DNA from: an uncultured virus (IMG/VR IMGVR_UViG_3300025840_000014)
Lineage: Duplodnaviria; Heunggongvirae; Uroviricota; Caudoviricetes
DNA: 64,000 nt
IMG/VR virus record: IMGVR_UViG_3300025840_000014
Direction: 5' to 3' (one strand)
The notes beneath the pieces were generated by a model, which did not search any database, was not told the origin of the DNA, and saw nothing but the letters and a program-made list of their open reading frames with translations. A program made the translations under genes and the position numbers. Shown here one piece after another: positions 1-64,000 of the stretch. How positions within the stretch are numbered: position 1 is the stretch's first letter; each line of letters starts with the position of its first letter.

Positions 1-1056
1 GAAAGCGTCACAATATCTGCGGTAAAACCCCCATTCGCCGCCAAACGCATCCACCTGACCGATGATCTGAAGTTGCGGTGCGTACTCGGCTGGCCGGTTC
101 GTCACAGGAGTACCCGTAAGCAAGATCACCGGGACGTCGGGCCCGGCAGCCTTCGTGATTGCTTTCGCCGCTTTGGTTCGCTGCGAGTCACGGCTCTTAC
201 AGTAGTGAGATTCATCAAAAACGTACCCGTTGTGACCTTTGAGCAGATCCTTCCAATGGTGGATGTTGGAGTAGCCGACAACCAGCACCTCGCTGAACTC
301 TGGGAACTCTTTGCGGTCCACAACAATCTGGACGTCCCGGTGCGGCAGCCAACGATTCCACTCTTTCTTCCAGTTCAGGATCAACGATGGAGGACAGACG
401 ATGACGCAGGGGTAGGCGTGTTGGACTTCGACTGCTGCGATTGCTTGAATGGTTTTCCCCAACCCCATCTCGTCGGCAATGAATCCTTTTTTGACCGTTG
501 AGATGTATTCGACTCCGGCTTTCTGGTAGGGCAACAGTTCGCCTTGGAATCCGGGGATGTTGACCTCGGCGTCCGTTGAGCGGGACTTCTCGATCAGGCT
601 GCTGGAGGTTTCGGTGGTTGAGGTGTATGCGTCTCGGACTTCGGGGGAGATTTCGATGTCGAATCGTTCTCCGAAGGTGATTGCCGCATCACCGGATGTG
701 ATCGGTGCCAGCCATTCTTTGCTGTCGGGCGACCATGTGACTCCGGGGATCTGCTTGACTGAGCGGATCCGCACACGTTCGTACGGAAACTTGATACAAA
801 TCCAGTTTTCTCGAAGGATGATGTGTTCTGCTGCGGCGGGTGGTTCGGGCAAAGTGATGAGAGCGACTTCCTCTGTCATCTCGTACCCGTACTGGTTTAT
901 GAAGTCCCGGGCGGCCCGTACCTCGGCGACTGGGATTTCCCAAAGTTTCGAGCGTTTGTTCCATTTTGCGCCACGAATCTTTTTGATGGCGGTGACTTCT
1001 TCGAGAACGTAAGGGGTGTCGACAAGGAGCATGTCGGTGTCTAGCCACAGGTTCAC
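1..1056 (-). CDS. SNF2/SWI2-family helicase (HARP/SMARCAL1-like), 3' end runs off the window
   Basis: Missing from the ORF track because there is no stop in the window. Manual translation from GTG 1056 gives LLPYQKAG, FIADEMGLGKTIQA (Walker A), VFDESH (Walker B) and LLTGTPVTNRP (motif III). Confidence 0.9.
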   Translation of the reverse strand, partial: MNLWLDTDMLLVDTPYVLEEVTAIKKIRGAKWNKRSKLWEIPVAEVRAARDFINQYGYEMTEEVALITLPEPPAAAEHIILRENWICIKFPYERVRIRSVKQIPGVTWSPDSKEWLAPITSGDAAITFGERFDIEISPEVRDAYTSTTETSSSLIEKSRSTDAEVNIPGFQGELLPYQKAGVEYISTVKKGFIADEMGLGKTIQAIAAVEVQHAYPCVIVCPPSLILNWKKEWNRWLPHRDVQIVVDRKEFPEFSEVLVVGYSNIHHWKDLLKGHNGYVFDESHYCKSRDSQRTKAAKAITKAAGPDVPVILLTGTPVTNRPAEYAPQLQIIGQVDAFGGEWGFYRRYCDAF

Positions 1057-1241
1057 GCTTTTAGTCTAGCCGTAGACAAGGAAGAACCCCCACGTCCTGC
1101 TATCCAAGGGGGAGGAGGAGAGGACGTGAGGGTTGCTTCCGTTGTGGGGGTCATCTGGTGGGGGCCAGATGTCTGTAACCCTAGCATCACAAGTTCACGA
1201 GCGCAACAACTATTGGTCAAAGATTTTTTTTCGCTCTGAGG

Positions 1242-1270
1242 TTGTGTCCCAGACATATAAGTAGTATATT
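1242..1270 (+). promoter_or_regulatory. sigma70-type promoter, probably leaderless
   Basis: TTGTGT-17 nt-TATATT, ending 7 nt before ATG 1278. Confidence 0.55.
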
Positions 1271-1277
1271 ACTAGAC

Positions 1278-1526
1278 ATGAAGAAACCCCAAAAAGGCGA
1301 CATCGTCGCAACCACAATCCACGGCAACATCATTCAGGTCTGGTTCCAAAGCCCGACCGGAGACAGTAGCGACGTACAGATTTTCAATCTTGAGTGCGTC
1401 TCATACAATCAGGCAGTTGCCATCGCAAACAACATCAACGCCACGAACGGCATCGAAGTTCTCCACTTGGACTGTCTCAACGACGAGTTGGTCTACAGCG
1501 AAGACCTTGACGCTTCAGTAATCTGA
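1278..1526 (+). CDS. hypothetical protein
   Basis: ORF MKKPQKGDIV... with a promoter upstream and a terminator downstream. Confidence 0.65.
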   Translation: MKKPQKGDIVATTIHGNIIQVWFQSPTGDSSDVQIFNLECVSYNQAVAIANNINATNGIEVLHLDCLNDELVYSEDLDASVI

Positions 1527-1548
1527 CCATCCCCGGCTTCCAGCAAGA

Positions 1549-1579
1549 GTCCGTCCCTCACAAGGGGGCGGGCTTTTTG
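1549..1579 (+). terminator. intrinsic terminator
   Basis: GTCCGTCCCT-caca-AGGGGGCGGGC-like stem followed by TTTTT, between convergent genes. Confidence 0.65.
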
Positions 1580-1837
1580 CTATCTACGGGTACGCATCCA
1601 TTCTTCAACGGTCATTTCTGCCGGGGCTAAACCGCAGCGCCAACGCGACTTCTCGGTGTCAGCCAACGCCTTACACTCCGAACATTGAACAATCGGAGGA
1701 AATTCACCGACTTCTGGGTGATCCATCCCCATGTCGATAACCACCCACGAGTGGGAATCCACGTTCGCTGACGCTTCTTCCTCTGAACCTTCGAACTTCG
1801 GCTGGATCTTGATGATCTTGGACCAAAAGCGGGACAT
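1580..1837 (-). CDS. hypothetical protein (CxxC)
   Basis: ORF whose start abuts the upstream gene's stop. Confidence 0.6.
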   Translation of the reverse strand: MSRFWSKIIKIQPKFEGSEEEASANVDSHSWVVIDMGMDHPEVGEFPPIVQCSECKALADTEKSRWRCGLAPAEMTVEEWMRTRR

Positions 1838-2253
1838 CAGGCCTCTGGTTCCGCCGGGAACAACTCGGGGTTATCGGATTGGACGATCTCTTCAACAATC
1901 AACTTCGTGTAACGCTTGCGGAGACGCCAAATCTTCTTGTTTAACTCTTCCATCTTCATGGTGGAGCGAGCCTTGAACGCAATATCGTCATCGAAATACC
2001 CGAACTTGGCAAACATTTCGTCCTGAAGATCTGCTTCGTCGAACAAAATGTCGGTAATCCAGTTCGCCCGACCGTCAATCTTGAGCATCAGGTCCGCGAG
2101 ACCTTCAGTCCCGAACTCGTCGTACACCCGTGAGACCAAAGTGTCGCACAGGTGAGAGCGGTAGACCTGCTCAATATTCATGGAGCCAGACATGAAGTCT
2201 CCGATCATTTCGATCAGATCTTCTCTGGTGATCTCATCCTCGTTCTCGAACAT
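1837..2253 (-). CDS. hypothetical protein
   Basis: 138 aa acidic ORF with AGGGG RBS. Confidence 0.7.
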   Translation of the reverse strand: MFENEDEITREDLIEMIGDFMSGSMNIEQVYRSHLCDTLVSRVYDEFGTEGLADLMLKIDGRANWITDILFDEADLQDEMFAKFGYFDDDIAFKARSTMKMEELNKKIWRLRKRYTKLIVEEIVQSDNPELFPAEPEA

Positions 2254-2300
2254 ATGTACCCCCTAACGAGAGCCGTACATACATTTTGACACAAGAACCA

Positions 2301-3320
2301 TCAGGTAAGCGTTAGGACTGCGTCTTGGGCACGGGCTTTGGCTTTCGTCACCCACGAGTAGTAATCCATTGACGCAGCGGCCCTGTCTTCAGCCCCGGCT
2401 TCGCGGTGGTGATCAAGGTATTCGCCGATTGCGTTGTACGCCGCCCAACCGTTGAACCCGAAGCCGCCAGCATTCTTCTTCGAAATGTACAGCGATCGGA
2501 CGGTCATCTGAAGATTCTCACGATTTTCCCGTTGGATCTTCGTTGCGTCCGACTTCTCAGGGAACACGCTGTCAAAAATCTTGTCGAACTGCCGTGATCC
2601 TGCTGGGACTGGGATCCGAAGCATCCGTTCAGCGGTTTGCTGGAAGTTGCGTGCCCATTCGGTTGAGATCGCAAGAACTTCGCCGGCCTGTTCCAACGCT
2701 GTGTCTTGGTTTCTGGTGTGACGAGCAGTAAAAACGCTTTTCGCCGAGTCCATCGCCATGATTACGGTGTTGAGGCAGACTGCCCGGATCGGCGTGTTTG
2801 CGTAGGTGATCGGGACTTTTCCGTCGTGACCGTTGCGGACGAGGAGGTAGCGTTCGATGCGGTCGTTGACACCTTTCGGGTCGATGACCAGTCCACCCAA
2901 GTTGATGGAGGCGAAGAACTCTTTGCCGTCTCGGAGAACACCGCAGGTTTCTACGACTGCTTCTCCTTTGGATGCGCCCACGACGTCGAGCGCTCGTTGG
3001 AGTGCTTCCCGGTTTTGAGTGGGGACGTATCGTGTGCCGACTGTGGCGAGCCCGTCGAAAGTCCCGTCTGGGTTGCTGCGTACGGTGGCTCGGGAGTTGT
3101 CGATGAGGATTGGTGTCCCATCGGGGTTCAGGATGAACTGGCCGTTGTCGTCTACGGCCGCGACTTTGGTTGTTACGACGTCAAAGTCGGCTTGGGCTGC
3201 TTCCAGCATTTGTTCTGCGGTTGCGAGTCCGTTGAGTTTTGTGCCGAGTTTGTGCCAAGGGATGTCGCCTGCGTAAGCCATCCGGGCTGTTCCATCTGCG
3301 TTGATTTCAATTCCGTGCAT
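2301..3320 (-). CDS. DUF932 / phage-plasmid TIGR03299-like protein
   Basis: PWHKLG, YVPTQN, YLLVRNGHDG, TPIRAVCLNT and WAAYNAIGEYLDH are typical of DUF932. Confidence 0.85.
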   Translation of the reverse strand: MHGIEINADGTARMAYAGDIPWHKLGTKLNGLATAEQMLEAAQADFDVVTTKVAAVDDNGQFILNPDGTPILIDNSRATVRSNPDGTFDGLATVGTRYVPTQNREALQRALDVVGASKGEAVVETCGVLRDGKEFFASINLGGLVIDPKGVNDRIERYLLVRNGHDGKVPITYANTPIRAVCLNTVIMAMDSAKSVFTARHTRNQDTALEQAGEVLAISTEWARNFQQTAERMLRIPVPAGSRQFDKIFDSVFPEKSDATKIQRENRENLQMTVRSLYISKKNAGGFGFNGWAAYNAIGEYLDHHREAGAEDRAAASMDYYSWVTKAKARAQDAVLTLT

Positions 3321-3327
3321 GTGACCC

Positions 3328-3594
3328 TCACTTCTCTTTAGATAAATCTATCACACGTTTGCCATTGACGTAGTTGTACACGGTCACCCGTGAAACACCA
3401 CATGCGTCAGCGATTTTGTTCACCGCTTCGCGGAGTTCGAGAGCCCCGAGGTCGATGAACATCCGGATGCAGTAGCGGCGTTCTTCGATCGTCAGTTTTG
3501 ACAGATCGTTAGTCAGCATCCGTCGTCGAACCTCGTCATGGAGGTGGTCGAACGCACCGTGCAGGGTGTGAAGTGGTTCTCTGAGTCCGTGCAT
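3328..3594 (-). CDS. HTH DNA-binding protein (YheO/HTH_22-like)
   Basis: GALELREAVNKIADACGVSRVTVYNYV HTH; TAACCT 6 nt before the ATG. Confidence 0.7.
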   Translation of the reverse strand: MHGLREPLHTLHGAFDHLHDEVRRRMLTNDLSKLTIEERRYCIRMFIDLGALELREAVNKIADACGVSRVTVYNYVNGKRVIDLSKEK

Positions 3595-3625
3595 GTCCAC
3601 AGGTTACCGCGATATTGACAGAACG

Positions 3626-4819
3626 TCAACGTACGATCGCTGTGGCTTTCGGTTTTGTCAAGAACGGAGCGTCCTCAGGGCCACGAACGTGGGGTGCGAT
3701 CCAAATCAACCTGTGTGCATCTGGGTCATCAGACGGGCCGAGCGACGGATACCACTGGTTGCGAGCGTGACCACGAACAAGTACCCGATGGTCAAGACGA
3801 CAGCCCTCACCCGTGCCATCGCTGGCGTGACGAGCACGACGAAGTTTGAGGATCGTGATCGGCTCTTTGAGACCAGTCAGCCTCTGTGCTTGACGACGAG
3901 TCGCCCGATTCACTTCCTCGGGGGTATCTCTGACGAGGAGTTCCTGCCAGACGAACCTGAACAACGCAACCATGAACCTGCGAACCATGCCGGAATCCTC
4001 GGAGCAGATAGTCCCGTCCGCCGAGTCCGCCAACCGAATGATCTGTTCTGCCGTATCGTCTTCTCTGGCCGTTCTCCACGCCGAGCCGAACGCCCATGCC
4101 GTGCTGTCCAAGAGCATGAGGCTGGTGTCCGGAATCAAGTCGTCGATCTGCTCTCCAACACCCGTGATGTACCTGAAGCATCCAGCGTCGGTGTACAGGT
4201 ACATGAACATCCCGTCAATGGGGCGAAGGGTGCCGTCTGGGTCTTTGGTCATTACTTGGTCGGACCTTGCCCACGAGATGGCTCTGACGCCAACCATTTC
4301 GGCTTCGGGGTTCTTGTAGAACTCGCCCGTTTCCTCGTTGACATTGGTGGTGGTGACAGCGGTGACGAGAGGCTTCTCTAGGTACACGATTCCGCTGGGG
4401 GCGAACATGTCTGAGGCGTACAGTTTTTCGCCGTCGAACTCCTCGGATGCGATGGAGAGCATGTCGATCATGTCGCTAGACACGAATGTGGTCGGCTCTG
4501 CTGTGAGCGCGTACTCCTCCATGATGCAAGCCATCGTGGCGTACATGACCTGCTCGGCGGGTGAGCCATGGTCAAAGGTGTCATGGAAGTACCCGCGTCT
4601 GTGGATTGCCCAATGTTCCTTGAGCGGTCCACTCTGGGCTGTAGATGCGGGTGGGGCAGCGCGACCGGAGAGGATCTTTTTTACGGTGCTGTCGCTGAGG
4701 CTTAAGGCCTTCGGGCGGTCAGGCTCGTGGGGGAGCCAACGCAAGCAACGGTCGACTGCTTCCAGACGTTCGATGTGGTTGTGTACGGCTTTGCCGACAC
4801 GAACTGTCAATGCCTCCAT
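3626..4819 (-). CDS. hypothetical phage protein
   Basis: 397 aa ORF with C-terminal HRVLVRGHARNQW...WIAPHVRGP motif. Confidence 0.75.
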   Translation of the reverse strand: MEALTVRVGKAVHNHIERLEAVDRCLRWLPHEPDRPKALSLSDSTVKKILSGRAAPPASTAQSGPLKEHWAIHRRGYFHDTFDHGSPAEQVMYATMACIMEEYALTAEPTTFVSSDMIDMLSIASEEFDGEKLYASDMFAPSGIVYLEKPLVTAVTTTNVNEETGEFYKNPEAEMVGVRAISWARSDQVMTKDPDGTLRPIDGMFMYLYTDAGCFRYITGVGEQIDDLIPDTSLMLLDSTAWAFGSAWRTAREDDTAEQIIRLADSADGTICSEDSGMVRRFMVALFRFVWQELLVRDTPEEVNRATRRQAQRLTGLKEPITILKLRRARHASDGTGEGCRLDHRVLVRGHARNQWYPSLGPSDDPDAHRLIWIAPHVRGPEDAPFLTKPKATAIVR

Positions 4820-4873
4820 GACATGAAGGCTAACCCTTATTGGTCACAGAAACAACTTTGTGAAAAAATTCCT

Positions 4874-5560
4874 TTACGGGAACCACGGTTGCCAGCCAGA
4901 GTTGCCCCAAATCGCCAACCCGGCGGACAAAACAACACGGGGCTCGTACAACTCGTCACACGAATCAAGAACCCCATGCGACTGCAACCACCCGTCAGGC
5001 CAGTACTTCGTCGACTTACACCAAAACTGGTTGATCTGCATCAAACCGTTGGAACCACCCATCGGGTCGTCAGGATTGTGCTGTGTCGGGTCACACCGCG
5101 ACTCACGATAAATCGTGTACGACAGCCGAGACAGTTCCTCCTCCGGCCAGCCAACCTCACGAGCCAAGTCCATCCACTCGTCGCATCTCCAGTCAGGACG
5201 GGACTGCGACCACGACGTCACCCGTGGAACAGTTGTTGTGGGCGCTGGGGTGATTCGATCTGGGTCGTTGAGAACCGCGTCAAAGTTCGGATCCAGCGTG
5301 ATCCCTTCAGGCAACTTCGGCACCTGCGGGATGCGCTCCTCCGAATCATGGGTGTCGTGCCATGCCGGTTCGACGTACAGCGGATCGTTGGTGGCCCAGA
5401 CGCCGCTCGACGGCCCCGGTGTTACCGTGGCGATTGGGTGGTCTGGACGAGCGATTTCGTAGTCGGCTTCGGTTCTGGAGCCTGCGCTGACTCCGGTGAT
5501 GACGCCGATGCAGGCGAGCCATGTGATGGCTTTGCCGGCCAGAGATAAAGGAATAGCCAT
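4874..5560 (-). CDS. secreted lytic transglycosylase (SLT domain)
   Basis: N-terminal hydrophobic signal, YRESRCDP (catalytic Glu), GLMQIN, GWQPW. Confidence 0.8.
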   Translation of the reverse strand: MAIPLSLAGKAITWLACIGVITGVSAGSRTEADYEIARPDHPIATVTPGPSSGVWATNDPLYVEPAWHDTHDSEERIPQVPKLPEGITLDPNFDAVLNDPDRITPAPTTTVPRVTSWSQSRPDWRCDEWMDLAREVGWPEEELSRLSYTIYRESRCDPTQHNPDDPMGGSNGLMQINQFWCKSTKYWPDGWLQSHGVLDSCDELYEPRVVLSAGLAIWGNSGWQPWFP

Positions 5561-5625
5561 AGCGGACTCCTTGAGAGGGGGCAGATGGTCCCTCTATGTT
5601 ACCAAACGATTACGAAATGCGTCGG

Positions 5626-5934
5626 TCAGTCAAGATTTTCTGCGACTTCTGGGGCTTGGGTGTAATCCAACAACCAGTCACCCAAGTCAATCTCGTCCTT
5701 CGGCGTGATGAGAACAACGAGTTGCCCGTCTTCCTCGGCAAGGGTCTGGTCGGCCGGGATCTCCAACTCCAATGAGTCGATAATCACACCCGCGATCATC
5801 TCGCAGGCCTCTCGATACTTCTCCAACGTGTCGGCGTCCGGCTCCTCACCACCGAAATCGGCGGTAAAGACGTCAAGGTTCACCAAATGTTCGAAAATTT
5901 TGATGGCGTGTTGCTGTGCTTCTTCTGGGGTCAT
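5626..5934 (-). CDS. hypothetical acidic protein
   Basis: ORF with TACATT 7 nt before the ATG. Confidence 0.65.
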   Translation of the reverse strand: MTPEEAQQHAIKIFEHLVNLDVFTADFGGEEPDADTLEKYREACEMIAGVIIDSLELEIPADQTLAEEDGQLVVLITPKDEIDLGDWLLDYTQAPEVAENLD

Positions 5935-6063
5935 AGCCGTCAATGTAATCCTTAAAAAAGATTTCGGCAACCCGCCCGGTTGTCACACCCACCTGATACG
6001 ATGACGAACGACACAAACCCGTGTCACCCGTATCGAGGGCATGCCCTCGGAAGGAAGGCAATC

Positions 6064-6495
6064 ATGGCAGGATCAGAAACCACGTTGATCGGGAACGTCA
6101 CCAACGAACCCGAACTCAAGTACACCGCACAGGGGGCCGCGCGACTCGCGTTCTCCATCGCTGTGAACCACTACTGGACTGATGCTGACGGCGAGAAGCA
6201 GGAGCGCACCTCCTTCTTCAACGTCACAGCATGGCGGTACCTCGCAGAGGACGCAGCCGCAGTTCTGGAAAAGGGAATCGGCGTCATCGTGCAGGGACGT
6301 CTTGAGCAGCGCACATGGGACGACGATGAGGGGAACAAGCGTTCCACGATCGACGTTCTCGCCAACAACATTGGTGTTCAGGCACGTTCAATTGAGTCGT
6401 TGGAGCGCAAGCGCCGCGACAGCAGCGGATCAGCCCCGGCGGCGAAGGCAACTTCACCTCGGAAGAAGGCTGAACCCGCAGGCGAACCGTTCTGA
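6064..6495 (+). CDS. ssb: single-stranded DNA-binding protein
   Basis: TLIGNVTNEPELKYT, FFNVTAWR, VIVQGRLEQRTW, C-terminal EPF. Confidence 0.92.
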   Translation: MAGSETTLIGNVTNEPELKYTAQGAARLAFSIAVNHYWTDADGEKQERTSFFNVTAWRYLAEDAAAVLEKGIGVIVQGRLEQRTWDDDEGNKRSTIDVLANNIGVQARSIESLERKRRDSSGSAPAAKATSPRKKAEPAGEPF

Positions 6496-6511
6496 TACAA
6501 TCCGCTTGAGG

Positions 6512-6553
6512 AAACCCCGGTTGGAGGGAAATGGGAAGCCAACCGGGGTTTTC
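6512..6553 (+). terminator. long stem-loop downstream of ssb
   Basis: AAACCCCGGTTGG...CCAACCGGGGTTT 13-bp inverted repeat. Confidence 0.55.
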
Positions 6554-6589
6554 CCCTTTCTACAGCAAGGTTTGTCGTAGACTTGACGC

Positions 6590-7216
6590 ATGAGCGACGA
6601 CTCGAAAGCCTTGACACGCGAATTTTTGGCTGAACGCGACCTCCGCATCTTCAAAATGCGGCAGGCAGGCATCACAACCAACGAAATCGCCCGCAGATTC
6701 GGTGTGTCAACCTCGGTCGTGTCAAAAGCGATCTCCCGACAGTTAGAAAAGATGAATCGGGAAGCGTTGAACGCCTACCCGGAAGTTCTCCGCATGGAAC
6801 TTGAACGACTGGACGCTCTCCAAGCCGCAATCTGGCCAATGACGCAACATCGACGAGTAACGATGGACGACGGCCAAGAAGTATCGGTCGAACCCGACAT
6901 GAAAGCCATCCAACAGGTGTTGAGCATCATGGACAGACGTTCAAAACTGTTGGGCATGGAACAATCCAACCTTTCGATCCAAATGGACGTGTCCACAGAC
7001 ACCGCAACCCCAATCCGGGTCACGATGGCTGGAGAACTCGAAGGCGGGGCCGCCGCAGTCGACGCATTCGACCCGGCAGAAGAAGCCAAACAGTTGCTGG
7101 AACTCATGGCTCGATCTGGTGTCCTCCCAGAAGAAGATGTCCAGAAAATGCTCGGCACAGGTGAAGAAGTTGTCGAAGCAGACATCGTAGAGGAGTATGA
7201 TGACACCCATGAGTGA
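6590..7216 (+). CDS. HTH protein, possible terminase small subunit
   Basis: N-terminal HTH TTNEIARRFGVSTSVVSKAI, then ELERLDAL...RSKLLG helices; the TerS role is inference only. Confidence 0.6.
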   Translation: MSDDSKALTREFLAERDLRIFKMRQAGITTNEIARRFGVSTSVVSKAISRQLEKMNREALNAYPEVLRMELERLDALQAAIWPMTQHRRVTMDDGQEVSVEPDMKAIQQVLSIMDRRSKLLGMEQSNLSIQMDVSTDTATPIRVTMAGELEGGAAAVDAFDPAEEAKQLLELMARSGVLPEEDVQKMLGTGEEVVEADIVEEYDDTHE

Positions 7217-7538
7217 CGAAACCGTTGACAACGTAGAGCAGGCGATGGATGCGATCGCTGAAGATCTCGATATGACAATCGCAACCAAACCACCGACCGA
7301 TGACGACCAAGAAGGCGTAAACGCCGACAAACAGATCCTCATCCGAGCCACCCGTGGCGAACATGAGCGTTGGAAGCGTGCCGCCGAAGTCCAAAACACG
7401 TCCATGTCGCAACTTGTCCGAGATCTCGTCAACGCACACGTACAAGGCGTACTCGACTGCCCTCACCCGCCCGAATATCGCAAAAGTTACCCGTGGGCCG
7501 AGTTCTGCCGGAAATGCGACACCCGTCTACGAGGCTGA
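7209..7538 (+). CDS. ribbon-helix-helix-like protein with C-terminal Zn motif
   Basis: ILIR...WKRAAE...SMSQLVRDLV; CPHP...CRKC. Confidence 0.6.
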   Translation: MSDETVDNVEQAMDAIAEDLDMTIATKPPTDDDQEGVNADKQILIRATRGEHERWKRAAEVQNTSMSQLVRDLVNAHVQGVLDCPHPPEYRKSYPWAEFCRKCDTRLRG

Positions 7539-7542
7539 GCCC

Positions 7543-8184
7543 GTGGACATCGAGTTCGACCTCGAAACTGACGGTTTCGCGATAACACGGGGCTTGATCC
7601 CGCCGCATGCGATCGACGAGTACCTCGAAGGCGCATACGCCGGCCTTTCCGAAGCACAAAAGGACAATTTGGCGTTCCAAAGCCACCCGTGGGTCCGTTC
7701 CGTCCTGTGCCACCACGAAATCAACCGTTTTGCCGCACATTGGCGTCTCAACCTCGCGTTACATTCATGCCTGTTGAAACAAGTCGATATTGGGCTTCCA
7801 TGGCACTGCGATCTGCTTGCCGGTGAACGACATTGGGGTATTTGGGTCGCTTTGGGCCCCATCACGAAAGAAAACGGCCCGTTTCAGATCATTCCGGGCT
7901 CCCACCTGTGGGATTTCGACAGATCCGACTCTGGGCTGTCCCCCGAAAACATGGAAATCTCCCCGACGGTTGACAACATCATCGACGAGTACGGTGCACC
8001 TCACCCCGAGTTCTTCATCGCTGAAGCCGGTGACGTCCTCATCTGGGACACGTTCTGCATACATGGGGCGATGAAACCGTTAGATCCGACGACACGACGC
8101 ACAGCAGCGATCGGGCACTACGCCGAACACCCCATGGCAGTCACGGATTGTGACGATGGTGTCAGATGGGTGATGGAACGCTAG
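7543..8184 (+). CDS. phytanoyl-CoA dioxygenase (PhyH) family Fe(II)/2OG oxygenase
   Basis: WHCD, WVALGPIT-ENGP-IIPGSH, AGDVLIW...HG, R. Confidence 0.85.
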   Translation: MDIEFDLETDGFAITRGLIPPHAIDEYLEGAYAGLSEAQKDNLAFQSHPWVRSVLCHHEINRFAAHWRLNLALHSCLLKQVDIGLPWHCDLLAGERHWGIWVALGPITKENGPFQIIPGSHLWDFDRSDSGLSPENMEISPTVDNIIDEYGAPHPEFFIAEAGDVLIWDTFCIHGAMKPLDPTTRRTAAIGHYAEHPMAVTDCDDGVRWVMER

Positions 8185-8194
8185 AGTTACCAGC

Positions 8195-8656
8195 ATGTTG
8201 ACTTATCACGAACGTACAGACTTCTTCACGTTCCCTGCTGGAGCCCGAGCACACGGTGTGAACACCCGTGGCGTCGGAGGCGGTTTAGCAGCAGACGTGT
8301 TCGCCCTACTGCCCGAAATGGAGACCGTCTACAAGTTTGCGTGTAACGCCGGCACATTAGAGCCCGGAGACAGCCTCCCCTACAAGGCCGATGACGGCAC
8401 ATGGTGGTACAACGTCGCTTCACAACGCGATCCGGGCCCTGACGCAACCGTCGAATGGATCATCTCTGGTCTACAGAAAGCCGTTGACCACGCCCAAGAA
8501 CAAGGTGTCGCCACGATGACCATCCCCTGCATTGGGGCCGGTATCGGTGGTCTCCTATGGGGCGACGTCCGTGCAGCACTGTACGACACGTTCACAGATG
8601 GCCTGTTCCACCTACAGGTCGTGACACGAGGCCGGTTCTCCGACTACGATTCATAG
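8195..8656 (+). CDS. macro domain protein (Poa1p/TARG1/DarG-like ADP-ribose hydrolase)
   Basis: AHGVNTRGVGGGLA and IPCIGAGIGGLLW macro motifs. Confidence 0.85.
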   Translation: MLTYHERTDFFTFPAGARAHGVNTRGVGGGLAADVFALLPEMETVYKFACNAGTLEPGDSLPYKADDGTWWYNVASQRDPGPDATVEWIISGLQKAVDHAQEQGVATMTIPCIGAGIGGLLWGDVRAALYDTFTDGLFHLQVVTRGRFSDYDS

Positions 8657-8658
8657 GT

Positions 8659-8850
8659 ATGGAACCCGTAGACGTCTTGCGTGAACTTGGCTCTGACGCC
8701 GAACGCCTGTTCCCACACATCGAGCAACTGGCCGAATGGGCTGCATCCACAGAGAACGAAGAGGTGATCTCAAATGTTCAGGAAGTCGCAACGTACTTCG
8801 CGTGGGTCCGACAGTCCGTCCTCGCCTTCGCATTCGACAGTAGCCGCTGA
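8659..8850 (+). CDS. hypothetical protein
   Basis: MEPVDVLRELG... directly after the macro gene. Confidence 0.55.
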   Translation: MEPVDVLRELGSDAERLFPHIEQLAEWAASTENEEVISNVQEVATYFAWVRQSVLAFAFDSSR

Positions 8851-8977
8851 ACGGTACGCCACCTGCCTGCAGTGTGACCGTCTCCGCAAAGCCCTACGCC
8901 AATGCAAGGAATGCGGCTGCTTCATGCCCGTGAAGGTCCAGATCCCCAACGTGTCCTGCCCTCTCGGCAAATGGTAG
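8774..8977 (+). CDS. small Cys-rich protein (DUF6171-like)
   Basis: RYATCLQC...QCKECGCFM.VK...SCPLGKW; start uncertain because it overlaps the previous ORF. Confidence 0.7.
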   Translation: MFRKSQRTSRGSDSPSSPSHSTVAAERYATCLQCDRLRKALRQCKECGCFMPVKVQIPNVSCPLGKW

Positions 8978-8982
8978 AAGTC

Positions 8983-9057
8983 GTGCAACTCCTGTTCGGC
9001 ATCGTCTGTGTGTACGCCGGTGTAGCCATCCTGTTCTGGCTACTGGACAACCTCTAG
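8983..9057 (+). CDS. putative 24-aa membrane peptide
   Basis: GTG start, MQLLFGIVCVYAGVAILFWLLDNL; fills the gap between genes. Confidence 0.3.
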   Translation: MQLLFGIVCVYAGVAILFWLLDNL

Positions 9058-9368
9058 GGGAGACGCCACCTACTAGGTGACCCGTGGACGGCTGCGTCCA
9101 AAGCGGCCCTCACGTACTCCTCAACGGCATCATGTGTGATCCGTTCCGCTTCCTCACCAGAGAACACAGCCAACTCTTCGCCTGCACGTGTCTGCACCAC
9201 GATCGTGTGGTCAGCCGCCTCACGTAGCCTGACCATCTCGTCAGCGATCTGACGTAACAGGGTGGAGGTCACGTCTACACGTACATGGCCTGCGTCGATC
9301 ACGTCAGCCAACACACGGCACGTCTCAACCAGATCGTCGTCTTCAGGTTCGTACTGTGACTCGCTCAT
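9054..9368 (-). CDS. hypothetical protein
   Basis: ORF in series with the next gene. Confidence 0.55.
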   Translation of the reverse strand: MSESQYEPEDDDLVETCRVLADVIDAGHVRVDVTSTLLRQIADEMVRLREAADHTIVVQTRAGEELAVFSGEEAERITHDAVEEYVRAALDAAVHGSPSRWRLP

Positions 9369-9768
9369 CATTCTCATCTCTCACATGAGGGACACAGGCT
9401 GTGTACAGCAATCCCTCTGATGTCTGATACAGGTCTGCTGGGTCACCACACAGATCACAGTGATCATATGATCGACGCTCAGTCTCGTCAATCAACCGTC
9501 GAAACAACTGTGCTGCTACACGTACACGTTCAGGGCTGTCATCAGGGCGAGGTACGAACTCGGCGTAGAACCTCAAGCCACCAAACTTCTCTTTGATCTG
9601 ATCAATCCTGTACAGGGGTGACACATAGCCAAGGTGACGATCCAACTCGTCAACCAACTCGAACCATCCCGGATTCTGGTCACGCCACACATCAATCTGA
9701 CGTTGACGTACATCACGATCAGACGGCTCATCAGACACAATCAACCACTCCAAACCGTCATAGATCAT
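9343..9768 (-). CDS. conserved phage protein (QIKEKFGGLRFY family)
   Basis: PGW..LV, DQIKEKFGGLRFY, CDLCG...TACVPH. Confidence 0.8.
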   Translation of the reverse strand: MIYDGLEWLIVSDEPSDRDVRQRQIDVWRDQNPGWFELVDELDRHLGYVSPLYRIDQIKEKFGGLRFYAEFVPRPDDSPERVRVAAQLFRRLIDETERRSYDHCDLCGDPADLYQTSEGLLYTACVPHVRDENDERVTVRT

Positions 9769-9943
9769 GGGATGAACGGTAGCACGAGGAGAACAAGCCC
9801 ACCGATCACCATCACACCACAAGCGATGTTCTGGAAGAAGATGTCAACCTTTGTCCACTTGTCCATGTGACCACAGTAACACACATGTCAAGCATTACCC
9901 GTGACGGCCTGCGGCGATCAACCACAAACCATCCCCCCAAGAA

Positions 9944-10597
9944 TCAGAGATGATTCCCCTTAGGACGACGAGGCTTACGATCCCCAGTGATCGGCTCACG
10001 ACGACCACCACCAATCGCATCAACCGTCTTCTCATCGTCATACGTCTTACGAGCATCACGACCAGCATCACGAGCACGACGAGTATTCGACACGAACTGA
10101 CGACCATCACGAGACGCCTTACGCTTCTTCGCATTAGTCGCTCTACGTTCACCCGTGGACAGCCGCGACCAAGCCTCCTTCGGCAAGTACCTGTTCATCA
10201 CAGTCCGACCCTTGCGATCACGACGCTTCGCCGGCTTCCCATCCGACGTCGTCCACTTCTCACGAGTCCACTTCGACAGCGACCGCTGACGCTTCGACTT
10301 CCCACCACGATAGCCACCACCAGCCTTGCGATACGCCTGAGCCAACAACTGCGCCTTCCGAGCAGACCACTGACCAGCACGACCCCCCTTCGAACCAGCC
10401 ATGATCCGACGCTTCAAACGCTCACGCAACTCCGGCTTCGTGTACGACATGCCCTTCACCTCAGGGCCATCGCCCTCCAAAAACATGCCAACCGCAACAT
10501 CAACCCACTCCACAGAACGACCAGACCAGTCCCGTTTCGACTCGACAGGCAGCACCCAGTCACCACGAACAACATCATCAAAACCTTCACGTCCCAT
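9944..10597 (-). CDS. basic DUF5872-like protein
   Basis: YTKPELRERLK..IMAGSKGG.AGQWSARKAQL...GGGY, SLSKWTREKW, RYLPKEAW. Confidence 0.8.
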   Translation of the reverse strand: MGREGFDDVVRGDWVLPVESKRDWSGRSVEWVDVAVGMFLEGDGPEVKGMSYTKPELRERLKRRIMAGSKGGRAGQWSARKAQLLAQAYRKAGGGYRGGKSKRQRSLSKWTREKWTTSDGKPAKRRDRKGRTVMNRYLPKEAWSRLSTGERRATNAKKRKASRDGRQFVSNTRRARDAGRDARKTYDDEKTVDAIGGGRREPITGDRKPRRPKGNHL

Positions 10598-10722
10598 CCA
10601 CACATTCTCCCACACAACAACCAACACAAATAGCAAAAACAACAACACGAACCGCATCAAACTGATACGAAACGTCACACCCACGAGTCTTCAGCCCCGA
10701 AACTTTTCCGCGCACGCCCCAG

Positions 10723-10736
10723 CCGCCGGGCGGCGG
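10723..10736. other. GC hairpin at the strand-skew inversion point
   Basis: CCGCCG-GG-CGGCGG lies between A/C-rich and G/T-rich flanks and is followed by AAATATTTT. Confidence 0.55.
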
Positions 10737-10774
10737 TGTGAAATATTTTGGGTTGTGGCGTTACTTGATTAGAT

Positions 10775-11620
10775 TTATCCGAGTTGTTGGAGTTGTTGGT
10801 TGGTGATGGTTTGTTGGGTGAAGTGTTCGGCGATGTGGATTTGTGTGTGGAGTCCGGGGTGTCGGTTGTCGGTTGCGACGTCCCAGTGTTGTTGTTGTTG
10901 GGGTGTTTGTGGGGTGTGGGTGCAGTGTGGGGGGTGGAATGGTGTGAGGTTGGCGTCTGACCATTTTGTGAGTGGGGTTTGTTGGGGGTGTTGTGGGTGG
11001 TGTGGGTTGATTTGTTGGATGTTGGTGAGGGTGTTTCGGGTGGTTTGGTCCCAACTGGTGATGAGGTGTTGGATGTTGTGGGTTTGTGTCCACCATTGAA
11101 GGAGGTAGAGGTGGTCGAGTGTTTTTGTTGTTGCTTGTTCTGGGTGTATTGGGTGTGGTTTGTGTAGTGGTTTTTGTGTTCCGGGTGCTGGTTTGTGTTG
11201 GTATGGGGTGTGGTGGTTTTTGGGGTTGTTGATGGTGTAGGTGTGGGTGTGTTGGTCCCAGTTGAGGTAGGTGTGTTGGGTTTTGTTGGGTGTTTGCCAG
11301 ATGAGGGTGTGGGTGCGGTGTTGTTCTGGGGCGAGTGTCCAGATGTTTTGTGGTGTTCCGTGTTGTTGTGTGTGTTGTGCGAGTTGTTGTATTTGTGATG
11401 CGAGGTTGTCGCCGGGGTTGGCGAGGTTGTTGATTTTTGTGTTTGTGGTTGTGGCTGCGATGTGGGGCCATGCGTAGTTGGGTGGGAGGAAGGAGCCGTA
11501 GGTGATGCTGCAGCCGAGTGTGATGGTGTTGGGGTTTTGGTGGTGTGGGTGTTGTGGGGTTTTGTGTGGGTATGGGTGTTGGGGGTAGAGGTGGTGTGCG
11601 TTTGGGGTTGGTTCGATCAT
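10775..11620 (-). CDS. SGNH/GDSL-like protein, compositionally biased (copy 3)
   Basis: TITLGCSITYG, WP, NLANPG, WDVATDNRHPGLHTQIHIAE; homologous to 13009-14184. Confidence 0.75.
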   Translation of the reverse strand: MIEPTPNAHHLYPQHPYPHKTPQHPHHQNPNTITLGCSITYGSFLPPNYAWPHIAATTTNTKINNLANPGDNLASQIQQLAQHTQQHGTPQNIWTLAPEQHRTHTLIWQTPNKTQHTYLNWDQHTHTYTINNPKNHHTPYQHKPAPGTQKPLHKPHPIHPEQATTKTLDHLYLLQWWTQTHNIQHLITSWDQTTRNTLTNIQQINPHHPQHPQQTPLTKWSDANLTPFHPPHCTHTPQTPQQQQHWDVATDNRHPGLHTQIHIAEHFTQQTITNQQLQQLG

Positions 11621-11624
11621 GGTG

Positions 11625-11699
11625 TTAGTAGGTGTAGGGGGTTTGTGGTTTTTTGCGGTTTTTGATGCGGCGGTAGATGTGTTTGATTTTGTTGATCAT
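11625..11699 (-). CDS. small basic peptide
   Basis: MINKIKHIYRRIKNRKKPQTPYTY; ATGA overlap with the upstream stop. Confidence 0.55.
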   Translation of the reverse strand: MINKIKHIYRRIKNRKKPQTPYTY

Positions 11700-12880
11700 G
11701 TTGGTGGTGTGATTGTGGTGTTGTGCCAGAAGGGGTGGAGGGTTTTGAGGGTGTTGTTGTCGATTTTGTTGCCGGTGAGGATTTCGTAGTAGTGGATTTG
11801 TCGGTGTAGGCCGGGGTGGGGGTTGGGGTGTTTCCAGTGTTTGTTGGCGGCGTGGTCCCAGAGTTGTTGTTGGTGTGGTGTTTGGGGTTGTAGGTCGCAG
11901 GGGCAGTGGGTTGGGTGTGCGAGCCATTTGGTGATGTGGGGGTGGTTGATGTTGCCGAATTCGTGCCAGTTGGGGTCTGTTGTTGTGGGTTCGTCGGGTT
12001 GTTTGTGTAGGTGGGGTGGGATGTGGTGTTGGTGGTGGGGGTAGTTGAGGATGTGGAGTGTGGCGTTGGTGTTGGGTTCCCAGCCGAGTGTGGTGAGTTT
12101 GATGTTGTTGGTTTGGGTGTAGGTGGTGAGGAGGTCGAGTGCGGTGAGGTTTTGCCAGATTGCTTGGTTTTGGCTGGGGGTGGTTTTTTGGCCGTTGAGG
12201 TTGGTGTCGCGGTGTTTTGCTGGGTTGGTTTTGTTTGGTGTTTCGTATTGTTGGGTGTGTGGGTTGTTGTGGAGTGTTTGTGTGCTGTAGGTGTTGAGGG
12301 GGTGTTGGTTGTGTGGGCCGGTGTGTCGGTCGAGTGGGGGTGTGAGGAGGAGTATTTGTTGTGGGTTGCCGTATTGTTGGATGTGTTTGAAGAGTTTTTG
12401 GACGTTGTACCAGATGTTTTGTCCGGGTGTTGCGATGTTGTTGGTGGTGTGTCCGGTGTGGTGTTGGTGGATGTAGGGCCAGCCGTAGTTGTGGGGGAGT
12501 GCTGCTGCTGCTGTGACTGAGCAGCCGAGGGTGATGGTGTGGGGGTTGTGTTGGTGTTCGTGCCAGTGGTCTCCGTCGGTGTTGATTTGGTGGAGGAGGC
12601 CGGGTGTGTCGTGGTTGGGGCGTTCTGGGTTGTGTTGGTGTGCGTACCAGTTGCCGCCGGTGTGGTAGGTGATGCCGGTTTGGGGGTCGGTTTGGGCGTT
12701 GAGTTGTTGGGGGGTTGCTTGCCAGCATCCCCAGTTGTGGAGTGGGTGTTTGTGGTTGAGGCGGTCGAAGGCGGTGATGCGCCACCATTGGTTGTGTTCG
12801 TGGTCGTAGGTGGGGTGGTTTTCTTGTTTGAGGGCGTGGAGGTGTTGTTGTATGGCTTTGCGGTGGTCGTAGTCGTTCAT
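11696..12880 (-). CDS. SGNH/GDSL-like protein, compositionally biased (copy 2)
   Basis: TITLGCSVT, YGWP, NIATPG, HPGLHRQIHYYE, LHPFW. Confidence 0.75.
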   Translation of the reverse strand: MNDYDHRKAIQQHLHALKQENHPTYDHEHNQWWRITAFDRLNHKHPLHNWGCWQATPQQLNAQTDPQTGITYHTGGNWYAHQHNPERPNHDTPGLLHQINTDGDHWHEHQHNPHTITLGCSVTAAAALPHNYGWPYIHQHHTGHTTNNIATPGQNIWYNVQKLFKHIQQYGNPQQILLLTPPLDRHTGPHNQHPLNTYSTQTLHNNPHTQQYETPNKTNPAKHRDTNLNGQKTTPSQNQAIWQNLTALDLLTTYTQTNNIKLTTLGWEPNTNATLHILNYPHHQHHIPPHLHKQPDEPTTTDPNWHEFGNINHPHITKWLAHPTHCPCDLQPQTPHQQQLWDHAANKHWKHPNPHPGLHRQIHYYEILTGNKIDNNTLKTLHPFWHNTTITPPT

Positions 12881-12916
12881 TTTTGTTTCGCGTTCTGTGG
12901 GTGCGGTTAGATTTAT

Positions 12917-13012
12917 CTAGTAGATGTGTGGGGGTGGGAGTTTGTCTCTCCATCGTTTCCATCGGTAGATGATTCGACGGATTTGGAGCCGCATCATTTG
13001 ATATGGGTTCAT
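12917..13012 (-). CDS. small basic peptide
   Basis: MNPYQMMRLQIRRIIYRWKRWRDKLPPPHIY; ATGA overlap with the upstream stop. Confidence 0.55.
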   Translation of the reverse strand: MNPYQMMRLQIRRIIYRWKRWRDKLPPPHIY

Positions 13013-14184
13013 GTGTGTGATCTTAATGTGTTGGGCCCGTAGTAAGGGGGCGGGTTTTCTGCTTCTTCCCAGAACGGGTGGAGAAGGTCGATGTCTTCTT
13101 GGGTGATTCGGAATTGGCCGAAAATTTCTGCGAAATGAATTTGGCTGTGCACCCCGTGATGCGGATGGTTGCCTGAGTGCCGGTCGTCTGCCCATGTCCA
13201 CACTTGTTGCACGAATTCGTTTGGTGGCGGCGTTTTGCCGCATGTGCAATAGTCGGAGTGCCATAACGCATGTTCTTTCGGCAAAGCAACACCTTGGTGC
13301 TGTTCCTGAAGGCTTGGTATCGGAGAGTTCGTGAACGGGTCGATCAACCCGTTTTCTCGCCAGATTTCCAGACGTTCCGACCCTGTGGTCCAGTGTTCTG
13401 GGAGTGGCTGCATTTGCTGCTGTAACCGCATTTGACCTAAAGCGAAGTTTGTGTAGGGCTCCCACGAGTAGGTTCGCAGTTCGATGTTCATTGCATCGCA
13501 GAGGCCCGCGAACGTTTCGAGAAGGAGGAGGTTGGTGTGAGCAACAATATCCGGACTGATCGTCAACGGTTTAGATTTATCTAAGAGTTTGGATTGGAGT
13601 TCTAAGGGGACGGGTCGTCCTTTTTTGTCTCCGACGACGTATTGACGTTGAACGTAATCGAATACAGCAGTCGGTGAACCGTGTAGATCGAAGCGGAGGA
13701 TGTCTGGCAACAGAAAGCACAGCACGTCCGGAGGGCCGTAGCGTTTTATCATTGCCGTAGCATTAGCGATAATTTCCGCCACACCGGCTCCCGGCATGCC
13801 GAAAGCATTGATGGAAACATCAAGTTGCGTTGCCATGATGTGTGGCCAAGAGAGGTTGTATGGCAGCCCCATGACATGTGTTTGTGAGCATCCGATTGCC
13901 ATGTAGTCGGGGTTTGACACAAAATTTGGGCCAACAAACTCATCGGTGTTGATTAGATTTAGCCGACCTTGCTCGTATTTTTCTTGATTGAACTGAGTGC
14001 CCTGATATGAGCAAGGGCCAAGTTCGGGATGGATAAAAACGTCATCGCCCCCGTTTGTTGGTCTCAGTTGCTGCTGACCGCGTTTGTATGGCCAGCGATT
14101 ACCTATTTCGAATTCCCTGATTTGGGCTATGTCTATGTAATGCTCCGCTGTCTCGTATTCACTGCGGATTTCATTGTTTACCAT
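13009..14184 (-). CDS. SGNH/GDSL-like protein (copy 1)
   Basis: AIGCSQT, SWP, NAFGMPGAG, HHGVHSQIHFAE, LHPFW. Confidence 0.75.
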   Translation of the reverse strand: MVNNEIRSEYETAEHYIDIAQIREFEIGNRWPYKRGQQQLRPTNGGDDVFIHPELGPCSYQGTQFNQEKYEQGRLNLINTDEFVGPNFVSNPDYMAIGCSQTHVMGLPYNLSWPHIMATQLDVSINAFGMPGAGVAEIIANATAMIKRYGPPDVLCFLLPDILRFDLHGSPTAVFDYVQRQYVVGDKKGRPVPLELQSKLLDKSKPLTISPDIVAHTNLLLLETFAGLCDAMNIELRTYSWEPYTNFALGQMRLQQQMQPLPEHWTTGSERLEIWRENGLIDPFTNSPIPSLQEQHQGVALPKEHALWHSDYCTCGKTPPPNEFVQQVWTWADDRHSGNHPHHGVHSQIHFAEIFGQFRITQEDIDLLHPFWEEAENPPPYYGPNTLRSHT

Positions 14185-15419
14185 TGGACTTTCATCCGCT
14201 TGATTCCGTTACCCCACTTACTGAAACCGTATTCGATTTCGTCAGCGTAACGAATGTCGGGCATTTTCTCGATCAGGTTTGCGAAGACCGAACGAAGTTG
14301 TGCTCGCGCAAGCGGTGCCCCAATGCAGTGGTGGATTCCGGGTGCGCCATATGCGACGTGAGATGGGTGAGTGTCGCGCGTTACGTCGAACGTTTCGGCG
14401 TTACGGAAAACTGTTTCGTCACGATTCGCAGAGTAGTACCAGACGACAACTTTGTCACCTTTTTTGATTTCGGTGCCGTGCAACTCGGTGTCTTGGGTTG
14501 CGGTTCTACGGAAATACATGGCGGGTGTCTGGAGGCGCGCCATTTCTTCGATGGCGGTTTTCCAGTGGTCGTCGTAGTTGTCCCACAAAAGTTTTCTTTG
14601 ATCCGGGTTTTCGGTTAGCCGTTTGATTCCACCCGAGGTGACGTGCTGGGTTGTTTCGATACCACCCATGATGAGCACCATGAACAACGATCCGAAATCG
14701 GCATCGTTGAGCACACCACCTTCTTTTGCGTTGACCAGAAGACTGGTGAGGTCGTTCTTGGGATTTTGGCGCCGTTCTTCGGCGAGTCGCCCTGCGTACT
14801 CGGTGATTGAGATGCATGCGTTGAGGAACGTGTCAGCGCGCTCTCCGCCGTGATACTCCGGATCGCTGTTCCCCGTAATTTCACGAACCCGGTCGTGCAT
14901 CCATTTTTTGTCTTCGTCGGCAACACCCATCATTTCGCATGTGATTTCTGTCGGGATGCGCGCGGAGAGTTCTTGATGGATGTCGCACGTGCGTTCCGGA
15001 TATTTTTCAATAATTTCGTCGATGATCTGGGGGGTGATTCTTTCAACAAGTTTTGTGACGTCTGCGATTTGGGTTGGCCCGAATGCTCGCTGGACGATTG
15101 ACCGCACTTCGTGGTGTCGCGGGTTGTCGAGAGCCAGTAGCGAACCGAAATATTCGAAAATGTGTTTCGGTAGGTCAGTGATTAGGTAGCCCTCGCTTGC
15201 GCAAAATAGTTCTGGGTTTCGAGATACGTATGTTGCGTCGTCGTAAAGGGTGACGGCCCAGTACCTTTTGTCCGGAAGATCTTTTTTGGAAAATTGGGGC
15301 AGCCCATGGAAGTGGGTGTATGCGCGGAAGTGCGCGAATCTTTGATCTCGTTTCGCTCGATCGGCGTCGTTGAGGCACCAGTCAGAAATCCAGTTGTCGG
15401 CGAAATGTTTGTCGCTCAT
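14178..15419 (-). CDS. cytochrome P450
   Basis: I-helix GGIETT, ExxR (EMAR), SANRDE, heme loop YGAPGIHHCIG. Confidence 0.93.
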   Translation of the reverse strand: MSDKHFADNWISDWCLNDADRAKRDQRFAHFRAYTHFHGLPQFSKKDLPDKRYWAVTLYDDATYVSRNPELFCASEGYLITDLPKHIFEYFGSLLALDNPRHHEVRSIVQRAFGPTQIADVTKLVERITPQIIDEIIEKYPERTCDIHQELSARIPTEITCEMMGVADEDKKWMHDRVREITGNSDPEYHGGERADTFLNACISITEYAGRLAEERRQNPKNDLTSLLVNAKEGGVLNDADFGSLFMVLIMGGIETTQHVTSGGIKRLTENPDQRKLLWDNYDDHWKTAIEEMARLQTPAMYFRRTATQDTELHGTEIKKGDKVVVWYYSANRDETVFRNAETFDVTRDTHPSHVAYGAPGIHHCIGAPLARAQLRSVFANLIEKMPDIRYADEIEYGFSKWGNGIKRMKVQW

Positions 15420-16858
15420 GAGACGATCCTTACTTGTGGGTTAAGTTCTTTCCATATTAAGACATCGAGTTCGTCGTTCAACATTGGCTGATCCCTAACG
15501 TTGAGGCTTGTGTTCAGCAGGATTGGGATGCCTGTTTGTCTGTTCCACATGCTTAATACGTCGTAGAGGCCGGGGTGTTGGTATTCGTTGACTGTTTGGA
15601 CCCGGGAGGTTCCGTCGGCGTGGACGACCGCTGGCATTAGGTCAGGGCGTCGTGCTTTCACGGCAAATTGCATGTAGGGGGCGGGCCGGTCGAGGTCGAA
15701 CCACTCGTCGGCGTGTTCTTCCATGACGATGGGTGCGAATGGACGGAAGGGTTCACGATTTTTTACTTCGTTGACCCTGTCTTTCATGTTTTTGGGTCGC
15801 GGGTCGGCGAGCAGGCTGCGGTTGCCGAGTGCTCTCGGTCCGAATTCTGCTGCTCCGTTTGCTACAGCAACAATCCCGTCGGTTGACAGGATGTCAATGA
15901 TGTCTTCGCTGGGGTAGAACTTGTTGCCAATTGCGTGCCCAAGGTATGGCCCTCTCCATGGGACGTGGCTGTTGTGGGCAGCGAGTGCTGCGCCGAGGCT
16001 TGATCCAGCGTCTCCCGGGTTGGGCATGATCCACACTTCGTCCCACATGTCGAGGAGTTTTGTGTTGGCGGCGCAGTTGAGCGCGCAGCCTCCCATAAAA
16101 ACGAGATTTTGGGTTGCCGAGTCTCTGCGAACGTGACGCATCAAGTCGATGAGCCGGTTTTCGTAGATCAGTTGGACTGCTGCGGCGATGTCAAATTTAT
16201 CTTGGTCTGTTTCAATTTGGTGAGGCCAGTCAACACCGAGATGAAAGTTTTGTGTTTGGCTGTTCCAATTGGGGAACATTGCGTTTACTTCGCCGGCGTA
16301 TCGTGCGGGGTCACCGTATGCCGCCATTCCCATGAGTACGTATTCATCGAATCCGGGTTTTAGTCCTACGAGTTGGGTGAATGCGCTGTAGAAAAGCCCA
16401 TACGAAACGGGGTACCGAAGTCGTTCGCGTTTTTGGATGTGAGTTCCCCAAGCGTCCCAAACTGTTGCGGTTTCGAACTCGCCGATTGCGTCGAGGACGA
16501 CGACGACGGCTTCGTCAAACGTCGATGTGTAATACCCGGCGGCGGCATGCGAAAAGTGATGGGAGACTTGTATTTCTCTGGGCCACGGATAGTTATACGT
16601 CTCTTTGTATAACTTGTTGTATGTACCGTTTATGCCTCCGTACAAAAATTTGCGGAGCCGCTTCAAAGATCGTTTTTCAAAATACGCGATTAAATCTGGG
16701 GGTTCGGAAAGCGCCTCTTCAAGGAGTTCATCGGCTAACTCGAACGTATTTTTTTGTTTGTTGTACCGTTCGCTGTGCGCGGCAAAAACAATTTCGCCGT
16801 TGTCTACGACGCTGACTGCTGCATCGTGACTTGAGTCGTTGATACCTAGGATCCGCAC
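15416..16858 (-). CDS. carbamoyltransferase (NodU/CmcH/TobZ family)
   Basis: HDAA, HHFSHAA, DAIGE, GGCALN, EFGPRALGNRS, REPFRPFAP, LNTSLN. Confidence 0.93.
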   Translation of the reverse strand: MRILGINDSSHDAAVSVVDNGEIVFAAHSERYNKQKNTFELADELLEEALSEPPDLIAYFEKRSLKRLRKFLYGGINGTYNKLYKETYNYPWPREIQVSHHFSHAAAGYYTSTFDEAVVVVLDAIGEFETATVWDAWGTHIQKRERLRYPVSYGLFYSAFTQLVGLKPGFDEYVLMGMAAYGDPARYAGEVNAMFPNWNSQTQNFHLGVDWPHQIETDQDKFDIAAAVQLIYENRLIDLMRHVRRDSATQNLVFMGGCALNCAANTKLLDMWDEVWIMPNPGDAGSSLGAALAAHNSHVPWRGPYLGHAIGNKFYPSEDIIDILSTDGIVAVANGAAEFGPRALGNRSLLADPRPKNMKDRVNEVKNREPFRPFAPIVMEEHADEWFDLDRPAPYMQFAVKARRPDLMPAVVHADGTSRVQTVNEYQHPGLYDVLSMWNRQTGIPILLNTSLNVRDQPMLNDELDVLIWKELNPQVRIVS

Positions 16859-16884
16859 GTTGCAGATATTAGCCGATAGCAGTT

Positions 16885-17367
16885 TTACAACTGCTCTAGA
16901 TCGTCGACAGAAATTACGCGTGTGTTTTCTGGATCGTATTTTGCGGGCTGGCCGATTTCCCATGCGTCGTCATATTTTTTCCAACCAAATACTTCGACTT
17001 GCATCATTTCGGGAAGTATTGGTCGGGCAACGAACAAAACCAGCCCTTTTCCCAACTGGTGGCGTCGGACAGCGGCGGACATTTGGGTTCTGATCCGACG
17101 AACTTCGATATTGTCGCCGACGTCTGGAAGATCTCGATACAGGTTGTGTTCCGATTTGTGCCAGACGTGACCAGACCAGTATCTATTGGTTGCTTTTGCT
17201 ACCGCCAACTCGCATACACATGCTGCGGCTTGAGCAGTTCTATCGTCTTCCATGTTTTTGCGGTGGTAATGGGGTGCGTCTTGTTTTCCCCAATTTGCTG
17301 CGTGACGTCGAGCGGCGATTTGTAGTGCGTGGTCATATTCCCACGGGTATAGGTCAATTAGTTTCAT
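16885..17367 (-). CDS. hypothetical phage protein
   Basis: ATGA overlap with the primase stop; ELAVAK...PDVG.NIEVR. Confidence 0.7.
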   Translation of the reverse strand: MKLIDLYPWEYDHALQIAARRHAANWGKQDAPHYHRKNMEDDRTAQAAACVCELAVAKATNRYWSGHVWHKSEHNLYRDLPDVGDNIEVRRIRTQMSAAVRRHQLGKGLVLFVARPILPEMMQVEVFGWKKYDDAWEIGQPAKYDPENTRVISVDDLEQL

Positions 17368-19145
17368 GATATGTCCATAAATTCTAGTACTTCGAATGGG
17401 AATTTTTTGCCGCGTGTCATTTGGACTGGCCACGCTCGTAGGTCACGGGCACCACGGAAGTGGTTGACGTCGTAAATGTATTGTCCGTGTGCGGTTGGGT
17501 CAGGCTGTAAGGCCAAACCGAACTCTGGCCATCTGGACCACACTGCGGAACCGAATGGTCGAAGTTCGCGGGAGGTCATAGTCTGTCCGAGTGGAGCGTG
17601 ATGCTCCAGCCAGAGCGCACAGTTGTATGTGGATCTGATTCGGTCCAAATATTTGGCCACCTCGATTGCTACTGCTTCTGACGTTTTGGTTCCGGGGTCA
17701 AGAAACGCCTTGTAGATCGGTCCCATCACCAAAAGTTCGGGTTCCACCTTTTCTATGTGCTCTTCAAGGATGGTTCGGTCAGCGACCGAGAGCAGGTTCA
17801 GGCCATCCGGCTTGATGACAAGGTGTACGTCGCCGGTGCGTTCATAACCCATTGAGCGTGCAGCGCCAATTATCGATGTTGAGGTTCGACGGATAATCCG
17901 CTCTGGGTTTTCGAGGTCAACTGTAAGGGTGCGAATTTTTGGCATCCGCTGAAAGGTGAACGGGTGCACCCCGAAGCCTGAGCAGATCGCGATTTGACGG
18001 GCAAGCATCGTTTTACCGACGCCCTCTGCCGCAACCACCATCACTCGTTCTTGTCGCTCAAGCAAGCCGGGCAACAGCCAGTCGTAAGAGTCGTCGACTT
18101 CTTCTTCAATGAAGTCAACCCAGTTGACTAATTTGCCTTCATCTCGTTCGACAACCTGATCATCTCCCGCGAGGGCGATGTCAGCGATTTTGAGTAGGAG
18201 TGATTGGGGTTTGCGGTCTGTCTCTAGGAGTTCTGCAATTTTCTGTAAGGCGCGTTCTTGCGGGGTGAGTTCTTCTTCTGCAATTTCTGGTTCTTCACCG
18301 TCTTCGGGCTGTTCCTCAGCGACAACATCTTGCCCTTCAAATTCTGCAGCGAGTTCGGAAACCTCGATTTGGACGACGTCCGTGGTGGGGAGTCCGGCTT
18401 GTAGGTGGTCGTAGATGTCTTTATGGTCAGGACACCTCCATACCGCAACATCGCTGCCAGCGTCTGCGAGGAGTCGAGCGACGAGGAGAGCGTGTCGTCG
18501 TCCGGGTTCGTCGTTGTCGACGATGATGTCCACGACTGCTCCAGACAGAGCCTCAGTGTGTATGTCGAGCCATTTACCTGCCCCTCCGGGCATAGTCGTG
18601 GCACAAGCACCCAGCGCGATGAGGGCGTCAGCATCTTTTTCTCCTTCTACGAGGAAGATGGTGTCTCCCTCTTCTTTGGCTTTTAGTACTGCAGGTAGGT
18701 TGTATAGGACTTTCGGTGTATCGCCGAGTTTGTATGTCCACCCGCCTTGTCCGTCGGGTTTACGCTGGCGAAATGTTTTCTTTCCGTCAGGTTCTACGTA
18801 GCGGACTTTTTCAAATAGCAGATGTCCGTCGGAATCTTTATATTCGTATTTGGCGACGAATTTGAGTTTGGGGCGGTCTTGTTTCGGGTATGGGTTGTCG
18901 TCGATGATTCGGTCTGATTGGGGCCATAGGTCTTTGACGTCTAAGCCTACGGATTTGCAGATTTCTGGCGTGTTGCAACCACCGTTGCGATGACAGAAAA
19001 GAACGATCTTGCCGTCTTCGTTTTCGTGGACGGAAAGCGACGGGTTTCGGTCATCTTGTCGGCATGGGCATCGCGCTTCCCACCCGTTGGCTGACGATAC
19101 GACTCCGTCTAATCTCGATAGGAACTCACTTGTATGTTGAAACAT
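17364..19145 (-). CDS. DNA primase-helicase (Zn finger + TOPRIM + AAA_25/RepA-like)
   Basis: RCPC..D.NPSLS, LVEGEKDAD, DND, Walker A AAEGVGKT, LEHH. Confidence 0.88.
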   Translation of the reverse strand: MFQHTSEFLSRLDGVVSSANGWEARCPCRQDDRNPSLSVHENEDGKIVLFCHRNGGCNTPEICKSVGLDVKDLWPQSDRIIDDNPYPKQDRPKLKFVAKYEYKDSDGHLLFEKVRYVEPDGKKTFRQRKPDGQGGWTYKLGDTPKVLYNLPAVLKAKEEGDTIFLVEGEKDADALIALGACATTMPGGAGKWLDIHTEALSGAVVDIIVDNDEPGRRHALLVARLLADAGSDVAVWRCPDHKDIYDHLQAGLPTTDVVQIEVSELAAEFEGQDVVAEEQPEDGEEPEIAEEELTPQERALQKIAELLETDRKPQSLLLKIADIALAGDDQVVERDEGKLVNWVDFIEEEVDDSYDWLLPGLLERQERVMVVAAEGVGKTMLARQIAICSGFGVHPFTFQRMPKIRTLTVDLENPERIIRRTSTSIIGAARSMGYERTGDVHLVIKPDGLNLLSVADRTILEEHIEKVEPELLVMGPIYKAFLDPGTKTSEAVAIEVAKYLDRIRSTYNCALWLEHHAPLGQTMTSRELRPFGSAVWSRWPEFGLALQPDPTAHGQYIYDVNHFRGARDLRAWPVQMTRGKKFPFEVLEFMDIS

Positions 19146-19467
19146 TTTGCACTCGTTTTGTTCCACGTCCGGGCATGTTGATCATGCCTTGCCGTTGAGG
19201 GAAAATGTTTCTTTTTATACGGACCTCGTGCCGTTGCGACTCGTCAAGCCCACCCCATATTCCATATGGTTCCCAGTGCAGCGAGTATTCGAGGCACTGG
19301 TCTTTTACTGAGCATCCGGAGCAAATTTCTTTTGCTTTGCGGATGTTTTCCTCTATTTTTCGGTGGACGTCGCGTGTCCTCTTCATGTCTCGAAGAGGAA
19401 ACCACATTTCGACGTCGTGGCCTTTGCAGGCACCTCCTGTTGGTGGCGCTTCGGGTATTGCTGTCAT
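19126..19467 (-). CDS. whiB: WhiB family transcription factor
   Basis: C-x-WFP...AKEICSGCSVKDQCLEY...GIWGG. Confidence 0.92.
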   Translation of the reverse strand: MTAIPEAPPTGGACKGHDVEMWFPLRDMKRTRDVHRKIEENIRKAKEICSGCSVKDQCLEYSLHWEPYGIWGGLDESQRHEVRIKRNIFPQRQGMINMPGRGTKRVQNVSTYK

Positions 19468-19877
19468 GGTCCCCCAATGATCCGGTAGATGTCGTCTTTT
19501 GAAAGGTAGACCACCGCGTATTGGACGCTACTCCTACCAGATTCTTGTATTTCTTGATGCAGACCTATCGCTTCCGTTGGGACCCCCAGTGTTTTGGCCA
19601 GTCGGGAAGCGAGTTGGTTGGTGGTGATTTCATCTTGGGCGATCTGAGCGCCAAAGTCAACAACCTCGACGTTTACTTGTTGTAAACCTTCTGGTTCTTG
19701 GCGATTTTTGACACGCAGACATGTGACGCACCCGAGTTTTGGGGCTGTCGAAGCGCGCGGGCGACTCTCGATGTGGCCGCACTCAAGATGATGTAAATAT
19801 TTTACGTTTCCCCAGCCGCCGACACGGTCGATCGACTCGACGGTCTTGCGTGGGGCCTTACGATGTTCGGTAGTCAC
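19464..19877 (-). CDS. hypothetical protein (Zn-binding)
   Basis: LECGH...CVTC. Confidence 0.65.
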   Translation of the reverse strand: MTTEHRKAPRKTVESIDRVGGWGNVKYLHHLECGHIESRPRASTAPKLGCVTCLRVKNRQEPEGLQQVNVEVVDFGAQIAQDEITTNQLASRLAKTLGVPTEAIGLHQEIQESGRSSVQYAVVYLSKDDIYRIIGGP

Positions 19878-19887
19878 CTACCGAATA

Positions 19888-20286
19888 TTACTCAGATGCC
19901 TCGTCGGCCTCAGTCGCCTCGTCGGGCTTTTCGGTGTTGACGAGCGTGATCAGGATGCGGGCGTAGCGCTCCATCGTGGGAAGGTCAAGCGGGAACGGCA
20001 GGTCCTCTTCGATTGTGTGGTGCCCGATGATCTCGTACATGAAAAGCGCATTGCCGTCATCGTCGAACATCTGTACGGGCTTAAGGACGTGAAGCGTCTT
20101 GTTGTCGTATCGGATGTCGTAGGAGCCCCACTCGTCAGTGTGCAAAATCACACCTTGGTAGTGGCTGCCGAGATCCATGACGGCCTCGACCTGATCTGAT
20201 TCGACTGCTGGGAGATCTTCGACTGATTCGCTCATGACGGCAAATATACCATTTTCACTCGTCGTCCGGTAGAGGTTCTGATCCAT
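19888..20286 (-). CDS. hypothetical protein
   Basis: 132 aa acidic ORF within the operon. Confidence 0.65.
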   Translation of the reverse strand: MDQNLYRTTSENGIFAVMSESVEDLPAVESDQVEAVMDLGSHYQGVILHTDEWGSYDIRYDNKTLHVLKPVQMFDDDGNALFMYEIIGHHTIEEDLPFPLDLPTMERYARILITLVNTEKPDEATEADEASE

Positions 20287-20998
20287 CCGGAGCCTCGTTG
20301 CCCGGGTTTGTCACCAGCCGGTCTACCTTATGGCAGTCGCGCCATTTCATGCGCCACGTGTCGTCCAGTTCTGCGTGCTGGACCATGGCGACGGTCTTGG
20401 CCCGAGTCCAAAAATGGGCGGAAATGAATCGTTCACCACCGAGGATTTTCCTGACGCCGTGGATATACGGGTCGGTGCATGGCATCATCACGAGCATTCC
20501 GGCGGATGGCTTGATCTGCAGTTCGGGTCGGTAAAAATAAAGTTCTCCGCCATCAAAATCGTCGTTGTAATACAAGATTGTTGCTATGTCGTGAAAGGCG
20601 ATCGCCGCTGGCGTCTGTCCGTCTCCGTCTTTTTGGCGGAAGTCCAATGTCCAATCAGCGTGCGCGGAGTCGTGGTGCAACCCCTGCTCCATGCCGGCAA
20701 CCCACTTGCGAAAATACCAAGTCGAGTTGGTCAAAAACGTTTCACCGAATTTATGTTCGACGGCAGCGTTGATCTTGCCAACCAGTTCAGACTCTTTACG
20801 CTCAACGTGAGGCCAGTGCATGGCATCAGGGTTGATGGAGTAATGGTTCGGTTGATCTAACTGTTCGTGGTGATCATTTGGGGGGATCTCATTCCAGAAG
20901 CCCTCATTGCGAACATTTTTTTGCCAGAAGGACAGTTCATCTCCACTGATGAAGTTGGGGAAAATGTAAAGTTGAGGGTAAGCCTCGCGTAGATCCAT
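20255..20998 (-). CDS. 2OG-Fe(II) oxygenase (prolyl-4-hydroxylase-like)
   Basis: HHD, LYYNDDFDGGELYF, HGV, R. Confidence 0.88.
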   Translation of the reverse strand: MDLREAYPQLYIFPNFISGDELSFWQKNVRNEGFWNEIPPNDHHEQLDQPNHYSINPDAMHWPHVERKESELVGKINAAVEHKFGETFLTNSTWYFRKWVAGMEQGLHHDSAHADWTLDFRQKDGDGQTPAAIAFHDIATILYYNDDFDGGELYFYRPELQIKPSAGMLVMMPCTDPYIHGVRKILGGERFISAHFWTRAKTVAMVQHAELDDTWRMKWRDCHKVDRLVTNPGNEAPDGSEPLPDDE

Positions 20999-20999
20999 G

Positions 21000-21686
21000 T
21001 CAGTCCTCTGGCGGTCGGGATTCAGTGTGTTCCAGCATTTTTAAGGCATCTTGTGGGTTTCGGTAAATCCACTCCCAGTTGCTCATGTCGGGTTGGGCGA
21101 TTGCCATTGCGACAGTTTTGCATCGTGTCCAAAAGTGGGCGCTCATGAAGCGCTCTCCCGCAGTTACTTCTAGGACTTCATGCACATGTGTGCAGGGGAA
21201 CATGATCAGCATCCCGGGTGTCGGTTTGATTTTCAAATCGCAATCCGGGAATCGAATTTCCCCACCTTCATAGTCGTCGTTGTAGTACAAGATGGTCGCG
21301 AAATCGTTGAACGCCATTGGCAGGCGGTTTGGGTACTTGTTTTGTAAGTCGAGTTCGTAACGCTGGTAAAACGCGTCGCTGTGCTCTACAAGGCGGAAAC
21401 CTTTTTCCCATTTGCGGAACGAAATTGAGTGGTCAGATAAAACTTTTTCGCCGAACGTGTTTTCGACTTCCTCGTTAATCCGGTTGACTAATTCCCTTTC
21501 GCCTTTATAAAACGCGTCGTGGTCGTCGACGTCTTGGAAAATCAATGGGAATGCCTGTTGGTCAAAAACTAGGTGTTCGCCAGCCAGTTTGTAAAAACCC
21601 GGTTTCGTAAAATAACGCATCCAAAAAGAAAGTTCGTCTTTCGACAAAAAATTCTCGTTTACATGGATGGATTTACTGCTTTTCAT
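21000..21686 (-). CDS. 2OG-Fe(II) oxygenase (paralog of 20255-20998)
   Basis: HSD, LYYNDDYEGGEIRF, HEV, R. Confidence 0.88.
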   Translation of the reverse strand: MKSSKSIHVNENFLSKDELSFWMRYFTKPGFYKLAGEHLVFDQQAFPLIFQDVDDHDAFYKGERELVNRINEEVENTFGEKVLSDHSISFRKWEKGFRLVEHSDAFYQRYELDLQNKYPNRLPMAFNDFATILYYNDDYEGGEIRFPDCDLKIKPTPGMLIMFPCTHVHEVLEVTAGERFMSAHFWTRCKTVAMAIAQPDMSNWEWIYRNPQDALKMLEHTESRPPED

Positions 21687-22320
21687 CAGGTTTCTTTGGC
21701 TGATCAACGATTGGTCGTTCCCAGTATACCGACCAGTCGGCATTCGGACTGAGTGTTGGCTCTACCGGACCCCAGTTCATACTGACTACAAGCCGAGAAT
21801 CTTGGCTTTTATGTCGCGATGTCATGTGCTGGATGAACGAGTTGAAAATGACTACGGTGCCAACTTCTGGTTTGACGCTGACAGTGCTACTCATTGTCGC
21901 GCAGTAATCAACATTGAACACCAATTCCGCTGACCCTTCTGGTACTTGCGGGTAGTAAGTAACACTGAAGAATTCGTGTGGGTGAAGGTGAAGATTTGAG
22001 TGGTGGGAGTGGGCGATGACGCTCTGGTTGTATTCGAGGTCAACTGCCCACGTATCGTGAAGCATGTAGTCGCGTCCGGTCAAATGTTTGAGCCGGTCAT
22101 GAACGGCCTCCTGCAGTTTGACCACTTCTGGGGTGATTGGCATGACGAGATCTTCGAACTGAACGAAGCCACGGGAAATAATCCCGTACTCCGGGCATGC
22201 CTGCTCAATTGTCTGTGCGTAGTTTTTTATATCGGATGCGATCTGGAGCGGGTCAACGTCATCAATTTTCCCAGTCCAGATCCCGAGGTCGATCAGCGAA
22301 ACGCGTTCTAGGTCAATCAT
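21673..22320 (-). CDS. putative 2OG-Fe(II) oxygenase (TIGR02466-like)
   Basis: HSH, SVTYY, PEVG..VIFNS...H, RLVVSMN. Confidence 0.8.
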   Translation of the reverse strand: MIDLERVSLIDLGIWTGKIDDVDPLQIASDIKNYAQTIEQACPEYGIISRGFVQFEDLVMPITPEVVKLQEAVHDRLKHLTGRDYMLHDTWAVDLEYNQSVIAHSHHSNLHLHPHEFFSVTYYPQVPEGSAELVFNVDYCATMSSTVSVKPEVGTVVIFNSFIQHMTSRHKSQDSRLVVSMNWGPVEPTLSPNADWSVYWERPIVDQPKKPDEKQ

Positions 22321-22997
22321 TCGGTAAAGAAATCTCCGGTTTGGAGAGCGGAAGGCGGGCAGTCCTTGTGCCACACGTTGATGACCATCACCTGCCTTTT
22401 GCCGCTCAAAGTTCTTGTTGTTTCGTGAAGCCGGTGACCGGCGTCAAAAACGACGAGGCGGTTCGGACGGTACTTGATTCGCTCCCGTTCGTCAATCGTC
22501 GACAGGTGTTGATCGATGACGTCGCGTTCCAACTGCTCTGAGCCTTCGGGGACGACGCTGTTGTGAAGTTCCAAAAAACCGCCGGTCGCTTCGCTTGTTC
22601 CGTACCAGACGCAACCAATTTTTGGTCCATGGAAAATCTTGTCGCTCGCATACAGGAACGTGTCCTCGTCGCAGTGGGGAGCGAGGAACTGGCCGACACC
22701 GAACGTGCGTGTCCAGTATTCGAAACCGACGATGTCTTCGATCGGATACGGCAGGATGCCGGGGGTAGACCAAATCGCTTCGATAACTTTTTTGCGATTC
22801 GTGTCTGCGGGCGAGCGCCACCATCCGTCCCAAAACATGTACGGCGCGTAGCAGTCGCATTCCGTATCGTGGAACTCGTTTAGGTATTCGCCGATGTTGT
22901 CGTGCCCGGACATGTCGTCAGGGAAAAACGTGGGGTCAGCGTCTACTGCTGCCAGCAGGTCGCTTGGGATGAAGTCGTCCTGCACCCGCAGAAACAT
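22317..22997 (-). CDS. putative 2OG-Fe(II) oxygenase
   Basis: GFEYW, HCDEDT, GG.L, NRLVVFD...H, R..INVW. Confidence 0.78.
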   Translation of the reverse strand: MFLRVQDDFIPSDLLAAVDADPTFFPDDMSGHDNIGEYLNEFHDTECDCYAPYMFWDGWWRSPADTNRKKVIEAIWSTPGILPYPIEDIVGFEYWTRTFGVGQFLAPHCDEDTFLYASDKIFHGPKIGCVWYGTSEATGGFLELHNSVVPEGSEQLERDVIDQHLSTIDERERIKYRPNRLVVFDAGHRLHETTRTLSGKRQVMVINVWHKDCPPSALQTGDFFTE

Positions 22998-23115
22998 CGC
23001 TACCTACCTTTTTGGCGTTTCAGAATTCGTTTCGCCCGTTGAAGGGTCATTTGCCGTTTTGGCACTCCGGAAAATATTGACGCCAGACGGATGATTTCCT
23101 CTGCGTCCTCGTTGT

Positions 23116-23412
23116 TCACTTCTTGAACTTCGTCACGAGGCGAGCGATCCATGACGGCTTCTCCAAGATGATTTCTTCGGTAATTTCGACGGCTGGTGCT
23201 GGTGCTGGTGCTGGTGCTGGCTCTGTGGCGGTCTTGGGCTTGGGTGCCTCGGCGTAAGGCCCGGTTGGCTTTTGCTTTGGCGGGTTCTTTTTGGCGGGCG
23301 CCTTCTTCGCGGGTGACTTCTTAGCAGGCGCCTTTTTCGCGGCTGTGGCCTTTGCCGGGGTCTTCTTGGCTGGCGTCTTCTTGGCCGGCGTCTTTTTCTT
23401 ATTGGTGCTCAT
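23116..23412 (-). CDS. histone H1-like Lys/Ala/Pro-rich protein
   Basis: PAKK repeats and a (PA)n linker. Confidence 0.75.
   Translation of the reverse strand: MSTNKKKTPAKKTPAKKTPAKATAAKKAPAKKSPAKKAPAKKNPPKQKPTGPYAEAPKPKTATEPAPAPAPAPAVEITEEIILEKPSWIARLVTKFKK
23192..23220 (+). repeat. (GCTGGT)n coding microsatellite
   Basis: About 5 copies, encoding PAPAPAPA on the minus strand. Confidence 0.8.
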
Positions 23413-23458
23413 TTGAGGTTCATCTTCCTGTTTGATTTTTCGACTATTGTTCCTTTGT

Positions 23459-24088
23459 GTGGATTTCTACCCCGACACATATTCCAAGTTAGCGCTTGCG
23501 CTGTCTAGTGCGCAGGTCGCCAAGGAGTCTTTGGTTGCTGAATTTGGCGTCGGTGAAGACGTTCCTTTTAATTTTATCGGATGGATTGACGATCGTCTGG
23601 CAATGATTGTTCAGATGAAGCGGGATCGAATGAAAAACTCGATTGAGGAGAGGTTTTCTATCTCGTCGGGTGCGCTTCATGTGATGGGTGCTTACTTTGG
23701 TTGCGATGAACTAACGATGGTGGCCGAGGGTTATCATAACAAAACGCCGGAGATCCCAAGGACGAAAACGATGGCCGAGTCGTTTGCTGCCGGTGACCCG
23801 AACATCGCTGAATGCCTCACGGTAACGCACGTGACACTGCCCGATGGTTATGATCCTGAAGCAACATTAATAAGTGCACCTTATCAGTATCTAGCCGATA
23901 AATTCATTTTGTGGGCAGATAGCCTTGCCTACACACGCGGAGTTGGGAAAATTTTGCGCGACTCGCCGTTCCCCGCTATGATGGCCATGTCGCTGCGTGC
24001 GGATTACGAAGATCCGGACGAAGATGAGCGGTTCAGAATTCTTGAAGCGCTCGGAGAAAACGGCTTCAATACGCAAATTTTCATGTAA
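23459..24088 (+). CDS. hypothetical protein
   Basis: About 209 aa ORF; start chosen at the GTG after TATTGT. Confidence 0.7.
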   Translation: MDFYPDTYSKLALALSSAQVAKESLVAEFGVGEDVPFNFIGWIDDRLAMIVQMKRDRMKNSIEERFSISSGALHVMGAYFGCDELTMVAEGYHNKTPEIPRTKTMAESFAAGDPNIAECLTVTHVTLPDGYDPEATLISAPYQYLADKFILWADSLAYTRGVGKILRDSPFPAMMAMSLRADYEDPDEDERFRILEALGENGFNTQIFM

Positions 24089-24111
24089 CACCGATGGTGT
24101 ACGATGGGGGA

Positions 24112-24441
24112 ATGATTGGTTTTGACGGGGGTTTTGGCATCGGGCGTCGCGCTGACACAGTTTGGGTCGGCGGTCGTGAAATCCGTGTGTCACGAGCCAC
24201 CGGCGAACCGTGCCCGGTTTGCGGAGAACCAAACGGCAACTGCGCTGGCGAACTTGGACCGCCAGATCACATTGCCGGATTTAACGAGATCGAGTCACTT
24301 GTGGGGACTCAAACATTTCTGGTGGAGGAGGACATCTGGGAAGAAAAACAAATAACCCCATTCACAAAAACTAAAGTCCTCAAATATCCTGCCGGAAAGC
24401 ACATTCCTCTGGAGGAAGCGCGAAATCTAGGATTGGCTTAA
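24112..24441 (+). CDS. hypothetical protein (CPVCG)
   Basis: TACGAT 6 nt before the ATG. Confidence 0.65.
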   Translation: MIGFDGGFGIGRRADTVWVGGREIRVSRATGEPCPVCGEPNGNCAGELGPPDHIAGFNEIESLVGTQTFLVEEDIWEEKQITPFTKTKVLKYPAGKHIPLEEARNLGLA

Positions 24442-24529
24442 CGCTTTCAGTATTTTGCGACGCGCTACAATCTTCTAACGGGTGCTGCAAACGGACCCGG
24501 CAAACCAATTTAAACAAACGGAGCACCCA

Positions 24530-26455
24530 ATGACCCTGCTTACTGATGAATTTGTAGCCTCTTACGCCCTAAAGACGCCCCCGTGGGGTTTCAATGGAAT
24601 GGGTGAAATCGTTTACCTGCGTACCTATTCTCGCCCTAAGGAAAACGGCGAGATCGAGACATGGCCCGAGACAGTCCAACGTGTCATCAACGGCGCCATC
24701 GAAATCGGCGTTCCATACACCCAGAAGGAAGCCGAAACACTTTTCGACCACATGTTCAACCTGCGCTGCTCGTTCTCTGGTCGCGCCCTCTGGCAATTGG
24801 GAACACCTCTGGTTCAGCAGTTCAATGCTGCGTCGCTGAACAACTGCTACTTCATCAACATTGAGACCATCGAAGACTTTGAATTCCTGTTCGACCATCT
24901 CATGCTCGGTGGGGGCGTCGGGTTCTCTGTGGAGCGATCCAAAATCCACGAACTGCCCAAGGTGAAGTCTGGGGTCAGCATCACTCATGAAAAAACGAAC
25001 GACGCTGACATCATCGTCCCCGACTCTCGTCAGGGCTGGTCACGTCTCGTTCACTCCGTGCTGAAGTCGTACTTCTACACGGGCAAATCGTTCTCTTACT
25101 CCACTTTGCTCATCCGTGAGTACGGCGCTCCGTTGAAGAAGTTCGGCGGCACAGCGTCAGGTCCGGGCGCCCTCATCGACGGTATCGAAGACATCTGCAA
25201 AGTGCTGGAAAATCGGGCTGGCAAAAAGTTGCGTTCAATCGACGTGCTCGATATTTGCAACATCATCGGTCGTATCGTTGTCTCTGGTTCTTCTCGCCGT
25301 TCAGCGCAGATCGCAATTGGTGACCCTGACGACGTGTTGTTCCTTCGAGCCAAGAACTGGGCGAGCGGTGAGATTCCAGCGTGGCGCGCCAACTCGAACA
25401 ACTCGATTTATGCCGACTCGTGGGACGAGATCATGCCCGAAGTCTGGGGCGGCTACGACGGCTCTGGAGAGCCCTACGGCCTCGTTAACCGCAAGTTGGC
25501 CCGCAGGTACGGGCGTCTCGGAGAGAAGCGCACAGACAACTCCATTGAGGGCTACAACCCTTGTGCGGAGATCGCGCTGGGGGATGGTGAATCTTGCAAC
25601 CTCTCAACGATTTTCTTGCCAAACGTCGAGTCATTGAAGCAGATGAAAGAGATTTCCCGTCTTCTTTACATGTGCCAAAAGCAGATCACCCGTCTCGAAT
25701 ACCCTTACGAGAAGACAACGAAAATTGTTCGCAAGAACGCTCGCTTGGGGCAGTCAATCACAGGCGTTCTGCAGGCTTCGACCGAGCAGTTGTCGTGGAT
25801 GGACCCGACGTATGTTGCTCTGCGTGAGTTGGATGAGAAGTATTCGACAGAACACGATTTCCCGGAAAGTGTTCGTTTGACAACCGTTCAGCCTTCAGGG
25901 ACGTTGGCTCTTCTTCCGGGTGTTACCCCGGGCGTGCATCCTGCGTTCGCCCGCCACTACATCCGCCGAGTTCGGTTCGGTTCCTCTGATCCGCTTGTTG
26001 ATGCATGTCGTCGTCGTGGCTACAACGTCCAGTTCGATGTGGGTATTGATGGTCGTGAAGACCGCACCCGGTATGTTGTCGAATTCCCCTGTGAATCGCC
26101 AGCAGACGCCGTTCTGGCCGCCGATATGACGGCTGTGGACCAGTTGGAGTGGGTCAAGCGTATGCAGACGGAGTGGGCAGATAACGCTGTGTCCGTGACT
26201 GTCTACTACCGCTTGCACGAACTGGATGAGATCAAAGAGTGGCTGTCCAAGAACTATACGAACGGCTTGAAGTCGGTGTCGTTCTTGCTTCACTCCGATC
26301 ACAACTTCCCGATGCCTCCGTACGAGGAGTGCACTGAGGAGGAGTATCAGAAGATGCTGTCGAAGATCGATTTCACCGTTCCGTTGGTGCAGTCGTCGTT
26401 CACTGATGAGGTGGTTATGGACGATTGTGCGACGGGAGCGTGCCCGATCAAATAG
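24530..26455 (+). CDS. nrdJ: class II (B12-dependent) ribonucleotide reductase
   Basis: YLRTYSR, GRALW, RRSAQIA, NPCAEI, VQPSGT, C-terminal CATGACPIK. Confidence 0.92.
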   Translation: MTLLTDEFVASYALKTPPWGFNGMGEIVYLRTYSRPKENGEIETWPETVQRVINGAIEIGVPYTQKEAETLFDHMFNLRCSFSGRALWQLGTPLVQQFNAASLNNCYFINIETIEDFEFLFDHLMLGGGVGFSVERSKIHELPKVKSGVSITHEKTNDADIIVPDSRQGWSRLVHSVLKSYFYTGKSFSYSTLLIREYGAPLKKFGGTASGPGALIDGIEDICKVLENRAGKKLRSIDVLDICNIIGRIVVSGSSRRSAQIAIGDPDDVLFLRAKNWASGEIPAWRANSNNSIYADSWDEIMPEVWGGYDGSGEPYGLVNRKLARRYGRLGEKRTDNSIEGYNPCAEIALGDGESCNLSTIFLPNVESLKQMKEISRLLYMCQKQITRLEYPYEKTTKIVRKNARLGQSITGVLQASTEQLSWMDPTYVALRELDEKYSTEHDFPESVRLTTVQPSGTLALLPGVTPGVHPAFARHYIRRVRFGSSDPLVDACRRRGYNVQFDVGIDGREDRTRYVVEFPCESPADAVLAADMTAVDQLEWVKRMQTEWADNAVSVTVYYRLHELDEIKEWLSKNYTNGLKSVSFLLHSDHNFPMPPYEECTEEEYQKMLSKIDFTVPLVQSSFTDEVVMDDCATGACPIK

Positions 26456-26720
26456 TTCGGTGGGCGTCTTTCACCATCTGTGGTTTGGTCTGTGCGGTGG
26501 CAAGAAGAATTCCTTGTTCACCGCAAGACCAGCACTCAGGGCCATCTATCCAGTAGACCTCGCATGGGTAGCACCCGTATACGTCGGAGGTCAACGGCAT
26601 CAGCGAGATAATTTTCACGTTTTCTCGTAGCCGTTTAATCATGATCGCCTTTTTCGGCGTTCCGTCCAACTCCCACTCCATGTCGCTGGGATCAACCCAC
26701 CAGCCGGGAGTGTCGCTCAT
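26448..26720 (-). CDS. hypothetical protein (Cys-rich)
   Basis: CYPC...CWSCG. Confidence 0.55.
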   Translation of the reverse strand: MSDTPGWWVDPSDMEWELDGTPKKAIMIKRLRENVKIISLMPLTSDVYGCYPCEVYWIDGPECWSCGEQGILLATAQTKPQMVKDAHRTI

Positions 26721-27076
26721 TATCGCTTGCCGCCAAAGTACTCAACTGCGTGGCCGCTGTCAACGAGTTGTTCGTTGAGGCAGACTTCTAGGCTCATGTC
26801 GGCGAAAATATTTGCGAGGATCCGCCCGTACTTTCCCTTTGCATCTTTGTACGTCTGTACGTAAACCTCTGGGTGGCCATCAAACCAGTCCTGCACGTAC
26901 GCTTTTGCGGCTAAACCTTTTTCTTTTTCTTTAAGGTCTTTGGTGCGGGATTCTGGAGCATTAACTCCGAGGAGACGGACCCGGCAAGAGTAATGAATGT
27001 CAAAGCCGAGGTCGAGAATCAAATCAACAGTATCTCCGTCTACGACACGCTCAACTTTGGCTCTGTACGTGAACAT
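26720..27076 (-). CDS. thermonuclease (SNase) family protein
   Basis: RVVDGDT, RLLGVNAPE, GKYGRILA. Confidence 0.9.
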   Translation of the reverse strand: MFTYRAKVERVVDGDTVDLILDLGFDIHYSCRVRLLGVNAPESRTKDLKEKEKGLAAKAYVQDWFDGHPEVYVQTYKDAKGKYGRILANIFADMSLEVCLNEQLVDSGHAVEYFGGKR

Positions 27077-27249
27077 CAGTTTCCTGATTCATCTACGTAT
27101 CGAAGCGCTTGCTTTTTTCTTTCAATTCTGACGTGCTTGTCATCCTCGGTTGCAAGATCTTCGAGTTCTTCTGCTGAGCCACGGAAATCTTTGCCGTATC
27201 GGCGGTACTCTTCCCAGTAATCGTTGTCGGCGTTGCTGTTCTTTGCCAC
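27076..27249 (-). CDS. small hypothetical protein
   Basis: Manual translation MAKNSNADNDYWEEYRRYGK... (57 aa); TAAAAT 6 nt before the GTG. Confidence 0.55.
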   Translation of the reverse strand: MAKNSNADNDYWEEYRRYGKDFRGSAEELEDLATEDDKHVRIERKKQALRYVDESGN

Positions 27250-27267
27250 AACACTATTTTACACAAA

Positions 27268-27298
27268 GGAAAAGCCCCCGGGTTTTACCCCGGGGGCT
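27268..27298 (-). terminator. intrinsic terminator after the capsid gene
   Basis: AGCCCCCGGG...CCCGGGGGCT stem followed by TTT on the minus strand. Confidence 0.75.
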
Positions 27299-27338
27299 GA
27301 TCCGTAGCGGTTATTCACCGCCAAGTATGTTCCCTAGA

Positions 27339-28673
27339 TCAGGGAGCAACCGGGCCGCCGTTGGTGAAGTCAATCTTCACGAAGGCCTCCGGACGCTTGA
27401 CCGCGAGGGCCAGACGCTGCTCAGCGAGCACGACGATCGCGTTGCGAACGAAGAAGTCCGAGTGCTGCTCGGAGATCCGGATGTTCGCCTGCTCACGGTC
27501 GTACAACTGGGCGCCGGTACCGAACGCACCGACGAGAGCGGTGCCCTCGCTGATGGCCGGGGTCTCGACGACCGGCATGCGCCACACGCGAGGCTCGCCA
27601 CCAAGGGCGACCGACACGGCGACGAGGTACTGGCCGTTGCTGTCCTTCGTCAACTCGATGTCCTCCCAGTCGTTCGGGTGAAGAACGACACCGGTCGGCT
27701 CGTAGTAGGCGAGGAACGCGAGGGTAGCGGCGCGACGAATCGCGTCAGCCTTGGTGTCCGGAACCGGGGTCAGAGCGCCGTCGCTCCAGTCATAGGTCTG
27801 GATGCCCGTGGTCTGAAGGACGCCGGTCAGGTTCTCACCAGTGCCGTCACCGTCGAGGATCTGAGCGTCCTCCTGAAGACGGAGGCCGTACATCAACTCG
27901 TTGTCGATGATCGAACGCAACTGCGGCTCGTCGGCGAGCACGTTGCGGTGAGCAGCCTCCCAGTGCGCGATGGTCCGAACGGGGGCCTGCACGCCCTCGA
28001 AGGTCATCGTCGACTGCGGCTTGGCGCCGAAGACGGGGTTGCCACCCTCAGTGCCACGCTCCGCGACGGTCGCCGCGTTGTTGGTGAAGCCGGTCATGCG
28101 GAAGTACTCGATGATCGCAGCCGAGGTGGTGCGAACCGGGAACAGGTCACGGACGCGCTTGGTGCGCTGCGGCGGGATCACGATCGGATCGCGCTGGATC
28201 GAACCAAACTGACCCGGGGTGCCGGAAGGCATGGCCGAGTAGATGTCCTTGACGTTGTAACCGTTAGCGGTGGTGAGAGCACCCTTGTACTGGAACGGCG
28301 AGTGCATGTTCGCACCGTTCTTGCCGCCCTGAAGGCTCTTGAACTCTTCCGACTCAAGGAAGGCCTCGCCCACGGTGCCGAACTTGTGAGCGACCTCTTC
28401 GCGAACCGACTCGAAAGCGGCAGCCTTGGCGGCAACGCTCTCGTCGGCCTGCGAGGAACCCCACTGGTCGACCTCGTTGAGGCTCTCAAGGCCAGCGATG
28501 AGGCTCTTGATTTCCTTGATGTCCTTCATGTTCTGGTCGAAAGCGGACTTCTGCGCGGCGTCAACGACGACCACGCCTTCCTCGACCTTGAACGAATCGG
28601 CGATCGCCTTGTTTTCGGCGGTCTTCTCTTGGAGCGCGGACTGCAACTCCTTGATGCGGCTGGTATCTGCCAT
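27339..28673 (-). CDS. major capsid protein (HK97 fold)
   Basis: Coiled-coil delta domain, VRTIAHW, LADEPQL...L.YGL, QILDGDGTGENLTG, DFFVRNAIVVLAEQRLALAVKRPEAF. Confidence 0.95.
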   Translation of the reverse strand: MADTSRIKELQSALQEKTAENKAIADSFKVEEGVVVVDAAQKSAFDQNMKDIKEIKSLIAGLESLNEVDQWGSSQADESVAAKAAAFESVREEVAHKFGTVGEAFLESEEFKSLQGGKNGANMHSPFQYKGALTTANGYNVKDIYSAMPSGTPGQFGSIQRDPIVIPPQRTKRVRDLFPVRTTSAAIIEYFRMTGFTNNAATVAERGTEGGNPVFGAKPQSTMTFEGVQAPVRTIAHWEAAHRNVLADEPQLRSIIDNELMYGLRLQEDAQILDGDGTGENLTGVLQTTGIQTYDWSDGALTPVPDTKADAIRRAATLAFLAYYEPTGVVLHPNDWEDIELTKDSNGQYLVAVSVALGGEPRVWRMPVVETPAISEGTALVGAFGTGAQLYDREQANIRISEQHSDFFVRNAIVVLAEQRLALAVKRPEAFVKIDFTNGGPVAP

Positions 28674-28806
28674 GTTGATCTTCTCCCTGTGATGAAGATT
28701 TTTAAAGATGGATGGTTTTACAGCGCTAGGTAAGCACCCGCCCTATCACATCTAATTTACAACATGTCAGTGTTATGTATGGGAACAACCGTACTTTTTT
28801 GGGTAT

Positions 28807-30426
28807 TTAATTTTCGGGTGTTCTGGACTGAGATTGCCAATATCCCAGCACTTGTTGGGCCCCACGGGCTCCAAAGAAGGCAGAAAATGCCTCATCGTCA
28901 TTGATTTCGAACTCGCCATCAGGGGTGCGTTTTGCAATCAGTGAGGGTGGTTGAACGTTGTTGTTCCACAAGTAAAATTCGTCATATAGCCCGCTGGTGA
29001 TCTGGCGCGGAACGATTGCACGCATTTCTCCTGCGATTTGGCTACCGAAATGGCCGGGAAGAACAGGTCCGCCTTGTTCCCTGTTTCTAGCGTTGCGTTC
29101 GGCAAGACGTTTGTCGGCAACGTCATCTGGGATGTACACAAAATGGCCAGCAGTGCTGTATCCGTTATTGCGTGCCCACTGCAAGTGCTCAGTACGCTTA
29201 CCGGTGCCAGTCACAACGATGTCAGTGCCTAAATCCCGTGCGGAATCCATGGTTTTGTCAGTTGCTTGACGTGATGCTTCATGCACCAAACTGGCGCCTC
29301 GACCGTTGTCGTAGCCCTCTAGACCTTTCTTGATCTCGTCGGGATCAATAACGGCAGCCGCATTCGAATCGGGAACGTTCAGCGTTCCGTCTTCCATCAA
29401 CGTGGTTTTTCCAGCACCTGTTGTTCCGCCGACAAAATGCACTTTTCGTGATCCGGGTGGCTTGTTGCGGTGCTGCGGTTCGACTTTGTCCAAGATTTTC
29501 TTTGCAGCGGTTCGTCCACCAGCACCGATACGCGAGTGCCGCATTCCGTCCTGAATTTCGGCGAAGCGAGCCCGGTTTTCTGGGGTGATCCCTGAAAGGA
29601 CAGACGCGGGTGCTTCACGCATGTAACCCGGATCGTCTTGAAGCACCGAGTTCCACAATTTCGTGTGCTTTTTCAGATCGAAAGCACTTGGAGCCTTTGG
29701 GGTCACAGGACGCTGGAAAGCGCTTCCGTCCTGAACCATGCCGTCGTTGTCACCATCAACAGCATTCGGATCGAAGCGTTGAGCCCGCCGACCCAACGAT
29801 TTGCCATTGAGTTCTTCGTGCAGGGAAACCTTGCGTTTGTAACGCTTGCGCGTCCTCAGGAACTCTTCTTCAACGAGACGGCGCGCTTCTTGACGAGCCA
29901 ACCTCGCCTGATAACGACGTCCCAGAGCAGTAGTCCCTGTCCGGCGTGCGTAGTCGGTGATGTTGCTGCACGGCGTCCAGACAGTTGTTCCGTTTCGTGA
30001 ACGACGCCGAGCGACACCAATGCATCCCAATTGGCGGGCGCGCCTGCGTGCGGATCTGATGTCGGTGAAAACATCTTCGTCGCCTTCGTGTGGGATGGCT
30101 GAAGCCGCTTTGCCTACGGATCCAGAAACAAGGCCTCCGCCGGGGATGGTGTCAATCGACGCAACTCCGCGTTCGCCAAGTTTTTCCCACGTCTTCTTGT
30201 TTTTCTTCTTTTTGCGACGGCCTTTGCGTTCACGGACGCTTTGGAAATCATGCATTCGGGAAAGAACCGATTTTTCTTCCCGTTCTTCCTCAGCCTCAAG
30301 GCGTTCGTATTCTTCGTGGGTTTCGCACGCCATCCAGCCGCCGTCGGGGTGCTTGTGCGCGCCAGAACAGCCAAGTTCTTGTGCTCTCCGCAAAGCGGAA
30401 GCCTTGTCCTTGGCCTCCCCTGACAT
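28807..30426 (-). CDS. head-module protein with two LGCxG repeats, DGDxDG tag and C-terminal zeta-toxin/AAA_33-like P-loop kinase
   Basis: RAQELGCSGAH...WMAC; RARQLGCIG...WTPC; RFDPNAVDGDNDG; GGTTGAGKTT, IDPDEIK, HEAS. Confidence 0.75.
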   Translation of the reverse strand: MSGEAKDKASALRRAQELGCSGAHKHPDGGWMACETHEEYERLEAEEEREEKSVLSRMHDFQSVRERKGRRKKKKNKKTWEKLGERGVASIDTIPGGGLVSGSVGKAASAIPHEGDEDVFTDIRSARRRARQLGCIGVARRRSRNGTTVWTPCSNITDYARRTGTTALGRRYQARLARQEARRLVEEEFLRTRKRYKRKVSLHEELNGKSLGRRAQRFDPNAVDGDNDGMVQDGSAFQRPVTPKAPSAFDLKKHTKLWNSVLQDDPGYMREAPASVLSGITPENRARFAEIQDGMRHSRIGAGGRTAAKKILDKVEPQHRNKPPGSRKVHFVGGTTGAGKTTLMEDGTLNVPDSNAAAVIDPDEIKKGLEGYDNGRGASLVHEASRQATDKTMDSARDLGTDIVVTGTGKRTEHLQWARNNGYSTAGHFVYIPDDVADKRLAERNARNREQGGPVLPGHFGSQIAGEMRAIVPRQITSGLYDEFYLWNNNVQPPSLIAKRTPDGEFEINDDEAFSAFFGARGAQQVLGYWQSQSRTPEN

Positions 30427-30427
30427 G

Positions 30428-30760
30428 TCAGTCCTTGTACTGGCTCAAAAACTGTGGTGCGATAACGACGAGATTGTCGTCTCCCATGGACATGTCGGCA
30501 AGTTCCGCTGCGGCCTGCTGCGCCTCGAAAGCACCTTCAACCGTTGTCCCATAACGCTTCTGGTACATCTCGGCATCTTCGATTTCCTCGGCGAACTCCT
30601 CACCGATTTTCTCGAAGTCTTCGACGCTCTCAGCCTCACGCACCTTCATAAGGAAATCTTTATGAACGTCCTCATCGAGTGAGAACGGAGGGTACGAGGC
30701 GACCAGAGACATCTTGTTGTGCATCTCTGCAAACGCTGTGGGGTCTTTTTCTTCAGCCAT
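30428..30760 (-). CDS. small acidic hypothetical protein (candidate immunity)
   Basis: Directly downstream of the 1733-aa ORF; TAGGAT 6 nt before the ATG. Confidence 0.65.
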   Translation of the reverse strand: MAEEKDPTAFAEMHNKMSLVASYPPFSLDEDVHKDFLMKVREAESVEDFEKIGEEFAEEIEDAEMYQKRYGTTVEGAFEAQQAAAELADMSMGDDNLVVIAPQFLSQYKD

Positions 30761-30774
30761 GCTTAAATCCTAAC

Positions 30775-33700
30775 TTATGGGAACTTAACCCCATCGCCCT
30801 CTTTGGCCTTGCTCAACATCTGGCTGGCTTCTCCGCCGCTGATTGCGCTAGCGGTATCAGCCACAGCAACCGTTCCACGGTTGTGTACGAGGGTTACGCC
30901 GTTGTGCTCGACATAGTCGTAGCCAAGGAATGCGGCGTAATAGCCAGAGTCGAGACGGGTGAGGTCTTGGAGGTACTCGAACGAATCCCATGCGTCGGAT
31001 CGGCCAGCATCATCCGGCTTCATTCCGGCATACATGTCTAGCCACTGGCTATAAATCTGACCCATTTCGCTTTCCAAAAGACCAGCGACTCCAAGACGCT
31101 CTTCCGCTTCTTTGATGCGGGTACGAATCTGAGTGACGGCGTTTGCGGGATCTTCGCCTTTCAGCGCGCCATCTCCCAATTCGGCCATCAGAGCAGACAG
31201 TTCCTTGCGGAGAGTGTTGTGCTTGTCTTTGATGCTTTCGATGTCTCGGCCGCTGATCTTTCGTCCGTTGGGGTCGACGAACCCGACCATGCCTTTGCCG
31301 TATCCACCCCAGTGTCCGCTTCCTTCAGGAGCCCAATATTCACCGGTGCCGTAGGCGCGTCGATGCGGGTCTGAAATGAAGCGAGAGTCGCGGTCTTCAC
31401 GGTAAGCATCGGAGTACTGGTTGGCTGTTCCGTCTGGCCCAACACCACGGTGAAGTGGCTTCCAGCCTGCATCGAGGAGTGCTTGCACCTCGTCTTCTGA
31501 AAGGATTTCGGGGAGTGCGTTCATGTTGCCGTTTTCCCACAGGTCACGAAGGAAATCGTCCTTCGTTTCGCTGTTCCGCTCACCACGATCGCGTTCGTCC
31601 TTGAGGCGCTTCAGGCTGGACATGTGCTTGAGGAATTCTGCGTCAACGACTGGACGGCCGAGTTTGTCGCGCTTCAACGGGTGTGCTGAACGCTTCGCTT
31701 CAAGAGCCTCGCGAATCGACTTCTCGTTCCTTTCACCACGCAGACGTCGACGCAAACGACGCATCTGACGGGCAAGCCGGCGACGCAAACGAATTGTTTC
31801 AGCGAGGTCCACATCGGTGGCTCGACGTCCACCACGTCCCTGACGGCGGGCACGACGGTTTGCTCTACGCTGCGCCCTGCTGGGGTCTGGGTCAAGGAGA
31901 CGGTCGAAAAGAGGACGGCGACGCTTGCCACGGCGACGGGCTGCTCGCTCAGACACGGTCTCGGCCGCACCCTGAGCAGAACCAAACGCCTCTTCGTTGA
32001 AGAACGTTGACTCGCCGGCACCGTCCAAAGCGGCAAGAGTTGGGATGCTCTTATCTTTGGATCGTGCCCGCTTCACGATTTCCTTGCGAGAAGGTTCGTG
32101 GAGGTGCTCGATGAAATCAAACTTGTTCGATTCACGCATGTTGTTGAGCGTCTTGATGTCGTTCAACTGTTTCTGGAAAGCCGCATGGGCCTCCTCGGTG
32201 ATGTCGCCATCACGAAGCGCGTCGTCAAGCCGCTGCTGCATGCGAGGAATCAAGTCTGTGTCGATAGGGACACGCTTTCTTTCATCGAGAGACATGCCTT
32301 CGTAGCGCCCATCGTCTTCCATCGTGTTGCGGATGGGGCGGAACAGGCCGTTTTGTGTCATCGCCCAAGCCAACTGGCCTTCGCGCTCCTTGATCGCTTC
32401 GATCATTTTTTCGCGTTGTTCCGGCGTCAACTGCTCCATGATCTTGCCGTCACGGTCATCAACTTTCTTGATGCCGTTACGACCGGAGCCGAAGCGGCGA
32501 CGGCCAGCACGCATGCCGCCTCCAAGTCCGGATGCGCCGGTGATTTCGTCCTGTGCGCCACGAATTCGTGAACGGCCACCGCGTGCACTTTGCATGCCGC
32601 CACCAGATGACACAACTGATGGCACGTTGCCAACCTTGCCGATGCCATCATTCTTGGCGTTCTTCTGCATGTCAGCCCAAGCGCCTTCGCCATAAACCTT
32701 TTCGACGCGCTTCTTGAGTTCACGAATGACTGACTGGTTGTTGCCCTGCTTCGGATGAAGCCCGAATTCGCGCGGAACAATCCCGCCACGCATAAGGCGC
32801 TCACCGAATTGCTGCTTCCATGAGTCAGGTTGGCGTTTCGCCCATTCATAGAAACGGTCAGGCGGAGCAAACCTGATGTTGCCATTTACCGGACCTTGCC
32901 AAACCCAGCCGTTCGCGGCCAGCATCTGCAAATCCTTACGGACATCCTTCATCGATTTCGGGATGTATGTTCCATAAGTTTTCGGGTTGCTTGAAGGCTG
33001 GCTAGGGGCGAGCGAGTTCGCAGTATCTCCGCCTCCACGGCTGGCCCGAAGACCGCCATTTCCGCTGATTTTCTGCACTCGTTCAATTGACGGTGCGTCT
33101 TCAAGGCCGCTGCTGTAAGTAATGCGGGTGCCGTTAGGCGTGTCCACGGTCAGCGTCTGAGTTCCTTCAAGAGACTCGCCCGGATCGTCGAAAGTATCTT
33201 CCGAATAAAACTCGTTGCGGTTGAATGTCCAGCGCGATCCCTCCATTGGCCCGTCAGGGAAAATGCCTTCTCTGACTTCGTCGCTTTCGCTGACGCGGGC
33301 GCCCCATGACGTGCGCTGTCCGGTTGGCCCTCCACGCGATTCGCCGGCGTCTTCGATCTCGCCCGGCCATTCAGCGGAGTCGTCATCGAACGGGAGATCG
33401 TCGATGTATTTCTCCATCTCGGCGTACTCTTCATCGCTGACGCCCAGTTCGCGTGCTGCACGGGAGCGCAGGTCACGCTCCATCTCGTTCCGTTTTTCCG
33501 CCATCTGTTCTGGGGTCATTCGGCGTGAAGCCAAACCACCGCCACCTTCGAATCGGGATGGTGTGTCATCGGGGGAAATTGTGTCAAGGTCGCGCCACTC
33601 CGACGTGCGGTTCATGTTGTCGTAGACGAGCGCGCGGTCTCCGTCGATTTCCTCAACGTTGTAGCGGGCTTCTGGTCCGAAGGATTCACCTGCCCGGACA

Positions 33701-35976
33701 CGCCTTCTACTACCCATGCCTCCGGTCGAGAGGCGGGTGCCACCATTGTCTTCGATTGAAGGGGAAACCCACACGCCATCGGGTGAGTCGATTGCGCGTC
33801 CTAGAAGGTCTAGAACGTCGCCCTCTTCTGGGGATGGGTTGCCTTGTTCGACTTCTGCGGTGTAAAGATCTTCGAGCATTTCGCGAAGTCGTTCCGCGTC
33901 AGCGCGGTCGAGACGAACAACGTCAACTCCGGCAGCAGCATCTTCGATTGCGTCGGAAAACTCTTGCCACAGTTCGTCGGCTTCAGAGTCGTTAGCCGCT
34001 GCGATGTCGTCACGGATGCTGTCGACAATGTCGGACAAGTAGCCGACTTCTTCCATCGTCAAGTCGATATCTACGAAATCGCCTTCGGGAACCGATCCAT
34101 CTTCGTTTTCTGATCGGCGTGAACGCATTCCACCCATCTTTGGCTGCAGCATAGAGTGCCGTCTAAGAGCGTCGTTGATCTGCTTTTCTAACTCTCTACG
34201 ATCCTTTGGCTTGATGTCTTTGTTGTCTCTGACACCGGTAAGGGCAGCCAAAAGGAAATCAAAAGCGTCGTCTGAGTTTGCGTCCGTGTTGCCGTCGAGG
34301 TAGTCGGCAGCAAACCTGATGTTGTCAAACAAGTCATCGCCAAGAGAGGCATAGCCGCCTTCGGCTTTATCAATACGAGAGAGCGTTGCCCGAATGTCGT
34401 CTCCAGTGGCACGCTGTGAACGCAGTCCATTACTCCCATTGAACTGCGAAAGACTGTCGGCTTCTGCGACTCGTTGAACTTCTTCCGCTGTGTCAAACTG
34501 CCGTTTGTCGCCATCACGGATGGAAATCCCTTCAGTGTCGTAATCAGAAAATCCCGTTTGCCGTCCAAAGAATTTTCCAGTCTCGGTGTTCCTGTAGATT
34601 TCTTCGAGGCGCCCAAACTCATCGCGACGCTTTGCGACCAACTCGCTCTGCGGATCATTTCGCAAATAGAAAGGCTTTCCATCGCCCGTCCAGTCAGTCC
34701 TTTGAGATTGACGCTGTGAACGCATTCCGCCTCTATCGCGTGCCGGTGGTTCTGGGATAACTCGGCCAGAACGTTCGCGAACAGCGCGACGTGATGGGCC
34801 ACCATCAGCACCCGGAGTGTTGATGATGCGGTTTTGGCGTGCGCGGCCAGACGGGCTGGTTTCTTGAACGAAACGCTCAAGGCGCAGACGAGCCACTCTC
34901 TCTGGATCCATGCGCGGATAATCTTCGTTTCCGGGTCGATTCCTTTTCGGTCCCAGTAACTCAGCGCCTCCGCCAATCCGTCCGGTTCGGCGGGTAGCGC
35001 GACGAGACTGCTGCCCCTGCGTCCCCGGAGCCGCTTGCAAGAATCGGGCGTCATTGCCCAGACGATCGTTGAGAGTCGCCTGATCAATACCGAGGTCTCG
35101 CTCGCCGGCACGGCGACGCTTCTCAATCTCCATCGAGTCACCTTCAAGGGCCCGCGACACGCGGCGCGCCATGCCCTGAGGGACGATGAACCGAGGGATG
35201 ATTGGGCGCTCCATGCCAGTGACACCCTCGAAAACGATTCCGTCTCGGTCGCCGTCAACACGACCAGTGATGTCGACAAATGCCATTCCTCGTGGGGCTG
35301 CACGCAGGCCACCGCCAAGTTTGGGCCCAAGTGCTTTCACGTGAAGATCAAATTGGTCGTCTAGTCGGTATCCGTCGTGATCGTCAAGGATGTCCTGCTT
35401 GGCGTGGAAAACATCTTTGGCTGCTCGACGCAGCGGACCATATCCCATGGCCATGTTGGCGAGGTCTTCACGGAGATACTGGTCGTTGTTGCGTGACTTG
35501 AAAACCAGTCCCTTGCGCTCGATACCCAATTTTGAGTTGCGGGCTTTTGCGAGCACGGAACCGCGAGCCATGTCTGAAATGAAAGCGCGCACCTTGTAGT
35601 CGACGGCTTTTTCCGCCGACTCGCCAAAGAACGCAATCGGCGCGTCCTTTACCGAAATCGGGTCGGTAGCAATGTCTGTGCGTTGAGAGTCGATCAAAGT
35701 GAGGACGTCACGGTTGGGGAGGCGGAGGTCCTGCTTGGTTAAAGCCATTTCATTAACGATGACTTCTTCCGCTTCTGTCATGCCACGGAAATCTCCGATG
35801 CGGACACCGTATGGCAGGTCGTCATCGAGCGACTTGGTGTGCATGTCGTTGAAGCCGTCTGCCCATGCTTCAGCGTCGGTTTTTACAGCGAGGCAGGTTT
35901 CTGAACCGTTTTCGCGGATTACGACACCGTATGTATCTCCGGTGATCGTGTCTTTTACCAGTGCGTACTGCTTCAC
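30775..35976 (-). CDS. 1733-aa modular polyprotein with C-terminal ART-like domain
   Basis: Long ORF with VDGDRDG tag, 8 GGMRS-like linkers and LHRG...AYGTGEYW. Confidence 0.8.
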   Translation of the reverse strand: MKQYALVKDTITGDTYGVVIRENGSETCLAVKTDAEAWADGFNDMHTKSLDDDLPYGVRIGDFRGMTEAEEVIVNEMALTKQDLRLPNRDVLTLIDSQRTDIATDPISVKDAPIAFFGESAEKAVDYKVRAFISDMARGSVLAKARNSKLGIERKGLVFKSRNNDQYLREDLANMAMGYGPLRRAAKDVFHAKQDILDDHDGYRLDDQFDLHVKALGPKLGGGLRAAPRGMAFVDITGRVDGDRDGIVFEGVTGMERPIIPRFIVPQGMARRVSRALEGDSMEIEKRRRAGERDLGIDQATLNDRLGNDARFLQAAPGTQGQQSRRATRRTGRIGGGAELLGPKRNRPGNEDYPRMDPERVARLRLERFVQETSPSGRARQNRIINTPGADGGPSRRAVRERSGRVIPEPPARDRGGMRSQRQSQRTDWTGDGKPFYLRNDPQSELVAKRRDEFGRLEEIYRNTETGKFFGRQTGFSDYDTEGISIRDGDKRQFDTAEEVQRVAEADSLSQFNGSNGLRSQRATGDDIRATLSRIDKAEGGYASLGDDLFDNIRFAADYLDGNTDANSDDAFDFLLAALTGVRDNKDIKPKDRRELEKQINDALRRHSMLQPKMGGMRSRRSENEDGSVPEGDFVDIDLTMEEVGYLSDIVDSIRDDIAAANDSEADELWQEFSDAIEDAAAGVDVVRLDRADAERLREMLEDLYTAEVEQGNPSPEEGDVLDLLGRAIDSPDGVWVSPSIEDNGGTRLSTGGMGSRRRVRAGESFGPEARYNVEEIDGDRALVYDNMNRTSEWRDLDTISPDDTPSRFEGGGGLASRRMTPEQMAEKRNEMERDLRSRAARELGVSDEEYAEMEKYIDDLPFDDDSAEWPGEIEDAGESRGGPTGQRTSWGARVSESDEVREGIFPDGPMEGSRWTFNRNEFYSEDTFDDPGESLEGTQTLTVDTPNGTRITYSSGLEDAPSIERVQKISGNGGLRASRGGGDTANSLAPSQPSSNPKTYGTYIPKSMKDVRKDLQMLAANGWVWQGPVNGNIRFAPPDRFYEWAKRQPDSWKQQFGERLMRGGIVPREFGLHPKQGNNQSVIRELKKRVEKVYGEGAWADMQKNAKNDGIGKVGNVPSVVSSGGGMQSARGGRSRIRGAQDEITGASGLGGGMRAGRRRFGSGRNGIKKVDDRDGKIMEQLTPEQREKMIEAIKEREGQLAWAMTQNGLFRPIRNTMEDDGRYEGMSLDERKRVPIDTDLIPRMQQRLDDALRDGDITEEAHAAFQKQLNDIKTLNNMRESNKFDFIEHLHEPSRKEIVKRARSKDKSIPTLAALDGAGESTFFNEEAFGSAQGAAETVSERAARRRGKRRRPLFDRLLDPDPSRAQRRANRRARRQGRGGRRATDVDLAETIRLRRRLARQMRRLRRRLRGERNEKSIREALEAKRSAHPLKRDKLGRPVVDAEFLKHMSSLKRLKDERDRGERNSETKDDFLRDLWENGNMNALPEILSEDEVQALLDAGWKPLHRGVGPDGTANQYSDAYREDRDSRFISDPHRRAYGTGEYWAPEGSGHWGGYGKGMVGFVDPNGRKISGRDIESIKDKHNTLRKELSALMAELGDGALKGEDPANAVTQIRTRIKEAEERLGVAGLLESEMGQIYSQWLDMYAGMKPDDAGRSDAWDSFEYLQDLTRLDSGYYAAFLGYDYVEHNGVTLVHNRGTVAVADTASAISGGEASQMLSKAKEGDGVKFP

Positions 35977-37934
35977 TTTTTACCTCCGAGGACTTCCATG
36001 AGTTGCTCTCGGCTCTGTCGAAGCACGTCAACGCGATTTTCGACGATCTTTTGGATGATGTTCAGATGGACTTTTTCGGCGCCGCTCAGTTCTCCGTCCC
36101 TGTAAAGACGATCTCTGAATTTTGTGAAGTTAAATTCGCGGGCTCGCTCAATCAGTTCAGCGATCTGTTGCTGCATGAGCCTTTGTTGATCTTCCTTCAA
36201 CTCTCTATAATACTTGCTGTAAAGGCCGTTCCCAGAGACCGAACGGAAGTCACGGATCCGTGCTTTTGTACGTTCCGTAACGCTTACTTCCGACAAATTA
36301 ATCAGTTCGCTCTTTGATATATCAGGAAATGCGAGCATTTCGTCGTCTTTCTTGAGCACCGCAATACTGTTGCTCTTGCGGTCGGTGATATCCGAAATGA
36401 TGTCAGAAACAAGCATCGACGCCATTTCGGTTGTCGGAATGTCGCTCAGTTTGACGTCTTTTTGCAGGGTTGCGCCCTCAATTACGCTATCAGCAACCTC
36501 GACCAAGTAATTCTTCTTGTCGCCCTTGCCGACTGGCGCGATGTCGGGGGAGTTAAGCCCAAGGTAGGACTGCATTTCCGCAGCAAAACTGGCTGAAATG
36601 TGGTCACCTTTGCCGTTTGACTTCTGCATGCGGTATGTGCCAGCACGATTTGTTTCGTACAAACCATTGTCACGCTTGAACATATTCGCCTTCGTCAATG
36701 CTTCCTGCAAAATTGACGGAGCGATCGCGGAAAGAGGCCCGCCGTCACGGATGATGCGCGCCGCCTGAGCGATATCAGTAACTTCCTCAGTTTCTTCCTT
36801 CGGCGCAGGCGCTTTCTTGGGGGCCTTACCGCCACTCGAAAGGATCTGATCAATAGTTTTGCCACCAGACAGGTTCTCTCGGTACTGAATCCCATCACCC
36901 GTCTCGTCGGACACGAACTTGAGACGCGCAGCCGAATCAGAGTCGTTAGACGTTTTGATGCCCTTGTTGACGGTTCGACCGAGTTTGCGGCGCTCACCAG
37001 TCGTCAAATTTCTAACTTTTTCGAGTTCCAGCGTCGAGCCGCCCGGCAGCACATAGGTGAGTTTGGTGATGCCGGTGTTTGACAAAAGCCCAAGTTCTTG
37101 GCCGCCAATGTCGTTCTTGCTACGCGCAGTCAAGAGATATGTTGCTTCGACCATGTCGCGGTTATCAGGAATAGTGCGCAACACCTGCGCTGAAACCACC
37201 GGCTCAAGAATAAATCCATCACGTCGAACAAGACGGGCAGCCTCCACACCCTTGGGGCTCATGCCCTTTACGATTTGCTCTTCACTCTTCGAGCGGGCCT
37301 GCTTATTGGTTTTCTGAGCAACGCGCGGAATCTGCGGAGCACGAGGGTTCACCACGCTTCGACCACTCGAACCACTACTGATAGCCCTAGGTTCAGTTGT
37401 TGAACCTTCTGGCGCGGGTGTCCTTGCTGCGGCACGACGGCGAATCTGTGAAATGGTTTCACCCAAATCGCTCGGCATGTCAAACAATTGCTGGCCGCAA
37501 GTGGTGAACTCGTTGTCAGTAAACCGACCACCGTACTGATATCCCTCTGGGCAACGTGCAGTTCGTCCACGACCGGGGATCCCACGGCCTCGACGTCCTC
37601 CCGGCGTCAACGCGCGGGCAATACCGGAACGGATTGGGCTTCGGGCTGGGGAAATATTTCCGGGGGCCGCGTAAGTGCCGATTGACTGAGCGACCTGCCC
37701 AAGTCGGCTTCTTGAACCAAAAAGACCGACACGCTTCTCTTCGAATTGGCGCAGACTACCAAGACGCCGCGCAAGCGCTTTGAACTCAACGACTTCTTCG
37801 GATTTTGCGCCCATGCCACGGATGTGGTCATGGTTTACCTTCGTTGACAGATCAGCGAGGATTGTCCTCTTGATCAGGATTGGCGGACAGGCTTCGCAAC
37901 CAAAATCGCGTTCGTAGACATATGACTCAACCAT
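35973..37934 (-). CDS. 653-aa head-module protein
   Basis: RCPEGYQYGGRFTD motif; C-terminus weakly HipA/PI3K-kinase-like (LGLNSP...ITDRKSNSI). Confidence 0.75.
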   Translation of the reverse strand: MVESYVYERDFGCEACPPILIKRTILADLSTKVNHDHIRGMGAKSEEVVEFKALARRLGSLRQFEEKRVGLFGSRSRLGQVAQSIGTYAAPGNISPARSPIRSGIARALTPGGRRGRGIPGRGRTARCPEGYQYGGRFTDNEFTTCGQQLFDMPSDLGETISQIRRRAAARTPAPEGSTTEPRAISSGSSGRSVVNPRAPQIPRVAQKTNKQARSKSEEQIVKGMSPKGVEAARLVRRDGFILEPVVSAQVLRTIPDNRDMVEATYLLTARSKNDIGGQELGLLSNTGITKLTYVLPGGSTLELEKVRNLTTGERRKLGRTVNKGIKTSNDSDSAARLKFVSDETGDGIQYRENLSGGKTIDQILSSGGKAPKKAPAPKEETEEVTDIAQAARIIRDGGPLSAIAPSILQEALTKANMFKRDNGLYETNRAGTYRMQKSNGKGDHISASFAAEMQSYLGLNSPDIAPVGKGDKKNYLVEVADSVIEGATLQKDVKLSDIPTTEMASMLVSDIISDITDRKSNSIAVLKKDDEMLAFPDISKSELINLSEVSVTERTKARIRDFRSVSGNGLYSKYYRELKEDQQRLMQQQIAELIERAREFNFTKFRDRLYRDGELSGAEKVHLNIIQKIVENRVDVLRQSREQLMEVLGGKK

Positions 37935-38581
37935 CAGTCACACCCGCAATCTTCCTCGGATTTCACAAACGCTTCAGTGCGTAGCGAACCGTTATCGTCT
38001 TCGCCTTCAAGTTCCCAGTTGTCGTAATCACGCAGATAGGCAACAAAATCAGATTCCATTTCCATGAAATCGGAAAGCACGTCCATTGCGTGTTTGTAAT
38101 CCATTTCAGTGACTACGGGATTCTGTTCGTCATCAAACCCAAGTTCTTTGCGTTCTTGGAAGTCGCCGAAAAACATGTCGTCGACATCTTCCCAGTACGC
38201 TCCGTCAAGGGACTTCTTTCCTTTTTTGAAACGCTTTTTCATGCGTCGCGCAAAGTTCTTGTCGGTCCAAATCTTTTTCTTGAGTTTGCCTTTACAGTTC
38301 TTCATGCCGGGGTGATGGCACCCCTCGTTGGGCCACAAGCCGGTGGTTTCATGGTGCAGCCACGCACAGATCCGCTCCAAGGGGTACAACTCGGGGTGGT
38401 CGGCAAGGATGATCCGACAGCGACGAAAGCCGCCCGGCTTTTTCATAATCGGGCGCCAGTAGCGCAAAAGACGTTCCAAATTGCCGCGACGGGGTCCACG
38501 ACCACGAGTGATCGCGGTAATGCGCTCCTGCGGCAGGTCTAGAATTACATCCTGCGGTCCCTTGACTTCGATTTCATCCAT
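37934..38581 (-). CDS. head-associated protein
   Basis: LLRYW...PGGFRRC...CAWLHHETTGLWP, a motif type recalled from actinophage capsid-maturation modules. Confidence 0.7.
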   Translation of the reverse strand: MDEIEVKGPQDVILDLPQERITAITRGRGPRRGNLERLLRYWRPIMKKPGGFRRCRIILADHPELYPLERICAWLHHETTGLWPNEGCHHPGMKNCKGKLKKKIWTDKNFARRMKKRFKKGKKSLDGAYWEDVDDMFFGDFQERKELGFDDEQNPVVTEMDYKHAMDVLSDFMEMESDFVAYLRDYDNWELEGEDDNGSLRTEAFVKSEEDCGCD

Positions 38582-38598
38582 GGTGTACCTATTTTAGT

Positions 38599-38946
38599 CT
38601 ATTTGTTACCGATGATACGGTTGCGCTTGGCTGCCAATTCGAAAATGTCAAAATTTTTCGCCATTCTTTCAGACGGCGGGATCATTACTTCGCCGGTGAT
38701 GAACATCATCCAAATTTGAGTGTCCCTCTCGTCTCGGTACATCTCTTTCGGGGATGACATCAATATTCCAGCGCGTTCCAATTCTTCGCCGATGTTCCGA
38801 CGTTCTTTTTTGTATGGGTCTTTACCATCTTCGAGTTCGCGGAAGATGCCAATCAACTGATCACGACTGTGACTCTTCTGTGCATCGCGGAAAGGAACTC
38901 CAAGGATGTCTTCAATAAATTTGACATGTTTCTCTCGCGCGGTCAC
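38599..38946 (-). CDS. small hypothetical protein (candidate immunity)
   Basis: GTGA overlap with the stop of the 839-aa ORF. Confidence 0.65.
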   Translation of the reverse strand: MTAREKHVKFIEDILGVPFRDAQKSHSRDQLIGIFRELEDGKDPYKKERRNIGEELERAGILMSSPKEMYRDERDTQIWMMFITGEVMIPPSERMAKNFDIFELAAKRNRIIGNK

Positions 38947-41462
38947 AGCGTTAACTCACCTTCTGGCCATAGCCACTTCAACAACTTGCTCATCACTTTT
39001 TTCTCAACGTCGTTCAGAGTGCGCATTCCGGAACCGTCTGGAACTTTGATTTCTGAGCCAAATAGTGCTGCGGCGCCGAGTTCAGCCAGCAATTCCATGT
39101 AGCGCTGATTGAAAAATAATCCTTGGAAGGAATCTATATGAGTAAACGTCCCCATGTAAGAGGCGTACTCTCCACCACCTGTAAGTTTAGCAATACGCAC
39201 AGCGATGGCCTTCTCCCGAGGGGAAAGATCGTCCATCAATTTTGGCGCAATGATTGCTTGTTCGACTATGTATGCTCTCAGGCGTTCTTTTTGCGCGTCG
39301 CTCATCGAAGTGTCCATAGAAATTTGGGTAAGAGCGTTAGCCAGCCATTCCTGCGCGTTGCTACTCATGATTGCCCGCATAATGCCCGGGCTATCCTCCC
39401 AAATTGCGCCACCGACCACTGGGATCGAGTCATCAAAGTCCCATTGACTAATATCGGGATCTAGACGAAACATCGTAGCAACCTGCGCCACTGCTTTTGT
39501 GAGGGTGTGAGTATCTTCAACGCTAATTGCCGGTAGTCCTCGTGTTTCCGGCAACCCGAGGTCCCACACCTCTTGAAACTTGATCATGCCCATGCTTCCG
39601 CCGTTAGCCAAGTCAAGTTTGCTGGCAGCAGTGTTTCGGCCCCATGCGGACCGCTTATAGTAGGGATCATCCTTGTCGGACCAGACTGGTCGTCCTCCTG
39701 CGCCGGGAGTGAAGAAGAAGGGCAGGAGATCGTCTACATGCAGAGGGTCATCCGCGTCATGTTGGGTGCCGTTTGGCTTGGGCCAGCCGACAGCCTGTAG
39801 CCATCTAGCAATAGATTCACCCTTTTTAAGATCGTTACCATCGGGATCTTTGAGAGTTTCAGTTACCAGCCGCTGAAGAAGTATCTTGTCGCGTGGATTG
39901 GTGCTTTGGATAAGCCTTTGATATTCAGCAGCGAAGCGGAACATCGCTTCTGGCGCGGTTACGGACAACTCCCTGAGGTCGCTTCTAATTGCCGCTTGGC
40001 GAATTGCATCATCTCCCATGTCGGCAATCGGTTCGAGAACCCCCTGCTGAATTGCTTCATCTACGCTAAGTGATTCAATTCCTCGGTCCTTAATTGCTTC
40101 TTTGTATGCTTGCGCATAGTTGGAAAGGTGCGTCATTTCGTGCAGGTTGACACTGCGCGCTGCCATTGCCCGTGCTTCTTCCCATGCTTTTCTGATCGCG
40201 TCGGTATCTTCCGGACTGAGATTTTCTTGCGTGCCTGTCCCTTCAAGGATTTGTTGCAATGCCTGCAAAAGGGCGCTTGTGTCAGAAAATGCTGTGGGGG
40301 TGTCTTCGAGCATCGTGATGAACATTTTGTGTGTTTCCAACTGAAAGTTGCCTAAAACACGAACATCTTCTATCTGGTCGTACGACGTCTGGTCGGCATA
40401 CATCATTTCAAGACGCGGCTTTCGGTCCTTGGCAACGGTTCGCCATCTGTACCCGTTGACTTTGTTTCGGTCGCGACCAATTTTTCCGCGTGCACCGTAC
40501 GCCACTGCGCCATCGGCGCCTTCGATGGGGTCCTTGCCTAAACGTCGACGTGATTCACGGCTAAGGATTTCCACATCGATGTCTTTGATACTTGGATTCA
40601 TCAAGACGCCAAGCAGAAACGCGTATGCGTGCTCTTTGTGCGCCATCGAGATTGGTTCGTCCTCTTTGAGTAAACCAATTTCGACGTAGTCGGCCATGGA
40701 CGTTCCTGCGGCGAAACCCGGATGCGCCCGCGTAAATGCAGAAGCGATGTCGCCGTACGTCTTTAGCGGCTTTCCACCGTTGAAGGCATCGTCAACTCGT
40801 TTGGACTGCTTTGCGTAACGGTCACGGTAAAACTTTTTGTCACGCGACTTGAATCTCTCAATTACACCAACCCTCGGGAGATAACTGCGGCGTGCCGCCA
40901 TGCCGCTGTCCCTAGACATCGCATTGGCTGCTCGTTGCACTCGTCGGGCGCGACGTGCCGGTTTAGTGCCGGGAGTCGCTGGTCTCGCAAATGTAGTTCC
41001 GTCCTGAACAATGCCGTCACCATCGCCATCTTCGGCGTTGGGATCGAACCGTGCTGGGCGAATGCGGGGTCCAAGTGCTTTTTCGTGGAAACCTGTTTCA
41101 ATCGCAACTTTAAATGTGTCGATGATTTCGATTTTTTCGTTTATCGCGTCGTAGCGGGCATCTTTTTTCTTGGCTTCAAGGTTGGAGAGCACGTCGACGC
41201 CAGCGAGCATGTGCTCCGGCACCTGTTGCACCTTGTACACGACAATGTTTTCCCACCGGTCGTTGGGTTTGTCAACTCCATCCCATAAAAATTTATGGAA
41301 CTTACTATTCGTAATCCGGCTCACTTTCTTGCGGGTTACGAAAGACAAAAAACTGACAGGCTTGACATCACGAGAAGGAGTGACGATTGCGCCATCGGTG
41401 TCCCCGTCAATGACATAGAACAAGTTGCCACCAGACACACGACCGACCATCACCGCCTTCAT
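38943..41462 (-). CDS. 839-aa protein with DGDxDG tag and HExxH zincin-like motif
   Basis: RFDPNAEDGDGDGIVQDGT; NLHEMTH...ELLAE. Confidence 0.75.
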   Translation of the reverse strand: MKAVMVGRVSGGNLFYVIDGDTDGAIVTPSRDVKPVSFLSFVTRKKVSRITNSKFHKFLWDGVDKPNDRWENIVVYKVQQVPEHMLAGVDVLSNLEAKKKDARYDAINEKIEIIDTFKVAIETGFHEKALGPRIRPARFDPNAEDGDGDGIVQDGTTFARPATPGTKPARRARRVQRAANAMSRDSGMAARRSYLPRVGVIERFKSRDKKFYRDRYAKQSKRVDDAFNGGKPLKTYGDIASAFTRAHPGFAAGTSMADYVEIGLLKEDEPISMAHKEHAYAFLLGVLMNPSIKDIDVEILSRESRRRLGKDPIEGADGAVAYGARGKIGRDRNKVNGYRWRTVAKDRKPRLEMMYADQTSYDQIEDVRVLGNFQLETHKMFITMLEDTPTAFSDTSALLQALQQILEGTGTQENLSPEDTDAIRKAWEEARAMAARSVNLHEMTHLSNYAQAYKEAIKDRGIESLSVDEAIQQGVLEPIADMGDDAIRQAAIRSDLRELSVTAPEAMFRFAAEYQRLIQSTNPRDKILLQRLVTETLKDPDGNDLKKGESIARWLQAVGWPKPNGTQHDADDPLHVDDLLPFFFTPGAGGRPVWSDKDDPYYKRSAWGRNTAASKLDLANGGSMGMIKFQEVWDLGLPETRGLPAISVEDTHTLTKAVAQVATMFRLDPDISQWDFDDSIPVVGGAIWEDSPGIMRAIMSSNAQEWLANALTQISMDTSMSDAQKERLRAYIVEQAIIAPKLMDDLSPREKAIAVRIAKLTGGGEYASYMGTFTHIDSFQGLFFNQRYMELLAELGAAALFGSEIKVPDGSGMRTLNDVEKKVMSKLLKWLWPEGELTL

Positions 41463-41662
41463 GATTCATATTCCTTCATGGCAGCCTCATACCAGTCACG
41501 GTGCTGTTCGAGAACGTCTTCTGGTTTTGCGCGTTCTTGGAAGGCCGTAACGAAATACGCAATCGATTCAGGGTCCTTACGCTTTACAACCTGCATACTT
41601 TCGGTCGCAAGAAATTTTTTGACGTCGTCGTCACGTCCCCATTTGGTGCTGTCGTCAATCAT
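41459..41662 (-). CDS. small hypothetical protein (candidate immunity)
   Basis: ATGA overlaps at both ends; MIDDSTKW... Confidence 0.6.
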   Translation of the reverse strand: MIDDSTKWGRDDDVKKFLATESMQVVKRKDPESIAYFVTAFQERAKPEDVLEQHRDWYEAAMKEYES

Positions 41663-44600
41663 CCGAGTTCTCCCAGCCTGCGTTCTGTTTCTTGCAGAAT
41701 CCACTCTGTTCGTTCCGCTCCCTCAAGACCGACAGGCAGATTGTGTGCTTCGGCGAGCGCTTTGGCTCGCACCTCCAGTTTTTCCCACGGCTTCAATTCA
41801 TTATATTGATCGGCACTTAACAAGTTGCTAGACAGCAAAACCGCTGAACGGTTGTACAAAATGACGCGGTTGTCTGCGGAGTTGGAGCCATAACTGGCGA
41901 GCCCATCGTAACCTTGAAGAAGCGCAATTACCGCAGAGCCGTTCGGGAACTCCCCATTGTTGTCTGATGACGCTGTGCCGACCATCAAGTCCAATGCTTC
42001 GACCATTTCGGTATCGCCAGAGGCGACCAGTTCGCGACGCAAGTCAAGTAAAGGGTTAGCGCCTTCACTGTAGTTCTGGGGTATGCCCGCTTGCACCTCT
42101 AGGCGATATGCCTCGCGCTGAGTCGCTATGGCATTCGGACCGGCAAAACGTGCAGAGGGCGAAACGACGCCTTGCATCACAGCACCATTTTCTCCAGCGT
42201 ATACGGCAGCATCAAAGTGTTCATTGATGCCCATTCGTTCGGTTCCTCCCTGTACAGCGAAGTAAACACCGGCGCCATCAACGCCTTCGCCAATCGGGTA
42301 ACCATCTCCCTCAATATGACGACGCGCCATTTCCGGGTTGCCGCCACGCGAGACAGGGGTCCACCCATCGACGTATCTCAAGACGTCAATTTCGTCGTCT
42401 GTCAGAAGAGTTGCTGCTGCATCCATGCCTCGCGCATGTACCAAGGCATCTACCAGTTCTCGTCCTGCGTAGTATGCCCCCGACCGAGTTTCTACTTCTA
42501 TGTCGTCGTCGTCTAGGTACCCACCGGAAGCGACGCGTTCACGGATTAAGTCCAATGCTGCTTTAACTCGCGGGTTCTCAAGTAGCAGTTTGCGGAGTTC
42601 TTCACGATGTTCTGGCTTGAGCAGGCTGTCAGCGACAACCATGCCATCCTTGCTGAGTTGTACAAGATCGTCGATAGATCGCAACGTGTCTGGGTCAGGC
42701 ACACTTGGTTCGTGGTCTGGATTGTGTGGTCGCGCAACTGTTGCTTCACCGACTGGTGCTGTGCGGTCAAGGACATCGTTTTCGTCAAGGAGCCGGAAGT
42801 ATCCAATACGGGCTTCTGACCGCGTCAACTCAGACTCAACCTCACGTTGAGTTTTTTCTCTGCGCTCACGTGTTTCTTTTCGCTTCTGGAAATCAGCGAG
42901 TACCGAGCCAAAATTTTCGAAGAAAGATTCTGGCATCGAATCGAAAATTTCGTCGATCTGCTGGTCGAGTTGTTCAGCGGTCGGCGGCACAAATTCTGCT
43001 TCTGGCCCATCGTCACCAAAAGGATCTCGGCTACGACCCGGCGGCTTTGATGTTGACATTCCAACGCCTGCCAACTGAGACAGCCCTTTAACGGTTTGCA
43101 GGTCTTCGACAACTCGGGCTTTATCTTCATCGCTCAAATCGGAGGCTTGCACCGCTTCGATCGCGTAATCGAGGTCGCCCGAGTAGGAAGAAAAATACGT
43201 TTCATCCTTATAGTTTGTTTGAGTGAAGGATTCGCGAATTGTTTTGCCTTGTCCCTCACCCCACGGGTCAGGAAGGCGAATGTCGCCAGCAATATCAACG
43301 ATGTTTTGATAATAAGTCTGGTCAATCGAATCCGGGTTATGCGACATGTCAAGACCAAGTCGCCTCAACTGTTCTGGGTTCTCACCTCGAAGAGCAGGAA
43401 CCTCGCTGCGGATGCTTCCCCGTCGTGACGCCATGCCGCCGAATGGATCCCATGTCCCTGAAGACGCAGGAAGAGCGGGGGTGTCTGGTTCGGATCCGCG
43501 ACCGAGAATCCTGTCTCTTGCGCTGTCGAAGACGTCCATTCCTCGGTCAACGATGTCTAGTTCACGAACGCGTTGAGCAGCGGCTTCGCCAAGCGCACGC
43601 GCTTTGTCGGCGGCGGCAGAGTCCCAAACGTCTCTGGCTGTATCGCCAATGGCTGCTGTAATTTCATCCGGCAAACCTTCGGGGGCAACAGTGTCTGCGG
43701 CTCGCATAATGCGACGCGCTTGAGTATCTGTAAGCCACCCCTGCTCGACGGCTTTTTGCACGCCAAGTTCGATCGCTTCACGACTGCCACGGCGAGCAAG
43801 AACAAGGCCAACACCGGCTGGGCCAGAGGTTCCGAACGCAGCCGCCATTTCGCCAACGAAACGAATGTTGTCGATGTCGTTTGAGTCGAGGCCAGCCCTA
43901 CGGAAAAGCCTTTCTGCTTGGTCAGAGTTCAACAGTCGAGAACCAACCGCCTGAACTCCACTATGCGGAACTTCACGTTGTCGGATTCGTCGACCAAGAC
44001 CGCCGATGCGGCTCGTTGCTTCAGATGTGACTCTCTCACCGAGCATCTCTTGGGCGCGGCGGCGAATGCTCTTCATTCCTTGCTGAACGGCAGGGCGCAA
44101 TTCCTGCTGGCGACTCATGATTTCGTCACCGACACGGATGCGAAGCGCTTCCTCCGGTGAACGCACACGGCCGATACGCGCCCCAGAGTCGGAGAACGCT
44201 GTTAGGTCACCCTTGTTGAACAGGTCGATGCCATTTTTGTTCGTGTAGCGGACGTTCATCCCCATCCGGTCCCACATCGCTTTATTGTCTGCGGCTGTGA
44301 TGTGTTGGCGGAGAAGGTTCGCTGCTTCAACCTTGTCGAATGTGCCATCGAGGAGAGCGGTTTTAAGGAACTCGATTTCCTCAGGCGCCCAACCCGAAGA
44401 TTTGCTTAGGGTTGTTTCCCAATCTTGTGAACTGTCGAACATGCGCGATGAGCGCAGACCGCCGATGGAGCCAAGGCTTTCCACAGGGATGATGATCCCC
44501 TCAACCTCTTCAAAGTCAAAACCGCCAGCAATCGCCGACTCGATTGCGTAATCCGGCGCATCCAGCGGTCCGTCCTTCATTGACCTGTGCTGCATGCCGT

Positions 44601-47600
44601 CGTAGTTCCCGGACACGCCAGCGTTCAGAAGGTTTGCGAAGTTCTTGCCGCTTTCGAACGAGTTCGCTCTGCCGTTGCGCTTCGCGCTAACAAGGCCACG
44701 CATGATGTCGTCGCCATTTTTTTCGTTGACCAACACTGGCATCCCAACACGGTGGGTGATGTCGCCAAGACCGTATCCCGTGCGGTGTGAAACCTCTGGC
44801 CGCAGGACCATCTCGATGTTGCCGAACAGGGAACGGTCACCGGCAGGGTTGCGGTCTCCGGCGTTCAAAAACTCGCGTCGACGACGAGCAGGGAAACCCT
44901 TGCCGGGTACGTCCAATTCGGCGAGCAGCATGTCAAGTTTGTCATCGTGGTTGGCATGAGCCATCGTGCCGAAAACCGGAAGGCTTTCGTTCGGGGAAAT
45001 GTCAGACCACCCGAAGTTCTGTGCTACTTCAGCGGTTTGCCCATTCGACGGGTGAGGGAACAGGCCCGTGTACGCCATCTCATCGAATTCGTCAGCCGCC
45101 ATGTGGACTCTCGGACGCTTATCAATGGCATCGTGCCATGTTTGAGCAGCCTCGCCAACGACATTTGATGCGGCATCAGGCCCGTAACGATCGATGTAAT
45201 CGCGCGCTTCGGGGGTGAAGTCGATTGTCTCACCGTTACTGGAGAGACCTCGGCGGGCAGCAGCAACACCGTTGTCAAACGTTTTGTCAACGTCGAGTTC
45301 GTCAGGACGCTTACTTGGCGACCGGTTGATGTTGAATGGTTCAATCTTCGAATCACGGAAACGCTTTGACAACGCATTCCGTTTGCTTTCCATGCGGTGA
45401 CGGACAGCAGGGTCGTCGCTGTGAGGGGAAAGGCGTGCTTGGCCTGACGGTTTGCGGCGTGGCTCAAGAACTGCCTTGAGACGGTCGCGTTCACGACGTT
45501 CGCTTAGGCTGGTTGCTGGCCCCATTGCGTCGAGGTCACGCAGGATACGGTCGGCGTAGTCGGCAGCCGATTCCTGACGTGCAGGCGTGAAAATCGGGAT
45601 GTCGCCGTTGTCGCCGTCGATCAATTTCAAATCGCCGGGTGGGAGAATGATTGATGTCATCTCCCCGCTGTCTTCATTTTCGCGGAACAGGCCTTTAGAT
45701 CCTGCCGGGAGGTAAACGCGAGCAGACTTCAATCCGCCAGCGCTTGACCCGCCATCGAAGTCAAGATCGGACTTGGATTCGGGTGTTGACAGAACGCCTT
45801 CGAACACCCCAGTTTTTTTGTAGAGGTCTGCGGATTTCGGGTCGTAGTTCTGGCCATAAGGGCGAACCAATGGCCTTCGGTCAAACGATGGGTCAAGCAA
45901 TGGGTGAAGCATTGTGTCTGGGTCATCAAGAAGAATCGTCGCTTCGACTGCTTCTTCCAGAACGTTCGAATCCATAGCGTCAAGTAGAGGAAGCACGTCC
46001 TCAGTTACGGTTTCACTCGGGGAACGAGAAGGCTTACCTGCAGCAGTGCGATTTGCATGAGTTTTCAGAAGTTCTTCCAGCGACGCTCCTCCGAACACTG
46101 CTCCAGTGTTCAGGTCTTCCAAAGACTTGCTCATCGCATCACGTTCGCGGCGCGTCATCTTCCGGCGAGCCTTTTGGGATTGTTCGGCCCCATAGCCATC
46201 CGGGTCCGTCGTCCAACGTGGAACATCTGGATACAACTGCGGGATGGCATTTTCCAGTTTGCGCATTTCTTCACGCAATTCTGTTTCATCCCAGATTTCG
46301 TCGACACCTTCGCGCTGATTTCGCTTGTACGGCTTTTTGCCACCCGAACGGAAGTACTTGCCGGGTTCGTTGCGCTGGAATCGACTATCACGGTCGGCAC
46401 GCTGCGCGTCGCTGGCGTTGATTCGTCGAGCGTTCTCGTCGGAGATCTGAGCCATGCCCTTGGTGGCAAGCCACAGTCTGGTCCGATCGTCGAGTGAAAC
46501 TTCTTCGCCACCTCTGATCCGCGACATAATCGCCTCGGCATCATCTCTTAATTTCTCGAAACGCTTGTCCAAAGTTTCGGGTGACATCTGGGCATACGAG
46601 GTGTCCGGCCAACCCCATTGACGGGCAATGGCCTGACGTGGGATTTCTTGCGATCCGCCACGCTTATCGTCAGGACGGCCACCGAAACGTGAAATGAAAT
46701 ACCGTTCCATCATCGCGAACGGTTCCTGCGACGGGAAAACTTCTCCGGTCTCTGCGTCGATACCCCAAGCGATACCGTGCGGGATCACCCCAACATTTTT
46801 TTCAGAATCTGGTGTTGGAGGGCTGTTGGGAGGGTTGACGTCAGGAGCGCCCGGCGGATCGACTCGTGGCGGGGTGGGAGGACGCGTGATAACTCCGGGC
46901 TTGTCCGGTCCGTCCATCCAGCCTGTGAATTCGTCAACGAGATCGCTGTCGATGACACCCATTTTTTTGAGTGCGCGAAGTTCGGTCAGTCCTTCCATGA
47001 GGGCAACCGCCGCTATCGAACGATCTTGCGGCCCTCGTCCATCAGGACCCCAGTATGTTTGCACCAACTCTTGGTAGTACCTGCCTGACAGAATGTGCAG
47101 CATTGAGCCCTCGAAGGCGTGGATGCCGACAGGCGGGAACCCTTGCGGTACGTGACCGTCAGGAAGTTCGCCCTTCATCATCTGGTTCAACGCTCCGTGC
47201 CACATCTCGTTGGTCCACTGGTCGGGCGGATCCGTGACCCTGACAGCGTTGCCGTCACGATCAATGAGCACCATGTGCCCGACTGATTTGTGATGATCGA
47301 GGATTGCTTTCCGCGCAGCCAAATACTGGTGTGCGTGGCCGGTTTCGTGGAATGCAAGGTGACGTCCTGCCGCACGGATCGACTCGTGACGTGCAGTGGA
47401 TAGATCTGTAGCGAAAACGTCTCGCCAGCGTTCCAAATCGATTTGCCCGCGCATCATTGACGCGATCTCAGCCCATTGTTCTGGCTCGCTGCCGATTGCA
47501 TCTGTGTCGACGACAACGTACTTCCCGTCGGTCATCTCTCGGAACGAGCCGTTCTCGATGATTGGGCGTAGCGTCATCGCGGTTGGGTTGAACTGCATCG

Positions 47601-48924
47601 TCAAACCGAATCCGGTGTTCGGATCGAAGGCGTTCGGCACCATCTCGCCATCTGTGCTCCAGAAATCGTCGATGGTTTCTTCTGGCCCACGTGGACGGAA
47701 CTGGAGTCTCCGGATTTGCCCGACGGATTCTGAACCTTCGTAAAACTCTTGTAGAACGCCTTCGAGGAATCCGCCCATCACTTCTTCGTGACGCTTGGCG
47801 AGTTCTAGCGCAGCGTCATCGTCGCCACCAGTCCACTCGCGGTACTGCGATTGAATGACCTGACGCATGTTGTCAAGATTTTCTTGCAGCGACTTGCTGT
47901 CATCCCACAGGGATTCACCACCGGTGATGCCGGTAAACAACTCCGAGAAATCGACATCCCAGCGGTCGGTTTCTTTAAGTTTTGACAGCGTGTCCCAAAG
48001 GTGCGCGTTGTTGTCCGTGTCAGTCGTTGCACCGACCATCGCCTGCAACGACTTGATTGCATCTTCGGTGTCTTTTTTGCGTTGATCGAAAACGTGACGT
48101 GGTGCGAGCATTTCGCTAGCCGCAGCCATCGCTCGCCTGTTCGCTTGGAACTCTGGATCATCTTCAGGGTCACGATCCATTTGCTGAGCAAGACGCCCGG
48201 CAGCGGCATAGTTGTTAAACCATCCCCTCATCCGGCCGAGTGCACGCAAAGAACTAACTGGAGGAACGAAACAGTTTGTGCCGAACTCGTCGGTGAACTG
48301 GTTGGCTGCTGGCGTGCCGGGAGGGCACCTGAATTTACCGTTTTCGTCGGTGATGACCCCGATGGCGCTAGCGGCACGTGACGCCAAGTTGCCTCCGGGC
48401 ACCATTCTGCCCAGCGAGCGCCCCAAACCTTTGACCGAGACTTCCTGCTCAGAACCTTCGAGACGTCCACCTGTACGGGGGTCAATGTCGTAGGTCCGGA
48501 TACGGACTTTTGGTCGACGCTTTTTCCAAGCCATCGCTTCATCCATCAAGCGTTTTTGTTGGCTTGGTGTAGTTGGCGTTGGCGGGTCGACCCAACCGAA
48601 GTTTGGCTTGTCCGACGACTTTAAGGTGTCTTTGGCGCTGACATGGAGTTTGAGAACCTGACCCGGCTTCTTCTTAGCATTGGGCGCATATCGAAGTTCG
48701 GGGATGCGTTCAGCAACGCCTCCACTGGTCCGTTTTTCGGACTCTTTTCCGCCACCCGTTTGAGCCTCGTTGAGGGCCTTGGCCGAAAAGTTGGCGTCGA
48801 GTTCAGTTTTGCTGGAGATTAGAGCCGTGTTAAGACGAAAGATCGAGCCGATCTCTTCGTAGTTACGGCGAGGCTGAAGAACTCGATCTGAGAGTATGTG
48901 TCTTGTGGCTCGGGTGTGGGCCAT
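41659..48924 (-). CDS. 2421-aa polyvalent protein (zincin, degenerate ART/VIP2-like, DUF3626-like, ART-like domains)
   Basis: RCPPGTPAANQFTD; HETGH...EGLTE; YLPAGSKG...IILPPG; PVFG...FGNIEMVLRPEVSHRTGYGLGD; SRGG...GVDGAGVYFA. Confidence 0.8.
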   Translation of the reverse strand: MAHTRATRHILSDRVLQPRRNYEEIGSIFRLNTALISSKTELDANFSAKALNEAQTGGGKESEKRTSGGVAERIPELRYAPNAKKKPGQVLKLHVSAKDTLKSSDKPNFGWVDPPTPTTPSQQKRLMDEAMAWKKRRPKVRIRTYDIDPRTGGRLEGSEQEVSVKGLGRSLGRMVPGGNLASRAASAIGVITDENGKFRCPPGTPAANQFTDEFGTNCFVPPVSSLRALGRMRGWFNNYAAAGRLAQQMDRDPEDDPEFQANRRAMAAASEMLAPRHVFDQRKKDTEDAIKSLQAMVGATTDTDNNAHLWDTLSKLKETDRWDVDFSELFTGITGGESLWDDSKSLQENLDNMRQVIQSQYREWTGGDDDAALELAKRHEEVMGGFLEGVLQEFYEGSESVGQIRRLQFRPRGPEETIDDFWSTDGEMVPNAFDPNTGFGLTMQFNPTAMTLRPIIENGSFREMTDGKYVVVDTDAIGSEPEQWAEIASMMRGQIDLERWRDVFATDLSTARHESIRAAGRHLAFHETGHAHQYLAARKAILDHHKSVGHMVLIDRDGNAVRVTDPPDQWTNEMWHGALNQMMKGELPDGHVPQGFPPVGIHAFEGSMLHILSGRYYQELVQTYWGPDGRGPQDRSIAAVALMEGLTELRALKKMGVIDSDLVDEFTGWMDGPDKPGVITRPPTPPRVDPPGAPDVNPPNSPPTPDSEKNVGVIPHGIAWGIDAETGEVFPSQEPFAMMERYFISRFGGRPDDKRGGSQEIPRQAIARQWGWPDTSYAQMSPETLDKRFEKLRDDAEAIMSRIRGGEEVSLDDRTRLWLATKGMAQISDENARRINASDAQRADRDSRFQRNEPGKYFRSGGKKPYKRNQREGVDEIWDETELREEMRKLENAIPQLYPDVPRWTTDPDGYGAEQSQKARRKMTRRERDAMSKSLEDLNTGAVFGGASLEELLKTHANRTAAGKPSRSPSETVTEDVLPLLDAMDSNVLEEAVEATILLDDPDTMLHPLLDPSFDRRPLVRPYGQNYDPKSADLYKKTGVFEGVLSTPESKSDLDFDGGSSAGGLKSARVYLPAGSKGLFRENEDSGEMTSIILPPGDLKLIDGDNGDIPIFTPARQESAADYADRILRDLDAMGPATSLSERRERDRLKAVLEPRRKPSGQARLSPHSDDPAVRHRMESKRNALSKRFRDSKIEPFNINRSPSKRPDELDVDKTFDNGVAAARRGLSSNGETIDFTPEARDYIDRYGPDAASNVVGEAAQTWHDAIDKRPRVHMAADEFDEMAYTGLFPHPSNGQTAEVAQNFGWSDISPNESLPVFGTMAHANHDDKLDMLLAELDVPGKGFPARRRREFLNAGDRNPAGDRSLFGNIEMVLRPEVSHRTGYGLGDITHRVGMPVLVNEKNGDDIMRGLVSAKRNGRANSFESGKNFANLLNAGVSGNYDGMQHRSMKDGPLDAPDYAIESAIAGGFDFEEVEGIIIPVESLGSIGGLRSSRMFDSSQDWETTLSKSSGWAPEEIEFLKTALLDGTFDKVEAANLLRQHITAADNKAMWDRMGMNVRYTNKNGIDLFNKGDLTAFSDSGARIGRVRSPEEALRIRVGDEIMSRQQELRPAVQQGMKSIRRRAQEMLGERVTSEATSRIGGLGRRIRQREVPHSGVQAVGSRLLNSDQAERLFRRAGLDSNDIDNIRFVGEMAAAFGTSGPAGVGLVLARRGSREAIELGVQKAVEQGWLTDTQARRIMRAADTVAPEGLPDEITAAIGDTARDVWDSAAADKARALGEAAAQRVRELDIVDRGMDVFDSARDRILGRGSEPDTPALPASSGTWDPFGGMASRRGSIRSEVPALRGENPEQLRRLGLDMSHNPDSIDQTYYQNIVDIAGDIRLPDPWGEGQGKTIRESFTQTNYKDETYFSSYSGDLDYAIEAVQASDLSDEDKARVVEDLQTVKGLSQLAGVGMSTSKPPGRSRDPFGDDGPEAEFVPPTAEQLDQQIDEIFDSMPESFFENFGSVLADFQKRKETRERREKTQREVESELTRSEARIGYFRLLDENDVLDRTAPVGEATVARPHNPDHEPSVPDPDTLRSIDDLVQLSKDGMVVADSLLKPEHREELRKLLLENPRVKAALDLIRERVASGGYLDDDDIEVETRSGAYYAGRELVDALVHARGMDAAATLLTDDEIDVLRYVDGWTPVSRGGNPEMARRHIEGDGYPIGEGVDGAGVYFAVQGGTERMGINEHFDAAVYAGENGAVMQGVVSPSARFAGPNAIATQREAYRLEVQAGIPQNYSEGANPLLDLRRELVASGDTEMVEALDLMVGTASSDNNGEFPNGSAVIALLQGYDGLASYGSNSADNRVILYNRSAVLLSSNLLSADQYNELKPWEKLEVRAKALAEAHNLPVGLEGAERTEWILQETERRLGELG

Positions 48925-48946
48925 AGGGGGCCACTCTTTCCCGGCC

Positions 48947-50395
<1,449 letters not shown>

Positions 50396-50576
50396 CGTGC
50401 TTGGCTCCTTGTACCGCATATCTTTTAACACGCACCCTTTAGGGATAGTGCATCCACTACAGGGCATCATAGCCTTCTGGCCAGTCACCATGCAGAGGTA
50501 TTTCGGCTGTTTTTTCCGAGGACCGTTTGTCAAATTGTACCTTATACTGGGCTGCTTACGGGGAGTAGTCATAAAT

Positions 50577-53500
50577 TCAGGAGTTTGGAATCTGAACTTG
50601 ACGTCCTTGTGAGTTCGTCCGGCTCTGGGTACGACTCGTAATTTCTTCTGTTTCTTTTGAAATAAATGTCGAATAAGCCGCTTCTGATAGGCGTTCGATC
50701 ATTTCGGAGAACAAGTCGACACGTGAACCGCCAGTAGCCATTTGGCGATCAAGGGAGAACATCAAAGCGTCAAGAATTTGATCGGCTTCGTCGGCTGTGA
50801 CAGTCAATGTGCCAACATTCGTGCGCCGGTCTCCAAGTTTTCCGGATTCTTGACGTCTCAAGATTTTTTCCAGAAGTTCAAGCCCTCTCACGGTTTTGTC
50901 GTCACCGGCTGAACGTGCTTCACGAATCTCCCGAGACAGTGAGTCCTGCACCCGCTTAAAGAAGGTCGCTTCGTCGGTCATCTGTGTGCGGCCAGCCCTC
51001 TCCGATCGCATTCCTCGCGACGCATCGGCGTATTGGACCACTGATGGGGACGGGTTGTAATTACGGAATTGCTGCATGCCTCCGTCAGCAAGGAAGCGGG
51101 CTGCGTTTACGCCTGCGGTCGCAACATCATCTTCGCCAGCCCCACCAGCACGCACTGCCGCCGTGGTATCACCCTGCTCGATGAACGGGTCGTTTCTGTA
51201 GGAACCAGCGATATCTTCGAGCGTTGACAGCAACGCTTTTGCGGTTCTGACACTGGCGGACTCTTCGGCAGTGAGTTCTTCGCCACTCATATCGTCAATG
51301 AATCCTTCGAGCATCTCAGACATTGACTCGATCTGAGACATGGTCAAATTGTCAGAATCCTGCGCAACGTCTGCCATCTGACCCCAGAAATCGCGGTGGT
51401 CGTCAGATGCGTCGCCGATGTCTGCCGCATCGTTCGCATTGTTGAGTGCACGACCAATGCGGCGATCAATTTTGTCGAGGTCCTTCTTTCGCGCTGCCTC
51501 GGACTGCTCGCGAGTCCACGATTTTGCTGGCTCGTCCGGAGATTCAGTCTCTCCGGCGTCACGACTCCGGGAAGTTTGCGGAGCCGGTGACGGAGCGGCT
51601 GCAGTCTCGTTGCGAAGACGTTCCCGCCTTTCGCGACGAGAACGGTCACGTTCCGCTCTTTCCTCCGCCTTTAGAACTTCGTTCACAAGACGACGATGGT
51701 CAACTTCACGCAAACCACTCTTTGATGGGTGGAGGTTCGTGTACAACTCGTCGAACTTCTCATCTAGCGACATCATTTCCCAGTTCTCAGGCTTGACTTC
51801 AGACCATTTCTTGCCCTTGAAGCGGGTTTCTTCCTGCACAGTGCCCATCGGTCGACCGCGCTGCTTCTCTTTCCCGGTGTCAACGCCAATTGGCTGAGGT
51901 GCCCCACCAGACTCGTCACCTCGTTCAGAGCGCATGCCCCCACGGGCGTTCTCCAACATCGACCAGCCCTTGGGCGAAACTTGCTCGGGTTTCAAGCCAA
52001 CAAATCGTTCACGAACTTCAGGGCTCGCATCCGTCTGGCCCCAACCAAGCAGATCATTGAGATTACGCTTCGTTTTCCCAGAAGGCATAGCAACAGAGTT
52101 GGCGAAACCGCCACCCTTCTTCAGGCGGGGTGATTCGTAAGTTCCTTTTGGATCAAGTGCAGCGAAGTCCATTACCCGCTTGGCGTTCGCGAGCATTCCG
52201 ATCGGCCCAGAATCATCAGCGTTCTTCGCGAGTTCTCCGAACGCATCCATAATGCGATCCGCCTGATCTTTGGAAAGTTTGTCCGAAGAGCCGGCCAGCC
52301 AAGAGTCAAGTTCGGCAAATGGCTGGATGTCAGTGACAGCGTCGCCTGCCTTTTCCAAGGCGCGGCGCAAATCTCCACGCTCATCGTCGTTCAGACGGAT
52401 GGTGAGGCCGCCGTCTGGCACAGAGACACGAGAACGCATCCCGCCAACGTCGTTGATTTGCTGCGCGTTAGGCCGGAAACGAGTCGGGTTGTATTTGCCG
52501 TTCTTTGCCTTCTGCTTGATGTCACGCAGGATTTCGAGAGCATTCGTAACGGGGTCATCTTCTCGAAGTTGAGATGCAACTGCCCCTATGACTCGATCAA
52601 GATTTCCGAGACTGATACGTGGGCCTTTGGGGTCCATGAGGCTCTCGACAACAGCGTCCAAAACTTCGCGTGCCCCATCGGACATACCTGTTTGCTCTTC
52701 GGCGAAGTCGAGTAGGTCTTCTGCCAATTTGCGCACACTTCGGAACCCCATGCCAACACTGATGTCTTGGCCAGAAGCCTTCTTGGGTTTCCGTTGAGGT
52801 GTTTCTGCTTCGAGCGTTTCACGCGCTTTCTGCATGGCCTTGCGATCACCGGCTTCAAGTGGGCTCTTGTAGACGCGCTGCATGAATTCGCCGTCAGCGA
52901 ACCACTTCTGCAGTCCTTCGTCACCAATGACGTTTTCTTCCAGATCTTCCAAGTCTTCGCGCATCCGCTTAATGTCGTCTTGGATATCCATTCCGCGCGC
53001 CAACATGCCGAGCGCTTCGTCAAAATCGCGAGCCGGATCTCCGGATTCGATTTCCTCAGCATCAAAATTGTCGCGGATGAATTGCTCGGCGCGCTCCCTG
53101 CCGCCTTCGCCCTTGAACCTTTCGGCGAATTCCTCGGCGTCCATTTTCAAGAACTGCGCCATGTTGCGAAGATCTTCTTCGATGCCTTCGGCTTCGTCGT
53201 CGAGACGTTCGATTTCATCCATGATTCGTTCGCGACTGTCAACCATTCGGCTGTACTCGCTTACCAAATCATCGACAGCGTCTGCGTTGTCTTGGATCTG
53301 CGCGTAACGGTTGCGCCAGCGATCTGTTTCAACCAACTGCGCGAGAGTGTCGATGTCTTTTTTGTCGACCATCCCTTTCTGACCCATAATCCGAACCGCA
53401 TCAGCCTTGCTGATACCGATCGCGTCAAGTTGGCCATCATCGGCCAGCGACTGGATCATGGAGAGAGCATCGAAGTTTTTGCGGCTGCCGGTGAACTGAA

Positions 53501-55466
53501 CTGCGTCTTCCACGGCTTCCTGCACTCTGGCGATGGCGTCGTTAACTTCTTGCTTTTTCTCCTGTGGGCTCATCCGCTCAAAGTACGATGGCCCCCGCAT
53601 CCGGCTGGCGCGCATCCCGTCCTGAATAGCGTCAACGGCTTGTCCGACTCCGGGCGTGGCAGGACGCTCGAAAGGCGTACCTTCCTGCACCAGACCGTCT
53701 TCGTCACCATCGATTGCGTTTGGATCGAAACGTGCGGTCAGCCCCCGCAGGGACCTAAGCGCTTTTTTTGAACCACCACCCAGAAGGGTGTCGAGGTTCT
53801 GCGTGGCCACATGTAGGGCATCTAGGAATTCGTCTGTCGCGCCGTATGGGAAGGTGATCCCCTCCTCGGTAACTTCGGCCTGCACGTCGTGGTACTCAAT
53901 AATCGGATCGAGCGCCGACTTGACAGCGAAAGCATTTTCGGGCGGACATTCGATAACAACACGCATCGGATCTTCTTTGGACTCGATGTCACCCATGTCG
54001 ATATCAAGAAGTTCCATCATCTCGTCGAGCGCATCTTTTTCGTCATCTTTTGGACGCGATTGGTATACGTCTGCCATTGACGGCTCGTACTCGTCGCGCG
54101 CATATGCACGGCTGGTCGTGTTGCTGGTTACACGCATCGGCATTGACGGCATCTGGGAAGGCACAACGACGTTGCGCGGATTCATCGGCTGCCATGACAT
54201 CTGCGGCATGACTCTCTCCGGTTTGCCGAACATGTACTGGCTTGTCTCGCGATCCCAGTGATAAGGAAGGCGGTAGAACTTCTTGCCACCATCGTTGGTC
54301 TTCTTGGCGAAGATCACAATGTTTTCCGTTGCGGAAATGACTTTGATTGGCGCCGGAACTCGGGAAGCGATTTCCATCTCTAGAGCGTTGCGCTTTTCTG
54401 GGCTGATTGCCTGCGCTTCACCTTCAGCGAAAATTGGTTCCCGGCTAGGGTTGTCTTCTCGGCGGGCAGGTGGCTGCCAGCCATGACCCTTTTCCTCGAA
54501 CTCGTGAATGTCTTCGATTCCCCACCATTCGTTGTCTGACTTGATTTCAGCGAACTCGGCTTCGAACAGCGACTCGATCTCTGACCAGTCGTCGATGATC
54601 TCGTCCCACTGAGCATCTTTTTTCTTTTTGCTGTTTTCGTAACGCTCAAGAAGACGGCGTCCCTTTGCTGCAAGTTTGGCGGCGTCACTGCGGTTCTGCG
54701 GAACTGGCTCCCCCCACGCGGCAGCAGACAACGCAAGACGGGTCGGTTTGCCGTTTGGCTTCTTCATTGGGCCTGAAGGGTTGGTGAAGAATCTCGTCAG
54801 GAATGAGCCTTTGCGTCGCATTTTCTGCGGCGTGTCGGCGGCACCGCGAACACCGGGTTTCAGGTTCGCGCCTTCAGTCCGGTTGTAGTGGGCTCTGCCA
54901 GCGGCGGTGAGGCCGCCTTTGGGATCTTTTTTGGGTTTTTTCGCTGACTTAATGCTGATAGTTCCGGTCAACTGGTTGGCGCCGTGCAGAACCGGGCTGA
55001 CTTCGTACAACTCAACTTCCTTGAGGACGTTGGCCTGCTTGGAGGGGTCGAACACCGCGTCAAGCGTTTTGTATCCGATTGACCATTCTTGTTCGAGTCC
55101 GAAGAACTGAACGTTTGCGAACGCTTCGCGACCCTTTTCTGAGTTCAGGTTGAACTGAACCTTTGCGTAGAGACCGCCAATTCCAGCGGCTTTCATCTTT
55201 GCTGGGAGGCGCGGGTCGGATGCAGGAACTTCATAGATTTCGAGCACCTTGCCGATGGGATCGTTCCAGTTGTGCCCCCAGACGACGCGAGGTTTGCGAC
55301 GCTTCAGGCTGCCGTTGAAGGCACCCGAGGCGCAGATGTCGCCCACGCTGTCTTTGTTGCCGATGCCTGCTACGAAGGCTTCGACAATGCCTTTGGACTT
55401 ATTTACGGAAACCTGCCCTGCTGGGGCGGCCTTGAAGTCCATGTCATCAAGATTGGCGTCTGGCAT
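50577..55466 (-). CDS. HK97-family prohead protease fused to a ~1450-aa modular extension
   Basis: N-terminal KDSVGD...GAF, WGHNW..PIGK, WSIGY, LYEVSPVLHGAN; then DUF6321-like KGGLTAAGR...; DGDEDG tag; GMRS linkers. Confidence 0.9.
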   Translation of the reverse strand: MPDANLDDMDFKAAPAGQVSVNKSKGIVEAFVAGIGNKDSVGDICASGAFNGSLKRRKPRVVWGHNWNDPIGKVLEIYEVPASDPRLPAKMKAAGIGGLYAKVQFNLNSEKGREAFANVQFFGLEQEWSIGYKTLDAVFDPSKQANVLKEVELYEVSPVLHGANQLTGTISIKSAKKPKKDPKGGLTAAGRAHYNRTEGANLKPGVRGAADTPQKMRRKGSFLTRFFTNPSGPMKKPNGKPTRLALSAAAWGEPVPQNRSDAAKLAAKGRRLLERYENSKKKKDAQWDEIIDDWSEIESLFEAEFAEIKSDNEWWGIEDIHEFEEKGHGWQPPARREDNPSREPIFAEGEAQAISPEKRNALEMEIASRVPAPIKVISATENIVIFAKKTNDGGKKFYRLPYHWDRETSQYMFGKPERVMPQMSWQPMNPRNVVVPSQMPSMPMRVTSNTTSRAYARDEYEPSMADVYQSRPKDDEKDALDEMMELLDIDMGDIESKEDPMRVVIECPPENAFAVKSALDPIIEYHDVQAEVTEEGITFPYGATDEFLDALHVATQNLDTLLGGGSKKALRSLRGLTARFDPNAIDGDEDGLVQEGTPFERPATPGVGQAVDAIQDGMRASRMRGPSYFERMSPQEKKQEVNDAIARVQEAVEDAVQFTGSRKNFDALSMIQSLADDGQLDAIGISKADAVRIMGQKGMVDKKDIDTLAQLVETDRWRNRYAQIQDNADAVDDLVSEYSRMVDSRERIMDEIERLDDEAEGIEEDLRNMAQFLKMDAEEFAERFKGEGGRERAEQFIRDNFDAEEIESGDPARDFDEALGMLARGMDIQDDIKRMREDLEDLEENVIGDEGLQKWFADGEFMQRVYKSPLEAGDRKAMQKARETLEAETPQRKPKKASGQDISVGMGFRSVRKLAEDLLDFAEEQTGMSDGAREVLDAVVESLMDPKGPRISLGNLDRVIGAVASQLREDDPVTNALEILRDIKQKAKNGKYNPTRFRPNAQQINDVGGMRSRVSVPDGGLTIRLNDDERGDLRRALEKAGDAVTDIQPFAELDSWLAGSSDKLSKDQADRIMDAFGELAKNADDSGPIGMLANAKRVMDFAALDPKGTYESPRLKKGGGFANSVAMPSGKTKRNLNDLLGWGQTDASPEVRERFVGLKPEQVSPKGWSMLENARGGMRSERGDESGGAPQPIGVDTGKEKQRGRPMGTVQEETRFKGKKWSEVKPENWEMMSLDEKFDELYTNLHPSKSGLREVDHRRLVNEVLKAEERAERDRSRRERRERLRNETAAAPSPAPQTSRSRDAGETESPDEPAKSWTREQSEAARKKDLDKIDRRIGRALNNANDAADIGDASDDHRDFWGQMADVAQDSDNLTMSQIESMSEMLEGFIDDMSGEELTAEESASVRTAKALLSTLEDIAGSYRNDPFIEQGDTTAAVRAGGAGEDDVATAGVNAARFLADGGMQQFRNYNPSPSVVQYADASRGMRSERAGRTQMTDEATFFKRVQDSLSREIREARSAGDDKTVRGLELLEKILRRQESGKLGDRRTNVGTLTVTADEADQILDALMFSLDRQMATGGSRVDLFSEMIERLSEAAYSTFISKETEEITSRTQSRTNSQGRQVQIPNS

Positions 55467-55562
55467 AGCAAAATCCTTCCGTCGCTGTTACTTATGATAA
55501 ACGACGTATGGCTTGCAGCCGGTAACTATTGTGCCGATTTGTGGCAGTTTACGTAAACCTAC

Positions 55563-57554
55563 TTAGAATTTACGGAAACGGTATGCCCTGCGTGTCTCGG
55601 CAGTTGCAATCTGCTGAGGCAATCTCGCCAACAGGTGTGTGAAATGCGTGATAATTGCCGCTTTGAAAACGGTTTGGCGGATGTCTGGGTCAGCGATTGA
55701 GAACGCCTGATTGACCTGTTTTGTCAATTCCTGCTGCGACTCGTCAATATTAGCCTTGATTCTAGCCATAGCGGCTTGAGCGGAAACAAGGAGGTCTTCC
55801 TTGAATTCTGCCGACTTCTCGCCAAGGCCATCCTGCATGATCGACTTAATAATCGGCAGCAGATCTTCGTCGTACTGCTTAGACCAAACATCGGCAGGCA
55901 TGAACATTTCCACGTCTAAAGTGCCGTCCATCAGTGCTTTCCGGCATTTTTGACCAAAGGCCTTCTCGACGACAACCCGCTGCTGGCGCTCCAAAAGGCG
56001 CTCGGTTGCGCGCTCCATGATCTGAGTCCAACGCTCAATGTCAGCGTCCTCGGCATCCTTGGTCTCAACGTTCTTGAACGCGGGATCTGCGGCCATAGCC
56101 ATTTGTGGCTCCGGCTGAGGTGCTGCTGGCGCACCACCTTGTTCTGCTGCGAGAGCACCCTGCATGGTGTTGGGATCAAGTGGTTGCTGAGGTGCAGCGT
56201 CTCCCAAACCGCCCATTTCTGGAGGCGGCGCCGCTTCAGCGCCGGGCGCGCCGGGCATCCCGGGAGCGCCACCGGGCCCACCCATTTGCATTTCCGGCTT
56301 CGGCATCTCTTTTTCGGTGTTGGCGATCGGCGTCAAGTTCGGGTTCATCAACAACGAATCGGCAAGATCTGACTTGACCTTCTTTTTACCGGTTCGCTCC
56401 CGATACTCGTTGGGGCTAATGAGGCCTTGCTGGAGTTCGTTGAGTAGGAACTGTTCACGCTCCTGCTTATAAATCACGAGAATTGGCACTTCGGATGTGT
56501 CGAAATCGACGTAGTGGTCCGGGTCCAGTTCGTCGAGCGCACGGGCAAGAGGCTCCAAATGCGGCATCATCGTCTCGATCCAGAAAACACGGATTTCCTC
56601 AGCGGCGTTCGAGAAAGTCCTGCCAGCAGCGTTGCCAATCACGGACTCAGGTACACCAAAGGAGGCGAGAATTTCCTCTTTGGTGATCTGGCGCATCTGA
56701 ATGTAGGCTGCATCTCGTGGATTCGAGGAAGTGTCGACGTAATCAACGCCGTCATCCGCCGCAAGAACTGTGGTTCCACCTACGCGACCAAGGTTCCCAC
56801 GGAAGCGGTTGGCCAATTCTGCTTTGTCCTCATTGTCGATCTCGCCTTTGAGAACGAGGATCCCACCCGGGCGTCCATCATTGAGCAGATAGTTGCGGTT
56901 GTACAACTTCGCGAGGTTTTCAATCTCAATCGCCACGCCTGCAGATTCCATTGGGGTCAGCGATAGGTACGGGTCCAGCGGGTGGGGCCGACGGATCCAG
57001 ACGACATCATCCGGTTTCATGATGATTTTTTCGCCTGTAGGCATCAGGACTTCGTATCCCGCCACGAAATTTCGAGGGTCAGGGATTGGGGATGTGTGTT
57101 GAGGCGGCAGCAGGTTGAGCCCAATAAGGCGGCCATCGCGCCCTCTCACCTTCTCAATGAACGCCCCTCGGGTGCTCATCAGCAATTGCGATGACAGACG
57201 GTAACGGAAGATGAATGAGTTTTCGCCGATGTTGCTTTTTGTGTTCAGAATGTCAAGCAACGCGTTATTTCGAGAATTTTTCTTGGTAACAATTTCGCCG
57301 TCAGGGTCATTATCTTTGCGCAGGATAATCGGCAGACGGGCTTGGTTACCGGCGATCGCGTCGATGCAACGTGAGACCCAAACAACCTTCTGCATGCCTT
57401 CTCGGTATGCCCGCTCGATGTCCCATGGGTCCTTGTAACCGACACCGGCGCGTGTGTAGTTAGGGTTGTTAGCAATTGGCGCACCTACGCCAACTCTTGC
57501 CGCTTTGGATGAATCGCTCCCGAGCGACTTATTGTCTGATGAGTTCCATGCCAT
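55563..57554 (-). CDS. portal protein (HK97 family)
   Basis: VSRCIDAIA, GLNLLPP, YLLNDGRPGGIL, EEILASFGVP, ISPNEYR. Confidence 0.92.
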   Translation of the reverse strand: MAWNSSDNKSLGSDSSKAARVGVGAPIANNPNYTRAGVGYKDPWDIERAYREGMQKVVWVSRCIDAIAGNQARLPIILRKDNDPDGEIVTKKNSRNNALLDILNTKSNIGENSFIFRYRLSSQLLMSTRGAFIEKVRGRDGRLIGLNLLPPQHTSPIPDPRNFVAGYEVLMPTGEKIIMKPDDVVWIRRPHPLDPYLSLTPMESAGVAIEIENLAKLYNRNYLLNDGRPGGILVLKGEIDNEDKAELANRFRGNLGRVGGTTVLAADDGVDYVDTSSNPRDAAYIQMRQITKEEILASFGVPESVIGNAAGRTFSNAAEEIRVFWIETMMPHLEPLARALDELDPDHYVDFDTSEVPILVIYKQEREQFLLNELQQGLISPNEYRERTGKKKVKSDLADSLLMNPNLTPIANTEKEMPKPEMQMGGPGGAPGMPGAPGAEAAPPPEMGGLGDAAPQQPLDPNTMQGALAAEQGGAPAAPQPEPQMAMAADPAFKNVETKDAEDADIERWTQIMERATERLLERQQRVVVEKAFGQKCRKALMDGTLDVEMFMPADVWSKQYDEDLLPIIKSIMQDGLGEKSAEFKEDLLVSAQAAMARIKANIDESQQELTKQVNQAFSIADPDIRQTVFKAAIITHFTHLLARLPQQIATAETRRAYRFRKF

Positions 57555-57556
57555 AC

Positions 57557-57754
57557 TTACTCAAGTCCCAGCAAGAAGCCGAATATGCCGCTCGTAACAC
57601 CAGCGACAACCAACCCCCACCCCGCTGATGGGGCGACGAGGGCTACTCCGACGCTGGTAAGCACTATAAATAATAGCATCAGAACATTGACGACCCTTGT
57701 GCGAGGAAGCATTTGTCTGATTTTCCACGTGAGAGGAACACGCTGTTTGGGCAT
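57557..57754 (-). CDS. small two-TM membrane protein upstream of the portal
   Basis: Two hydrophobic helices. Confidence 0.7.
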   Translation of the reverse strand: MPKQRVPLTWKIRQMLPRTRVVNVLMLLFIVLTSVGVALVAPSAGWGLVVAGVTSGIFGFLLGLE

Positions 57755-57812
57755 GGTTTACAACTTAGCGCATTCTCAGCAAGTATTCTGTTAGTGGAAC
57801 CAAGGAGAGCCG

Positions 57813-59120
57813 ATGGACTCGAAATGGGACAACGTCCTTAAATATTTAGAACCAAAAGAATCGCTTTTCTGCCCAGAGACGGCGTCTCTCACGCAGAAGG
57901 TTTTTTTGCGGACCTACGCTTTGGAAGCACTTTTCGGTGGAGCGGCTGGCGGAGGTAAATCTTCAGCGTTGCTGATGTCCGCGTTGCAATACGTCGATGT
58001 CCCCGGGTACAGCGCAATCCTGTTCAGGCGTACCTATGCCGACCTTGCGCTCCCCGGAGCGATCATGGACCGCTTTCAATCATGGATGGCATCAGAGGAA
58101 GACGTTCGGTGGAACGCGAATAACTACACGGCGGTTTTTCCGTCTGGGGCCCGCATATCCTTCGGTTACTTGAATAACCAACAGGACTACCTCCGCTACA
58201 AGGGTGCTGAATTCCAGTTCATCGGGATGGATGAGGTGACGGAAATTCGAGAATCCGATTATCGGTACATGTTCTCTCGTTTGCGTCGTCCATCCAGCGG
58301 CCCGCTTGCGAAAGTCCCATTGCGGATGCGATGCGCGTCCAACCCGGCACCCAACTGGGTTCGCCAGCGGTTCATCGTCGAGGGACGGGAGACAGGACGA
58401 ATTTTTGTTCCATCGAAACTTACTGACAACCCGGGTATCGATGCCGCGTCGTACCGACAGACCCTTCAGGCGTTGGACCCGGTTGAGCGTCGTCGTCTCG
58501 AAGAAGGCGACTGGTGGTCAACGACTCTGGGGTCTTTGTTTGACCGCGAATCGTTCATTCTGTTAGATCAAAACGAAATCCCTGAGATTTCCTCGGCTGC
58601 GAGAGCGGTTCGTTTTTGGGACTTGGCTGCGACTGAACCTTCTCAGTCAAACCCGGATCCTGACTGGACGGTCGGAACCCTCATGCTTTTCGATCGCGGT
58701 ATCGCCTACATCTTGGACGTCAAACGGGCGCGGGTGAGGGGCGAGAAGGTTGAGCAACTTGTTGCGCAGACCGCGTACGAGGACGGGCATCACGTTGCGA
58801 TTCGCATGGAGCAGGAACCCGGCTCATCTGGTAAAGCGCTTGTCGATCAGTATGCGCGATATGTCGTACCCGGTTACGATTTTGTCGGTAATAGGGCTAC
58901 TGGTGATAAGGTCACGAGGGCTCGTCCGTTCGCGGCGGCGGTCGCTAATGGCAACGTTCGTGTGGTCCGTGGGCCATGGTTAACGGAATGGCTTGACGAG
59001 TTTGCGTCGTTTCCGGAAGCGGCTCCGCACGACGACCAAGTCGACTCAGCCGTTGGCGCATTTACACATCTTGCGGGTTTGGGGTTGCCACAGCGCAAGC
59101 AGGTCGCTATCATCGTCTGA
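57813..59120 (+). CDS. terL: terminase large subunit
   Basis: FGGAAGGGKS, IGMDE, ASNP, RFWDLAAT, EQEPGSSGK, HDDQVDS. Confidence 0.93.
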   Translation: MDSKWDNVLKYLEPKESLFCPETASLTQKVFLRTYALEALFGGAAGGGKSSALLMSALQYVDVPGYSAILFRRTYADLALPGAIMDRFQSWMASEEDVRWNANNYTAVFPSGARISFGYLNNQQDYLRYKGAEFQFIGMDEVTEIRESDYRYMFSRLRRPSSGPLAKVPLRMRCASNPAPNWVRQRFIVEGRETGRIFVPSKLTDNPGIDAASYRQTLQALDPVERRRLEEGDWWSTTLGSLFDRESFILLDQNEIPEISSAARAVRFWDLAATEPSQSNPDPDWTVGTLMLFDRGIAYILDVKRARVRGEKVEQLVAQTAYEDGHHVAIRMEQEPGSSGKALVDQYARYVVPGYDFVGNRATGDKVTRARPFAAAVANGNVRVVRGPWLTEWLDEFASFPEAAPHDDQVDSAVGAFTHLAGLGLPQRKQVAIIV

Positions 59121-59160
59121 GTAACTAACCAACCCTCTTACTAACACGAGGTACAACTAC

Positions 59161-59655
59161 ATGAATATCGATGAGATCAAGACGCTTCGTCGTTTGATCG
59201 CAGCACTCGATGAACGTTTGGCTGAATGGCTTGACGGCGAGGTAGCGATCGAAGATGCAGCCGACATGATGCTGGAACTCAATCTCGCCAAGCGCGATCT
59301 GGGGTTCCTCTACGGAACAATCGAAGCGAAGATGAGCCACCTCATGAAGGACGGATCCGACATCCTCGCCCTTCGTGACGGAGCCGAAATGGAACGCAAA
59401 GTCGCTTCCAGTCGGACCAAGTGGCGTCACGCTGAACTCGCCAACGATGTCGTCGATCGCGTCATCCAATCGTCCGTCGACATGGACACCGGCGAAGTCG
59501 TGCTCGACGCCAAAGGCGTCGCCATGAAGATCATGGACTACGTCCAGCCGTCCTACTGGAGGGCGACAAAGTTGAACGAGATCGGGATCAACCCCGACAA
59601 TTACTGCGAGTCAGAATTGAAAACCAGCATCATCGTCAGAAAGGGCAACGCCTGA
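59161..59655 (+). CDS. hypothetical phage protein
   Basis: 164 aa ORF with DMDTGEV; GAGG RBS. Confidence 0.7.
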   Translation: MNIDEIKTLRRLIAALDERLAEWLDGEVAIEDAADMMLELNLAKRDLGFLYGTIEAKMSHLMKDGSDILALRDGAEMERKVASSRTKWRHAELANDVVDRVIQSSVDMDTGEVVLDAKGVAMKIMDYVQPSYWRATKLNEIGINPDNYCESELKTSIIVRKGNA

Positions 59656-60299
59656 TGGACCTGCAAGCACTTTACGAACCCTTCTCTCGCGAGGTCGAAA
59701 AAACCTTGAAGAAGGGTGGAGCATCCCTAACGTACATCCCTGTCAGCGAAGTCATCACTCGCATGAACAAGGTGTTCGGCGTCGGAGGCTGGAGCAGCCA
59801 AATCATGGCTTGCGCCCGAGACCAACTGGACCCCGACTTCATCGTCGCCCACGTCCGGATCGAAACCACCATTGACGGCACGATGGTGTGGAAGGACGGC
59901 ATCGGCGGTCAGAAAATCAAACGCACCAAGAACGGCGACATCGTTGACCTTGGCGACGAATTCAAGGGGGCTGTCTCCGACGCCCTGAAGAAAGCCGCGC
60001 AACAGTTCGGGATCGGCCTATACCTCGCTCGCTCCGAAGAAGCCCTCGCTCTTGACGAGGAGGAAGCCAAGCCGGAGATTAATCCTGAAGTTCTTGATGC
60101 TTGGGAGAGGTTCTTGGGAATCGCCAAATCGTTGGATGACGATCAGAAGACGGAACTCACTTCTGTTTGGAACGAGTTTGCTGATGGCGCTCCCAAGCCC
60201 ACACTGGATACCGCAACGGTCGAAGAACTTGAGTTCTTGATCGGTGAGGCCACTCGAATTTCTTTCGGTGGCGAGTGGGTTGAAGATTCGAATGCCTGA
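59655..60299 (+). CDS. Rad52/Rad22-like single-strand annealing protein
   Basis: LTYIP..EVITRMNKVFG..GWS, KGAVSDALKKAA..FGIGLYL. Confidence 0.85.
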   Translation: MDLQALYEPFSREVEKTLKKGGASLTYIPVSEVITRMNKVFGVGGWSSQIMACARDQLDPDFIVAHVRIETTIDGTMVWKDGIGGQKIKRTKNGDIVDLGDEFKGAVSDALKKAAQQFGIGLYLARSEEALALDEEEAKPEINPEVLDAWERFLGIAKSLDDDQKTELTSVWNEFADGAPKPTLDTATVEELEFLIGEATRISFGGEWVEDSNA

Positions 60300-61065
60300 A
60301 GCCCTAGTTCCGCCACCTCACCTATCCCCCTCCTCGATGGGCACGTTTAATCAGTGCCCTCAAAAATTCAGGTACAGCAAGATCGACCAAATCCCAGACG
60401 AGCCAACTGAGGCAACTCTGATGGGCAACTTCGTCCATGAGGTTTTGGAATATTTTTATGCTTTGCCTCCCGAGGAACGAAGCCTGCAGATGCTGAAAGG
60501 GCTTGCGGCCTCAACTTGGTCAGAAAGTGGATGGCTGGAACGGGTAACGCCATGGGTTCGTGACCCAGACAAGATTCGGATGTTGCGATGGAATTCATGG
60601 TGGTGTTTGGAACACATCTTTGATATCGAAAACCCGAAGTCTGTCGCTGATCCAAAAATTGAGTTGGAGTTGAACGGCGACGTTGCGGGTGTTCGCATAA
60701 AAGGTTTTATCGACCGATTGACATTCGACAGCGACATTGCCACCATCTCCGATTACAAGACCGGTAAAACCCCGCAAAAACGATGGGTAGGCGACAAGTT
60801 CCTACAGTTGAAGATTTACGCAACCGTTGCCCGAGACATCGATCTTTGTGAAACCGAAAATCTCGAACTGCTCTTTCTCAAGGATGGGGTAAAATTTCAG
60901 CACCGCTTCACTGAGGATGACTACAACGAGGCGAGAACATACATACGTACCACGAAAGACGCAATCGACGAGGCTTGCGTTACTCACGAATTTGAAACTC
61001 GCACTTCACGTTTGTGTGATTGGTGCGCGTACAAAAGCATGTGTCCAGCATGGAGGAAAGCATGA
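60292..61065 (+). CDS. PD-(D/E)XK RecB/Cas4-like exonuclease
   Basis: LSPSS...CP, GFIDR, DYKTG, QLKIY, CDWC.Y...C. Confidence 0.88.
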   Translation: MPEALVPPPHLSPSSMGTFNQCPQKFRYSKIDQIPDEPTEATLMGNFVHEVLEYFYALPPEERSLQMLKGLAASTWSESGWLERVTPWVRDPDKIRMLRWNSWWCLEHIFDIENPKSVADPKIELELNGDVAGVRIKGFIDRLTFDSDIATISDYKTGKTPQKRWVGDKFLQLKIYATVARDIDLCETENLELLFLKDGVKFQHRFTEDDYNEARTYIRTTKDAIDEACVTHEFETRTSRLCDWCAYKSMCPAWRKA

Positions 61066-61568
61066 TTACCGACGATGTCTTCGCGCAAATGGTTGCCGAG
61101 GAAGTAAAAAACAAGTTGTCACCGACACAGAAAAAACTCTTGATGCAAGAGGAAAACTGGGATAGGTGGAAGCGTTCGCTGGCCGCACTGCTTGATAATT
61201 TGAGCGATCAGGTTGAGAATATAAAAGCCGACATGGCTTCAGATCAGCGACGATACGCCTCGTTTGGGGAAGATGGCGAAGCGCTGGCTGCCGCCGCGCA
61301 GTCCGCTTACGATGTCCGTCTCAACAAAATCAACCGGTTCAAGTTTTATGTTGAAAATCGCCTCGCTCAGGTTGAGGGGATGATCGAAAATAAGAAACCA
61401 TTAGAAACGACTCCGGACGAGGACATTCAATTTTTACGTCGCGCCATTGTCATGCACGAGAAGTTGATGGAAAAGTTCGACCTTGAGGCGACCTCGATTG
61501 ATCGGGCACTCTGGGCTACGCTTGATAATCGTTGGGAATTCGACGAGGTTGATGCGAGCAATTTGTGA
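61062..61568 (+). CDS. hypothetical coiled-coil protein
   Basis: ATGA-coupled ORF. Confidence 0.7.
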   Translation: MITDDVFAQMVAEEVKNKLSPTQKKLLMQEENWDRWKRSLAALLDNLSDQVENIKADMASDQRRYASFGEDGEALAAAAQSAYDVRLNKINRFKFYVENRLAQVEGMIENKKPLETTPDEDIQFLRRAIVMHEKLMEKFDLEATSIDRALWATLDNRWEFDEVDASNL

Positions 61569-61918
61569 AAAGAGGAAAACCACTTAAGCGCTCACCAATG
61601 AAGCGCGGTGGCCCGCTTAATAAACGCAGCAAGAAGAAAGAGCAAGAGTATGTTGAGAGACGAAAACTTGTTTCTCGGATGCTCGACGAACGTCGATACT
61701 GCGAAGCGTGCCCGGTTTTTGCTCGGCATGACGGGCTAGCCACCTATACGCGAAACGGTAGCGTGGACATTCACGAATTGGTTCGGCGAAGCCAAGGCGG
61801 CTCCATTCTCGAAGAATCAAACTGCATCGCTGTCTGCCGACCGTGCCACACAAGAATAGGCAACTACCCACAACTGGCGTTTGATCTTGGCTTAGCAAAA
61901 CATGGGTGGGAGCGGTGA
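61565..61918 (+). CDS. HNH endonuclease
   Basis: CEAC, DIHE..RRSQGG, N...CRPCH. Confidence 0.8.
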   Translation: MKRGKPLKRSPMKRGGPLNKRSKKKEQEYVERRKLVSRMLDERRYCEACPVFARHDGLATYTRNGSVDIHELVRRSQGGSILEESNCIAVCRPCHTRIGNYPQLAFDLGLAKHGWER

Positions 61919-62415
61919 ACATTCTCGGCATCGACCCTTCGCTAACCTCGACAGGCTTATGTTGGGCCGATGATCAATACACTGCCATTTCCTCTAAAGG
62001 AAAAGGCATCCCACGTCTCATTGATTTACGAAACTGGGTCATGGACGCTGTGTATGAAAACAAAATCGACTTTGTGTGCATCGAGTCATATTCGTTTTCT
62101 TCGCGGAACTCTCATGCGCATTCTCTCGGTGAACTCGGCGGTGTGATCCGTGTGGCTCTATACGAAACAAACATACCTTGGGCGGATATCCCGCCTACAT
62201 CAAGAAGCAAGTTTGCCACCGGCAAAGGTAATGCTTCTAAAAACGAAGTAGTGAGTTCAATATCTGCGAGAACCGGCATCGTGTGGTCTGGCAAAGGTGC
62301 CGATGACATGTGTGACGCATGGGTTCTACGCCAGATGGGACTTAGCCATTTCGGTGAAAGCAACATTAATTGGCCTGAATCACATTTGGCCGCCCTAGAC
62401 AAAATTGAGTGGTGA
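61915..62415 (+). CDS. ruvC: RuvC-like Holliday junction resolvase
   Basis: GIDPSLTSTG, IESY, KFATGKGNASK, DMCDA. Confidence 0.85.
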   Translation: MNILGIDPSLTSTGLCWADDQYTAISSKGKGIPRLIDLRNWVMDAVYENKIDFVCIESYSFSSRNSHAHSLGELGGVIRVALYETNIPWADIPPTSRSKFATGKGNASKNEVVSSISARTGIVWSGKGADDMCDAWVLRQMGLSHFGESNINWPESHLAALDKIEW

Positions 62416-62416
62416 C

Positions 62417-62764
62417 ATGAACCGTAGGAACAGCCCGATCAGCCAAATCGAGATCGAGAATAACTTGCTTGAGTTGATCGACGATTTGGAAGAAGAAACT
62501 GAGGCATTTGAAATACTTGCCGAAGATCTCGCAAAGAAAGAGGCTATTCATAAATCATCTTGGGCGAAAGAATACTTGAGCGCCAAGGGGTCAATTAAGG
62601 AACGCGAGTCATGGGCCGATTACAAAATGGCTGACTCGCAGTACGACTTCAAGATCGCCGAAGCCCTGCTCAAAGCAAAACGAGAAAAACTTCTTTCCTT
62701 GCGGACGTCTATCGACGCGCTGCGTACTCTCAATGCTAACGTCCGGGCACAGGTGCAACCATGA
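62417..62764 (+). CDS. hypothetical coiled-coil protein
   Basis: Helical ORF within the operon. Confidence 0.7.
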   Translation: MNRRNSPISQIEIENNLLELIDDLEEETEAFEILAEDLAKKEAIHKSSWAKEYLSAKGSIKERESWADYKMADSQYDFKIAEALLKAKREKLLSLRTSIDALRTLNANVRAQVQP

Positions 62765-63540
62765 GTAACATTCACGAAAATCTGTCCGACCTTCTTGTTG
62801 ACCTCGATGACCTCGTTCCGCTGGATGGCAATCCGCGCAAAGGGAACATCGACGCTATTGCGGCTTCATACCGGGAGTTTGGGCAAGTCAAGCCAATTGT
62901 TGTTCGAGCAAATGACGATGGCTCGATGACAGTCATCGCTGGAAACCACCAAGTAGAGGCGGCGCGCCGTCTTGGTTGGACGCAGATTGCTGCTGTCAAA
63001 ATGGATGGGGACATGTCGAAGGCCGTTGCCTTCGCGCTTGCGGATAACCGGACTACTGAACTCGGACAAAGCGATTCCGGCGCCGTCTATGATCTCATGC
63101 AGACCATCAACGAGGATTTTTCAAATCTTTTTGATGGTTTGGGATGGGACGAGTTTGAGATCGCCACCTACGAGGAGGCATCGTTCGGCAATAATGCGAA
63201 CAGTGATTCCGTCGGTTCGTCTTCGTACCTTCCCCCGACTATTCAAGACACACCTTTGCCGGAGTTTAAGCCGACGGTTCAAGAGGGAGAGGACGGCGAA
63301 CGTCGAATTGTCGCTGGTAGCGAAGTTGACCACAAGCAGGTAGCAATTCAGGGCAGCGGCGTCACCGGTCAAGGTGCGGCTCCCCAAGCGGTTGTCCAGT
63401 ACACGCTCGTTTTCGATGACCCGGAACAGCAACGCAGATGGTATGACTTCATCCGCTGGTTGCGCAACGATGCTGGTTACGACGGCGCGACAACGGCGGA
63501 AAAGATTATGTCGTTTATCGACGCACATTCGGAGGTCTAG
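62761..63540 (+). CDS. ParB-like N-terminal domain protein
   Basis: NPRKG...I..S..EFGQ.KPIVV, IAGNH, ALADNRT. Confidence 0.85.
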   Translation: MSNIHENLSDLLVDLDDLVPLDGNPRKGNIDAIAASYREFGQVKPIVVRANDDGSMTVIAGNHQVEAARRLGWTQIAAVKMDGDMSKAVAFALADNRTTELGQSDSGAVYDLMQTINEDFSNLFDGLGWDEFEIATYEEASFGNNANSDSVGSSSYLPPTIQDTPLPEFKPTVQEGEDGERRIVAGSEVDHKQVAIQGSGVTGQGAAPQAVVQYTLVFDDPEQQRRWYDFIRWLRNDAGYDGATTAEKIMSFIDAHSEV

Positions 63541-63541
63541 A

Positions 63542-64000
63542 GTGATTCACGAACATGGATTTGTTCGGCTAGATGGCGCTATGGCGGACGATCTGTCGGT
63601 TGTCAACTCTGCCCGCGTTTCTTTCGGCAACAAAGTTGAAACGATGAGCAAGGCAGATGAAGGTCTGATCAACTTCTTGATGCGAGAGCGTCACGGTACG
63701 CCTTTCGAACACAACTCGTTCCGCTTCCACGTCAAGTGCCCGATTTTCGTGGCGCGCGAGTGGTTCCGGCATCGGATCGGTTCCTTCAACGAATTGTCGG
63801 GCCGTTATACCCGTCTTGAAAATGAAGGGTATGTCCCACGGGGTGAGTACGTCAGGGAGCAAGTTGGCAAGCCCGGCAACTACACCTTCACGCCTGTTGA
63901 CGGTGAATTGGCTGACGAGATAAGTCAAACGATTTGGGCTGCGGAGAGACACGCCTTCGGAACGTATAACTATCTTTTGGAGCGAGGCGTTGCCCGCGAG
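63542..64000 (+). CDS. thyX: FAD-dependent thymidylate synthase (partial)
   Basis: Manual translation: GFVRL...VVNSARVS, HGTPFEH, PIFVAREWFRHRIGSFNELSGRY; runs off the window. Confidence 0.92.
   Translation, partial: MIHEHGFVRLDGAMADDLSVVNSARVSFGNKVETMSKADEGLINFLMRERHGTPFEHNSFRFHVKCPIFVAREWFRHRIGSFNELSGRYTRLENEGYVPRGEYVREQVGKPGNYTFTPVDGELADEISQTIWAAERHAFGTYNYLLERGVARE

Follow-up and report, generated by a model that had tools for sequence, protein, structure and literature searches.

A point-anchored, mirror-image two-letter strand skew in a freshwater actinobacterial phage

The skewed locus and its elements

The window analysed here, a 64,000-nt stretch of DNA from an uncultured Caudoviricetes virus (IMG/VR record IMGVR_UViG_3300025840_000014), belongs to a large freshwater actinobacterial phage. 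At a non-coding spacer in this window the + strand switches from A+C-rich to G+T-rich, and all genes on both sides lie on the minus strand, as the original prediction had stated. Genes for SSB (5980-6492) and a primase-helicase (17364-19163) are found on either side of the locus. The elements of the locus, with related genomes and contigs designated by handles such as G002 and L093, are as follows.

9343-9822, minus strand: gene in which the left arm fades
9600-10700: opposite arm, + strand A+C-rich, with a plateau over 9944-10600 and decay inside 9343-9822
9944-10600, minus strand: DUF5872-like gene, third positions 89% G/T on the coding strand
10601-10774: non-coding switch region (174-nt spacer) in which the skew changes sign
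10693-10713, + strand: conserved element AGCCCCGAAACTTTTCCGCGC, almost unchanged in G002 and L098, still recognisable in G006 and kept in part in L093
10723-10736: hairpin of the original prediction, CCGCCG-GG-CGGCGG (CCGCCGGGCGGCGG, then TGAAATATTTT)
10739-10752: A/T patch TGAAATATTTTGGG (14 nt), with an A/T run at the same place in all four aligned sequences
10740-12950: saturated arm, 82% G+T on the + strand, third positions 88-100% G/T on that strand in every 40-codon bin
10769-10779, minus strand: motif copy 1, GATAAATCTAA, where the saturated arm borders the switch, overlapping the stop codon of 10775-11620
10775-11620, minus strand: SGNH-like paralog, 281 aa, 64% of codons made of A/C only; missing from the 91%-identical variant L098
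11696-12880, minus strand: SGNH-like paralog, 394 aa, third positions A.29, C.67, G.04, T.00
12907-12917, minus strand: motif copy 2, (A)GATAAATCTAA, on the far border of the saturated arm, with the ATG of 11696-12880 following 27 nt downstream
13009-14184, minus strand: paralog of normal composition, 391 aa, 28% identical to both skewed paralogs, skewed in its 3' end only
13571-13581, minus strand: motif copy 3, inside 13009-14184

The base fractions of the saturated block (A.087, C.091, G.446, T.375) give a keto (G+T) fraction of 0.821, as against 0.523 ± 0.025 (sd; maximum 0.59) across the 551 other 2,211-nt segments of the window. Mean GC and TA skews over these 2.2 kb are +0.67 and +0.63 (150-nt windows, 30-nt step), and the two skews rise and fall together over 9900-13100 (r = 0.96); in the background at 20-60 kb, r is -0.02 and the absolute GC and TA skews are 0.08 and 0.15. 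In the left arm (10201-10700) the keto fraction is 0.27-0.36 in 300-nt windows, and cumulative GC skew along the window is lowest at the switch locus. Line counts given in the original prediction are reproduced exactly, both for G+T (50/60 at 10801, 56/60 at 10981) and for A+C (49/60 at 10621, 38/60 at 10021).

The asymmetry is concentrated at third codon positions, which on the + strand are G/T in 96% of codons in 10775-11620 and 11696-12880, and in 11% of codons in 9944-10600; read on their own strand, the two SGNH-like paralogs have A/C at 96% of third positions and at only 73-79% of positions 1 and 2. The right arm is a plateau (G/T third positions 0.88-1.00 in all 17 forty-codon bins) that decays within the 3' end of 13009-14184 through 0.81, 0.68 and 0.55. 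The left arm had been described as fading away from the switch, and a fade is indeed present; it is not steady, however, but consists of a plateau over the DUF5872-like gene (0.05-0.18 in five of five bins) and then a decay within the neighbouring gene, 9343-9822 (0.15, 0.28, 0.47, 0.49).

The skewed SGNH-like genes have no Pfam, NCBIfam or PHROG matches. The AlphaFold model of a skewed protein (pLDDT 74.1, pTM 0.77) recovers GDSL/SGNH lipases or esterases in each of the first 11 Foldseek rows, with a best E-value of only 2e-3, and across 17 sequences G118 and S120 are invariant and C119 nearly so (90% or more). The residues K, N, T, Q, H and P make up 59% of the 394-aa paralog and 59-64% of the skewed paralogs, versus 33% in the normal one; homologues 57% identical to the product of 11696-12880 have an ordinary amino-acid composition. 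Skew of this kind is also a practical warning for annotation: gene callers report long spurious frames on both strands of the region, and assemblers tend to break near it.

The hairpin, to which the original prediction tied the switch, does not appear to be the defining element of the locus. Its sequence is not conserved, G006 having a different GC hairpin (CAGCGG-GGG-CCGCTG) at this position, and the region folds no better than its shuffles (z-scores -0.28 to +2.47); the consensus fold at the switch is weak (-6.4 kcal/mol), and the GC stem, present in the window and with other sequence in G006, was not flagged in a terminator scan. No repeat array, iteron array, DnaA-box cluster or long AT-rich unwinding element was seen at the locus. 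What recurs is the motif: the 11-mer GATAAATCTAA is present three times, with copies 0.66 and 2.1 kb apart, and the 12-mer AGATAAATCTAA borders the saturated block in several lineages. The motif's complement, TTAGATTTATC, contains TAGATT.

A property of the DNA strand that recurs in relatives

The same flip is found in relatives with different flanking genes (L093, G002, G006 and G007), and each complete related genome has two switches. Counting adjacent switches in the window, these four relatives and G008, nine of ten run from A+C to G+T, the sole exception being a 200-nt patch in G006; such a polarity is expected, as the original prediction held, if T and G accumulate on the strands that run outward from the point 5' to 3'. 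Arms are 0.2-2.2 kb long. The cargo differs by lineage: the window has two SGNH-like genes, L098 has one, G002 has one together with an HNH endonuclease, L093 has oxygenase-like genes, and G007 has others.

Polarity is kept despite this other cargo and despite opposite gene orientation, so that gene direction does not explain the flip. In the window and at flip 2 of G002, the genes of the saturated arm are coded on the A+C strand; in the homologous arm of L093, bounded by the same motif, they lie on the G+T strand with 99% G/T at third positions, and they have ordinary homologues at E-values of 1e-13 and 1e-22. At flip 1 of G002, one arm carries a + strand gene (third-position G+T 0.92) followed by a minus-strand WhiB gene and an HslV-like gene, and the WhiB gene (Pfam 1.3e-13) has a third-position G+T of 0.10 on its coding strand.

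Resident genes are skewed by position. The DUF5872-like protein is 74% identical to its G002 orthologue, which is equally skewed (third-position G+T 0.94), while all 80 DUF5872 homologues elsewhere stand at 0.64 or below (0.54 ± 0.06), versus 0.89 here. The skew in the window crosses gene borders, includes the spacer at 11621-11695 (85% G+T), and fades inside 9343-9822 and 13009-14184. Because it fades inside genes, because its polarity is constant among relatives, and because the 80 homologues are unskewed, the skew is a property of the DNA strand, not of genes or of sense transcription.

A proposed local mutational footprint and its alternatives

We tentatively favour, while holding it somewhat short of probable, a local mutational pressure, C>T together with A>G, acting on the strands that leave the point 5' to 3' and arising where DNA synthesis or processing starts. 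Such a footprint affects one DNA strand only, and its anchor, a fixed non-coding point, lies near 10700-10770; to either side of it, the outgoing strand would have been driven to G+T until free codon positions saturate, with protein selection keeping only the residues that matter. From the pattern we infer the direction of mutation, the single-strandedness and the start of synthesis: synthesis or processing would start repeatedly at the point and proceed outward for 1-2 kb, either from an origin-like initiation zone or from a site-specific nick or break that is resected 3' to 5' and then refilled, and the outward strands would stay single-stranded and prone to deamination or be copied with low fidelity.

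In favour of a footprint, the bias lies in composition alone, with G-runs, G4 motifs and (GT)n showing no excess over dinucleotide shuffles in any of four blocks. The neighbouring SSB and primase-helicase genes, the position of the cumulative minimum and the kilobase scale of the arms speak for it as well. A metallophosphoesterase-type exonuclease (phrog_284, E 1e-53) occurs in all four island-bearing genomes and on two further island-bearing contigs, and is missing from all five island-poor genomes of similar divergence; the association covers few genomes, however, and the gene adjoins one island, such that it may merely belong to the same module. Against a footprint stand the arms themselves, which are unequal plateaus and not symmetric gradients, and the lack at the locus of the iterons, DnaA-box cluster and long AT-rich element looked for above. 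Polarised recent changes in the DUF5872 gene of the window lineage (3 amino-to-keto, 11 keto-to-amino, 14 within class) reveal no continuing drift towards G+T, and this pattern fits an equilibrium without lending positive support to a footprint. No recognisable family A, B or C DNA polymerase was found in G002 as a candidate low-fidelity enzyme.

The original prediction had offered a replication origin as one reading. The sign change, with the G+T polarity of leading strands, is present at the site and in nine of ten switches, yet an origin is only one of several processes with such polarity, and two observations weigh against both an origin and a footprint: complete related genomes have two switches each, and the complete G002 lacks replichore-scale skew (third-position keto 0.35-0.55 in 6-kb bins, with no step outside the islands).

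A more specific form of the footprint, which we consider rather improbable, is that the switches are rewriting points, two fixed sites per genome at which, in each replication cycle, a DNA transaction peculiar to these phages holds the 1-2 kb to either side in single-stranded form, making the flanks a built-in local hypermutator that recodes and rapidly diversifies the accessory genes landing there. The transaction could begin with a nick or break at a specific site, on which the metallophosphoesterase exonuclease of this lineage then acts, and the cargo so rewritten would include the SGNH-like enzymes, oxygenases, HNH endonuclease and WhiB.

Among the alternatives, an unlikely one is divergent transcription with persistent R-loops, in which a promoter at the motif fires into the block, a second drives the DUF5872 gene in the opposite direction, and the displaced non-template strands are deaminated. 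TAGATT, a putative -10 hexamer of the TANNNT type, lies at the switch-side edge and points into the block in the window, G002, L093 and G007 (with a one-mismatch variant in G006), and in L093 the genes of the block itself have their start codons 29-30 nt downstream of the motif. Further copies are followed by short G+T tracts in the same direction (0.75-0.85 over 13009-13131; G/T at third positions of the + strand in 20 of 20 codons over 13582-13641, just right of copy 3), and a terminator-like hairpin on the + strand (12888-12906) closes the block. The transcript, however, would be antisense to all resident genes in the window, at flip 2 of G002 and in G007; the switches of the WhiB locus lie within a small conserved gene and have no motif; and the motif copy at 3341-3351 breaks the rule. 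A sigma-70-type scan returned no promoters in 10400-13200, the five terminator-like sites do not exceed the 5.7 expected, and the excess of G-clusters that seeds R-loops is absent.

A second alternative, also rather improbable, is recoding of the kind seen in GRINS, intense-skew repeats in Streptomyces polyketide synthase genes that have been attributed to an unexplained process (PMC8256042, 2021), acting on members of multi-copy families and linked to gene conversion or recombination between paralogs. The skews here are likewise intense and correlated, with their maximum at third positions; coding strands of negative skew are rich in Pro, Thr, His and Gln codons, and within one strand the sign flips abruptly. 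The phage also has hosts in an actinobacterial group and an endonuclease in its cargo, and multi-copy families are represented by the three SGNH-like genes of the window and by several 2OG oxygenases. The repeat that defines GRINS is missing, since at 80% identity or above the window holds no second copy of the island exceeding 40 nt; the DUF5872 gene, WhiB and non-coding DNA are skewed too, and a fixed switch point with constant polarity falls outside the description of GRINS. GRINS names a pattern and not a mechanism, and this alternative therefore overlaps with the footprint.

We give little credence to selection for two-letter composition itself, whether for the lack of palindromic restriction sites, for unfoldable strands, or as a packaging or translocation signal. 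A two-letter keto strand cannot hold palindromes, by base pairing, and composition is kept among close variants, in which six of eight distinct variant sites in the block are G<>T exchanges, as are 12 of 28 polarised DUF5872 changes; a saturated mutational equilibrium would likewise leave such exchanges visible. Selection would also have to outweigh the large cost to the proteins seen in the K/N/T/Q/H/P content of the skewed paralogs, the mirror flip has no obvious selective meaning, and the skew fades within genes and not at functional borders. Horizontal import of the skewed genes as cassettes, from a donor skewed throughout its genome, is very unlikely: cargo does differ among close relatives and direct copies of one motif border the block, but the skew spans gene borders and spacers and fades within resident genes, its polarity follows the switch point regardless of gene orientation, and the conserved residents DUF5872 and WhiB are skewed only beside a switch.

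Least of all can the switch near 10730 be a physical genome end, as the original prediction had alternatively proposed, a terminal repeat or a chimeric join, since in assembled contigs of public runs independent assemblies cross it at even depth. In an independent run, 7000-13056 lies on a single 21-kb contig, and a 2.2-kb contig covers 10380-12598 at the depth of its flanks (10.9 vs 11.4 and 11.9). The switch is also crossed by contigs from two further runs and from at least five records with different names, and no joints occur at the island. Some contigs do stop in or near the region (L004 at window position 12619, L008 at 12931; run X4 at 10375-10380 and 12598-12752), but the loose ends at 10340-10379 fall in a conserved DUF5872 core common to many phages; G002 assembles as a circle (141-nt overlap) with both flips internal, and the large terminase gene, of T4-like type (Terminase_6N/6C), is 47 kb away at 57813-59117.

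Comparison with known systems

Origins of bacterial and phage genomes are marked by a sign change in GC skew, with G+T-rich leading strands. The polarity is the same here, and the cumulative minimum coincides with the switch, but the magnitude is 5-30 times larger, the skew extends for just 1-2 kb on either side with no genome-wide component in G002, and there are two switches per genome. In vertebrate mitochondrial DNA, one strand becomes G+T-rich through C>T and A>G changes while single-stranded during strand-displacement replication, to the extent that synonymous sites are nearly two-letter; that asymmetry is genome-wide and graded by exposure time, unlike the local, mirrored and plateau-like skew of the phage. 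The GC skew of R-loops and the mutation clusters of resected breaks likewise involve transitions that are coordinated by strand, arise on exposed single-stranded DNA and change strand at a fixed position; the transcripts needed for the former would be antisense here, and ordinary 5' to 3' resection predicts the opposite polarity to that observed. Third positions that are 96-100% two-letter over kilobases lie far beyond the usual skews of replication and transcription, and the genes concerned are nonetheless still recognisable and foldable.

Allen et al. (2011, PMC3167613) described a mutation footprint of DNA polymerase I beside the ColE1 origin, where replacement of the initiating enzyme extends "over at least 1.3 kb". 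This footprint shares with the phage arms (0.2-2.2 kb) a kilobase scale at a fixed start of synthesis, and differs in involving an engineered error-prone polymerase, acting unidirectionally on a plasmid; no such enzyme was identified here.

The closest described kind is GRINS (PMC8256042). GRINS are defined by mean absolute GC and TA skews above 0.15 over more than 500 bp and by duplication, a second region matching the first for over 500 bp at above 80% DNA identity; the paper also mentions single-copy skew regions, phage genes and endonucleases. Both systems have correlated skews in coding DNA of the actinobacterial world (r = 0.96 here), strongest at third positions and of unknown mechanism, with abrupt sign changes on one strand and an amino-acid shift between Pro/Thr/His/Gln and Gly/Val/Cys/Trp. 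The phage island differs in that its skews (0.67 and 0.63 over 2.2 kb) are far over the threshold, in that blastn against the 64-kb window returned only two 40-nt matches and no 80%-identity repeat over 500 bp, and in its fixed non-coding anchor, its constant polarity, its inclusion of non-coding DNA and its presence in a virus.

Two-letter skew anchored at a point is rare and may mark the start of DNA synthesis or processing. If such a start site is the cause, sites of this kind would be readable from the sequence of uncultured phages, and the phage would offer a tractable model for GRINS, which reshapes antibiotic-synthesis genes: it is small and has a fixed anchor, related genomes with and without the pattern can be compared, and a bounding motif and a candidate associated nuclease are at hand.

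Strand composition and coding across the flip

Over the saturated arm (10740-12950) the + strand is 82.1% G+T, against 52.3 ± 2.5% (maximum 59%) in 551 other windows of equal length; the GC and TA skews of this block are +0.67 and +0.63, with r = 0.96 across the flip, and to the left of the flip G+T falls to 27-36% in 300-nt windows. Every line count behind the original prediction was reproduced on recount. The sign changes within the 174-nt spacer 10601-10774, and the minus strand is the coding strand of every gene at the locus:

9944-10600, minus strand, DUF5872-like gene, third positions 89% G/T on the coding strand
10775-11620, minus strand, SGNH-like paralog, 281 aa
11696-12880, minus strand, SGNH-like paralog, 394 aa
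13009-14184, minus strand, normally composed paralog, 391 aa

The key point of the original prediction is thus borne out: gene direction is the same on both sides while the skew is opposite, the DUF5872-like gene being G/T-rich and the two paralogs beside it A/C-coded. Scored as third-position G+T on the + strand in 40-codon bins, the two skewed paralogs lie at 0.88-1.00 (17/17 bins) and the DUF5872 gene at 0.05-0.18 (5/5 bins); the value decays within the 3' end of 13009-14184 (0.81, 0.68, 0.55), climbs within 9343-9822 (0.15, 0.28, 0.47, 0.49), and the skew extends into spacers (11621-11695 is 85% G+T). Each arm is a plateau, one about 2.2 kb long and the other about 1.1 kb, and their fuzzy ends disregard gene borders. 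G-runs, G-quadruplex motifs and (GT)n are not in excess in the blocks relative to shuffles, and a search for inverted and direct repeats gave low-complexity matches only. Elsewhere in the window, a short G+T-rich patch (23151-23450, keto up to 0.725) sits where 23116-23409 (minus) and 23432-24085 (plus) diverge, and in the 5' half of a DUF932 gene (2838-3317) G/T makes up 78-85% of third positions as read on the + strand.

At third codon positions 10775-11620 has A.39, C.57, G.04, T.01, and for 11696-12880 the values are A.29, C.67, G.04, T.00. Codons made only of A and C constitute 59-64% of the two genes, and the same fraction of their residues is therefore K, N, T, Q, H or P (33% in the normal paralog). 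Both share 28% identity with the normal paralog, and the three have 52 invariant columns, including G-C-S, W-P and H-x-G-x-H-x-Q-I-H blocks. A protein search retained 4 relatives among 965 candidates (one at 95% identity, two at 57%, one at 40%), and amino-acid composition is ordinary in the two 57%-identical relatives. Searches of the family against Pfam, NCBIfam, PADLOC and PDB sequences gave nothing usable; a structure model of the 394-aa protein (17 family members; pLDDT 74.1, pTM 0.77) has as its best structural matches GDSL/SGNH esterases throughout, weakly (best E 2e-3). On the strength of the relatives, the model and these matches, the skewed paralogs are real, constrained genes in which the free positions have been rewritten.

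Phage context and related genomes

A portal gene and a large terminase of T4 type lie at 55.5-59.1 kb in the window, which also encodes a Rad52-like annealase, a PD-(D/E)XK nuclease, SSB, a Toprim/AAA_25 primase-helicase and ribonucleotide reductase. Its relatives encode WhiB, and the host is therefore actinobacterial; the sequencing runs containing the phage are labelled freshwater metagenomes. Comparison of 9000-16000 with GenBank phages by blastn gave zero matches. An accessory enzyme cluster occupies 13009-22994, including a cytochrome P450 (14178-15419, missing in the related genome G002), a carbamoyltransferase (15416-16963) and four 2OG-Fe(II) oxygenase-like genes (20255-22994); left of the flip are a PhyH-like dioxygenase (7354-8184) and a macro domain (8195-8656). 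Further along, the 539-aa product of 28807-30423 combines DUF3721 at its N-terminus with a Zeta_toxin/AAA_33 kinase-like domain; the neighbouring structural genes are very large (products of 1733, 2421 and 1629 aa) and have no family hits.

The same flip is seen with other flanking genes in G002, in the contig L093 (L094 and L115 represent the same phage) and in the genomes G006 and G007. G002, whose proteins are 65% (carbamoyltransferase), 75% (primase) and 74% (DUF5872 gene) identical to those of the window, has the order carbamoyltransferase, normal SGNH-like gene, A+C-coded SGNH-like gene, A+C-coded HNH endonuclease (Pfam, 9.5e-10), motif, flip and DUF5872 gene, the last G+T-coded (third-position G+T 0.94). 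In the contig L098 the left arm is 91% identical and the 281-aa gene is missing. L093 has flip and motif elsewhere in its gene order: the saturated arm there carries TauD-like and 2OG-oxygenase-like genes on the opposite strand, G+T-coded (third positions 99% G/T), with ordinary homologues in the window and G002 (E 1e-13 and 1e-22), and beyond the flip comes a metallophosphoesterase gene. Flips with the motif occur in G006 and G007 as well, and their cargo is different again. In G006 the weak arm (44950-45100) is non-coding, A+C-rich DNA containing a ~63-nt tandem duplication, the SGNH-like gene of the saturated arm (45100-46200) is broken over frames and the carbamoyltransferase is reduced to a 54-aa remnant; this cargo looks like it is decaying.

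A second kind of flip adjoins WhiB, inside a small conserved gene, in G002, G006, G007 and G008. In G002 one arm of this flip holds a + strand gene (third-position G+T 0.92), then WhiB on the minus strand (0.10 when scored on its coding strand) and an HslV-like gene. Among 80 WhiB loci, 9 are A+C-saturated (third-position G+T at most 0.11), 4 intermediate and the rest ordinary, with similar protein identity in the three classes. Across the window, L093 and four whole genomes, adjacent switches run from A+C to G+T in nine cases and the reverse in one, a 200-nt patch in G006; this polarity is unchanged by reverse complementation. Five other large relatives, with 43-46% median protein identity to G002 (like G007 and G008), lack flips and carry one short island at most: G003, G009 and G010 have no switches and no arms of at least 300 bp, and single patches of 200 bp and 425 bp occur in G011 and G012, respectively. 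Nor do skewed DUF5872 orthologs turn up at unrelated positions, a case that would have told against the original prediction: third-position G+T in 80 other DUF5872 homologues is 0.54 ± 0.06. Judged from the cargo of the relatives, its strands and its unskewed homologues, the skew is tied to position, not to gene family, and does not depend on gene orientation.

The switch and possible causes of the skew

The hairpin at 10723-10736, on which the original prediction centred the flip, is not kept as sequence in L098, G002 or L093. Folded as DNA on both strands in three lineages, the switch region never beat its shuffles (z -0.28 to +2.47), and the consensus structure, to which covariation adds next to nothing, is weak; since G006 has a different GC hairpin at the corresponding spot, a hairpin may still have a structural role. 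Four features are conserved at the switch: the 12-mer AGATAAATCTAA, an A/T run, a C run and the element GCGCGGAAAAGTTTCGGGGCT (minus-strand reading). The 11-mer core has three exact copies in the window, all on the minus strand (10769, 12907 and 13571); with one mismatch allowed there are 5 hits against 0.52 expected, a number reached by 0/100 shuffles. The motif lies at both edges of the saturated arm in the window, G002 (103090, 104573) and L093 (7551, 9045), and at one edge only in G006 and G007; it is missing from the WhiB-locus flips, and the 12-mer alone is not diagnostic, with single copies in island-free G009 and G010 and also in G013 (outside the island scan). A one-mismatch copy, GATAAATCTAT, lies on the + strand at 3341-3351, just upstream of the DUF932 gene start, and the same copy stands beside DUF932 in G002 (115286).

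Saturation of free positions while functionally conserved codons containing G or T survive, in a pattern that is a property of the DNA strand, points to mutation pressure opposed by protein selection. In the block G and T are gained, A and C lost, and G+C is unchanged, from which, on established chemistry, we infer that C>T and A>G changes occurred together on one strand. Deamination would yield this pair of transitions, and so, equally, would G.T mispairs made in a nascent strand. Contigs that are 99.7-99.9% identical differ by SNPs at 8 island sites, too few for a spectrum, and substitutions in the DUF5872 gene, polarised with G002 as outgroup, carry no directional signal. Given the constant polarity, the affected strand would always be the one leaving the switch 5'>3'; such outward strands could be exposed or newly synthesised by bidirectional initiation of DNA synthesis, by a site-specific nick or break that is resected 3'>5' and then refilled, or by divergent R-loops. 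Ordinary 5'>3' break resection is expected to give the opposite polarity.

We tentatively favour the reading that the switch is a start site of DNA synthesis or processing, since one cause would account for both arms under any gene orientation and the locus is flanked by replication genes. The arm lengths also match the kilobase hand-over zone at the ColE1 origin, as described in PMC3167613. A further argument is a metallophosphoesterase-type exonuclease (phrog_284, E 1e-53) found, among few genomes, in 4/4 island-bearing and 0/5 island-poor ones, its gene adjoining one of the islands:

G002 (contig L143:2934-4214), minus strand, 426-aa phrog_284 exonuclease
G006 136776-138053, G007 80500-81741 and G008 90746-92005, also contigs L160 and L221, phrog_284 exonuclease

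Every island-bearing record has it at a distance of 1-3 kb from the switch at the WhiB locus, and between records it is 62-82% identical, well above the genome medians of 45-67%; the 64-kb window lacks it. Against a start site stand the two switches per genome, the unequal plateaus, the absence of an initiator-site array and the absence of replichore-scale skew in G002; moreover, a Pfam search of the complete 137-kb G002 found no recognisable family A, B or C (Pol III alpha) DNA polymerase. G002 does encode SSB, a primase-helicase, ThyX (flavin-dependent thymidylate synthase) and one ordinary-looking dCMP/cytidine-deaminase-family gene distant from both switches. ThyX (window 63287-64000; G002 57255-58331) is found in the window, L094, G007, G008 and partly G006, and is weak or absent in island-poor relatives; a link between nucleotide pools and transition bias is conceivable.

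Divergent R-loops driven by promoters are an unlikely source, as kilobase-long antisense transcripts would be needed in most lineages; what keeps them in play is the orientation of the motif, a near-palindrome whose complement includes TAGATT and would fit what we take to be the actinobacterial -10 hexamer. A promoter scan returned 0 promoter-like sites, and 5 terminator-like sites against 5.7 expected; Rfam gave no matches in 9000-14000 (E up to 1). RNA-library contigs cover parts of 8278-10573 and 12826-14297, with none in 10612-12096 and one poor piece in 12097-12278; contigs of this kind tell nothing of strand or of the absence of transcripts.

Neither a chimeric join nor a terminal repeat nor a unique physical end, the last being one of the two candidates named in the original prediction, is supported: near-identical contigs from several records span the flip, an independent run has a single 21-kb contig over 7000-13056, another has a 2,219-nt contig (10380-12598) at depth 10.9 against 11.4 and 11.9 in the flanks with no joints seen, and G002 (137,029 bp) closes on itself through a 141-nt overlap with both flips internal. 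Assembly breaks fall at 10375-10380, in a DUF5872 core common to hundreds of phages, and at 12598-12752. In one run the assemblies break at 10340-10380, where the conserved core is common to about 600 viral contigs, and the loose ends run on into other sequences.

Comparison with GRINS

A literature search found no account of skew flips anchored at a point in phage genomes. Among described kinds, GRINS, the intense-skew repeats of Streptomyces polyketide synthase genes, come closest: in PMC8256042 they have the skew signature, codon-position pattern and amino-acid shift seen in the window. GRINS are also repeats, and no repeat that would qualify the island as one of them was found in the window. 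Unlike GRINS as described there, the window skew has a fixed anchor with constant polarity and a bounding motif, and it resides in a virus.
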